Positions 1 to 64,000 of a stretch of DNA of 64,000 nt are shown piece after piece (within the stretch, counting starts at the first letter, position 1; each line of letters begins with the position of its first letter). The translations under genes were made by a program, and so were the position numbers. This stretch comes from Gnetum montanum (lineage: Eukaryota; Plantae; Gnetophyta). The notes beneath the pieces are model-generated. The model saw nothing but the letters and a program-made list of their open reading frames with translations, ran no database searches and was not told the origin of the DNA. The DNA lies in the NCBI GenBank assembly GCA_015680685.1, contig MNCI01002993.1, positions 361,621 through 425,620 on the forward strand. Direction: 5' to 3'.

Positions 1-300
1 GGCTATCCAAGATTAGGTTGAAGCTTGGCATCTCCTCTACAATGATGAACTTAGTAGTAGTGGGGAATTTTTCCCTTGCCACAAAGGCTATCATGAAAGT
101 TCCCCTAACAACAATGTGTAATCCATTGAAGGACTATAGGCATGTTGTTTTTATGGGCTTGATCTACTAAGCAAGGCCTAGTTTGTCAACAATGGTGTAT
201 GGGATGATGTTTGTTGCTACCCCATTGTCAACATGCACCCTATAGATATTGCATTGCCCAAAGTGTATTTGTAATGATTGATCCTTCTTAGTTTGGTGGA
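1..300 (-). pseudogene. Gypsy aspartic protease remnant
   Basis: Minus-strand translation gives RVHVDNGVATNIIP (D-x-G-S/A protease motif region) and PSFNLILD, the decayed segment leading into LGRPW. Contains stops. Confidence 0.75.
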
Positions 301-699
301 GAATGTAGTATTAATAGTTAGAAAATTTTTCCAAATTGTTTCTTCCATGCCCATCACATTTTGTAGCTACTAGCTTGACATAGAAATATTTGCAAAACTA
401 GCCTCTAGTGTTGACTAGGCTCTCTATTGAGCTAACTATGCTCTAGTGCAATGGAGAGCATAGTCCCAACACTTAAAACAAATTGGCAGCCTCTTGCTTC
501 ATGTTGACACTTAGGAAAAATTGCAATAACTTAGTCTTTAGAGCTAACTATGCTCTCCACTAGGCTAACTATGCTTTGATGCAGTGTAGAGTATAGTCCT
601 AGCACTTAGAAAGTGGCCTCATGATGACACTTGGGCAAATTTGTAGTCACGATGCAGTAGCACAAATTTGGTGGTATTTTAGATATTAAGTTTTCCCCT

Positions 700-2010
700 C
701 TTCTTCCATGCTAGGGATAGTATGCCAATATGGAAAACTATGTTGAAATAGATTTTTGCCTTTTCACATCATTTTTGGTCATGCATGTAGGTCCCTGAGG
801 TTGCTAGTGATCATTATCAATGTCTAATGTTAAAATTTTGCTATTTTGAAGGTTGATGAGTATGGTTTTATGATTTTTCACTTTTCCCATGCTAGGGCCT
901 TCATGCTCAACATGGAAAATTATGGGAAAATCTTTTCTAGCCATTTGTGATCACTTTTGGTCATGCATGCAAGCTTTTAGGGTTTCTAGTGTCAACTACT
1001 AACACCTAATGTTAAAATTTGGTCATTTCAAGGGTTATTAGGTAATTTATAGGCTTTCCCAATTTTTTACACATTAGGGCTTCTATGCTCAACATGAAAA
1101 ATTAGGGGGAAGGGCTTTCTAGCTTTTTATGGTTAATCTGGCTACACATGAGCATCCATAGGATTGTTGATGTTGGTTGTTAGTGTCTAAGGTTAAAATT
1201 TAGTTGTTTTGAAGGCTGTGAAGGGTTTTTCATGCTTTTCCCCTTCCATCCACATTTAAGGTGGAAGGATCAACATGGAAGATGTCTCCTTTAGTCAAGA
1301 AAGTTAGATCTAGGCCAAATCGATAGCCGATCAACCATGCATGTTAACCTATGGGGTTGTTGGTGTCGATGGTCAATGTTGGGCATCAAGATCCATAAGT
1401 TTGGATACTTCTAAGTGTCTCATTTAGTCTCCTCATTTTCCATGTTGGGCATGGTGGCCTCAACATGGATGAGAGAGGGATGGCAGTTTTGTACCATATT
1501 TGACCACTTGTGGAACTTTCGGAAGCTTCAAAGGGTTTCGGCAAGGTCTAGGGATCACCAGGCTTTGAAAAATGGCTGATTAGCAATTAATTTAGATCAT
1601 TTTTAACTTTCCCCTATCCATTCACACTGTGGGTGAGATGCTGGATGTGGATGCAACATTCCCTAGCATGAAAACACCAAATCCTAAAGTTTCAACTAGT
1701 TTTAACCAATTTTGACTAGGTTTGGAGGGGTTCTTGATGATGCGGGGCCTAATTTGAGGTCCAACTTGGGCTAGATGGGTGTTTGGAGGGTAAGGATGAA
1801 TGTTACCCCTTTTCTTCCACATTCGGAACAATTTCCTCAGTGTGGAAACCCATGGTATCTAGCTTCATTCATGTTTCACCCAGTTTTGGGAACCTAGGGT
1901 TGAAAAAGGTAGGTTTTGGTTACTAAAAATAGCAAAATAGATTTATTTTAATGAATTTTCAAAATAAGAGGCATGTTTCCACACTAAGCATGGTATCCCT
2001 AGCATGGATG
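700..2010. repeat. Degenerate tandem array, ~180 bp period, ~8 units, each with an inverted motif TTCCA(C/T)RYTR..N~15..YARYRTGGAA
   Basis: Motif cores at ~702, 882, 1065, 1245, 1436, 1620, 1812 and 1976, e.g. ttcccatgctagggccttcatgctcaacatggaaaa. Confidence 0.7.
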
Positions 2011-2466
2011 AATTGGAGTTAAGGTTGTAATGTGGTTTTTAAGTGTTAAAATTAGAAAAAAGGTCAACATTGATGCAATTTTTGATCAAGAGAGAAGGTG
2101 TAGGGAGGTGGCCACAATTCAAAAATTTAAAATTTTAAAAAGTGAAGTTGTCTCCCATCCAAAATCAATGTGAACTAGAATTTCCCATTTTTTCACTTTA
2201 GTGCACTTGGAGTTATGGTGCATTGAATTAGCAGCTAGGTTTTCAAGGTGTGCATTTAGGTTTTAGATGAGCTTTATATGTCAAATTTTGCAAGTTTTGA
2301 TTACAAATATCATTATACAACAAAAGTGCATTGGGGGAGAGCTTTGGGAGAGGGTTTTGTGGTAGAAGCAATATGACTTTACTATGAAAGCATTCCATCC
2401 TTCCAATACTCAACGTAGAACCTTCATCCTTCTCCTTTTCCAACTACACTTAGCGTTGAGCCTATC

Positions 2467-5400
2467 ATGGCCTCAGAGCAACGTGGAGAAAAGAGTAGGA
2501 ACCCTATGATCCAGAAGGTGGATGAAAATTCCTGGGTGCTAGAATAAGTACCCATGCCCATATCCATTCAGGCTTCTTTTGTTGCTATTCCAAGGTAGGC
2601 AATTCTACCTATTTTTTTCCTTTATTCTCTATTTTTTTCTAGTTTTTTACTTACTATGTGTTAAGGCCATTTTTTTCAGATCTACTATGGTGGAGGGATT
2701 AAAATATATTTTTGATGAAATCCCACCTGCTATTTTGGCAGCTTCCATATATATCTATAGTCATTTCATTGCTTTAGATTTTATAGATTTGATTTTTAAA
2801 ATTGGGCTTGTTGTTTCATGCTTTTCTCCAAAATTTTTGGTATGGCTATTTTTTCAAATCTAGGCCTTAGGATTTGTTAAAATTAAATTTCAAAAAAATC
2901 CTACCATATTATTTGGTGAAACTTTTAATGGGTTTCAATGGTTTGGGCTATTTCAACTATTTCTGTGGCTATATGAAATCTAGGTTTTGAGGTTTTTGAA
3001 GTTTTGTCATGAAAAAGTAAGCAATGTTTTATATTTTTTCTTGTGGGAATGTCTTCACATTTGTGAAATTAAATGTTATGGGTTTTTAGAAATTCTATTA
3101 GGCTTTCTAATTGATATTGTCTCATTTAGTTTAGATTCATAACAATGAAGTTATGGCTATTTTCCTAACATTNNNNNNNNNNNNNNNNNNNNNNNNNNNN
3201 NNNNNNNNNNNNNNNNNNNNNNNNNNNNNNNNNNNNNNNNNNNNNNNNNNNNNNNNNNNNNNNNNNNNNNNNNNNNNNNNNNNNNNNNNNNNNNNNNNNN
3301 NNNNNNNNNNNNNNNNNNNNNNNNNNNNNNNNNNNNNNNNNNNNNNNNNNNNNNNNNNNNNNNNNNNNNNNNNNNNNNNNNNNNNNNNNNNNNNNNNNNN
3401 NNNNNNNNNNNNNNNNNNNNNNNNNNNNNNNNNNNNNNNNNNNNNNNNNNNNNNNNNNNNNNNNNNNNNNNNNNNNNNNNNNNNNNNNNNNNNNNNNNNN
3501 NNNNNNNNNNNNNNNNNNNNNNNNNCTAAATGAATTTTTAAAGAATTTTTTGGCTATGGCTATGTGAACAAGGAAAAATTATGGTCATAGCACACTACCC
3601 ATTTGGAGATAGAAGTTGTTGATATGTATAACTTATGTTTTTATTTTTTCATCATGTAAAACTAATGCATAATTTTTTTTTAAAGAAGAGTAAAATATTT
3701 TTCTATTTTTAGGAAGCTTTTACTATGGCTGCATGGCTTTTTCTAAGTTTATGATGCTTTTTCCAAATTTGTGCATAGTTTAGATGTTTTTTCTAGATTT
3801 ATGCATGCTTTGCATAATTTAGATGTTTTTTTCTAAAATTATTCTTGCTTTTTTCTAAATTTATGCATAATTTAGATGCTATTTTCTAAATTTATGCATA
3901 ACTTAGACCAAGCTTTAGTTCTAGCTATAATCCTATGGCTGTGATATTTTGGTTATGGTAATAATGCTTTTATTGGATTTCTTAAGCTAATTTAGATAAA
4001 TGTCTTAGATATTTTTATAGAGGCTAATTTCACTTTCGACTAGATGTTTTTTTGAAATTTCCTAAGTAATTCCAATTGGTCATAATGTTTTTACTTGACT
4101 TTATGTAGGGTTTTCTTGAGGCCTTTCCTCATCATAGTGGTCTTATTCTACATTGGTCATCCCAATACTAACACCCTATCACATGACATGCCTTTTAGGA
4201 AGCTGTCATTATGGTTTTGGCCTAGGATAAGGAATTTCCATGCCTACATCCTTAGGAACTTCAGTGTGATGCTGTGGTCACACTTGTCCATAAATGTAGC
4301 TGGAATTGTTGTGGAGACCCTATTACCTTGGGTGTCTAGCTTGATCGTTAGATTGATTACTAATAAGCCACCCCCTAAGACAACAGGTTGACAAGAAAAT
4401 TCCATAAGCCCACGTTACCTTATGGAGATATGGATGATGCCAAAGTATAGTTGGTATAATACTAACAATACTCTGATGGTTGTGCATAGAGCTCACACAT
4501 TATTCTAGAACCTAATTGGCACCATGTATCATCTTGAAGGGTAAGCATGGTTATTGTAATGCTTTTGTGCTTTTAGCTTGACTACCTTGCATAACGTCAT
4601 TCAATTTTACAACTTCTTGTAGGTACAAGATCAATGATCAAGGTTTGATCATCAATGATCAAATTTTGGCGCTGGCTCAAATTGCTTTGGACGAATTCAC
4701 CAAGAGTCATCAAATTAGAATTATTGTGTATTAGTAGTTAAGAGGGAACTTTGATGCATACACCACCAGGTTTAACCATTTATACAAGAAGTATAAGGAT
4801 GATGGACTAGTGAGCATATTTTGACAACTCCATGGATCAAACCCTTGTAGTTGGAACCTCTACATTGAAGAAGAAAAGGAAAGGTAAACATAAAGACTAT
4901 CATTTTTAGTGTTTCATGGATTTAAGTGTTTTATTACTTTTCCTAGTTGTTAAAATTGCTCATGTTGATGCTAAAATTTTGGCTATTGCTTCATAGGACC
5001 TTCCAGCTTAGTTGATGTTACTATATCACTTTCAAGTTTATGTCATGAGGATACCCTCATTCTAAATTTTGGTGAGGTAACATCAGCATAGGAGTGGTTA
5101 AAGGAATAGGTGCCTAGTTATGTTCAATTAAACAACCAGCATGCAAGTTTTCTCAATGTAGTTGTGGCACCTATCCCTTTCATTCTTGCTACAAAGATGT
5201 TGCATGTCATTGACTCCTTCAATGAAAAGGTTAGTCATTTTAGCACCATCATCCAAGGTGTTAAGATAAACATGGATGTAGATGTAGGCCTCATCCGTGA
5301 CTTGTTGGGTGTCCCTACTGATAGGGCAAAGGTTTCCACCAGAACATTAAGGGAAGTTGATCATTACGATGAAGTTCTAGAATGGCTTGGTACCAACATG

Positions 5401-7640
5401 GGCCACTCTAAAATTTCAATGAATAGCTTCAAAAACCCTGATGCAAAGGAATCATATCCTTTGTTCAAGTCTCATGCATTTCCTAATCTATTATCATAAA
5501 AGAAGGTAATTGGCATAGCACAAGGATGAACCTTTAAGAAAATTTTAATGGAGGACATCAAATTTAATTGGATGGCTAAATTGGCTACTGGGCTTCAAGA
5601 GGAGATCCTTAGACTTCATGTTGATACCTATGTGATAATCCATATGTACCTTGCATTTTTTGCAAGTTATTTGAAGAGGTTTGCAAAGTTTCTAGTGGTG
5701 TATAGGAACGGACAATGTGTTTCTCAAGACCCAAGCCAACTTTCTAGGCCTTGGATAAAGTACATTTATCCAACAATGTGGTCTAGAACCCACCAAAGGG
5801 GATAGAAGATATGTTATCCATCACCACTAAGAATCTCGATGTTAGGAAGTATGAGTCTCCTAATAGTACTAATGATGATGAGCCTCTCACATTTCCTGCT
5901 AGTGTCTAGAATGCTAGATGATGATGTATGGAGGTTGAAGGAGTAGCTAGGGAGAACCTCAAGAGACTTATGGAGGAGGCATCCCTAGCATCAAACCAAC
6001 CTACCCTAAAGATGCTTAAGTTTAAGCTTAGGCCATGATAGTAGGTAGTTACAAGTATTCTTTGTTTAAATTTAGCTATTTTGTGTTTTAAAGTTTATGG
6101 CTACTTTATGGTTTCATGTGTTAACTAGTTTTCTATGTGCTATGGTTGTATATAAGTGTTAAGCTATGGTAGCCAAAGTTACTATAGAGGGAAAACAAGA
6201 GCATGTAGAAGAGGCACTCTTAAAGAAGCCTATGATTGAAGGGCTTGCCAATGCAAATATGAATGATCTAGATGCCTTTTTTGGTGAGGTAGTACTAGGT
6301 ACATTCCCCATCATCATCCTTGAGGAGAAAGAGGAGGAGGAGTGAGGTATGCCTATGGCTTAATATTTTTGTTATATCTCATTGTTTAACTTTGGTTTTC
6401 ATCCTAACCTTTCAATGATTGTTATGATTATAGTAGTTCTTGAACCACTAGCACAAGCTCTTTTCCCTAAGTTTCATGTGAAATCATTGGTAGGGACTCT
6501 AGACAAAGTGAAATTCATGCATGGAATGGCTAATAACATCATTGATCAGTTGCATCAGGTTGCACCCAAGATAGGTAAGGATTTTATTTTACATGTTTTA
6601 GTTGTAGGCTTTGATTTCATTATGGCTATCTTAATTTGTGAATTATGTTTTATGGTTGTATTTTATGCTTATGGAGGGGGACTCCTTGCCTAAGCTTCCC
6701 TTTAATATATCTAGTGTATCCTTGAAGTTGTATGAGAATACTACTGATCTAGCAATGTCATGTGTAAAAACTTCATGGAAGCCAAAGACGTCCAACAAAT
6801 TCCTATGGGAGGAAGTTGTGGCCCTGTGGGAGAATACTCAATGCTAGGCGGAGACAATTTGAGATCTTTGAGATCTTAAGGCCTTTGTGGAAGCCCAAGT
6901 GACTAACTCAGGGGATTTTTAGACTAGGGAGATCACATGGGCCTGCTACTAGCATGTCATTCAAGACAAAGTAGCAGTCCTATAGAAGATGGTGGAAAAA
7001 TGTATGTAGATGGATCTCATCTCCCAGAAGATTAAGGATTGGAAGGATCACTATGCTTGGGTCCTAGAGTAGGGCAAGATACAAAAGGCCATAAGTGATA
7101 GTACAAGGTAGATCATGGGGCCTATGTAAAGTGGCTTAAGTAGGAGTTGGTTGAATGATGCAAGAGAGAGTTATTCATGGAGGGGATCTAGGTAGAGAGT
7201 GTTTATAAACTTTTTGAAAGTACTCTCAAGGTGGAGAAATCCAATTCTCTTCAAATTACCAGTGCTATAGGTAAGACCTCTGCAGCTACTACTACCTAGG
7301 AGCCTCTTACTTGGACTCATATGGATAAGACTAGAATTCTCTTTGGCATTGATCTTGGGGATGTTGACTGGGTTAACATGACAAAGGACCAAATCCTTTA
7401 TCATTTGGAGGAAGGCCTTTCCCATCTATCCCTAGAAGTAATGGAGTTGGAATCTCCATAGGTTTGATCTATTTTATGTTTTAGTTTTTGTTTCAAGTCA
7501 TGATTTTGACTATGGGTTACTAACTAGCTATATGTTTTTGCATTTTAGGCATTAGGAGACATTGGTGGCCCCAACGGCGAGGGTGGGAATGATGCACCAT
7601 TTCCTCCTCTAGATGCCACTCAATAGCCTCATTCAGTTTA
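2467..7640 (+). pseudogene. Spliced accessory gene of element 1, antisense to gag-pol, ~8 exons, decayed
   Basis: Candidate ATG at 2467. GT..AG introns at ~2595-4108, 4541-4622, 4884-4996, ~6045-6187, 6347-6433, 6575-~6672 and 7462-7548. Exon peptides (ORFs 4095, 5110, 5548, 6382) are homologous to minus-strand ORFs 38492, 23859 and 22708 of element 2. Confidence 0.7.
3173..3525. other. Assembly gap (Ns)
   Basis: Run of n characters. Confidence 1.
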
Positions 7641-7919
7641 GCTTGTTGACTATTTGTTGTTGTTTTTATGTTAATAGCTATGATTAGCCAACACTATGTT
7701 ATAGATGGTTGTTGTTCTTTGACATTCTTACCACACATTGTGGCCATGGCTATGTATGTTATGGACATTTTAACTTTAAATTTAAATTTTGATTTTATTT
7801 TTGGCTATATGTATCTATAGTAGTAGTAAATGATTCAAACATTGAGAATATCTACATTGACATTTTAGTTATAACATTAAATGGCTAATTGAAAAAAACA
7901 AGTGTAATAATAAACAAGA

Positions 7920-8130
7920 TGTTTGCTAGTTTTAGGCCATCATAGGCATAGGTTATATTGTGCGATTGTGGCCACATTGCTAGTTTAAGGCCATGGTGAA
8001 CCATAATACTAGTTTAAAGTCTTAGCAGATTGATTTGTGTGAATATCTTTGCTAGTTTAAGGCCATGGAAGGCCATAATGCTAGTTTAAAGTCTTAGTGG
8101 ATTATAATGCCAGTTTAACATCTTAGTGGA
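7920..8130. repeat. Short tandem repeats ctagttt(t/a)aggccat / ctagtttaaagtcttag
   Basis: About 6 copies. The reverse-complement motif atggcctaaaactg recurs at 21208-21245, the equivalent position in element 2. Confidence 0.7.
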
Positions 8131-8599
8131 TGGGGTTGTAAAAAATACATATATTTATAATGATTTTTTAATGTTTATAACATAATAAAGAAAGGCTGTA
8201 GTAAGCAAGTAAAAATGCAAACAAACTTAGGCTACATGCATAAGTTGCATGCATAAAGATTAAAATAACAAATGTATAAAAAGATATAATAAACTATAAA
8301 AGAAAAGTAAGGCTACATGGTTATTAGTGCATTTGGTCATAGATGCATGGAAAGGTTAAGGAAAACTTCACTTATGAAAATTATTCCTAATCTTTGCAAG
8401 ATTAGGAAGTAAGTAAGGCCTACTTTATACAAGCTTATATTTTCCATCCCCTTCTCTTACGATGTTAAAAGGAAGTTCATCCCATAATGTATCCTATTTC
8501 TTATCACTGTCATCATTGGCTTTCTTGGGTTTTTGCTCTTCATGGCAAGGAGTTTCTTCTTGAATCTCTACTTTGGAGCCCTACTCTATGTATGTTTTT

Positions 8600-9100
8600 A
8601 ACAATTAGGTGAACTGTGTTATCATCATGAATGATGATTTCACCTCCTTTGTAAAAGGTAAATTTCTTGATGGATGGGAGAGAATGTAGCTTGTAATTGA
8701 TCCAACCAAGATCTTCCTAGGATCAAGTTGAATCCTGGTATCTCTTCCACTGTCAAGAAATTGGTGGTTGTGGGGAATTGTACCTAGGCTACAAAATCCA
8801 AGGAGATAGACCGCTTGACAGAAACTCTTGATCCATTGAAGGGCTTAAGAGTTGTAGTAGTTATAGTTTGTATTTACTCAGTTAGGCCTAAGCATTCAAC
8901 GATGGTGCATGGGATGACATTCATTGTGGATTCATCATCAACATGCACCCAATGCATTTTAAATTTTCCTATGTATATGGTTATGAATAAAGGGGTTGTA
9001 GTTACTTTGCTGTTTTGGGGACTCACTGTAATTTCTCTATTGCAAAATACAAGGCATGTTGTCTTCAACTCGTTTGATGAGGGAGGAACCATAATTGCAT
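8600..9100 (-). pseudogene. Gypsy aspartic protease remnant (element 1)
   Basis: ORF 8874-9092 reads PLFITIYIGKFKMHWVHVDDESTMNVIP. Downstream FNLILGRSWLD matches the LGRPW motif. Confidence 0.85.
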
Positions 9101-9749
9101 GGATGAATTCCTAATTAGTGGAGATATCCTCACTAATGGGGATGGAAGTCAACAATTTGACTAGCATCTCATGGTATGTGGTGAAATTTATGATCAGGGC
9201 ATATAAGCTTAGAGTTCTATTTTTTTCTTGAGGGATTGCTTGACTTGATCCATTGTACTGAGGAATTTTTTATTGTTGGCTATGGGCTTATCACCCCAAT
9301 TGTGTTTTACTTCCTCCATGCATCCTAACATGCAAACATTGGTCCTAGGTTGTGGTTGTTGAGGTTCTTCCTTGTTGTATTGGTTTTAGGCTTTTTAGTC
9401 CTCCTATGGCTTGCTAGTTGAAGGGGTTAGGGAAAAGGCGGTCATGGGTATAGCTAAAATGGAAGTGGACTTTGGTGGACCCACTTCCTTTTGTGCCTCT
9501 ATCTACTTGTCTCCCTTATTATTAGGCTTTTTCTTATGCTTCTTATTTTGTTTGGCTGAAGTTTTTTGGTTGTTAGCCATTGGCTGTGAGGAAGAGGTAG
9601 TAGCATTAGCTACCATAGGAGATCATTTTGTAGTTGTTTTGGCTATGGCTAGTTGGGTTATATTGGGTTTGGAAATCTTGATCATAAAAAATTCCCTTAG
9701 AGATACTCATGATGATACTTTTATGACAAAAGGAGTTCTTAATTTGTGG

Positions 9750-11950
9750 GAAGTTGAAGAAGCCCTTTCATTGTAGAGGGATAGTTGAATCATGAATGGT
9801 TCTCTTGAAAGTCTCTAATCATCATCAATGTTGAATGTTGAAATAACATAAGGGCTATCATTAGCATTCAACAAGTCCTTGTAGACTTGCATTGACTAGT
9901 TTTGTGGCTAAACTGAGTTAGAAGCATCTATGACTAGCTCCTTGCCTATCTATCATCCTTTGTAGGTCATCCTTTAGTGAAAGGTAGAAGTTTATGTCAT
10001 GACCAAGTAGTTGATGATAATGGAAAAAGTGTTCTAGCTTGTAGTATCTAGGTAACCAAGGATCATCCTTCATTTCTCAAGTGGGATCCTTGGCTATTTT
10101 GCATAGCCACTCATGTTTCTTTCAAGTGGCTTCGATCATTTGTTTGTGTTGCATGTGCCTACATTTTAATGTTGGTCTAGAAACTCTAATGGTTTTAATG
10201 GTAGCATAGTGTATTTGGACCCATCATTCCTTTTGAAGTTAGGTCTAGTTGTTGTTGATGCAGTGCCCCAAAAGTTGGCAGTTAGTTATTGTGATCATTA
10301 GTAGGGGCCTTGGGTGGATTGGCCTTTAACCCTTGGTTTGTAGTCTTTATTTTTTTTGTCATAGTTGCTATAGTTGTGTTTTTTTATTTACTCTTTTCTT
10401 TGTCTCTTCGAGTGTATTGGTTTTTATATGCCATATAGGCTACATCATGATTGGCCTCTGTAGCATCCTCTATATTTTTAGTCTTAGAGAATACTTGACT
10501 GAGGGACCACGAGTCAAGGTAGTAGAGTTTAGACTCATGAAGTCATTAACTACTCCCTTAAATATGGCTAAAAAGTGGGCTTCAACTATAGGCTCTAGTA
10601 TTTCATTCAGTAGTTCATTCCATCACTAGATGAACTTCTGTATAGGTTTTAAGTACCCTTGCTTGACCTTCATGAGTTGGTTAAGCATTGTGTTAGGCTT
10701 CAAGTTATACTTGAAGTAGTTGAGAAACTAGGCTAATAAGTCCTCTAAAGAGGATATGGACCCTCTAGGTAATGCATGATACCAATCAAGTGCTTTTCTA
10801 ATCAAAGACATAGGAAAAATCCTCATGATGATACAAGGCCATGGCTACAAGAGTAAACATTTAGATTGAAAGGTAATAAGGTGAGCATTAGGGTCACCTT
10901 TTTCCATTATATTTACTAAATTGGGGAATAGAAACACCAAGAGTAAGTGTCAAGTATGGGACTAAAGGACTTATGAGACCATCCTTGTAGAAGTTCATAA
11001 TCTTGAAAGTTTGTGAAGTAGAGGCTTTAAGTCTCTTCAACTCCTTTGTTAGGCCTTGGATCATCTAGAAGGCTTGATCTAGATCATATGATGGCCTTGT
11101 TGGTTGTAGGGTTTGCACATATGATTGTGGCATCTATTGTCAGGCTTGTGGCCTTACTATGGCTTGCATGATGGAAGAAAGAGGTTGTGTCACAATCGTA
11201 GCTTGTGGGCCAAAAAAAGAAAAATATTTTTGTGTTGCTACTTGAGACAAAAATGGGACAAATGGGATGTGTGATTCTTGTGTTGCTTGGGATCCCCTGG
11301 ATGATCCCACATGAGTAGTTAATAGATTTGTCATGGTAAAAACCACTATCAATGGTTTTATGTATCAATACTACATTGTAAATGACATTGATGTGTTAGA
11401 TTTTTTTGTTTGTGGCATTGGCTGAGTTTGATGTGTGGCTATAACTAGCATGGGATTTGCCATAGTAGGATAGGAAGGAGTGGAAGATGGTGGCATCATG
11501 TCCATGGAGAAAACAAAAGCATTAGAGAAATGTGTTGTGATCTTGGGGGATGTTTGTTGGAACAACCCTCGCAAGATAATATCACACTTAGATTCTACCT
11601 TAAATTCATCCTCCTCTTCCTATTATTCCTCAAAGCTATGCTTGTCATATTTCTCTTCCATGGAAATCAATTAGGCTAGGATGCTAGCATAGATGCCATT
11701 AAGGGAAATTTGATCATATGGGGAAGAGATGTACTCCTTCCTACTTCTATGTATGAGCTCAAAATTCCTCTTGGCCTTTGCTTCAATACATGGAATTAGC
11801 ATGCCTGCCTATATTTTAGCACAAATGAAGTTGTAAAAATCTTCATGTATGGCTGAAAAATTAAGACTTTTCTCTTTGATCCTCACAGATCACCTACACT
11901 CAATGATGGTATGGTCTTTGGGATCATAGACCCTCATGGCTTGTTGGCTA
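9750..11950 (-). pseudogene. Gypsy gag remnant (element 1)
   Basis: GKGDPNAHLITF (~10870-10910) and IFPMSLIRKALDWYHALPRGSISSLEDLLA*FLNYFK (~10710-10820) match the Retrotrans_gag domain. FHYHQLLGHDINFYLSLK (~9975-10030) is a decayed Tat/Ogre-type zinc knuckle. Confidence 0.85.
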
Positions 11951-12259
11951 TGATCTTCGCCATAGAGGGTGAAGGCCAATTTGGTGGATTATTAGAAAGA
12001 CATGGCTATAGTGTTGAGAATAGCTTAAAAATTGGATATAAATGGTAAAATAGAAGTAAATTCCAGTGAATTTAATTCAAAAAATTTTAAAGAAAATGAA
12101 AATAGCAAACAATTAGGTACTTACTATAATTAGTAAGTGGGAGGATAAGAGGGGTTTTCCCCTTACCAAGAATGAAAAGTTGGAAATGTTGGTTTCAATC
12201 CTCATCCAAGTTGGCCTTGCAACTACCTCTATGTTGGGTGTGAAAAGGGGAAAATGAAG

Positions 12260-13050
12260 GAGGATGAGATAATGGAAATATCACACCTTTTAAGTCAATT
12301 TTGATGAAGGGGAAGGCTGAAAATCAGAGTGAAAAGATTGGGTTTTCCTACTAAAAATTGGTTTTAACAAGATGCCAATTCTCTCAACTTGAAAAAATTA
12401 GGAGAAGCTAACTTCTGGAAGTTTGGTAATTTTTGGAAGAGTTACACCCCTCACTTTAGAGACTAAAATAAAATTGGTAGTAAAAAGCAAAAGGATGGAA
12501 AAGCTTAAACATTGGCCTTGTAAAGAAAAAAATTTCACAACAAGTGTTATGGAAACTTATCACCCAACCACCTGTAGCATCCACACTATAGTTTTTTATG
12601 AGTTTCAACTACAATAATATGGAAAAAGGCTTTCAATTTGTAATGTTGGTTTTGGAGAAGATGGTGTTAAGCCTTTCCTATGATGGACTTTCTAATTGCT
12701 TCTATGTTGCATATGGTAGGGGAGAAGAGTTGGGGGTGAGATAATGGGAATCTCACACCTCTTAACCCAATGTTGATAAGGGGAAAAGACTAAAAAATGA
12801 AAGTGAAATGTTTGTGCTTCTCCACTAAAATTAGTTTTAGAGAGTTGCCAATTGTCTTAGCTTGGAAAAATGGAAAAAAGCCAACTTATAGAAGAGTTGA
12901 ACCACCCACTTTAGAAACTAGAGAATAAAATATTGGTAGTAGAAAGAAAAAATAAGGGGGGAGGAGATATTAATGCTAGATTTGGGCTATACAATTCATA
13001 GCAAGTGTTGTGAAAATCCAACACCCAACCACTTGTAACTTCCATGTTGT
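12260..13050. repeat. Direct duplication (~470 bp offset) in the 5' UTR of element 1
   Basis: gagataatggaaatatcacacc at ~12267 matches gagataatgggaatctcacacc at ~12738. Similarity continues to cacccaaccac(c/t)tgta. Confidence 0.75.
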
Positions 13051-13193
13051 GATTTTGGTCAGAGAGGGAGGGCAGGGGAAAGATCAACATTGATTCTTCA
13101 AGGATTTTGACTATAAAAAATCAAAGAAAATTTTGCCAATGGCCATGTTGGTAATGGAGAAGAATAGATCTAGCCAGAAAATTTGGGAAAAGT

Positions 13194-13210
13194 CCCTCCT
13201 TCTAGCACCA
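13194..13210 (-). promoter_or_regulatory. Primer binding site complementary to the plant tRNA-Asn(GUU) 3' end
   Basis: Minus strand TGGTGCTAGAAGGAGGG, a CpG-decayed TGGCGCTAGAAGGAGGG, close to the LTR end. Confidence 0.8.
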
Positions 13211-13221
13211 ACAAAAACTAT

Positions 13222-14430
13222 TGTGACTAAAAACCTCAATCCATGGAAAATCTAGAGATTCCCATTGTAGCAGTTCCTCAACTCACAAATCCCTAGGGCC
13301 TCCATGAGAAAAAAAAAGGATTCAAGGTGCCTTGGCTAGTCTAGTAGATCAACCAAGGACTTAGGAAATGCGAAGCATGATAATAAAACAAAACAAAATG
13401 CAAAAATGATCACTGATCTAAAATAATGAATAGATAATAAACAAATATATTTCATACAAAAAATCAAAAACTTAAAAAATTTTATTAATAAAGAATAAAG
13501 TGTAAGTCTAAGAAATGTATAGAAATGATGCATGGATGAGTAGAAAGAGGATTCACTTATGCAAGAGTTCAAAGCCCATTGAAGCTAATGTGATCTACTC
13601 CAAGATTTGGATGCTAAGCCAATCGTAATGTCATTGAACCTCTTGCATTGCAACCTCAAATTTGCAAGTTCGGTTACTACTTGGGGGGATGAGAAAAGTG
13701 GGAAATATGACTGCTAGATTACTCCATGTTGGGGATTGTGAGCCCTAAAAATGCAGTTTTGAAATCAAAAGTTCACAAGTCTTAAGGCTATAATGCCTTC
13801 ACACCAGGGTTTAAGAAAATGCATGCATGGGAACTTGAGAATGCCCCAAGTGTAGAATTAGTGCTTAAAAAATTGATTTTATGCTCAATGTATTTAAATT
13901 GCAAAAGTTCAACAATGAGAAAAAATTACTAAACCTGTAAATGATGTTTGAGGTTGGCTTTTATATGCTATTTAGGCCACGAATGGAGCTACAAAATGGC
14001 TACAAAAATGGTTGCAAACTAGCTGCCAAATTTAAGTGAAATGGGTACCAAAATTTGGGGGGTTACTATACATAGTAAGTGGTTCCCCTATGGCCATTTC
14101 ATTTACTATAAACAGAAATTGAGGTACACCTTCCACGTTGGAGATGTATCTTCCATGCTGAACTCTAGCTATTATGGCTTCCACATTGGGGGATGCAATT
14201 TTCAATGCTAGGGGTGAAGACTCAATGGTGGGGAAAAACTTTCATGCTAAGGAAGAAAGGTTTTCAAGCTATGTATGTGGTCTCCACGCTGAAGGGGAAA
14301 AGTTTCCTAAACCCCCACCCTTCCACATTGTGGGATAGGTGAGNCACTTGGGGAATGAGGATTGGACCACTTATGAGTCATTTCAAATACAAAAAAATAA
14401 AGTATGTGAAATTAGCCACTATGGGTTACA
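13222..14430 (-). repeat. 5' LTR of element 1
   Basis: TG...CA termini (tgtaaccc...gtcaca on minus), adjacent to the PBS. Its 3' end resembles the LTR end at 49310-49444. Confidence 0.7.
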
Positions 14431-15517
14431 ATCTTTACATTTACAATGAAGTTTTGTTTTGAGTTTCATTGGGTGAGAGCTACATGATGAAGATTGACTA
14501 TAACATGCAAATTTTTGTGGTGTTTTAACTTCTAGACTTTGTTTCTTTAAAAATGTGATTTAATAGAACACCACAACCTTTATAAAGTTTGAGCTTTGAA
14601 AGAAGTATTTTCTCCCAAGAAACATGCTCAACTAGATAAGATCTTAACAAGCTAAAAATGTAGCTTCAAAAATCTCAAAAAATTTACAATAACTTAAATC
14701 CACATGGAGTGTTTTCTCTCAAGAAACACACTCAACCTTGCAAGGTCCTAACAAGCTTAAGATATGCCTCCCTACAAGAAGTACATCAACCCTGCAAGGC
14801 TTACAAAGTAGGACATAAAAATCAAGAAGAGAATGTAACTATAATTATAGATTTCTTTATATGAGGATCTTGACAATTATAATACAACTTAAAAAGATAG
14901 AGAATTGAAGAAAAAATAAATTCACAAGATGTATACAATGAAGGAATATTCATGTGAATAGTGAATTTTCTTTTCACAAAGAAATTATTTCTTTTATAGC
15001 CTCTATCTTTGTCAAATAACCATTGGAATTCATACAATAGCTTGAAAATAGCTAGTTCAAATGTCTCATTTGAGTTTGGGATGTCTTACTTATAATGTCT
15101 TACTTGAGACATCTTAACTACACTTGGGATGTCTATTGTTTTTGTGGAACGTCAAGCCTTAAACCAAGCTTTTTCCTCTAGGATGTTTACTGTTCTTTTG
15201 GAACATCTTGGCAAATATAGAAACACCTTCTTTTGACTTTGAGGCTTCATGCATCCTTGTGTCTTTTACAAAAATATTTTAATCTTGGTTGAGACTTCAT
15301 CAATTTAGATTGGTAATATAGCTATCATCTTAGTCTTAACTCGTGCTTTGTCCTAATCTCACAATGTCCTTTATCTCAATCTCATTAAGCTCTTGTCCTG
15401 ATCACATCATAGTTTTGTTAGGCTATTGTCTTAGTCCTTTTCTCATCTTGAAAGATCCACAAGCACATTTTTCACATTCTCCATTTTCCAAGGTTTTGAC
15501 ATACTAAAAGGTCAACA
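14431..15517 (-). repeat. Copia (SIRE/Maximus-like) LTR, 3' end truncated at the element 1 LTR
   Basis: Minus strand begins tgttgaccttttagtatgtcaaaacc, same family as the LTRs at 25683, 26847 and 36869. Confidence 0.8.
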
Positions 15518-15519
15518 AC

Positions 15520-18500
15520 TATTTTATAATAGGAATAACATAACTATGGTTTTTAGATTTCAAAAATAAATATATTAAAAATAAAAATTCAATGTAGAAA
15601 TACAAATAAGTAGAGGAGAAACTACAAATTAACAAAACTAAAAGGCCTAATATTTTAGTGATTCCCTTTTGGATTTTCATTCTTACAACCAATCCTAAAA
15701 AGCCTCCCCTTTGGGCTATGAAAAGAATAAGATCTTATCGTTATTCAGAAGCACCCAAATGAGTTTTCACTTTCTACTAAAGGCTTCCTATTAATAAAAA
15801 GAAAATGAAAGAGATAAATATTTAGGAATTTAGTTGAATTATTAGCTATTGAATGATTTCACTTTGAACTAATAATAAAATAAAATTAGTTAAAGAATCT
15901 CTATGAAAACCTACATTACTTCAAAACTTCTAGATAACATAAAGAATAAGAGGATGAAAGTAACACTAAGTATGAAGTAGAAATCCTTAAGGTTGATGAG
16001 TGTCACTAAATTAAACTTCATCTAATATTGCTTAAAAATTATATAAATACTTGCTACACCAAGTTCAAGAGCTATGAGCAAGATGACAAGTAAAAAACAA
16101 TGGATGAATGTATCTTTCATGTTGCAAATAGGACATCCTAGGTTATGATCACCCAAATGAGAGCATCAAATACTAATAGGTAAACCTTAATGAATCAAAT
16201 ACCATAAAAAATATCTAATTTTTAAAGGATTAGTGGCATTTCATATCTTCTAAATTCACTACTTTCATAATTGTACATTGTGATTAATCTTCCAAAGGTA
16301 TTTGAATCTTGGCAAAATATTAGTATTAGAACTAATAAAAGTATTTACAATCTTAGACTAATATGGAAAAACATGATGGTCATTAATTCAAGAAAAATAA
16401 AAAAACCATTATGAGAATCTTGAATGATTACAATCTTGTTCAAAATACCTAAAAGATGAAAAAATGTAAACTTTTAAGAAACAATAATGTCATTGAGACT
16501 TTGACACTCAGATTAAGTAATCTAGTGATTGTGCATGCAAAGAGATGAAAGAGAGAAAATTCCAAGCTTACATCATGTATTGCAAAGATGTAGATGCTTA
16601 ATAGCCTATAGTTTACTATTAATGGAAAGTCACCAAGAGAAACTTTATCAAGCATATAGGTAGAAATAGTAATATTATTGAAGTTTCAATGATAAAAATC
16701 TAAGCCTTTTGAATGTGATTTCTGACAATAGAACCTAATATAATAATACCTTTTGAAAAAAGTACTTAATTAAACAAATGAGTATCTTTTCAATAATCAC
16801 TACCTCTAGGGTTAGCCATCTAAATGCACTTATGAAAAAGAAGCTTCCATGGCTCTCTACCAAATAATTATTTAACCACCCACTTAGCATGTAAAATAAT
16901 ACATTGCTTATAATAATTAACCAATCCTAATATAACATCCCATGATGTTTTTGAAGATATAAAAAAGAAAGAAGAAATGCTTAACAATTTAAAAACATTT
17001 GAATTTTCTAGAATATGCCAAGATTTAGAGAAAGCTCATTCATAAACCTTCTTGTTGAAAAAGATAGAATATTTAAACCAATTAATATGAGAGACTAAAA
17101 GTCTACAATATTGATCAACATAAGAAAAAAAGACAAATTGCAATAACTTTGTTTTTCTTTAAAATAAAAATAAGTCATCTACAAAATGCATATTTAATAA
17201 ATTAGGAACATAATTTTCAATAAATATGCCTTGTAGTAAATTATGCTCCTAGTTCTTCTATATAGAATGACATAAAAAATTTGCAACAAGAATGAAGACA
17301 TAAGAAACTAAAGAACAACCTTGTCTAATTGAGTGGTCAAGCTTAAAACTATTAGTAATTCCAACATTTGTAGTTACAAGTAATTATTATCTATGAAAAG
17401 AATCTCCACCATTTGAATAAATGTTTCTTTAAAATCATATTTGTGAATATAAGTAATAATAAATTTCCATTCAATTCTATCATATGCTTTAGGATAATCA
17501 AGCTTCAAAAAATAAATGTCTTGTTTGAAATCCTTAGTACACTATATACCATTCTAAGCTAGAACAACATTATCTTGAATATATCTACCTTTGACAAAGC
17601 GAGTTTGCACTATAGTAATTAATTGAGAAATAACTAGTTTTAATTTTTGGGTAAGATATTTAGTGAAAATTTTATAAAGAGAATTTAGAAGAGTAATAAA
17701 GCATAAATTACCAATGTGGGAAATATCATCTTCCTTAGAATAAGTCTAATGACTCCTCTTTTTAGCTCTTAACTAAGAGAATGTTCTTCAATGGTTTCTA
17801 CAAAAATACAATAAAGATACATACCAAAAAGATCCCAATGATTTTTAAAAAATTTAATGGAAGTTCCATCAAAACCTAAAGCTTTCTCATTGGCCAATCT
17901 AAACACTACATCTTCAATTTTATTAAGAGAGATATTTTGTTTAAGAAGATGGTAGTGACTATTGTAAACAATATTAAGTAAATGATCACAATTAGAAAGA
18001 AAGTTCTCATGATAAAATGCCATGAAATACATATATGTTAAAAATATATTTCAAGAAAATCATTGACAATAAAAGAATTAGAACTAATTTGATTATCAAA
18101 TTTTATGAATTTGATATAGGAAAATTACCTTTACCTTTTAAGAATTTGAAAATTTTATTGCATGGTTACAATTTAGATGCAAAGAAAGACTAAGAAAATA
18201 ATATTTCATAGATTGAATTGTAATCTTTCCATTATAGAACCATGAAGAATAATTGGAAAAATAAATTGATCAAGATTTTCAAAAATCCAATTATTATCTT
18301 TACTAAGGTTAGGCAAGGTAAACCAATTACCATGATGAACATTTGATCTAGCAACATTAGATAAACAAAATTATTTCTTAACATCACATCAAATAGAAAG
18401 CCCATGATCTAAAAACTAAGAAGAAGCTTCACTAATTTTTTTCCAAAAATTTTTAATTAGATAAAAATCACCATAAAAATGTGAAGGAATGTTAGAAAAA

Positions 18501-19720
18501 TTTTGGAGAATCAACTACCATAGAGTAATTTTATTTACAGAAGTAGTTAGAGCATAAGTATTATACATAACAAAGGGAATTAAAGCACCTTGAAGAATTG
18601 CATAGACTAAAGAATTATCTTTTTCATGAGAGATAAAATTTTTAGAAAAAACATAATTGATAATGAGAGCTATATCAACTTGATCAATATTATGATTAGT
18701 AAATAATACTGTAGAACCATGAAGAATAATATTACTAGCTATGACTATATCTAAATTGGAAATTTTAATATCTTGAAGAAGAATAAAATCAAAAACTAAA
18801 TTTCATGTGTGATGAAAAGAATTGACAACTTTTAGACAAATTCTATTAGTAAGGCCTTGAAATTACATAAAAAAATTAACATTCTGTGGAGGAAGAGGAG
18901 GCCCCTACCCTGTAATTAAAATTAACATTATTAAAAGAAATTATCTTCATATCTTAACCACTAGCTACAAATGAATTATTAGTAATTAAAATATCTTGAA
19001 TATGTCGACAATTCTAAAGATTTAGCATATGTTCATAAATAGATAGAATTTTTTGATGTTTTTTAATTATGAAGAATCATTTGAAAGTGATCTAAATTAA
19101 CAATAGTTTTCTGTGAGACCTTAGAAAAATATATTTATTTCCCCTTAGTCATTGAAGAATTCTTTGAAATTTATTTCATCAGAAAATTCCTTAAAGATTA
19201 TAAATATAACTTCTCTTTTGGTGTCAAATATTAGATTCTCAAAGATATTGCTTTTTACCTACAACTTCAAGCAAAAGGCTCCTAGTAAAAGCTGAACAAT
19301 TAATTTATTGTTTATAGTATTAATTTCTTTATATTATGGAGGCTCAAGGATGAAAGGTTTTAGCTTTTTTTTGCTATTTATTATTCATCTCTAATTGATG
19401 TATTCTTTTTTCTTTAGAGAGAGGTTTCTTCTTCTCTTTATAAGAAATTCTTTAGTAAGAAGTGAAAACTTATGATGGCACTTTTAGATAAGGGTAAGAC
19501 CTAATCCTTTTCCTACACCAAAGGAGAGGTTTTTAAGGATTAGTTAAAAAGATGAAAACATAAAACAACATTTTCAAAATCATTAGGATTTTTCTTTAGA
19601 CTTTCTCTTTAATGATCTAATATACATTTGAGTTTTCTAAATACTATTATTGAATTTTTGGGATTCAATAGCTCTCCTACTAAACTAATTCATTTCTCAT
19701 TTTTCTTTATTATAATCCAA
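15520..19720 (-). mobile_element. L1/Tx1-like LINE, decayed; ORF2 endonuclease + RT ~15900-18880, ORF1-like remnant upstream
   Basis: Minus-strand motifs KALGFDG (KAPGPDG, ~17870), KAYDRIEW (~17480), IRQGCSL (~17320), HFVDDLF (~17180), and GDF plus LDH (SDH-like) in the endonuclease region ~18400-18480. Confidence 0.85.
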
Positions 19721-19771
19721 TATTTTTTTAGGTCAATAATAAGGATAATGATGATGTTATGATAAGTGTAT

Positions 19772-20170
19772 AATGAGGTGTTAGCCTTATGGTAAGACTC
19801 TTAATTTAAAAGCTCCAAGTCATGGGTTTGATTCTAGTGGGGCAATGTTGAATTACAAAGTTCTAATTAGAGTATATATATCTTAGGGTGTACCTATATT
19901 AAAATTTTTTTGAGGTTCTAATACCCTACTCCTAGTGATAGGTGGCTCAAGTGGCTAGCTCATTATCTTGTGGTGGTGGAAGAAGGGGGCCTATGGAGGA
20001 GGATGCTATTGAAATCCATAAGAATTAAATCCATGAGTTGGAGCTTCCAAATCAAGATTCTTACCACTAGGCTAACACCTCATTGTTAATTAGAACTATA
20101 TATAACTCAATGTTGCCCACTAGAATTAAAGCTTCCAAATCAAATGTCTTATAACTAGACTAATGCCTCA
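19772..20170. mobile_element. Three tRNA-derived SINE-like heads: + 19772-19870, - 20021-20084, - 20087-20170
   Basis: Consensus tgaggtgttagcctagtggtaaga..ttgatttggaagctccaa..catgggtt(c/t)gattctagtggg contains A-box (TAGCCTAGTGG) and B-box (GGTTYGATTC) like motifs. Copies are in inverted arrangement. Confidence 0.6.
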
Positions 20171-20339
20171 CTATTGTTAGCTCATTATCTTGCAAGGTAA
20201 AAGATTACTCGTTAAATTCATAATTGAGACATTATTACATTTCTATATATTTCTTCTAATATATGTTGTTGGTTATATGTCTTGGGGTGTATGTATGGTT
20301 AAATTATTTTAAATTTTGACACTAATCTCCCCTCTTACA

Positions 20340-20597
20340 TTAAAATAACTTTTTTTGGAGGAAGAAGAAAGGAATAGTGGAATCCCAAGAATGAATAATA
20401 ATATTAAAATGAATACTAAGTACATCATATGAATGAAGAGAAAGTCTAAAGAAAAAGTTCAAGGTAACACATTCAATAGCTAATACTTTAGATAAACTCC
20501 CAAATGTTTCTCTCTTTATTTTTTTATTTTATTAATAGGAACCCTTTAGTAGGAAGTAAAAATCCATTTTGGTGCTTCTAAATGAGGGCAAGGCCTA
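20340..20597 (+). repeat. Second copy of the LINE 3' region, inverted relative to 15735-15870
   Basis: Reverse complement of 20455-20582 (agaagcaccaaaatgg...cctattaataaaaa...attagctattgaatg) matches ~15746-15870. Confidence 0.65.
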
Positions 20598-21119
20598 TGT
20601 AACGTCCCCATTCCCAAATGACGTTGCTGCATGACAAAGATGGTGCCTCTTCATAACAAGTGTTATCATTATTGTAACGAGGCCCAAAAGGGGGTGTTGT
20701 AATTGAGACATGAAAAGGTGCATTATAATAATGACCATGTCTCTTGAGGTAACCTTCAGGGTGTTTGAACTAAGGCATTTATACTTGGGCATTAAAGGTC
20801 ATGTTAGGATGGAGTAGCAGAGCCAATAAACACAAGTCATGGGTACTAGGTGAAGTAAGATAGGAAGTGGACTAGTCGTCCCTTCTAGTTGGTTGTAAGC
20901 CTAACAATGGTGGTAGTGCTAGATTGCCTCTAAGGGATAGATGTTGAAAGAAGAAAACCCCAAGGAATACTCTTAAAGCATGATCTAGCTACACTATTCC
21001 ACATCAATAAAGCATTCTTTTCTTTCTATTTCTACATTTTCCTATTATATTCTTACACATAATGTCTAATATAATGTATATTTGATGTTTTCCATAACAT
21101 CTAGGAACAGGATGTCACA
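20598..21119. repeat. Isolated LTR-like sequence (522 bp), no TSD
   Basis: Terminal inverted repeat tgtaacgtcc...ggatgtcaca, internal aataaa. Flanks gccta / ttatt do not match. Confidence 0.6.
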
Positions 21120-24116
21120 TTATTCCTATTTCCTTTGCATTTACATAAAACTATAAAATGACATAAAAAACTTAAAACTTAAAATCAAACTAAAAACATG
21201 GTCTACCATGGCCTAAAACTGATGGCCTATGATGGCCTAAAATTGGTGATTCCATGACCTCCATTGCATCTACCTTATGTGTAAATTATGAAATATTTAC
21301 TTCTTTGTATTACATATAGTTTTTACCTTAAAATTTATGCCTTGTGTTATTTTTTTATCATCAAAATTTATTTTATAGCTTTATTATTTTAACTCCTAGC
21401 CTTTTATGCAAGAAAGATATAAAATATTAAAAAGCAAAAAATTTAACCTATGATAAAAAATTTCCATATCAGTAGCCATAATCACATTATCTAATAAAGA
21501 GACAACAACAAAGAATATAATATAGTCATAGTTGCACAATGCAATAAGATAACAATAAATAATACAATATCCAAGGCTATGAAAGCCAAAACAATAATAG
21601 GACCAATAGTGTGGCAAGAATAATATAACATGGTATGCCAAAAAAAGTTTGCCAAAACTAAGCTATAGGAGGAGGAGGAGGATCATTAACAATATCATCT
21701 TTAATGTTCTCATCATCATCACTTAAGACCTATAAGAAAAAAAATATATAAATCATTAGTAGCCATCATAAACAAAACATAACTATGAAACCATAAAATC
21801 TAAACAATAACAAATATAAAAATATAACATAAAAGGTTAAAAAATTTTACACAACCCTCTAGGGAATCAAAAGCTATGTCTTCAAGAGGAAATATTTGAA
21901 GACCTGCTTCTAAACTATGAAGAATTTGTTCTTCACTCATGTTTGTCCAATCAATGTCTCCTAGATTCAATCCTATAAGGATCTTTCTCCTCTCTATGCC
22001 TTTCCACTAAGGTGAACTGTGGAAGAAGTTAGCAGTGATGATTTTCCTAGATGTAGTAGTGATTTGAGGAGTAGGAGACTTAACAACAACCAAAAATTTG
22101 GTAAATATGTTATAAATGTCCTCTACAACTATCGCCTTAATGAATAACTCATACTTACATTGTGTCATGGTTGTATCATGCCATAATTTCATGTAATTTT
22201 CCTTCTTCACCTTGTATAGTTGTTTGTGAGCATTTTTTTTACCTCACTTTAACACCCATGCACATTAATCATGCTATTCCTTGGACTTTTGAACTAGGAG
22301 CTCCATTTGCATGTCTTTCTCCAAGTTACTTTTGGCTAGAGAAACTTTACCTTGGATGGAAATCCAATAGTGGGACTACTCTATTTATTTAGTTTGCACA
22401 AAATCCCTATTGAACACTTGTACCTTTATGAATTCATTACAAGAGGTTATTAACCTTGTTGGTGAGCTCCTTGTTTTGCTTTCTCAATGTCACAAACTTC
22501 TCCTAGAAGAACTCATTTGAAAGTTGAACCTTCCATAATGTTTTTGAATAAGATGAAGCACATTCAGTGACCTCTTAATATAACTTGCATGGAACTTTAT
22601 CAACATCAAAGGGTAAGGCTAGGAACTCATAAAATTCAAAGTCTTGTAAAGGGTTCCATTATATTTTGGAAATTACAAGAACATAAAAAAATAATATTTA
22701 AAACACTTTAAAAAACATAAAACACTATAACCATAAAACATAAAAAATCAAAATATATGAAATAAAATAGTTTAACATTTCTCATACCAAAATCATGAGA
22801 TATTTGTTGCAATTTGTCTACCATATCATTCATTAATCCCTTCATGAATTCCAACTTCTCTAGGGCCTCCACCAAAGGTTTGGAGTAGAATGTAAATATA
22901 GATGTTTCTAGTGAAGGTTCATACTCTATAATTACCATAATAGTTATACATTAATTAGAACAAAGATGAAAAAAAATCAAAACATAAAACAAAACTTAAA
23001 ACATACTAGGAAGACCATGAGATAGGTCTTTTGGAGGATTGTTCTTTGGAGGTAAATCATCTAAGATGAAATCAAGTACATTTAGAGCTTCCATGGATGT
23101 CCTCTCCTCCTCTTCCCTATTATGTTGCTCATCCTCTATACTAAGCTTAATGGCCATCTCCTACTTCTTTCCTACAATAAAATAAAATCATTAAAATATA
23201 AAAAAATAGCAAAGATTTAAAAATAAAAATATAACAAAAATACAAAAAATATTTTTAAAAACTAAAAAATAAAAATATACAAAAAAAATTTCCATACCTT
23301 TAACATCTTGATTTACTATGTTGAGCTTGATGATAATCTTCTTAGACATTTTCTTGTTAGGAACCTAAACATTGTCTTCAACATGTGTCTTCCTTATCTT
23401 CTTTCTAGTAGCACTTTCTACTTCTGTTGATAACTTCTTGATCTTCTTTGCACTACCACATGTAGCATGAGGCTCCACCCCTATGTTTTTAGAGGAACAT
23501 CCATGAAAACCACTACGATTATTAGTGGTAATAGACAATGATTCTCCTATCTCCTCCACTAGTGAATCTTGGTGATGTATAACTTGAGCTATATCTATAG
23601 CCTAAGTTGTAGAGAGTTGGAGAGGATCATGTACAACTCATTTTCTATCTCCCTTAATCACTAGAAACTCCATAAACCTCTTAATATATGCAAAAAAGAA
23701 TGTATATTGCATGCGATGAATATTATCAAGATTATTATAGAGCTTTCATATTTCATCCCTTAAGCCAATGACTAGGTGGGTAACTTAATCAAACATAGTG
23801 TCATTAGTTAACACCCTTTTTTTATTATCCAAGCCTGCTGATCTCCTATAGTTTCCTTCTATGATAGTAACAAGAAAAATTCCCTAGCATAGAAAAGGGG
23901 ATAGGTCTCATTGACTTCCTCAACTTTACACTTGTTAAAGATCAATGTTGCATTGGAAGGAAAGTTAATCCAAGCCTTCATTTCTTCTCTATAGCCTATA
24001 TCTTTCCTTACTCTAGTGAAAACCTTGGCACCATTGTATGCTATGCCAAAGATATCGCTAAATATGGATGCATTAATACTCAAAAAAATAGGATAACCAT
24101 GAATATGGATGATGAA

Positions 24117-25131
24117 TGATGAGACATGATATCACATAGGCCGCGATATCAAGTCGTCCCCTACGATATCGCGTACGCGATATCGTGGTCTACCGCCAAG
24201 TCTATAAATAAGAGGTAGCTCTCCCTTGTTTCATCATCTTGAGTTAGAAGTAGGGAAACTCTGGCAGTTTGATCACTCCAAAGGTAGAATATTTTCCATG
24301 TGCCCGCAACAGGAGTCCTAAAGTAAATGGATCTTTATTCAAGCAACATTGTACCTAAACACAAGTTGTGTATGGAAATAAAGATGAACTTCCTGTATAA
24401 ACCTTGCAGTGCATGGAATAGGATTTTATTTATTGTTAATTATTGCTTTCTCTTAGTAATGAGGAATGAGTAAGACTTGATTACGAGCATCTAAGGATGT
24501 GTACGGATAGTCAAGAAATCGACTGCTCATCGCAATGCGGTATGAGTACGACTTGATTACAAGCATCTAGTGTGACTACTTGGTAACCCAATGGCGTATT
24601 CAGGATCTATGCTTGGTAATCCCAGTGGTAGTCATGCACAAAGATGTGTACGGTTAGTCAAGGAATCGGCTGCTCATTGCACTTAGGCTAGATTAGATTC
24701 TCTCAACCCTTTCCTCCTAGTTAAGTGCCTTAGTACGACCACTTCAAGCATGTGCATTATGTGTGGTGATCCTAGCAATGATTAGCGTTTGGTAGTCGCG
24801 GTTGCATCGGTTTAGGATGTGTACGGTAAGTGGGAAAGGATGTTGATGCTAGGGAATTTAGACTTAGTTCATTAGTTAGAGTTAGTTAGTTTATCCAACC
24901 CTTCATCTCAATAGCATAGGAGATAAAACATAAAAGACCATAAAAATCATATACCTCGGACTTACTTAACCATACACCGTGACAACCACAAGTAAGTCTA
25001 GGAAGACAATGAATGATTAACCCCAAGTGTTCCATGGGGTGTGTAGGCACTTAGTCTGTGGAGTTTGACCGGATTGCCCATGCTATGCTCGTTTCATATG
25101 GTTGAGTGTAGGGGTACCTCACTACTCATTA
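24117..25131 (+). repeat. Solo LTR (Athila-like family) with 5-bp TSD atgaa
   Basis: Termini tgatgag...ctcatta. atgaa at 24112-24116 and 25132-25136. TATA-like tctataaata. Similar to LTRs at 50803 and 60939. Confidence 0.9.
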
Positions 25132-25682
25132 ATGAATTTGGTGATCCCCTCATCAAAAGAGTCAATCATGTTCAATATCTTAATAGGAGGCATTATTGAA
25201 CTTGGTAACATGAACAAATCTTATAAACTTGCATTAGTAAGCCTATTTTGGATGTCAATATGAGTCTTCTCCACCACCCATTCTTGTGTGAAGTCTACTT
25301 TACCCCACTTAAGTTGAATTTTCTTCTCAAAACATCTTAAGATAGTCACATCAACCATAGACCTACTCACATAATCTAAAATCACAACATTGTTTACTTG
25401 TTAGACTTTTAAAATTGTGAAAATTTTAAAAACAAAAGAGAACAAAAATAAAAAAACTTTAAAAAATCAAAAATACAAGAAATGTTGGCTATAACAAGCA
25501 ACTATTACTTACTAGAATTAGGAAAATCTAGAACCTTAGGATGAGCTAGTATAGGTTATTCTAAGTGTAAATAGGTTTACCATTTGTGTTCATGATTGGT
25601 CACTATGCTTATTTCATACATGTGGGAATACCTTGTATAATATCTATCAAATTCAACATTGAGCTGATTGAGCACTTTAACT

Positions 25683-26804
25683 TATTGAGCTTTTGGTATC
25701 TCAAAATCTTAGAAATTGAAGAATGTGATAAATGAGTTTGTTTAATATTGCAAGTCTAAGAAAGAACAAGATAAGAACATGATGGAATCAGAATAAGACC
25801 TAAGATTGGGACAAGAGCTTATTGGTGTAAAGACAAGGACTCCATGAGTTTGAGATAAGAGCTTCATGTTATGAAGATGAGAGCTATGTTGAGATGATAA
25901 GAATTCTCAACCAAGATGAAAGATTTCAAGGATTCATGAACTGTATAAGCCAAACATAGATGTTTCAATATCTGCTTGGACATCTGAGAAGATTATTAGA
26001 TGTCACAAAGGTGAAGTTTCAATTTTAGAATAAATGTTCGAAGAAAATAGTAGACATTTCAATTGCTATTTGGACATCCTACTTTTTAGTGGGACATCCC
26101 ATTTGCAAGTAGCCTATTTTTAGTTAGACATCCCAAGCTTAAATAGGATGTTCTAGCTAGTCATTTCCTAATTGTTGCATGAATTCCAAGGACTAGTTGG
26201 AAAGTAAAAGGCTATTAAATATAATTGTAAAAAGCACAAGAACTATACAAGAATTATTCATTATTTATTATATATGTCATGTGATTATTGTATTCCATAA
26301 TTATTTGATCATTTGTGAATTATTTTTTTGTGAGATCAAATTGCAAGAAATTTGTAAAGTTAGTTACTTTCTCTCCTTGATTCTTTTTCTCTCTTTTTAG
26401 CCCTATTGGGATGATGTGCTTCTTACAAGAAGGCATCTTATGAGCTTGTTTGAACCTTGTGGAGTTGAGTGTATTTCTAGCAAGAAAACACTCTATGCAG
26501 AGCTCATATCATTATAAACATTGTAGGTCCTTGAAACCACATTTTGAGCTTGCTATCACCTTGTGAGATTAAGTGTGTTTCCAATGAGAAAATACTTCAA
26601 GATGAGCTCAAAAAATTTAAAGGTTATGGTGTCCTTTAAATAAATTTTTGAAGGAACAAAGTATTGAGATATGTAAGGATTCTACCCTCCATGTGTGGAT
26701 GTACCCAAGCTAGAAAACTATGTAAATTTGTGTGAAATTTTGGTTGTCTTAATTGTTTGAATTTGGGAACTTATTCAGCCCTCCTTCTAAGATCTTGGTC
26801 CTCA
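25683..26804 (+). repeat. 5' LTR of the copia element
   Basis: Begins tattgagc (decayed TGTTGACC), ends cttattcagccctccttctaag...cctca, followed by the PBS. Confidence 0.85.
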
Positions 26805-26806
26805 AG

Positions 26807-26818
26807 TGGTATTAGAGC
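26807..26818 (+). promoter_or_regulatory. tRNA-iMet primer binding site
   Basis: tggtattagagc, one mismatch from TGGTATCAGAGC, 2 bp after the LTR end. Confidence 0.85.
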
Positions 26819-26846
26819 TCAACACTCTTAATTTTTAGAGCTTAAC

Positions 26847-27959
26847 TATTGACCTTTTGGTATGTCAAAACATTAAGAAAAATTGAGCACAAAGATGTTT
26901 GTGTGTTTGTGTGGTTGTTATGTTTTTAGAACTTGGATTAAGACAAGAAGACATGTGGAAGTTCAAGAACATGGACAAGGAACAAAGACTTCAAAGCTTA
27001 GAAGAAAGCCTTAGCATTGAAGAGTTATTTTCAGAGAAGATGTCTTGTAGAAATAGTAGACATCTCCAAGGAAAAGAAGACATATTAGTAGAATTGAAGG
27101 CAACATAGGAGAAGACGTCTCTAAAAAATAGTAAATGCCTTTCTAGAGAGAAGGATAGCTTTTAAGAGAAGAAGATGTCTTTGCAGAATGATGGTCTAAA
27201 GTAGAAAGACATCTTAGACTTGAAGAAGACATCTCTCTAGAATGAAGGTTCATTATAGAAAGATGTCTCTATCTTAGAGAAGACAACTGTGACTATTAAC
27301 TAGCCATTTTATGGATTTCAAAGTGATTTTAAAATCATATTGACTATAAGAAAACTTCATTCTCATTGGGCGAAGAGAAAGCATTGTGTACTTTCTTTAT
27401 ATTCATAGAGAAATCATTGTAATAATTGTTGTTCCTCATTGTACAATCTTTTGTCTATTTTAATTGATCAAAGTGAGATGTACCTCAAAGTGCAAGGATC
27501 AACAAGCCTAGTTGCATTATTTTCTTATGATTGTTGTTCTCTATTGTTGCCTTGAAGGGTTGATGTACTTCTTGTAGGAAGGCATCTTACTTGAGGTTGT
27601 TAGGAACCTATGGGATTAAGTGTTGGTATAGCACCACAGCACTTTGGAGTAGAGCTTAAATTGTAAAGGTTGTAGGATCCTAGAAACCACATTCTAAGCT
27701 TGTTAGGACCTTGTGGGGTTGAGTGGATTCATAGCATCAAATCACTCCATTGTAGAGCTTAGAGCTTGTACAGGGTGTGGTACCCTTCAAATAACATTTG
27801 AGAGTAATAAAGTCTAGAGGTGTGCTTGTGAATGACCTTCCAAGTGTGGACTATCCAGGTTGGAGAAACATGTTAATTTTGGTGTGCACTTTACTTCAAA
27901 GAATTTTTTTTATTTTGGGAACATATTCATCCCTCCCCTTATAAGTTCAACAATCCTCA
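26847..27959 (+). repeat. Nested solo LTR of a related copia subfamily
   Basis: tattgaccttttggtatgtcaaaa...atattcatccctcccctt...cctca. Flanks ttaac / ttagc form a TSD with 1 mismatch. Confidence 0.75.
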
Positions 27960-27989
27960 TTAGCACCTTAAGAGTGAACAATAAAAGGA

Positions 27990-29450
27990 ACATCTTACAC
28001 TAAGCAACCAATGTTCAATGGAATTGACTTTGCATAATTGAAGCCTAGAATGGAAGGATTATTCAAATGCATGAAGTTATATGTCTAGAAATCCATTCTT
28101 GAAGGTTACATGTCACCCATAGATAGCACCACAAGAGCTACCAAGCCAAGAAGCAAATGGATTCAAGATGAAAAAGATAAGCTCATGTTGAAGTCAAAAG
28201 AAGAAAATTATCTTTATTATTCTTTGAGTAAATTTGAATTTAATAGAGTAGCTAGATGCAAAATCACAAAAGAAATTTGGAAAACACCAGAGACAACATA
28301 TGAAGGTACATCTATTGTGAAACAATTGAAAATTCTATTATTAGAAAGTGAATATGATAAACTCAAAATCAAAGAAGGAGGGATAATCAAGGATTATTTC
28401 TCTAAAGCTAATGATATAGTTATAGCCATTTCCGGGATAGAAGAATATTTACCTAAAATAAATGCAATTGTTAAAATGATTAGAACTTTGCATCCTGAGT
28501 TTAGACCAAAAGTTATAGCCATGGAGGTAATAAGATATTTATCATTTCTAAAATTTGAAGAACTTCAAATTGCACTCATTGGTTATGAGATGAATCTCAT
28601 TGATGAAGGTGCTATAAAAAAATTCCATTACTCTAAAAATTTCATTAAAGGAGAAGAATCCACCTAAACATGAAGTGAATAGTGAAGATGAATTGGCTCT
28701 ATTGTCTAGGAGAGTTCAAAGATTACTTGCATGAAAGGGTAAGGGTTTTAATGAATACAACATCAAAGGTAAGGAAAGAGGTAAGAATATTAAAAGTTTA
28801 AATCTTGATACATTCTCTATAGGATGTTGGATTTGTTATGGTAGAGGCCATGTGATCTTTTTATTTCTAAGTGTTCGTAATTTTATAAGGAAGGATCAAT
28901 CCAAAGATGATACGAAAAAGAAAAATATTTATACAAGCTAGGATGATGAGAAAAGTGAGGAGAAACTAGATGATATGATAGTAGGTTCAAATATTATGTG
29001 CATGGCTCTTACACATGAAAATTCTATATAAGTCCTTGAAAAATGTAATGGTAAATATGATGAAAGATATAGTGGATTTTATGAGGAAATTGTTACTCTA
29101 CATTATTTACTTAAAAAATAAAGAAAAATAATGCATAGAAAAGAGAATGAAATTTTTGAAATCTATAGTATATTCTCCACTCTAAAAAGAGAACTCTCAT
29201 ATGTAAAAGGTAACATTCAATTACTAACTTATTTATATGAGAAGAAGTGTAGAGATAAACAAGATGCAAGGACTACAAAAAATTAGGAAGTGCCTCAAAA
29301 TTAGCAAAACAACAAAGATTTAAAAGAGAAATAAGACCATCTTTGATTATCCTATCCAAATTAGAAATACCCTATATTTTTTTGTAAAGTATGTGGACAT
29401 GAACAAGGTTACTATCATCCACCTATAGAGCAAAATAATGTTGCTACTTG
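27990..29450 (+). pseudogene. Copia gag (UBN2-type) with CCHC remnants
   Basis: ORF 28110-28667 reads EFNRVARCKITKEIWKTPETTYEGTSIVKQLKI...KMIRTLHPEFRPKVIAME. CWICYGRGH at ~28824. Confidence 0.9.
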
Positions 29451-32400
29451 GTCTTGTTAAGGGAAGTCTAGTAAGTGTAACTTTTAGGGTACAAAACATT
29501 TGAGAACCAATGAATAAGAGGAAGGAATGATCTCTAGTAAAATTAAAGAATTAGTACCCATAACTAGGAAAAATTATTAGCCCTCTCATTTTGAAGAACA
29601 TGAGCATGAAAAAGTAGCAATCTCACATGAGTTTGAAAATTCAAACCAAGGTGCTAATGAAAGAAAAGGTAAGGAACAATTACATACTAACAAGGTACTC
29701 AATGATGGAGGAACTCACCTCAAACTTCATTAATCATGTTCATGTTAGAAAGAAAGCAAGGTAAGTAATGATAATTCTTTATTCCTTCTCTTACTAGACT
29801 TAATGTAGATTAGTTTATGTTTATAAATGATTAGAAATTAGGAAATTAATGAAATGGATGCTATTGAAAATCTTTGATTATCCAAAGAAAATCTCACTTA
29901 ACATTACAAGATGTTGAGCTGTAGATGATAGCATACGACCATCAAAATTTTAGTAAATATTGATGAGAATTGTCTCAAGAGAGAATCAAGGTACAAAAAC
30001 TCACAAGGTAGGATCTAGTAAGTTTACATCATCTCACTACTATTAGAACATATATACCTTGAGATACAACTCATATGATGTAGATATTATGGTTATTGTT
30101 GGGTTGTAATATGTTTTGAAATATTTTTGATGAATATTGACAAATCAATTTTTGGGTCCTTAACTAGTATGTAATGCTTTCAATTGGTTCATGGATCTTG
30201 ACTAAAATTCATAAATCTTTTAAGAAAGATCAATGTAGAGCTTTTCATTGAAAGGAAAATTATTGTGCTATGATGGTATATTTTGCTAAAAATTTTGGTA
30301 TTTATAATCTATTAAAGGAACTAATATTGAGAGACTTTATGTTTAAAAGTCTCCATACTTGATCTTAGTATGGCATTACAGATTTATTAATATTGATTAG
30401 ATTCAAGGATGCATCTCTATAAAGGAAAGGTGAAAAAAGGAAGGAAATTAAAATAGTAGATGCATTGCAAAAGTTGGAAGAAAATTTGCAATTATGTAGG
30501 GGAAACCTGTACCTCATCAATAGTCATTATCTTTTGGACCACTAGTGTAGAGGGAGTCTTCATATACTCTCATCAAAAGACATTCAAGTTTCAATACATC
30601 CAATTCTAGAACCCAATGTAGAAAATGAAAAAAAAAAAGATTTTTTCATGATTGAATTTCCTAAAGTATATAAGGTAACAATGTAAGTTAATTTTGGTCA
30701 AATGATTTTTGATCCTTTAGCTAAAGATGGCCTTTATTGGTGTTGATATTTAAGATTGATATGGTTGTATCAAATTGTTTTATTAGCATTATTTTAAGGA
30801 TATGATTGGTTATGCTTGATATTTTTTAGTATTCTAAGATTGTGTTTTTTTGAATATTTTTATGAATTTTGAATCTAAGGTCTTCAAAAAACATGTGCTA
30901 TTTCATTCACCTTTGAAATGAAATCTACTTGTAGTACCCTTTTGATGATGTCCAAAAAGAAGGAAAAGATGTTTTTCATAAGATCTTAAGATATCTGTAT
31001 TGGATATATGGTGAAGACTATTACTATTTGTTAATACTATGCTATTATTATGGATATATTCTTCATAATCATAAATCTTGTCCTATAAAGTAAATAGTGA
31101 TTTTATTACTAAGGACTTATGGTCCATAATTTTAGATGTAGGATGCTTGATCTTCAATGCTCAGCCTTTGGTCCTAAATAGAAATATTATAGATTCATAT
31201 TTGAAAGGATATAATTATGTCTCTTTGTGTTTAAATGGTTCAAGATATTTTTTTATACCTTTGAAACCTATGTTGAAGGAAGTGTACTTATGAATGGCTA
31301 TGCATCTCTTTGTCATCCTTCGTTAGATATATATTTAGAAAAAGTTTGTACTTTTAATTTTGGCTGAGAGGCCAACTCATGTCATAGGATAGGGGGGGAG
31401 GGGGGAGGGGGGAGTGGATTTTTCACCCTCCAAGTCGCACCCTCCACATCATGTGCCACCTAAGATCCCATGAAATAGGAAAAAACATGAATCAAAGAGC
31501 CATACCTTTTCATATTCCCATTGCACAGAATGTGAACTAAAGAGTCATAGCTTTTCATATTCCCGCTACACACATAAAAAGGCCAAACATAATCAAATGT
31601 AGAATGGGAATGGGAATGGGAATGAGAATTCCATTTCCATTCTATATCTTTCTTTATTTGCAACTATTGTTGTAGGCCACCTAGCCCAACCAAACCAACT
31701 TTGATGATGCTAGCTTTGGAGCTCCACTAGAGTGCTTGAAAGGCACCTACGATGGTGGCCCATGCTTCAACTGAAATAACAAGCTCATCGACATGTGCTT
31801 CTTCAACCAAGGTAGCAATAAGGTAATAGGCCAGTCAACCCTTGCCTCATCCTCACTTAACACCGAGGGCCACGACATGCACATGTCATCAATAATTTCT
31901 GACAATGCCATGGTTGATGTCAATGTGCTTGGCCAGCCAAAGACACTACCTAAGACATGGCTTGGCTTGCATGGATTGCCATCTACAACATCTGGTGGGA
32001 CTGTGACTACTTTAGCTCTAACATCCTTGTGGCCATGGATGCCACTCTATTTGACGGCATTGACTTGATTTTGCTCTCACTTGGTGATAATGTATAGCAG
32101 TACTACAGCAACAGCATCACCATTGGCACCTTCATTGCTGCAGTCCACTACCACGTCTTTGTTGCTTACCCGATCGAAAAATCCAGACACAATGCTAACA
32201 TCACCTCAAATCTCATGCCTTGGATCATGACCATTGTTGCTAGCACCCTTGACCATGACTTCCTAGCCATCACGGTGCTCGCTTATGGCAGCGAGTATGC
32301 TGGAACCTCACTCTACTCTAGGGAACTACTACTAGAAGATCCAAATCTCACACTCATCTATGCTATAAACAATAGCCTCGATGGCAATAGAAATGTGAAC

Positions 32401-34076
32401 TTCTACACCTGTGGTAGCTTAGACCCTGAAAGTAGAGGAAGTGTGAATCATAATAAAATTTTTGTTATAATAGCTAAAAGATCCCTTCATTTAGGTTTCT
32501 TTTTTTGGATAAAATTTATATATGAATTAGGCCAATATGTTTCTTGAGTATCTTTGTTTGAATGTATGTTTTAAGCATAAAATTTTGCAGGCAGGGGTAG
32601 GATGAGGGGTAGAGCCAGAGACATTTGAGGAAGGATAGTAATGGCTATAGTTGAAGTTGTAGCCTAAAGGGAAGGGTCTGCTAAAGTTTCTGTGTCAACA
32701 ATAGCCTTTGGTTATTGGAATCTTTTTCTAGAAACAAAATTTTTGCTAGTCTTTTTATTTGTATTTTTGTTAATTTTTTATAGTGAATTGTAACATGTTG
32801 AACATTACATTTTGATTATTTTGTGTAATTTTCATAGTTTCACTTCAATTTGAGCTCTTCTGTCATTAGTACTTAGCATGCTTTCCTATACATTTGCATT
32901 CCCAATGCAAAAACAGGGAATTCTAAAATTGTAATTTTCTACTACTATCTTGAGTAATCTTTTTTTTCTACACCCTTTTTCAATGTAAAGGAACATTTGT
33001 AAGTTCATTTTCTCTTTATCTCTTTGTATATTTTGTGTAGGCTTTATCATTTCTATGGTTTTTCTTTAAAATTCAACAGTTACCATGGAGTAGATGCATT
33101 CAGTTGTTACAATTGTGATTGATTTTTCGTTTGCAATATGCATTTTAATAAAATGAAAAAGCATTAGCATTTTTGCTAGCACATGAAAATTATTAGCCAA
33201 TTTGAGGTGTCAGCCTGACTTTGGTCATAATTTTAACAATCTTTCCTGCTTATTGGGAGGAGTTAAAGCATGCAAATTTGATAATTTCTTCTTACCTTAT
33301 CGGATGCAATGAGGACTTTTCTTTATGTACATATTCTTTGATTGATGGAATCTAATGGATGATATGGTTGTTAACCTAGTAAATTTTAAAAATGAGAACT
33401 TCTGCACCTTTGGCAACCTAGACCCCAGTAAGATAATGTTGTGATGATCCTAGCCAATGCCAAGGAAAATGATGATGAGCTCTCCACCAATGCACATGTC
33501 TTGCCATAATCATAAATAATCAATTATTTAGAAATCTCCCTTAGCCAAAGAGTCATTGCAAAGGAGCCAATGATTATATTTATCTCGGTTATTTATAATC
33601 TCAATTATATATAATCATAAACACAAATGATTATTTATAATCATTTCATTATATATATCTTATGGAAAAAGCTAACCGAGATACAATCATTATGGGTTAG
33701 CATTATGAATGAATAAATAATATCTCTAACATTATGGATTATGAGTAATATTTCATCATATTTTGGCTTTATTTATTATGAAATGTTTACTGTTCAAATG
33801 AATCTTATAATCCATAATATCTCAAATTATAATTATGGATTATTTCTCTAATTATAATAATCTCATAACATTTATTGGATTCCACAATAATTATAATATA
33901 ATAATTATGAATAAGGTGTTAGCATCATTCATATCTTGTCCATTATGACAATAATGTCAATATACAAAAGCTCGTGATATAATAATAACATTATTTATGC
34001 ATTTTTAACCTGATTTTTTATATTTCCACAAACAAATATGCATTACAAATATATGTTGCAGTGCCAATTTAATTTG

Positions 34077-34328
34077 ATCTCTTTGTATTCCTTCACGTGC
34101 ATGCACCACATGCATGGGAGCTAAAGAATCAGTGTAGGAGAGTTGAATCTCTACTCAATTAATGTTCCCTAATCCTTGAGCTTCCCATTCATCTCTTTGT
34201 ATTTCTTCACATGTACACAGCACATGCAAGGAAGCCAAAGAGTCACTGCAGAGGAGCCAAATCTCTATTCAATTGATGCCCCCTAACCCTTGGGCTCCCC
34301 ATTCATCTCTTTGTATTCCCTTATGTGT
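34077..34328. repeat. Tandem duplication, ~114 bp unit x ~2.2
   Basis: atctctttgtatt at ~34078, 34191 and 34305 with colinear unit similarity. Confidence 0.8.
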
Positions 34329-34719
34329 AGGGCTCGACGTGGGTAATAATGAATATTTATTATTATAAATGGTAGGTAATATTGAATATTTATCATTATT
34401 ATAAATAGTGATGGTTATGATTACAATAATAATGAATATTTATTATTATTATAAACAGTGACGATTATGGTTATAGTGATGGTTACGATCATGGCAACGG
34501 TTAAGGTGATGATGATTACAGTGTGATGCAGTATTTAAAAATATTAAACTTAGGCATCATGTTACAAGATTAAGCAATGTAATATTGGAATTCATGCATT
34601 TTTAGAAACATGGATCCTACTGCTATTATTCCCAATAGAGAAGGTGAAGAACACTCTCTTCAAGATTAGCAACAACAACCATCTACTACAACAAGTAGTG
34701 CAACAACTATATATTGCAA

Positions 34720-35190
34720 CAAGTAATGAAATCTCTACTTATATGTGAAGGTGCAAAGGTAATGCTTACAGTTAACCTTTGTCTTGAAGAAGGATTGTTG
34801 AATGGTGCACTTGGCATGATTCACTATATTATGTATCCTTAAGGTAAATAGCCATCTGCATTACCATTATACATTATTTTTTATTTTGACTCCTACATTG
34901 GATGTGCCTTTGATAATGGTAATCCCCATCATATGCCAATTGTACTTGTGGTACAAGGAGCATCTCATTAGTCACCATTACGGTTAGCATGGGCCATGAC
35001 TATTCATAAATCTCAAGGAATGACACTAGATAAGGATACTATTAATGTTTTTTGCATTATCTGGAGTCAAGACCATTGATTCTTTAAAGATTCATCCTCC
35101 TTTTCATGTGCAAAGATATAGAAAGATTTCAGATGCTAAACATCTCCAAAGTAGAATTGCACAAGAAGTTCATTTTGCTCAGTTGGAGAA
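34720..35190 (+). pseudogene. PIF1-family helicase C-terminal fragment, probably from a Helitron-like DNA transposon
   Basis: LLICEGAKVMLTVNLCLEEGLLNGALGMI and PLRLAWAMTIHKSQGMTLDK are PIF1 signature motifs. Contains stops. Confidence 0.85.
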
Positions 35191-36194
35191 TTAGGCATAT
35201 TGAGTTCACACTTATCATTGTATTTTTCCTTTTACTCAATCCTATTATACAACTCTGTAATGTTTTGGGGGTGTAACCCAGGGCTCTGAGTTATGGTTCA
35301 TGAAATGCATAAAGATGGCTGAGTTTACTTGGGCATGATACGAGGCTGGAGATGGAAAGGTTTGATAATATGGGGGTGAATCAGGTGTTGGTGAGTATTC
35401 AGCGGAATAAGAACAGGATGGCTGGTCGAGGATGGATGGAGTGTTGGGTGGAGTAGCCATGGCAATGGTGATAATATAGCTATAAACTGGAAATGAAATA
35501 ACACAACACGATCGCAATTTGAAGGAATAAACTTGCAGTTGGTTTGTGTGATACAAACACTGTTTTGCAGTCTCGTGATGAGAGCTGATTACTTCGTAAG
35601 AGAAGTAGATCCTCTAGTGCGTACGCTATGCAGCGTCCCCATTAGAGTTAGTGAGTAGTAGTTAAGTCTATAAGCTTTCGATGTGCTATGCGGCACCGCT
35701 CGTGAAAGTTCTCATGTTCTTGATTTCTGCAATCATGTTGTGTTATTTCATTTCCAGTTTATAGCTATATTATCACCATTTCCATGGCTACTCCACCCAA
35801 CACTCCATCCATCCTCGACCAGCCATCCTATTCTTATTCCGCTGAATACTCACCAACACCTGATTCACCTCCATATTATCACACCTTTCCATCTCCAGCC
35901 TCGTATCATGCCCAAGTAAACTCAGCCATCTTTATGCATTTCAAGGAATGACACTAGATAAGGATACTATTAATGTTTTTTGCATTATCTGGAGTCAAGA
36001 CCATTGATTCTTTAAAGATTCATCCTCCTTTTCATGTGCAAAGATATAGAAAGATTTCAGATGCTAAACATCTCCAAAGTAAAATTGCACAAGAAGTTCA
36101 TTTTGCTCAGTTGGAGAATTAGGCATATTGAGTTCACACTTATCATTGTATTTTTCCTTTTGCTCAATCCTATTATACAACTCTGTAATGTTTT
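35011..36194. repeat. Duplication-inversion: direct repeats 35011-35264 / 35941-36194 flanking inverted repeats ~35301-35516 / ~35729-35943
   Basis: Near-identical copies read directly from the sequence. Confidence 0.9.
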
Positions 36195-36382
36195 TTGCAA
36201 TAATTGTGCAATGTATTCCTTCATCAACATATATGAAATATATATACTTTTATTTTAACCAAGTTATGTTTACTAGTATATATTTTTTGGAATGCAAATA
36301 GTGATGATAACTTAAAAAATAAAAAAAATAATTAAATTCTACTCATAGCCCACAAAACCACTCCACTAGCTCATATATATAT

Positions 36383-36767
36383 AAATTGGCCAAGATTATT
36401 TAAAAAACAAATGATGTTAACCAAGCCCAACTACTAGACAAGGTAACAAGATAACTAAAAATGGAATCACTCATCCCTCTTTTTCTTTACCACTTACCTA
36501 ATTTAGTTTTACCCTCTTGGTCATGTTTGCTCTTTCTTTGTTTGTTCATGGCATTTTTGAGAAATAAATCTCTTGCATAAATAATGCTCAAAAATGCCAT
36601 GAACAAAGAAAGAAAGAGAAAACCTGACTAAGAGGGTAAAACTAAATTGGGTATGTGGTAGAGAAATAGAGGAGGGATGAATGATTCCATTTTTAGTTAT
36701 CTTGTTACCTCGTCTAGTAGTCGGGCTTGGTTAACATCATTTTTTTTAAAATCATCTCGACCAATTT
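36383..36767. mobile_element. Foldback MITE-like element in a (TA)n tract
   Basis: ~180 bp inverted arms (36383-36561 / 36587-36767), ~25 nt loop, TA runs on both sides. Confidence 0.85.
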
Positions 36768-36854
36768 CTTGATATATATATATCTAAGCTAGTTGTTTAA
36801 TCATATGATATTATAAAATATGCTAACCCACTTTCTCAAGTTTTGGACATTACC

Positions 36855-38015
36855 AAAAAGGGAAAGATTGTTGACCTTTTGATATATCAAAATCTTAAAA
36901 AATGGAGAATGTGAAAAATGTCTTTCTTTGATCTTGTAGGTCTAACAAAGAACAAGATAAGATGATGATGGGATCATAACAAGAGCTTATTTGTGTAAGG
37001 ATAAGTACTCCATGAATTTGAGACAAGAGCTTCATGGTTCCAAGATGAGAGCTATGTTGAGATGACAAGAAGTATCAACTAGGATGAAATATTTCAAGGA
37101 TACATGAAGCCTACAAGCTAAAAGAAGATGTTTTAGTATCTATCTAGACATCCTAGAAAATCAACACATGTCGTAGAGTTGAAGATTTAGTTTTAAGCTA
37201 GATGTTCCAAGAAAACAACAAATATCTCAATTGTTGTTGGGACATCTAAGTTAGGATGTCCCAAGTGAGACATTTGAATTTTTAGTGGGATGTCCCACCT
37301 ATAAGTAGCCTTTTTTTAGCAAGACATCCAAATCTTGAATAGGAAGCTCCAACTATTCATTTTCTAGCCATTGCATAAATTTCAAGGAATATTTGGAAAG
37401 TAAAAGGCTGTAAAATAGAGTGGAATTCTTGTGAAAATGAAAAGCACTATACAAGTACTATACATTCGAATATTAATTATTTTTATCAAGTGATTGTTGT
37501 GTTATTTAATTTTTTTATCATTTTTGAATTAATTTTTATGTAAGCTCAAATTACAAAAAAATCTTAAAGTTATTTACTCTCTCTTCTTGATTCTTTTTCT
37601 CCCTTTGTAGCCTTGTGGGATTAATGTGCTTCTTGAAAGAAGGCATTTTATGAGCTTGTTGAAACATTATGAGGCTAAGTGTGTTTATAATGAGAAAAAA
37701 ATTTGTGTAGAGATTACATCATTGTAAAGGTTGTAGAATTCTTAAAACCACATTTTGAGCTTGTTGGGACCTTGAGGGCTTGAGTGTATTTCTAGTGAGA
37801 AAATACTCCGAGTAGAGCTCAAAAATTATATGGGTTGTGGTTATCTTTAAACCACTTTTTGAAGGAACAATGTCCAAAGGTACGTAAGGATTCTACTCTC
37901 TGAGTGTGAATATACCCATGTCAGGGAACCATGTAAATTTATGTGCAGTTTTGGTTGTCTTGGTTGTTCAAATTTGGAAACTTATTCAACCCCTTGTCTA
38001 AGTTCTTGATCCTTA
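36855..38015 (+). repeat. PPT and 3' LTR of the copia element
   Basis: aaaaagggaaaga-t-tgttgacc (LTR from 36869), colinear with the 5' LTR, followed by the TSD. Confidence 0.85.
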
Positions 38016-39089
38016 TAACTCTCACAACCTCACATTGCTTGAAGTTTTCTATGGTTGTATGAGTCATGGATAAGTTTTGGTCATTCCTTAGAAATCCTCT
38101 AAGATGTACCTTATACTTGCAAAAAAGAAAAAAAGAAAAACAATGCATCAAAAGAGTTAAAATTGAATAATCTTAAACTAAAAAAATGAACAAAGATAAT
38201 AATTTAGAATCAAACTTACAGTTCTAGTAGGTAGATAGTCCCTAGATGATTTTGAAAGAGTGTTTTTATTCTATGACCTATCATCAATGTATTCTCAAAA
38301 TTATACTATGAATACATAGGTGTTTTCTAGATTTGAGACAAACGCCTAACTCCTACTAAAAACAAACTTTCATTATGCTCTATATCTCTTTGAGTGTCGG
38401 GATCATCCAATATGAACTACAGCATATGGGTAAAAGATTCTACCAAGAGGGTCTATGTGATGATTGAGGCAAGATCTACCTCCAATTGTGATCACATAAT
38501 CACACTATAGTTGTAGAGCAAATATGCTAGGAATTCTCTTGAACCAAGTCTAAACCATATCAGAATATGTCTACAAATGGATATATCTAGTATTAGCCTC
38601 TTTTGTGTGACCTTCTTGGTGTAACAAAAGATTCCCACTAGCTCCACAATTATAAAATTAGATTTTAGCAAGGTCCTATACATAGCCAAAACTCATAATC
38701 ATTAGAACATAGAAAGACATAGAAACATTATAACAAAAAATTTAATAAAATTAAGATCAAAATAACCTCTGTAATAACAAAATTAACAACAAATCTAAAA
38801 CATAAAAAATAACCAAGTGTACCAATGCAACTACCTTCACAATATAAACCAAAATCTATCCCTTGCACTTCATGTAACGTAGCAAAAACCAATATAATAT
38901 TTTCAAAAATAGTTAGCCTATAAAACCTTAGAATAAACATTTTACAAATCCTTGACATGAACACTAATATTTGACATGGTTCGAGGCCAAGAATGATATC
39001 TCTAGGATCTAATCAATGGAATTTTTCATGAATTAGTGATCAAATAGTTTAAATAAGCCCAAAAATTTGACATGTTGGAAAAGTATAAC

Positions 39090-39385
39090 CAAGAAGTATA
39101 GGATTTCTTGGTTCTTGTAGCCTACACGCTGTCACATATCTTTCAAAAATGCCTAAAAAATTATTAAACATTGAATTAATAACTTTGATAAGTACTACAT
39201 GTTGGCCACAACACTTGAAAATTTCTGCAAAAATCACAAATAACCAGGAAGTATAGGGTATATTGGTTCTTGTAGCCTACATGTTGCCACATCTCTTTCC
39301 AAAATGCTTGAAAACTTCTTAAACATTGAATTAATAAGTTTTATAAGTACTAAATGTTGGCCAAAACACTTGAAAAATTCCAGAA
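39090..39385. repeat. ~150 bp tandem duplication in intron 1 of the antisense gene
   Basis: ggttcttgtagcctaca...taaacattgaattaataa...tgttggcca..acacttgaaaa occurs twice. Confidence 0.8.
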
Positions 39386-41079
39386 AATTCACAAACCAAG
39401 CCTAAGTACCCAACACTATCAATCTAGCCATGTGAACCAGAAACTATGCAACCAAAACCAAAACTGACCAATACAGATTTGGGAGGCTAGGAAAAGCTTT
39501 GAAAAAATTAAAAAAAAAATATTTTCAATTCTAGATTAAGATAACACAATCTAAAAAACCAAAATTGACCATCAACATTGCAAGACAAGGTAGAAAAAAA
39601 TCACAATTGTGCTAGTTTTCAGCCAAAATTTTGACTGAAAACTTGGTTTGTAGTGAATCAACTATAGTAAACACTTTGGGAAAAATTTGTAAACACTTTC
39701 AGAAATTTAAAGCTTCACATAAGACCCTTCTACATGGTTCCAATCATCTCTAGAGATCCAAAATTCCAATAAAAAGTGCCTAAAACCTTGCCAACATTAT
39801 CAGTTTTTCCATTGAAAGCCTATAAAATTTCAACAAAATTCGCTAGAATGTTGAAATCTAGGTTTCTAAAAACCTATAAAAAGTTTAGAAAAAATCCAAA
39901 GAAATATTATTCCATGTCTAGTACAGCCAAAAAATAAAAAACAATAGATCTATGTAATCAAAATTGCAAAATTTCAGCATATACAATCTAGGAAATACAT
40001 AAAAATTAAGCCAAGATTCACCAAGAATAGAGAAAAAATCCTACAAACAAGTTTGGGAAAAAATTTCAAATCTCCCTCAAATTATGTCAAAAAATCCTGT
40101 TCTTGATTTTGATATAATCAATAGGCCTAAATCTTTAATTTGGCATAAATACATTGAAAATTTCAACCTAGGTAACCTTAGAGATGGGAAAACATTTCTA
40201 CTAAACTATGAAAAATCAGAAAAATTGTTTAGGATTTGTTACCTAGTAGATCTTGATGAAGATCCTTATCCCATAGTAAGATCTAGGTGTTTAGAAATGA
40301 TATGAATAACCTTATCTATCTCATTCAAAATAGGATTTCAACTCCTCAACCTGATTTTTCTCACCATGGTTGCTAAAAGCCTCAAACCTTTGCCCTGATT
40401 TTTTTTTCAACCACCACTGCAAATTCTAGGTGCCACAGTTAGGATATTTGAAGGAAAATAGCTTCAACACTAGGGTTTACTATGGGAAATCTACCAATCC
40501 TTAAGTACTCCAAATTTTGACAAGAAAAAGAATTTGAAAAATAAAGAAAACAGTATCAATATTAAGCTTTGGAATATTTAAGAAGATAAGAAGCCTCATA
40601 CATTATGTTTTGGTTGAAAGTTTCTATTTTTAACCTTATAATTTGGGATTTCAAAATCAATGTATAAATCAACACATAGCACATGAAACCTTGGCAATAT
40701 TTTGGTTACATGATCTCCAATGTATTTGGCAAATGTGTGGAGGTTGTGATAAGGAATTTACAATTTTAAGTTCAAGCATAAACCATCCAAAGGATACCAC
40801 CAAACTTGAAGACTTTAACAAGTTCTAGAACATCAAAATTGCACTCAAGGAAGTTTATACTTTGGCAGTTTCATGTTTATACATTGAAATCCTTAGCCAA
40901 AAATATTGGCCCAATGTATGACACCTCAAGAACACACAAATCTTATCAAGAGAACTCATACATTACCATGAAGAACTCTAGAAGCTATAGATCATACCCC
41001 AAACCCTAAGTGTTGAGACAAAGATTTGAAAATACTTAAAGCTTGTCAAAAATCCATAAAAATTTTTCAAACTTAATTC

Positions 41080-42680
41080 AAACATTGGTAATTATGCCAC
41101 ACACATTGGACAAATAGATATGCCAATGTGTGGAGCTAATACGCAAGTTTTAACATGTCCAAATTTGCTTGATAGTGGCTAGGTAGGATCCACAAAACCT
41201 AGAAGGAAAAATTAACTTAGAAATAGACCTTTTAAGCTTTGAAAAATTGTTTTTATTACATATTATGCTAGTAATTAAGCCCCACAAATTGGGCCAATGT
41301 ATATCCCAATGTGTGGCCATCATCAAGCCTTCAAATTGGTTAGTATAGCCTCTAAAACTTTAGACTTCTCTCAAAGACCCTAGACAATATACTAGGAACC
41401 TAAAGAAGTCAAGAACTTGTTAAAAAACCTATAAAAACTGTCAAATTTAATCCACACATTGGCAACATAATATTTACAAATTATACCAATGCATAATCTA
41501 ACATGCAGGCCTAATAAAATCTTCACCATGGTTAAAATAACCTTAAAACTTCATGTTTCCCTCTAGAGCCCTAAGCACTAACATAGGTGACTATAGAGCT
41601 ATAATAATTGAGTTAAAAAACTTTAAAATTGATCAATTTAGACTCCATATGTTGTGGATTAATCCCCACACATTGGACCAATGTATAAGCTAATGTGTGA
41701 ACACCAAAAAAGTCAAAAATTAATTAATAGGATTCCAAAAACTTTAGATTGCCTTCCAAAACCCAATTTGTTGACTAGGAGACTAGAAAGGTTAAAACTA
41801 AGTAAACAAAAATCCATAAAACTTGCAATTTTGATTCAAATATTGAGAATTTAGGCCTCACATATTGGGCCAATGTATATGTGAATGTGTGAACCAAACC
41901 AAACCTCTATCTTTGATCATATAGCCTAAAAGATTGTAGATCTCTTGTCAAAATTGTAGCTACTACCCTAGGAGTCTTAGAGTGCCAAAATCCTATACTA
42001 AAGCACTAAAAATTGGCACCCACATGTCCACACATTAAGGGCACAAGCTCCACACATTGGACCAATGTATAGTCCAAAGTTTAGGCATTGGAAGGACTTT
42101 ACCTTAGGTGTTACAACTTCAAATATTACGAATTTCACCTCCTAGTTCTAGGTGTTGACATGGAAGTTCAACAAGGTTAAACATGTGGTCAAACCATCTC
42201 CAAACCTTGGAAAAAAGGTCTTACATGTTGAGCATTAATCCCCACACATTGGAAAAACGTATAGGCTAATGTGGGGGCATGAAAAAGTGTTCACCTTACC
42301 TAGAATAATTTCAGAATAGCAAATTTCTCCACCAAACCTTGGGCACTATAGTAAGCGACTTGAAGCTTTATTAACTTGGTCAAACTCCTACTTGGATTGG
42401 ATATGTAACTCTTACATGTTGGAAAACAAGCCCCATAGGTTTGGACAATGTTTATACCAACATGTAAGGCCTTTGTCATTAAAATTTAAGTCAAAACAAG
42501 CTCAAACACCAACATATGCCAAAAGCTTGATCCAAAGTGGTCATAAGCTTTCCTAGTAGGTTCCACAAGCCATGAATCCAACCTAAATTGTCTACACATT
42601 GTGAGAATAGCCTATACACACTTGGATTAAGTTTTGGGATGTTCACACATTGAAAGAAACAACTCTACATGTTGAAAATA
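41080..42680. repeat. Degenerate tandem array, ~190 bp period, units with palindromic ccacacattgg..N..ccaatgtgtgg
   Basis: Cores at ~41097, 41280, 41451, 41665, 41856, 42048, 42240 and 42430. Confidence 0.75.
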
Positions 42681-43009
42681 CAACTTTTTAATTTTTTTAA
42701 TTCCTTTTACCCCAAAAAAAAAAAAACACTTTCCCAATAGTTTACTCTTAGTTTCTAGAAGATTTTTCTATTTTCTTTAGGTTTTTATTATTTTGAAAAT
42801 TTATGACCTATTTTCTCTAGCTTTTATATTATTTTGATACTTGTTTTCTCTAGCTCTTTGCTAATTTTGACAATTTGCAACCTATATTCTTGAAGTTTCC
42901 ACTTATTTTGGCTATTTATAATTCACGTTCATTAGATTTTTTATTATATAAATTATCAAAAATAAAAAAATAAAAATAATTACTTATACTATTTCCAAGC
43001 TTGTTCAAC

Positions 43010-43640
43010 CTTATTTGACCTAGCTTGACTACATTTGGTCTCACTTAGTATCATTTGATATCATTTGATGCCATTTGATGTCCATTGATGACAGTTTACA
43101 TCATTTTGACATTTTTGGCTTTGTACAACCTTATTTGACCTCATTTAACATCATTTGATGTCATTTAACATCTTTTGGTATCATTTTGACATCATTTGAT
43201 GTCATTCAACACCATTTTGCACCATTTTAACATCTTTTGATCCTATTTGGATCCTATTTGAAACTATTTTACATAATTTTGGCAACATTTGGTATCATTT
43301 TCCATCATTTGATATCATTCGTTGCTATCTTCCACAATTTTAACTTCATTTGGCCATGTTAAAAACCCTTCAACATCATTACACACTATTTTGACATCAT
43401 TTTTCATCATTTGACATCATTTTTCCCATTGCTATAACTTTATTTGATGTTGATTGATATTATTTTGTACCATTTTGATCCCATTTGATGTCAATTTTCA
43501 TCATTTGACATAATTTTACATCATTTGGCCTTATTTTTATCACATTTTGACAATATTTGATCACATTTGGCCTTTTTTCATCCTCATTTGGCATAACTGG
43601 ATATCAGTTGGTAGCATTTTCTCCAATTCATTATTTTACT
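43010..43640. repeat. Degenerate 10-11 bp minisatellite (gacatcattt-like) just upstream of pol
   Basis: Dozens of catcatttga / cattttgac units. Confidence 0.85.
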
Positions 43641-43949
43641 TGGCCCCATTATACATCATTTTAATTTTTTTGGATATTATTGTGCTCCATGGTGTTTTAT
43701 TAGTATATTATTTCACATTTTTAACATTTTTTTGATAATTATATCACATAGATGCAACTTAATATGATTTTGGTTGATATGTGAGATTAGAACATGGATA
43801 CATGGGAGTAATTTAACCTAACTCTAGACTTGGTTGAATCGTATGGTGACATTGAAGGATCTATTGACCTTGATTACCTAGATATTAAGCTTGTGAACTT
43901 ATTAAACCATATAGCATTGATAGAAAAGTTGCTTGAATGGCTTGAGTAC

Positions 43950-46900
43950 ATGCCTTGAGCTTGGTGACATTACTAAGGATTCTCTTGTTGAGGTTCCCAT
44001 TACAACACAGAACATTGAGAAGAATGTGCTAAAACTAAGTTTCTTACTCAAATCATAGTAGGATCAAGACATCACCAAGGCTCTTTAGGATAATAGTAAT
44101 GGCTTTTCTTGGTCATACGAAGATATGCTTGGACTACACCAATGTTTAGTCCCATATAACATCATACTTAACCCTAGTATCAAACCCATTAAGCAAAAAG
44201 TGCACAAAGTTAGAATAGATTTGGCCTTAGTAGTTTGTGATGAGATCAAGAAACTTTGCCAAGCTAGTTTCATCTGATCTATTAATTATGTTGACTAGGT
44301 GCCCAACATAGTGGTAGTTTCCATGAAAAATGGGAGCATTCGTATATGTATCGATTTCCAAGACCTTAGGAAGGTAATCATTAAAGAAAATTTTCCATTG
44401 CCTAGTATTGATCAACTCATTAATACTAAAATTACCCATACCTTAATTTTCTTCAAGGATGGGTTCTTTGAATACAACCAAGGGAGGATGAAACCAAAGC
44501 ATCAACTCTACATGACCTTCATAACCCCTTGGGAAATCTTTTCTTATTTCATGATGTCATTCAGTCTAAAGAATGCTAGTGCAACCTATCAATGAGCTAT
44601 GACATACATATTCAATGACTACGTATTAGGGTTACTCAATGATTATGTTGATGACATAGCCATGAAATTTGAAGTGATCAATAACCATGCACATGACCTC
44701 AATTTAGTACTCCAATGTTATCTCAAATATGAACTTAGACTCAATCCTAAGAAGTATGTCTTCAACATCAAAACTAGTAAGATGCTTGGTTTCATAGTGT
44801 CTGAGGTTAGGATACATGTCATTCCTGATAAGGTTAAAGCTAGAACCAGTTTGGTAGCACCCACTACCCTTAAGTAACTAAGAGGATTACAAGGGAGATT
44901 GTAGTTTATTCATAGGTTCATCTCAAAACTTATAGATAAGCTACAATCCATGCAACACTTGCTTATGAATGGAGTCCACTATAAGTGGACTAACCAATGG
45001 TCAGAAGCCTTTGAAAACATTAATCAAGAGTTGACCAAACTATTCATTGTGTAGCCATCTCATAAGGGAAAATATTTTTACATCTATCTTGTAATCTCCA
45101 ACATGTCCATAGCCTCTCTACTCTATCAAAAATGAGATGATGGAGTAGATATATCCATTTACTACTTGAGTCATGCATTGATAGCCTATGAGACCAAATA
45201 CATTGAGGTCAAGAAGTATTGTTTAGCCCTAGTCTTCTCCTTAAAGAATTGGAAACACTACCTTCTTAGAAGCCAAGTCAATGTCATACGTAAGGATAAC
45301 ATACTTAAAGCCACAATAATCAATATCTATAAATGTAGCTAAATGGTGCAATGGAAGATCATAAAAATTGATCTTGACCTACATTATAGCTCCCAAGTCT
45401 CAATGAAAGGTCCAGGAATAGCTACATAACTTACAAATTTCCCAATTAAGGATAATGCAACTATCAATCCTAAGTATTCTAATGAGGGTGTCAACATTGT
45501 TGACGGGGTACTTGAAAGATATGATGCCATCATGCACTTTGACATAACTTCAACTACCCATGGGGCTAGTGATGCTGCCATCATAATATTATCCTCTAGT
45601 TTAATCCAACCTTTCACTTATCATTTTCAATTTTAATTTACCAACAATGTAATGGAATATGAAGGGTTAATTAGAGGAATGATGGTAGATCATAAATAAG
45701 GAATCATATATTTAATGATAAAAATCGATTTGTAACTTGTGTTTAACCAAGTAACCAAGATCTACACATATAAAGGCAAACATTTACAACCTTATTGTAA
45801 CCTAGCTAAAAAACGCATGCCACAATTTATAGATATTGGTATCCATCATATTCCCTAAACTGAAAAAACCTTAGTTGATGTCATTGGAACCTTAGCTCTA
45901 AGTGTGATGCCAAATGGGTTAGAAAATTACCTTCCTTGATAGAGGACTATGCTCTTTCCATCACATAGAACATGAAGATACCTTTATAGCCACTATTGAA
46001 AAAGTTCTATAATGGGAGATGTATGACACATTAAGTTCTACCTAATGTATAGTGAATCTTCACAAAACCTAACTACCTCTCAAAAAGATGTTGTATGCAA
46101 AAGATCAAAACAATATGTCATCATAGCCAATAACACACTATATCGAAGGTCCTATGATGACTTATTTTAGTGTTCTTGGATAAAATTAAAGCTTGCACAG
46201 TTCTTAATTAGGTTTACAAGGGCATATGTAGGGGACATATAGGACCTAGAGCCATGGCGATAAAGATTAGATGATTAGGATAATATTGATTCTATATGGA
46301 AATTGACTACCTAGAGAAGGCTAAAACTTGTGATACATGTCAATAGCACAACAACTTAATATGTGTACCACCAATTGAGTTACATACTACTTAGATCATG
46401 TGGCTTTTTCAATGATGGGGAATTGACATTACTATACCTATAATACCTAGCTCTTCTGTAGGACATACCTTCATCATCATTACAACTAAATATTTTACAA
46501 AGTGAGTCAAAGCTATTCCTCCAAGAAAACCAACATCTCAACAAGTTTATAAATTTGTTTTGGACATCATAGTGACATGTTTTGACTTACCTTTAACTAT
46601 AGTTATAGTTAATGGACCATAGTTTAGTAGAAAAAAATGCAAATATTTTATCATTAATTAAGCATAAAACATTCCTTTTCATCATTGTACTATCCATAAT
46701 TCAATGAAAAATCTGAAGCTAGCAACAAAGTTATCATAAATCTTCTAAAAAAGATGTTAAACAATAGCAGATGAAAGTGGCATGAACAACTCATATATGC
46801 ACTTTGGGCCTATAGGATAATATTTATAATTATAACTAATACCACCATGTATAGCCTAATTTATGAAACTTAACTATTTTGGCTCTTAAATTATAGGTTC

Positions 46901-47235
46901 CATCCTGATGGGTAGCTCTATCTATCTTTATCAATGATGAGAAGAATAAGGAGCTACGTATCATTGACCTCAATTTAGTGGAGGAGTAGCAAATAAAAAT
47001 TCTCATTCACATTGAATGCTATCAAGAGAGGCAGAAAAAACATCATCATCATGATTTTAATAGATGAAAATTCAAGGATGAAGACCTTGTCCTTAAGGTC
47101 ATTTGTGAACATGTGGATAAGTTCTTGGCCAATTGGGAAGGATCTTTCTTGGTCACCAAAGCTTATGAAAATAGAGCATTCAAGCTAGTGAACATGGATG
47201 AAAATGAGTTGACCAATATGGTTAACCATTCCTCT
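43950..47235 (+). pseudogene. Tat-type pol: RT - RNase H - archaeal-type RNase H - integrase
   Basis: FSWSYEDMLG, IRICIDFQDL, MSFSLKNASATYQ, YVDDI, LNPKKYVF (RT); IYYLSHAL..ETKY (RH); MHFD..TNNVMEYEGLIRG (aRH); GICRGH..CDTCQ, WGID, SEASNK, ALWAYR, WEGSF (INT). Many stops. Confidence 0.93.
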
Positions 47236-48470
47236 CTCAAACTATATTATATTTAATGCTAACCTATTTTCCTATAGCCTTTGTTTTCCTTTATTTGTAG
47301 GAATGAGTGAATGATCAACATTAACAATGTTTATAGCCTATAAAAAGTAATCCTATGTGACCTATTATCTATTTTTGGCATCTTAAAGAATTGAAAACTT
47401 TGTACAAGTTTGTGAAACAAGATATAGATTTGTCATGTTTTATAGGTTATAACCAGTAGTGGCCTATATCTATTTGTTACCTCATGTTGTCTTATGTAAT
47501 CTCTTGTAATCACATGTTTTCTTGTTCTCTTAGAGTTGTACCTACAGGATGAAGCCTAAAGTCATCATAAAGATGCAACTAATCATATTAGTGAGTTACC
47601 ACATGACCTCAATGCATGAGATTTGATTAGCTTATCCAAATATAGTGATTACCTCACATCACTTCCATTACACATCTTGAACCATATCCACATAGCCAAA
47701 GTATAGCCTTCCTTACCTTGCTAACAATGAAAATCTACGTTTGAAAATTGTGCACCATGGCCCTATGAGATCATCTTCAACATGCCCCATGATCAAGTTT
47801 TTTGGAGGTAACACATCTTTTTTAGTGGGAAAACACAATAAAATTTGGCCTTAGTAGTGAAAGCCAATGAAGGTCTCACTGCTTAAAAAAAGAAAAAAAA
47901 TGAAAATAAAATTAGCAAGAAAGATAAGAGGCCAAGGTAAATTGAAGCTAATCAAATCAGTGGTTCTAAAACAAAGGAGTCCAATAATGGACTAATGGTT
48001 CCTCTTAGACACCATCCTGTAACTAGTAGTTCAAGAAAGAATCATGAAGACTCCTTTCAGCCAATACGTGCGTCACCACCATAACATAACCATAATTTCA
48101 ACATTTGGAATTTATTATTAGCCTATGTGACCATTTCCTAATAATCAATATAGCCTTTATCTCATCTCAAATTCATAACATTCCATTGTAATCTTATTTT
48201 ACCATTGTGAACACTTGTTGGAATGGTTTGATAACTATGAAATCAAATGTAGAGAGGAAGCATTGGTGATGAACCCATGGTGATGATTTGAATTATTTGT
48301 TAATTTCTCTTGCATTAGTCTTCCAAACATCAATAAATATGGCTAATGAAATACCTCAAGGAAAATTTATATTATGCATAACAAACCTAATAGCCTAAAA
48401 TTTGCATGGTAATTTAATGGGAATTCAAAGGTAGAAATAATGACATATTTTCACAACAAAAATCCTACCT

Positions 48471-49444
48471 TGTAACCTTATTTTGATATAGTTTTGGATA
48501 TTTCTTCATGTGTGGAATGAAATTTATAGTTCACAAGTTGTAAATTTCATTTAAGCTAATGTGCGAAGGCTCAAAATATAAATGTGTTGCAAAAAGCCAA
48601 AAACATTGGTGGCATACATGTTGAAGTTTGGACCATGAAAATAGCTCAAATGTGCCATAAAATTTGGATAGAAAATATTCATACATTGTTGGTCCATATG
48701 CTACACTTTTTGGGTGGAGAAAATGACAAATATGTTGGTATTTCAGCCCATGAAAGTAAAAAGACATTAGTGTATCATATGCTATAGATTTTGGCCATAA
48801 AAAGTATGTTAGAAAATTTGCATAGAATGTTAGAAATTAAGTAGAATTAAATCAATGAAGAATAAACATATTCACAATCTATTAAAGTAAAAGTTTGCAT
48901 TATTTTAGGAACTTTTGAGTCATTTTTCTTTTAGCCAAACTAGAGACTTTTAGAGTAGAGAAAAATTATAAAGTCCATAGTCATTTCCAATCATTACAAA
49001 TCACCTGAGTAGAGAGAAATAATGATAAGTAAATTTTAAGAGCATATTTTTGCAAATATTGTATTAAAACACACCTTGGAATCTACATTGGCACTTAAAT
49101 ATATTCTTATATTTCTTGAGTTTCCAAAGTCCATAATCTATATTTTCTGAATATTTTCTTTCAACATTTTCTTTCATAGTGATTAATATCAAAGTTTGCA
49201 ATTTCAGTTTGTTTTGCTATATTTTATGTATTTTTCCATTCTTATTTTTTGTACTGAACTTTGAAATTAAAATGTTTTCTTGTACTTATTTTCATCACTC
49301 AATAATAAACATTCAAGTCCTCAAATGATTAGCAAGATCATTTGAAGTGCTCTTGATCCTTTTTCAAGGCCTATGGATTTGAGGTTAGACTATTATGTGT
49401 TGCAGATTTTTAGTTTTTCGAACATTGAATTTTTAGTCATTACA
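48471..49444 (+). repeat. Probable 3' LTR of element 2
   Basis: tgtaacc...tttttagtcattaca. Its 3' part resembles the element 1 LTR end (ttgaggtttttagtcaca). No clear adjacent PPT. Confidence 0.55.
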
Positions 49445-50802
49445 ACTTGCCTCTATGAAAATGTAGATCTTTGTTTATTTGCAATTTCTTCAAATCATAT
49501 TTGATAGTATTTTTCATTTCTTCTTTGATCTTCCTTTCGATGTCTTTCCTAGAATATTGATGTAGAAACCTTTTTTATAGGCTTTTTTTTTTATCTTCTT
49601 TGGATATGTTCAAACCATACAAATTTTTATTCATGTATCTTATTTAAAATAGAAGCCACTTCAAGTCTTTCTCTAATGCTTGTATTATGTAGTTTATTTC
49701 TTCTAGTAAAATTTAAGATCCATTGAAGCATATGCATTTTTTCCATACTAATATCTTGTTCATGTCTCTTTTGCCCTACCTAATATTTAGCATTATATAA
49801 GATAGTAGGATTGACTTCTATCCTATAAAATTTCTTCTTTAATTTTTTCTTTTATTCTTTATCACATAGAACACCACTATCATATCTCCATTTTGACCAT
49901 GCTACCTCAATTCTATTTCTTACATCTTTATCAATTTCACCATTTGATTGGAGAATTGCTTCTACATAGCATAACTATTTGTAAGAAGAAAATTTTTAGC
50001 CTTGAATTATCACTTCTATTTTATCACTATTTATGTTGTTATTAAAACTACATTCCATATATTATGTCTTACTTCTGTTAATTCTTAAGCGTTTTGATTT
50101 TAAAGCATGTCTTCAATTCTCCATTTTATAAACAATATTTTCTCAAGTTGTATCAACCAACATAATATCATTTGCAAAAAGCATACACCAAGGGATTTCA
50201 TCTTGTATTTCCTTTATTAATTCATCTATAATAATTTTAAATAAGCATGGGCTAACTATTAATCCTTAATGTAGATCTACTATGATTGGAAAATCAAATA
50301 TTATAACACAACTTGTTTTAATTTTAGTGGTAGCTCCTTCATACATTTATTGAATTACTTTAATATTTATCAAATATAATTTTTCTCTATAAGATCCATC
50401 AAATAATTTCTCTAGGCACTCTATCATATGCTCTTTTCAAGCAACTGAAGATCATATGTAGATTTTTTCCATGTTTTCTAAATTTTTACATCAATTCTCA
50501 TATTCAAAAATAGTTTCTATAGTAGATCTTCCTAGCATAAATCCAAACTATTTTTCTAATACTATTGATTCAATTCTGAGATGTTGCTCTATGACTTTCT
50601 CCCCAAATATTTATAGTATGGCTCATTAGTTTGTCCCTCGATATTTTGTATAATTTTGTACATTTTCTTTATTTTTGTAGATGGGAATAACAATGTTTTT
50701 TTTTTCAAATTTTTGTGAATTTTTCCATCCATCAAAAGTTTCTAAATAATTATATCAATCAACAAACTCCTATCTCTTCCAATAATTTCCAAGCTTCGAG
50801 AT
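49445..50802 (-). mobile_element. RTE-clade LINE reverse transcriptase fragment
   Basis: Minus strand [17 protein letters not shown] (RTE signature [10 protein letters not shown]), FGFMLGRSTIE and KRAYDRVPR. Confidence 0.9.
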
Positions 50803-51668
50803 TGATGAGCGGTGAGGTACCCGTACGTCCAACCATACAAATATGAGCATTCACGCACAATCTGGTTGAACTTTGAGGATTAAGTGCTTATGCGCCCATA
50901 TAGAACAAAGATGAGTTATGCAATCATTGTGTTCCCAAGCTTACTTGTAAGGCACAATTGTATGGTTAAGTAAACTCGAGGTATATGATTTTTATGTTTT
51001 TTCTTATGTTTTCTATCTTAGTCTCCTAAGTGTGTGCAATGAAAATATTTAATAAACTAATGGGTTTTGTAACTCTAATGTGAATCAAATCCTAACAGCA
51101 ACATCCATTCCCACTCTCCGGATACATCCTGAACCAGTGTAACACTACTGGGATTACCAAATGCTAGTCGTTACTAGGTTACCAAGTGTTCCATGGATGC
51201 TCGGAGTGGTCATGCTAAGTGTACTAATTATATAATAATTAATGGTTCTATAGAAATAACATTTATTAACTAATGAAAGCATCAAATAATAGTAAATAAC
51301 ATTAAATGCTATAATTAAGATATTCTGAATGTTGCAAGGTTTATCACAAAGTTCACCATTATTTCTAGACACAAGGTGTGCTTAGGTACACAATGCTTGA
51401 ATAAAGATCTATTCACTTTATGACTCCTATTATAGGCACTCAAAAATAATTCTAACTCTGGAATGAAAAAGGTACAAGAGTTTAGCTAAAGCATTGAAAA
51501 ACTACTTCCCCAAACCAAGTGCCTCTATCTCTTATTTATAGCCAATGGGACAAGCTCTAACATCACGTGTCCAATATCACTTGGCCCATCTGATATCGTA
51601 TATTTGATCTTGAGGGTCCAATATCAAGGGTTTGATATCGTGGGTCTAATATCAGGTTGCTTATTTGG
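50803..51668 (-). repeat. 3' LTR of the Athila-like element
   Basis: Termini tgatgag...ctcatca. Adjacent tacccccatgactga is the minus-strand PPT. Confidence 0.88.
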
Positions 51669-51669
51669 T

Positions 51670-52342
51670 GACTCATCATACCCCCATGACTGAATGAAAA
51701 CTTGTCCTTGAGATCCTTACAAAATACTAGCAAAGTATGGAATTATTAATTGAATGACATTGATGGTGACATGGAAAGTGCCTAGTGAATAGATCAACAA
51801 CTGTATTATAGCATTAGTGTTCATAACCATTGTGGTGAACATTGTACATAGATGACAACCAGACCCTCATTTGATAGCTTGAAGAGAGAGAGAAAAGAAA
51901 ATGAGGCACATTGCTACCAATGTTAAAAATGTGCACACCACTGTTTGTCCATGGCCACCTGACTATTCTTTTCATTAATGCTCCAACTCTAGTCCATCCT
52001 GAGTGCTTCCTCCTATCTCAGTCCAATGTTCATGTGATTGTTATCTACACACACAACATGATCATGAATTAGCAAGGATAGATAAGATATAATGTAGTTG
52101 ATACCTTGCCTTGATATGAAGCACATTGGCTTGGTTGTGGGTATTGAAGATACTGGGTTAGAGGTTTGTAAGTGATAACTACCCAAGGTGTAGGGGTGGG
52201 GTAAGTAATGGAATGGAAAAATTTGCAACAAGACCCCATGACTAAGAGTGAACCTTTGATAGCAATAGGATGGAAAATGAAAGAAAAAGGAAGGTAAGAG
52301 GAATAACAATGGTAAAGCTAATAAATAGAAAATGGATTTCAT
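51670..52342 (-). pseudogene. Extra ORF in the env-like position, with signal-peptide-like N terminus
   Basis: ORF 52013-52342 starts MKSIFYLLALPLLFLLPSFFF. The frame appears to continue past stops toward the PPT. Confidence 0.45.
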
Positions 52343-53699
52343 GGATGGGGAAAATGAGAAATAGTTGATTGTGAGATATGTTTAAGGGAAAGAACTTAAC
52401 AATAGCACCAAAAAGGAATGCTAGTGGATTCTCCCCAAAGTAGGCTCATGTCCTTTATGCCCTAACAAACCTGAAAACTAAAGATTTCATAGGCTCTAGG
52501 AATGACATGAAAATAATAGTTAAGAATTAACCCACAAAAATTTACCAAAGAATAACAATGCATCAACCAAGATATAGAGTAATCATAAAATTGAAAATGA
52601 GGTAGAATACGGGAAGCAATACGAAAAGAGAAGAGAGAATGAAATGGAATCCTAAAATTAAGGTTATGTAAAGTCCCTTGTGTATTATGTGGTTAAGGTG
52701 ACTTAATAAAATTCAATTCAAATTTAGATTAAAACTAAACACATCTAGTGACCTCACATCAACCCACTTGACCAATCCATCCTCCTGAAGCAACAAGAAT
52801 TCTTTCACAGAGCAACCACCATTCCAAAAAGAGAAGAATAGAGAAGCAAAAAGTGAGAAAGGGCCTTAGTTAGAGGGAACCTTCAAGCATGGGTAACATG
52901 TCTTTCCAATGCCATAACTAGTGCTTGTAGCCTATACTTCTTTATTATGTCTAAGGGGTGTGCTTTGAATTCCCACTATTTTTTTTATTTTTTGAGTGGA
53001 AACCATACCATGCAAAGACTTATGTGATTCATTCAACTTCCTAATATTAGTTGAAAGTGGAATGATGGAAAACCCATGAAAAGCATCTAAGTACCGAAGA
53101 GAATAGCTAGCACAAATGCATCGAATCCCCTTAAATTTACACCCTATTCAATCCATTTGAATTTTTCCTTGATTTGAAGAATAACAAGCCACAAATTCAT
53201 TAATAAGTTTGATTGAAAAAAGGGACTGTACATTTCCAAAATAAAGGGAGACCACAGAGTTTAATGGATGAATGGATGACATGGACTCATTGCCTATTTT
53301 ATCAAAAGAAACCATATCTTAGCATTAACATTGAAAGTCAAAGGTAAAAACCAACATTAGCAATCAAGACCATTATAGAAAAACCTGCCATCATGAGCAC
53401 TTATTATGTGATGAGTGAAAATAAATTAAACAAAATATAATAGAGAAAGAAATAGTAAAAATGTTAATGATGGTGTAAAAAAAAAACAAGTAAATATGAA
53501 AAATGTGTAAAACAAAAATGTGTAAAATAAAAAGACAAGAGAAATTAAGAGCTTAGAATAATTAGCATTAGTGGGCATCTCCCCCATGACTGAGTTGGAA
53601 GGAGGAGATCTGAAATAATGAGTAGGAATATCCATCAATAGAGGTAGTGTTGGTATTGGTCATTTTAGGATCATGGAAAGGCATAGTTTGCTGGATGTT

Positions 53700-56100
53700 G
53701 GCCAATAATTTTTTATTTGAGCTTCTAGGTTTATAGATCATCATGGCTTCTAAAGGAAAAGTTTCATTAATGATCTAACGTCCTTCACATAGCATTTAAA
53801 ATTTAGTTTGTTGTGGAACATGTGGGATTCCAATAAAGAACCCTATCTCTTGGTTGGTATTTGACTTTTCTAATTCTTAGGTTATGATGTTGTTTGTTGA
53901 AGGCCTTGTGTAGTTCATTGGATAACAAGGTGGCTAATTGGTTTTCATTTAGCAAGTTAAGATTCATTAACTATTTTTTCTATGCTAGATTGAGATCAAG
54001 GTTAAGGTCACATGCTTTTCATAGTGTACAGAGCTCAACTTGGATAGGAAGTGTTGGAAGTTTACAATACACTAACTCATAGAGAGAGTAGCCTATAGGG
54101 TGTTTCCATGTGGAGCGGTAGGCCCAAAGAGCATCGTTTATTTTGGTGCTCCAATATTGCCTATATTTGCTAATGGTTCATGTCAAAATTTTTGTGATTT
54201 TCCTATTGGTGAATTCAGCTTGACCATTCAGTTAAGGATGATATGGCGTAGTCAGTTTATGCTCAACTCCTAAGCATTGCATCAACTTCCAAAAATTCAC
54301 ACCTGTGAAATGTGTACCATTATAAAAATTAAGTGCACAAGGCATGCCAAACCTATTTAGGATTTGTTGTTGAACAATTCATGTAGCGGTAGATGATGTA
54401 CAATTGGTAATGGTGGCTTCTTTTGACCATTTTGTAAAATAATCAATAGAAAAAACAATGTATGCTTTTCCATTGGACATCAGTGTAATAGGCCTCATAA
54501 AATCAATACCCCATATGTTAAAGGGTTCTAAGGATTGAATTCATTATTGTGGACCCTCCATTCTAGCAGTCATTCCCCCATCATGTTGGCAGCACTCACA
54601 AGATTGGATAAAATGATGGGTGTCTCAAAATAATGTAGGCCAATAATATCCTACAAGCAAGATTTTAATGGTTGTTCATCTCCCAACATAATGAACCCCA
54701 CAAGGGCCCTCATGAATATCTTGGAGAACTCACAATTGATCTACGTCAAGAACATACCATCAAACTAAGCCATCAGAACATACCTTGTAAACGTGTCTAT
54801 TCATTTCCATGAAATGTTTGACTCGGTGGAGAAACTATTGTTTCGTTTTAATGTATAGCCCTTGTGGCATTTATTATGTGAGAAGATAAGTAAGAATTAT
54901 ACTATACCAATTTGTATCGATGGGTGATTGATTTTTTATTGCACTTGCAAAGAGGAGTTCATCAAGGAAGCTATTAGAAATTGGGTATTCATCCTCTTTG
55001 TTGTCCCATTGGAACTGAGATAAATGCTCAGCAATAGCATTCTTGGTGCCTTTACAATCTACTATCGTGAGATCGAACTCTTGCAAGATCACAAGCGATC
55101 ATATGATGCGAGAGCTCACTGTTGGTTTATTCATAAGGAACTGAGTCACACTATGATCTATGTGTACAAATACCTTATAGCCTAACACATAGTGCCTAAA
55201 TTTCTCTAGTACAAACACCACAACCATTGACTCTTTTTCTATTATGGTATAGTTGAGTTGTGCACTAGCAATACTTCGACTTGCACAATGAATGTAATAG
55301 GGATGTTTGTGGTCATCTAACTATGTAAGTACAGCTCCTAAAGAAAAATTGAACATGTTAGTAATTATATGGAATTGTCTAAACCAGTCAGGAGCTTGTA
55401 GAATGGGTGTTTCTATGAGCTTTTGCTTGAGGGTTTGGAAAGCTAACTCACATTCTTTGGTCCATTCAAAGGATACATCATTTTTTGTTAATTCTACTAA
55501 TGGTTTTGCAATCTTCAAACAGTTCTTGATGAAGTATCTATAATATCTAGTATGTCCATGAAATGATCAAACAACTTTTATAGTTTCTATTAACAAGTGA
55601 TTCCTTGGATGCCTTTAATTTTTTCAAGATCTACCTCTATCCCTGTTTGTAAAATTTTATGCCCTAATACAATGTCCTCTTAGAACATTAGGTGGCTTTT
55701 CTGCCAATTGAGCCTTAGGTTGGTTTCAACACATTGTTTTATTATTTGCTCTAATTAGTCCAATGCTTGTTCAAAGTCTACTCTATAGGTGGAGAAATCA
55801 TCCATAAAAACCTCCATACCATTCCCTATTTACTATTGAAATATACTAGGAACCAAATGTTGAAACATTGTTGGAGCATTGTATAAGCCAAACAACATCT
55901 ATCTATATGCAAATGTCCCCCAAGGACTTGTGAATGTAGTTTTGGCTTGGTCTTTTTATGCTATTTGGATTTGATTGTACTTATTGTAACCATCCAGAAA
56001 ACTATAGTAACAATGCCCTACAATAGTATCTAAGACTTGGTCAATGATTGACAATGGGAAATGATCTTTAAATGTTTCCATGTTTAGTAGCCTAAAGCAT
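53700..56100 (-). pseudogene. Athila-type pol (RT-RH-INT) remnant
   Basis: DHFPLSIIDQVLD, FLDGY, FGLYNAPTMFQ, EVFMDDFS, FEWTKECELAFQTLK..PILQAPDW, LQEFDLTIVDCKGTKN, WGIDFM, TTPYHP, DALWAYR. Confidence 0.93.
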
Positions 56101-56299
56101 AAATTTTAGTAGCCACTAGGTGCATTCCTATCTTGTGGCTACTACATACAAGCATATTTGTATGTTAGATACTTGTGCACACTGGTTGCATGCAGGCAAT
56201 GTTAAGCGTTGTACAACCTAAGACTTCTGCACACATTTGCACCCTATGTCATTGTATGTGATGCATGGAAATTTCTTCTTCTCGATCTTTTTAAATGCA

Positions 56300-56720
56300 T
56301 TTTCTTTTGATATCTTTAGTGAAAGATCATGTATTCCTAAGTGCGCATCAATGTACTTAGCCATGCTCTTCCCATTATGATTGGAAAGTCCCCCTTGCAG
56401 TTGTTAACTTAAATCACTAGGAAATCAGTTGGATATGACCACCCACAAATAGTGGTGATAATCTCCTCTACTAGTCCCAATGGAATAGTGATGGACTTGT
56501 TGGCCAACTCTAAATGAATGTTGCTCTTTTTTAGTAGAGGTAGGTTCCAAGCTCTATACATTTCCTGGGAGATCATATTAACACCATAACCTGAATCCAA
56601 AAGAGCTTTACAAGCCTCATTTCCAATGATTTGCAAATAAATAAAAGGACTTCCAAGATTAGAGAATTTTCTAGGAAGATGGCCAACTTTAATCCAATCA
56701 ATGATAGCATGAGTTAACAT
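56300..56720 (-). pseudogene. Aspartic protease remnant
   Basis: ORF 56409-56804 reads KALLDSGYGVNMI...LELANKSITIPLGLVEE..YPTDFLVI. Confidence 0.9.
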
Positions 56721-57249
56721 GACAGTGTGTGTTGAGTGCATTTTTTGGTCTGAAGAAAGCTCCAAAGATTCGAATGATGATGAGGCATTTGAATAATTAG
56801 CCATTTGTGGTTGTAAGAACTAGGTTGGACTATTCATTCTAAATAAAGGTCTCTTCTTTGATCAATTTTTTGATCCAACAGTAGGATGAAGATTGATAGC
56901 CCTTGTAGTGTTACGTTGCTATGGCTAGGTAGGAAGCTCACCCTGCATAGTTGGAGCAAGTGGTAGTGGAGCTGAGTATGGAAGAGATGTAGATATATGA
57001 GAAGGATAGTACATATGTGGAGCATCATCCCTAGAAGAAGAAGTTCTATAGTACTCGAGGGTCTGGTAGTGAGGCTAAAAAGCAACGTGACTAGTAGAGT
57101 CATGTGGAGAGATTTGCTATTGAATGTAGTATCCATATGGGTCAGGTTGATGGTAAGGGTATTGTTGATGTGGTGGTGGAATTCCCCATGATTGTGGGTG
57201 TTTTCACCATTGATATTGTTCATTTGGTTTTGATGGAGTTCAACTTAGA

Positions 57250-58300
57250 TAATATTTCAAGGGTTAGTGGAATTGCCTTGGGTTACCTTGAGATAAGGTA
57301 ACCTTCTATGTGTTTTCCATCTATTTAATTGTGGGTTTAGTGCATACACCTTATACTCTTGTAGATGTGACACCACTGGGAAGCATCCCTTAGGATAGTC
57401 ATATTGGCAAATCTCACATCCACCATCATTGTTTGTATCCAAATCCATAACCTCTTCAATGGCAGCAACCTTGGCTTTACCCTTGTTATGTGCATACTTA
57501 GCTTCTTTTTTTTCCTTCTCTCTCAGTCACTACTTTTTTCTCTAGACTCCTCTACTATTTTTAGGATAGTTTGAAATTTTTCATCTAGGGAGTTCCACAT
57601 TTGATCCACCTTTTCTGATACTTCTGATGCAAATTTTTGAATGATCAAAGTCTTTCTACTTACCATCTCTTCAAGTAGTGACTCTTCTTCATCTTTGGAA
57701 AATATAATTTCCTTCCTCCAAAGGGAAGGATCTTTGTTGTGCTCCTTTGTAATTTTTTTCCTCAACACATCTTCTTCTTTGGCAACTTGCTCTAACAATA
57801 TTTGTATTTGATGGGCTTTGAGCTCATATAGCCTTCATTGGGCAAAAGTCCCAAGGGTTCTTTGCATTTCATACCTAAGGCCATCTATGAGATGGTGTAG
57901 TTGTTCCTTTTGTGAGTAACCATGGCTAGCGAAACAATGTAATAATGAATAATATTAGCCCATGGTAGCATCCAAGGATTTTTGTCCTCCTTGTTTCCAT
58001 CCTTGGATTTGCTTATGTAGGTTGGACACTCGGGAGTACATTTGATACTTATCATTGAATAGCTCCAACATGGTACTCCATTCACAAATTGATTCTAGTT
58101 CTAAGGAATGGTACTAGCTTTCTGCTTCCTTGATCAGTGTCTATGGAAACAAGTTTAGCTTTTACCACTTTTTTTCTATATTCTACAAGGCACATGCATC
58201 ATGGAATGCTTGTAAATGGTTTTGAGGATTAGCATTGTATCACCCTCCAAATCATGGGATGTTATTCATGTCTAGTCTTTTGATCCTACTATCTTTCTAG
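57250..58300 (-). pseudogene. Athila-type gag remnant
   Basis: LNLFP*TLIKEAES*YHSLELESICEWSTMLELFNDKY (~58040-58165) matches Retrotrans_gag. CEIC at ~57410. Confidence 0.75.
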
Positions 58301-60938
58301 TTCCTTGTTGGGATCTTAATAGCCTCTATTATATTTAACATACTTTGGGTGGTGAGTAGAGGTTCATTGTGATCATGCTACCTATGGCTTCTATGGTGCA
58401 TATGCTATTTCCTACGCTTCCTTCTCTCATGACATGTCTCTCTAGAATGCCCTCATCCCATTTCTTTACTTTTTTGTCAATGATTTCTATTTTCCTATCC
58501 TTTTCCTCATGGTCTTACCCTTTGCAACTACATTCAGATCCCGAAGGAGATGAGGAAGAAAATGATGAAGGTGAAGAGGAAGGAGGACTAGCACCATGAT
58601 GGTGTCTATCACCTTCTCTTCAGTGGTCATGGCCTTAGTTGTGGTTACGATCATAATATCCATCATTGTCATGTGTTCATGTTCCTTTTCTGGATCCTTT
58701 GTTTCTGTTGGTATCAAAACCTACGTTATGAATAGTTGAGTGAATATTTTGATACTCAACTCCTTGACTAAAGTGAGAGAGAGGAACATAATTTTGTAGA
58801 AAACCTCCTGGGATAGGTTCACCATCATCATTTTTACTTAGGACATACAGGACATCCTAAGATCACTTCCCCTTCATGGATTTGTAATGTCTCTCCTATT
58901 GTCAATCCCTCTGACGTTATGCCTCCATGGGTTGATAATCTCTTGAATCTTGTTCATGCACAATGTACTCTAACTGTAAGTGTTACATACTGATTTGTGT
59001 GAGAGCATGAAGAAGCATGCTTGGGATTGAGCAATTAGGAGGTAACACTATGTTACCTTCTAAATCATGCCATCGTAGCTATTCATCTTGGTGGAGGATA
59101 AAGGTAAATTTTGGTACATACTCATTAGCATGAGCATACACCATGCAAAATTTTTGGGGCACTAGCAGATCATCATGTGCACCCTGCCTCCAATTGTTCA
59201 TGGTACTAGACCTAGTCAATGAAGGACTCTCATAAGAAGGAGACATGATTGATTACTTAGTATGCAGTGCTCTTTTCCTATGATTGTAGGATAGCTAATT
59301 TTAAGGGTTTGTTCCAATGATGGAAGGATTTCCGAAGTTCTTAATTAGCACATGAACAACAAAATCCATGAAAATGGTGCTAATGATGAACAGCGAGATA
59401 CCCCTATGCCCAACCATACAAATATGAGCATTCACATGCAATTGAGTCAAACTTCAAGGATTAAGTGCTTATGCATCCATACAGAACAAAGATGAGTTAT
59501 AAAATCATTGTCTTCCCATTCATTAGCAAGAGGTGTGTCCAAAGAATACTTGGCTAAAAAGAAAAAAAATATTTCTTTTGAAAGTGACTAGATCTAGAAG
59601 AAGTAATGGTAGATGAAAGATTTTCCCTTGACAAAGCTGAATACACAACAGTAAGAGGCATGAGAAAAACAAAGATTAAATGATGAAAGATAAAAAATGA
59701 GCTACAAAAACTACAACTTTTAGAACAAAAAGGATTAAAGAAGCAACAACAAAAACAATGGAAAAGAGGAATAAAGCTCATATTTAAATTTTAACATTTC
59801 ATCAGTTTACTTAATGAAAGAAGTTTTCTAGTCTTTTAGAGTTAAAGTAAAGGAAGGACACATTATCCTAAGTTAGAAACTCCCCATTGAATTAGAAACA
59901 GAGGCTATTATCATCTTTCAATATAAAGAAGATGATCCACAAAATGGAAGACAAAAGCTAGTGATGTCTTATCAAGACATGACAAAGAACATAGCAACTT
60001 TGATAGAAGATATGAAAGAAATAGCTGACAGTCAAATAGCTAAGTTGAAGAAATTTCTAATGCAAAACAAATAAAAAACATCCAAGCTACGAGAGAAGTT
60101 AAACAACTTTAGAGGAAAAAATGAGTAGCTTAAAGTAATGATTACCATTAAGAAATCATTGCTCAAAAATAAAGAAAAAACAATAGCAAAATTTGAGGAA
60201 ATATTAGCTATTATAAGTTTAGAATTATAATAGACGAGAAAGGGAAAAGCTCTAGATCATTCCCATCTACCTCTACCAAGATTTAAGTTAATAATTACTA
60301 AAATGAATTACAACAAGGAGTGAATGAAGGATAGAAAGCATGAAATCATAGAAATTTACGGGAAATAGGCCATTTTTCTTAAAATGGAGAGAAAAATACA
60401 AGAATTATTTAATTTAGCTAGAGCCAAAAAAAGAGCTACTACTTCAATATAAATAAGGCTTTTTTGCATATGATGGTGATGGTAGTTACTGGAATTATGA
60501 ATTAAAATGCCAAAAAAATTATAATTACAATAAGTTTTTTTTTTTTATCATGGGAGCTATATTAGGAGAGATAACTAATTTCATAAATGAATCAAGTTTG
60601 GAAGAAACAAGCATTGAAGATATCCTTAATATGTTTAAGTGTAATGAACCAAATGTAATAAATTAGGCTATTAAGCTTTTCCTTAATCATGGGAGGTTAT
60701 CTCAACAATTATCAATTGAAGAGCTCTAGATTCAAAGAATGAGAAGAATTTATCAAGAAACTAAAAAACTATCAAATGGCCTATAGTTATATAAGGAAAA
60801 TGTAAGAATATGAAGCCATAACTTTTGCAAAGGTTGTAACTAGCAATGGCTAATATATAGAGCCCAGAGTAGAAGCTATTTAGGGACATGGGAAGTGAAG
60901 AATTTCTTTTAAGAAAGCTTGTAAAGACTATTTTCATC

Positions 60939-61820
60939 TGATGAGTGGTGAGGTACCCCTACGCTCAACCATACGAATATGAGCATTACATGTGTGATCT
61001 AGTCAAACTCTGCAGATTAAGTGCCTACATGCCTTATGGAACACTTAAGGTTAATCATTCGTTGTATTCCTAGACTTACTTGTATTTTTCAAGGTTGTAT
61101 GGTTAAGTAAGTCTGAGGTATGTGATTTTTATATCTTTTGGATTTTTATCTCCTATGCTAATGAGGTGAAGAGTGAAGAGACTAATTAACTAGCTTTAAC
61201 TAATTGACTAAGCCTTAATTAACCTAGCATTATTATCTATTCCCACTTACCGTTCACACCCTAAACTGATGCAACCTTGGTTACCAAATACTAGTCGTTG
61301 TTGGGATCACCAAGCGTAATGCACATGCTCGAAGTGATCGTACTGAATGCACTTAACTATGAGAGAAGGGTTGAGAGAGAATTAATCAACTAATAAAGAA
61401 TTTAAATGACAAATAATAAATAACAATAAGTAAAATCCTATTTAGCCTATTCCATGCACTGCAAGGTTTATCCAAGAAGTTCATTTTTATTGGCATACAC
61501 AAACTTGTGTTCAGGTACAATATTTGCTCGAATAAAGATCTGTTCACTTTGGAGCTTCTACTACGGGCACATGGAAATTATTCTATTTCTAGAGAGGTAA
61601 AACTACTAGAGTTTCGCTATGATCTAGACCTAGAATGAGAAACAAGGGAGAGCCACCTCTTATTTATAGATTTGACTATGCGATATCATGGGGGATGCGA
61701 TATCACGGCCCATGTGATATCATGTCCCATCATACCCCCATGATTGAATAAAACTCATCCTCAAGTTCCTTACAAAATATTCAAAAGGTATGAGATTATT
61801 GACTGAATGGAACTGTTGGC
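60939..61820 (-). repeat. Athila-family LTR (60939-61732) with PPT and ~90 bp of internal sequence
   Basis: Colinear with solo LTR 24117-25131 (reverse orientation). Followed by tacccccatgattgaat as at 51669. Confidence 0.85.
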
Positions 61821-62058
61821 ACATTTGGCCATTACATGAAGCAGTTGGAATATTTTGTTCAAAATATGAGCAAAATCTTTGGTTGTAAATTTGCAGTTTA
61901 GTATTGTGAGTAATGGGTATTCTTGGAGAAGAAAGCTTGGTAAATAATGTTGATGATTTAAGCCTTCTTGGAAAGTAAATTAAAGTACCAAGATATTTTC
62001 TTGAGTAAAGGTTGGAATAAAAAAAGAGAAGGATTATTTACTACAAGAAAGCATACTA

Positions 62059-63140
62059 CCTGATTAATATTGGCAAAATAAACAACACTGTGGGTAGTGG
62101 ATTATCAAAAATCGGCTAAAGAATCCAACTGGTTTTGAATTCATAATTATCAAAGGGTGTAAAGGTTTTTGTATTGCAGAAAACCCAAATTCATGTATGA
62201 CCTAAGACCCATTGTTAACGCTACTGGGAAAAACGAAATCAAAAAAAAAAAAACAGAGCTGAATGCCACGGTATTGAGGTGTTTCCTTTGGCTTGCTGGT
62301 TCTGGACTATGTTCACGTACCAGTCGGAGCTATGTTGCTGACTCATCAGACGCCAAACCTAAGTTCGTGAAGCGCATGGGAGGTCCTTCTTGCACCGCTG
62401 AGCCATTTTAATAGGGGTTTCAAGCAGCAATCGTGTGGAGAAAATCGGACAGAACTGAGGCCAATGGAGGGCAGAACATAGAGATTAAACAACAAAGAAA
62501 AAATTGAAACCCTCTGTATACAATACATGGAGAAAGACATCCGGTTTTGTTCGGGCCCCAATTCTATTTTTGTCGCAGGCCGTAGCAGTTTCAGTTGCGC
62601 GGGCAGCAATGGCTCTAAAGGTTCCTGCGGTTTCAGCGGCTGCAGATTCATAACACATTCATCCCTAGTCCTGTAATCAATGACAATGGTGGAGACAAAC
62701 AAAAATAAGAAATGCAGGAAGCCCTAAACCAATTTTGGGGGCAAAACAAAAAAAATCTCTAGCAATCAAAACCCTTTGTTTGGGACAGTATGCTCAGCGT
62801 GTCGTTCTTCAAGAAAACCCTTCTTCTCTAGCACGTAACGGCAAAGCCAGATGCAGTTGCAAAGCCTTCTCCTATGGTGATCGTCAGTTACGGTTTTGTA
62901 GGGCCTTATTGCGCAGTGGCAGTTCGAATCTACGGTTTGGGATGATGCTGCATTTTGAATCTTGATTCAAACATGTGTCGGTTCTTACAGGTTTTGTGCA
63001 GAAATGAGAGAAAGACCGTTGTCTTGGAACTATGATTGAGCCTCTACGCAATTTACAGGGAAGACAAGAAGAATCGACGTAACTTTGCCGCTTTCACCAA
63101 GAATTATTTGATTACTTCTGCCGCTCAAAGTATATGGTTA
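62059..63140 (-). other. CpG-retaining island with consecutive minus-strand splice sites; possible 5' end of a host transcript
   Basis: CpG is frequent here, unlike most of the window. Candidate introns 62988-62671, 62526-62455 and 62320-62224, plus a donor at 62059. (TA)n upstream at ~63165-63180. No recognisable protein. Confidence 0.4.
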
Positions 63141-63410
63141 AGATGGAGTATAAATTAACCAACAATATATATATATATATCCATCATATGAAGTACCCAT
63201 TGTATGAAGTCTTGATTTAAAAACTTGCCTTCAATTATCCCAAGTCATGAAAAATTATTTTAAAACATATAAGTTACTACCCATAAAAAAAATTTGCAAT
63301 ATTGATTATCCCATTACATTTAATATCACATTACATTAATGTTAACATAAAATTCTCCTAATTTTATGCATAACTTCCTAACTCCCTAACTACATAACTT
63401 TCTCCTAGCT

Positions 63411-64000
63411 TGTTGGGCAAGTAATCTTCTAATTGGTTAGTCAAGTTACTTAAAGAAAAGTTATGTGAGATATTTTCAGATTTTTTTTTTGAAATTGTAA
63501 CTTCCCTACCTACCTTTGAACCCTATAAAAGGGCTTCAAGGAGAGAGAAAAAAAGGGGGAATCTCATTAGTGGATAAGGACTTTTGGAGGGAATAATTGG
63601 GATTTCATACATCACTTAGAAGACTTTTGGGAGGTCTCATACATCAAACTTGGGCTCTCACTTAGAGACATACTCGAGGTCTTGAGAAGAGCTTTGTAAA
63701 GAAATTGTGAACGATGATTGCTTGCAAGATGGCTAGAATAAAGATTTTAGCCTCTTTGTCATGGTCCTATGAGTTATGCATTTCATTTTTTGTTTTGGTT
63801 AAATTTTTTAGCTAGTGGTTTAGATAGTATCATCCTTGGCAAGTAATTTTGGGATTTTTAGATTGCTCTTATTGTTCTTGTTGCCCGATAGAAATTTCTA
63901 TTAAAATTTTGCCATAGAAGCGCTTGTGTTTAAAAGCCTTGAGAGCATTTTAATAGTAAATTCTGTTATTGTGTAATGTGTGGGAACTGCTATTGAAATT
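63411..64000 (+). repeat. Possible LTR start of another retroelement, running off the right edge
   Basis: tgttgg start, TATA-like ccctataaaaggg at ~63521, aataaa downstream. No partner visible. Confidence 0.3.

Follow-up and report, generated by a model that had tools for sequence, protein, structure and literature searches.

A tandem array of spaced palindromes beside an antisense gene in decayed Tat/Ogre-like retrotransposons of Gnetum montanum, with candidate binding sites shared by the LTR

The window analysed here, a 64-kb stretch of a Gnetum montanum contig, is repeat-rich and plant-like; CpG occurs at 0.16 and CAG/CTG at 0.37 times the expected frequency. It holds two partial copies of an LTR retrotransposon in opposite orientation, designated elements A and B (Table 1). 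Read on the minus strand, element A runs from its LTR through a primer-site-like stretch, gag and a protease-like domain to a stop near 8480, followed by an antisense gene, an array of palindromes and a second protease-like domain; its own pol lies outside the 64-kb window. The second protease-like domain resembles the pre-RT region of a metagenome locus (L001). Of the two such domains in A (1-330 and 8700-9050), one closes gag and the other opens the pol side; this twofold protease might reflect alternative terminal exons or separate translation of pol. Over positions 1-3172 and 13120-14343, contigs from three organisms reached summed depths between hundreds and tens of thousands and were mostly 80-95% alike, suggesting that the element family is abundant and old; the copies seen were all heavily decayed. 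In a comparison covering sequence outside the main exons, two RNA runs gave 24 matching records in 12.6 million and 34 in 12.9 million, none of them at least 95% alike.

Table 1. Positions of the features of elements A and B in the 64-kb window.
Feature	Position	Strand	Evidence
Element A, second protease-like domain, beyond the array towards pol; cut by the window edge	1..330	-	48% aa identical to the gag-linked domain
Element A, array of 8 units of ~182 bp, each with the spaced palindrome TTCCAYRYTR-N13-YARYRTGGAA	704..2009	.	motif scans
Element A, antisense gene, decayed; ~9 predicted exons, roughly 1000 codons; assembly gap 3173-3525	2467..7626	+	blocks homologous to B
Element A, gag-protease ORF, decayed; ends ~60 codons past the protease-like domain	8480..12003	-	PF03732, E=1.2e-4
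Element A, primer-binding-site-like stretch just inside the LTR end	13194..13210	-	where the A-B match stops
Element A, 5' LTR, outer side truncated by a copia LTR at ~14345-14356	13218..14350	-	homology with the 3' end of B
Element A, 7 same-strand half-sites clustered in the 5' LTR (putative U3)	14131..14330	+	matrix scan
Element B, homologous antisense gene, split by two insertions	21700..40365	-	27-55% aa identity to A, E 9e-63 over most exons
Element B, array of ~190-bp units with the palindrome CCACACATTGG-N13-CCAATGTGTGG; extra half-sites at the pol-side end	40706..42680	.	motif scans
Element B, pol: RT, RNase H, archaeal-type RNase H, integrase-like region	43750..47250	+	PF00078 5e-9, PF17919 3.5e-15, PF13456 1.5e-7
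Element B, 3' LTR; putative start from a purine tract, end matching that of the A LTR	48265..49444	+	

Element B is a diverged copy spanning 21.7-49.4 kb. Its antisense gene is split by a copia element (25683-38015) and a solo LTR (24117-25131), each flanked by a perfect 5-bp target duplication, and an intron of the gene contains a 155-bp duplication (39085-39395). The integrase-like region was recognised by tblastn to related loci and has no Pfam match; no protease was seen in front of the RT, with which the pol of B starts, and the gag side is missing. A 10-bp array lies in front of this pol (43050-43600). The palindrome arrays of A and B are homologous (score 205 vs 88±11). Pieced together from the two partial copies, the element would read LTR, gag-protease, antisense gene, array, pol and LTR over ~20 kb; no single complete copy of this combined layout was seen in the window.

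Several further features accompany the two elements. The copia element (gag PF14223) holds a weak Pif1 helicase fragment at 34600-35100, a foldback at 35301-35943 between the two copies of a 264-bp direct duplication (97.7%), and a second foldback at 36355-36798. The AT-rich stretch 15577-20597 (25% GC), with inverted repeats at its bounds and no credible Pfam match, may be the remains of a DNA transposon. A third Ty3/gypsy element, more distantly related and with a readable RT, lies on the minus strand at 55500-58300, and a GC- and CpG-retaining island at 62250-63100, perhaps the 5' end of a host gene, contains a 125-aa ORF without a Pfam match.

The pol of element B combines a non-chromovirus, OTA-type RT with an extra archaeal-type RNase H (PF13456 behind PF17919/PF17917), as expected of Tat elements, and this extra RNase H lies between the RNase H and the integrase, as in Ogre elements. 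The best RT matches of B carry the same domains. The nearest relative of the B RT is a Cryptomeria protein (45%), with which it grouped beside Ogre-like angiosperm elements (97% SH-aLRT) in a quick tree where B sits on a long branch. The host element is a decayed, high-copy Tat/Ogre-like LTR element. In related metagenome loci with both gag and RT, the two lie at most 4.4 kb apart in 8/8 cases, without such a gene or array between them. The best 80 of 111 confirmed Tat loci, on metagenome contigs that were mostly short, contained no homologue of the antisense gene, no motif and no 170-200-bp array, and no related Tat loci were found in viral contigs. One metagenome locus (L002, 95-7234) holds two near-identical Tat pol regions head to head, representing an inverted duplication or an assembly artefact.

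The antisense genes of A and B were compared over 602 aligned codons in 10 blocks. Differences numbered 279, 201 and 389, and transversions 145, 96 and 221, at codon positions 1, 2 and 3, respectively (p=6e-12, in a test that is partly circular in that the blocks were chosen by BLAST). In A, six GT and five AG sites could be placed, with three acceptors not resolved, and six splice positions are common to A and B. The codon differences show that the antisense gene has been under protein-level constraint. The initial annotation, made from the letters of the window, had placed the array upstream of an antisense gene; codon constraint and conserved splice positions support that gene, and in B as in A the array lies head-to-head between it and the pol side. 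A Pfam search with the decayed exons gave no match, leaving DNA-binding, VANC-type, DUF1985/DUF287, PMD and Transposase_28 domains undetected, while PDB sequence searches with the decayed protein returned nothing credible and word-based protein searches, one covering longer proteins and one, by alignment, those near it in length, returned no homologue. The sole full HMMER match, a Flavobacterium repeat protein, was rejected as a summed-repeat artefact. AlphaFold models of the protein had low pLDDT values (30.6 and 40.0), and a fold search with the model of 30.6, which is too poor to tell, found only generic helical hairpins at Z<7. A profile comparison with the Transposase_28-bearing antisense ORF of locus L041 gave a probability of 0.06, the sequences being decayed. 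By eye, exon 5 seems to us to recall the PMD/DUF1985 pattern, and exon 8 begins with what we take to be a coiled-coil-like stretch. According to the available part of PMC13547354, VANC is structurally related to the PMD protein MAIN, which is why the PMD-like lead in exon 5 matters.

The left arms of the A array start at 704, 885, 1067, 1248, 1438, 1620, 1815 and 1977, giving spacings of 181, 182, 181, 190, 182, 195 and 162 bp and a period of ~182 bp. The palindromes have 10-nt arms, separated by 13 nt in seven of the eight units and by 12 nt in unit 1. The pattern TTCCAYRYTR-N12/13-YARYRTGGAA was matched by 7/8 units with at most three mismatches in total; for unit 6, which is degenerate, the register at 1620 was chosen by eye. 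An order-3 Markov background is expected to yield 0.0125 full sites per kb (at most three mismatches), and the window contains 15 exact half-sites as compared with 3.78±2.03 in 100 shuffles, seven of them in the A array and four in 14131-14330. The array of about eight units at ~180 bp, each with an inverted motif, which was described initially, is therefore present, and its motif is enriched over background. The units are true but old tandem copies (48-68% identity), falling under the threshold of Tandem Repeats Finder. Across 23 sites, motif positions 6/7 read TG in 11, CA in 9, CG in 2 and TA in 1 (Fisher p=6e-4), so that the CpG half of a proposed CpG/CpHpG decay of the A motif is supported; the CHG half, read at positions 8/10, was weaker and only borderline (p=0.057, 20 of the 23 sites informative). 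Repeats of ~120 bp lie between the A array and the pol side (375-650).

The motif of element B was derived from 15 half-sites, with the degenerate left arms at 40706 and 42433 excluded. It has T at position 8 in 15/15 half-sites and mostly CA at positions 6/7, without the CpG-decay pattern. As compared with A, about five of 11 positions differ and the core-to-core spacer is 15 rather than 13, a change of the palindrome that is common to both arms and all units, whereas a CAC..TG core is kept by both. The contrast is a single one, between two subfamilies, and joint change of array and LTR could also result from linkage or gene conversion.

The half-site recurs in the LTR of element A. With a matrix from the A array alone, we found seven sites of at least 10 bits in 14120-14356, as compared with 0.11 expected from the rest of the window (Poisson 4e-11; ~8e-8 after a rough correction), which bears out the clustering of the array half-site initially noted at 14130-14350. 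All are on one strand, forming direct repeats and not palindromes. An alignment to the 3' end of element B covers 13450-13189 (z=8.6 vs shuffles) and breaks off at 13210-13194, in the primer-binding-site-like stretch, which we take to be of the tRNA-Asn type. This homology fixes the LTR end of A near 13218 and thereby places the cluster ~900-1100 bp upstream of the LTR 3' end; it also lies upstream of a TATA-like box near 13960. Since direct A-B homology was not detectable over the cluster itself, its probable placement in U3 rests on continuity. Other family copies contain extra half-sites in the cluster, and four of the five inserts listed there differ from the half-site at no more than one position. 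A primer site near 14045 was considered and dropped after the LTR-end homology with B was found, and in a read comparison with three organisms the LTR end was not visible as loose ends.

Each of the seven LTR sites of A obtains a better score from the A matrix than from the B matrix. B-type half-sites occur in the 3' LTR of B at 48504 and 48555; these two, at matching distance and orientation, score higher with the B matrix and are the only B-type sites of at least 8 bits in the homologous region, vs 0.5 expected. Co-variation of LTR and array is thus clear for A only and weak in B, and the initial statement that the LTR and array of A have the motif in common is borne out. Two further repeats were seen in this part of element A. 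A 16-bp palindrome, TTACTA-N4-TAGTAA, lies at 14063, ~100 bp upstream of the TATA-like box, and again at 12121, just upstream of gag. The 5' leader contains two tandem ~430-bp copies (12180-13044) with scattered A-type half-sites, the strongest at 13040, which yield five matches of at least 10 bits with the A matrix vs 0.57 expected. Around the 14063 palindrome, the stretch 14022-14103 had the highest summed family depth in two of three DNA runs, suggesting a strongly conserved second element.

The reading we prefer, to which we give slightly less than an even chance, is that the array and the LTR cluster are double-stranded DNA binding sites for the product of the element's own antisense gene, located at the LTR and at an internal promoter. 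Another account would be a neutral, satellite-like tandem expansion in a non-coding region, with the LTR cluster as a relic of copying. The decay of all copies seen would suit such an expansion, of a kind often met with in Ogre and Retand; in the available text of PMC11963269, family-specific tandem arrays without an assigned function are frequent in Retand elements. However, transversions were fewer in the arms than in the rest of the unit in both A (63/542 vs 1135/4248) and B (46/458 vs 744/3179; pairwise counts). The arm rate is below half that of the rest in both arrays, in a test that is partly circular because the registers were defined by the motif itself. Symmetry and period are kept in two subfamilies with differing motifs, and the LTR cluster has only the half-site in common with the array, not the whole unit (alignment 63.5 vs a shuffle maximum of 65). 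We therefore regard neutral expansion as improbable.

The sites could instead form an enhancer read by a transcription factor of the host, with tandem duplication having increased their number at the internal promoter as well as in the LTR; the antisense protein would then serve another role, such as RNA export, integration or chromatin tethering. Clusters of host-factor sites are common in LTRs; the CAC..TG core common to A and B and the lack of a recognisable DNA-binding domain in the antisense protein are in line with this account, which we consider rather unlikely. The concerted change of motif and spacer between A and B in both arms fits a co-evolving binder better than a fixed host factor, and to our knowledge the spaced palindrome matches no plant factor.

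The sites are regularly spaced. The gaps between successive sites in A are 149, 149, 148, 157, 149, 162 and 129 bp, four of the seven being 148-149 bp, and those in B are 148, 135, 179, 157, 157, 157 and 156 bp, five of the seven being 148 or 156-157 bp. The AA/TT/TA periodicity in A peaked at 10.0-10.2 bp, a level reached by 1.3% of background 7-segment runs; that in B was reached by 3.4% of such runs, with the highest peak at 11.3 bp. Because the units are homologous, the single-segment ranks (6% in A, 13% in B) are the fair measure, and the periodicity is moderate once unit homology is allowed for. These features are suggestive of one palindrome per nucleosome linker.

Alternatively, the palindromes might act as RNA hairpins in the genomic transcript, being a packaging, dimerisation or Rev/RRE-like export signal bound by the antisense protein. 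Most of 12 units examined fold as hairpins (z -4.97 to +0.83), and the very long intron-like interval would require the export of unspliced RNA. However, hairpin folding is trivial for any palindrome, and the LTR sites, as same-strand repeats, are unable to pair with each other. The T/A variation at arm position 1 is unmatched between arms (5/8 concordant, ~4.5 expected), and the nucleosome-like gaps point to DNA. On balance, an RNA signal seems highly improbable.

If the sites are bound as DNA by the antisense-gene product, each palindrome would lie in a linker and be occupied by a dimeric binder, with positioned nucleosomes filling the gaps of 148-157 bp. The bound protein may keep the internal promoter open for the antisense gene, resulting in autoregulation, and perhaps for pol too; the same protein might activate or protect the LTR promoter through the half-site cluster. 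The antisense orientation of the gene would preserve its introns when the genomic RNA is reverse transcribed. Whether pol would be expressed from the internal promoter or by splicing of the ~8-kb stretch as a giant Ogre-type intron is in our view about an even choice; neither a TATA nor a start site was recognised where the array faces pol. In its widest form, the proposal describes a gymnosperm retrotransposon lineage with gag split from pol, with its own spliced trans-activator or anti-silencer between them, and with one co-evolving set of operators that lies in the linkers of phased nucleosomes and runs both the LTR and an internal bidirectional promoter, as a retrotransposon counterpart of VANC. 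We offer this larger picture with considerable doubt. What antisense accessory genes do in plant LTR retrotransposons is left open in the available portions of PMC7264820 and PMC11963269. The present family offers candidate targets for their products: because the motif is sharp and symmetric, common to the LTR, and different between subfamilies, binding and co-evolution are directly testable. Should the element's own protein read the motif, this would constitute a sequence-specific self-activation system in a retrotransposon, and would bear on how such elements swelled gymnosperm genomes despite heavy methylation.

Among known systems, the elements resemble the Ogre lineage (Ty3/gypsy, non-chromovirus, OTA, Tat) in having gag-protease apart from RT-RH-INT and an archaeal RNase H before the integrase. 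In the parts of the sources available, the two Ogre ORFs are separated by an intron of 274 bp on average (PMC6317226), and the extra ORF lies either 5' in sense or 3' in antisense orientation (PMC4408406). In contrast, the two ORFs here lie ~8 kb apart with the antisense gene, containing predicted introns, and the array between them, and in A the protease recurs on the pol side.

Retand, Grande, RIRE2 and the gymnosperm TatIII elements with an eORF are similar in their antisense accessory gene and the family-specific tandem arrays nearby. The antisense gene of Grande has its own promoter and a nuclear product (PMC7264820, available text), and according to the accessible part of PMC11963269, Retand-type antisense ORFs lie between pol and the 3' LTR in a region of 2.9-6.6 kb, carry TRP28 or PMD, encode proteins predicted to bind DNA, and are accompanied by repeats of 8-100 bp. 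In the present elements, however, the gene is placed between gag-protease and pol; introns are predicted for it and no Pfam domain was detected, and the unit is 180-190 bp long with a spaced palindrome recurring in the LTR. The gap between the integrase and the LTR of B is ~1 kb, with the antisense gene upstream of the RT. More generally, extra ORFs are placed 5' of gag or 3' of pol in the available portions of PMC11963269, PMC7264820, PMC6317226, PMC4408406, PMC12859917 and PMC12786077.

With VANDAL transposons and their VANC proteins, the elements have in common an element-encoded accessory gene, spliced there and predicted to be spliced here, and motifs whose sequence varies from one related family to another and shifts in concert in all units. 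The motifs targeted by VANC are densely packed in tandemly repeated non-coding stretches, all in one orientation and specific to the family (PMC5735166, available text), and dense, family-specific motifs in non-coding tandem repeats were likewise found here, in two subfamilies only. In contrast, VANDAL is a Mutator-like DNA transposon and the host here an LTR retrotransposon; VANC motifs have a single orientation and the present array is palindromic; and binding and demethylation are proven for VANC but hypothetical here. The initial proposal of a retrotransposon analogue of the VANC system is partly supported, by the family-specific motif (A vs B) and its sharing with the LTR; a VANC-type, PMD or Transposase_28 domain was not detected in the decayed exons. 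The literature covered, mostly open-access papers, describes neither a retrotransposon VANC analogue nor an antisense gene or palindrome array between gag-protease and pol. Taken together, these comparisons indicate that the element is not a VANC/VANDAL, Retand or typical Ogre member, and that its layout is apparently an undescribed variant of Tat/Ogre-like elements.
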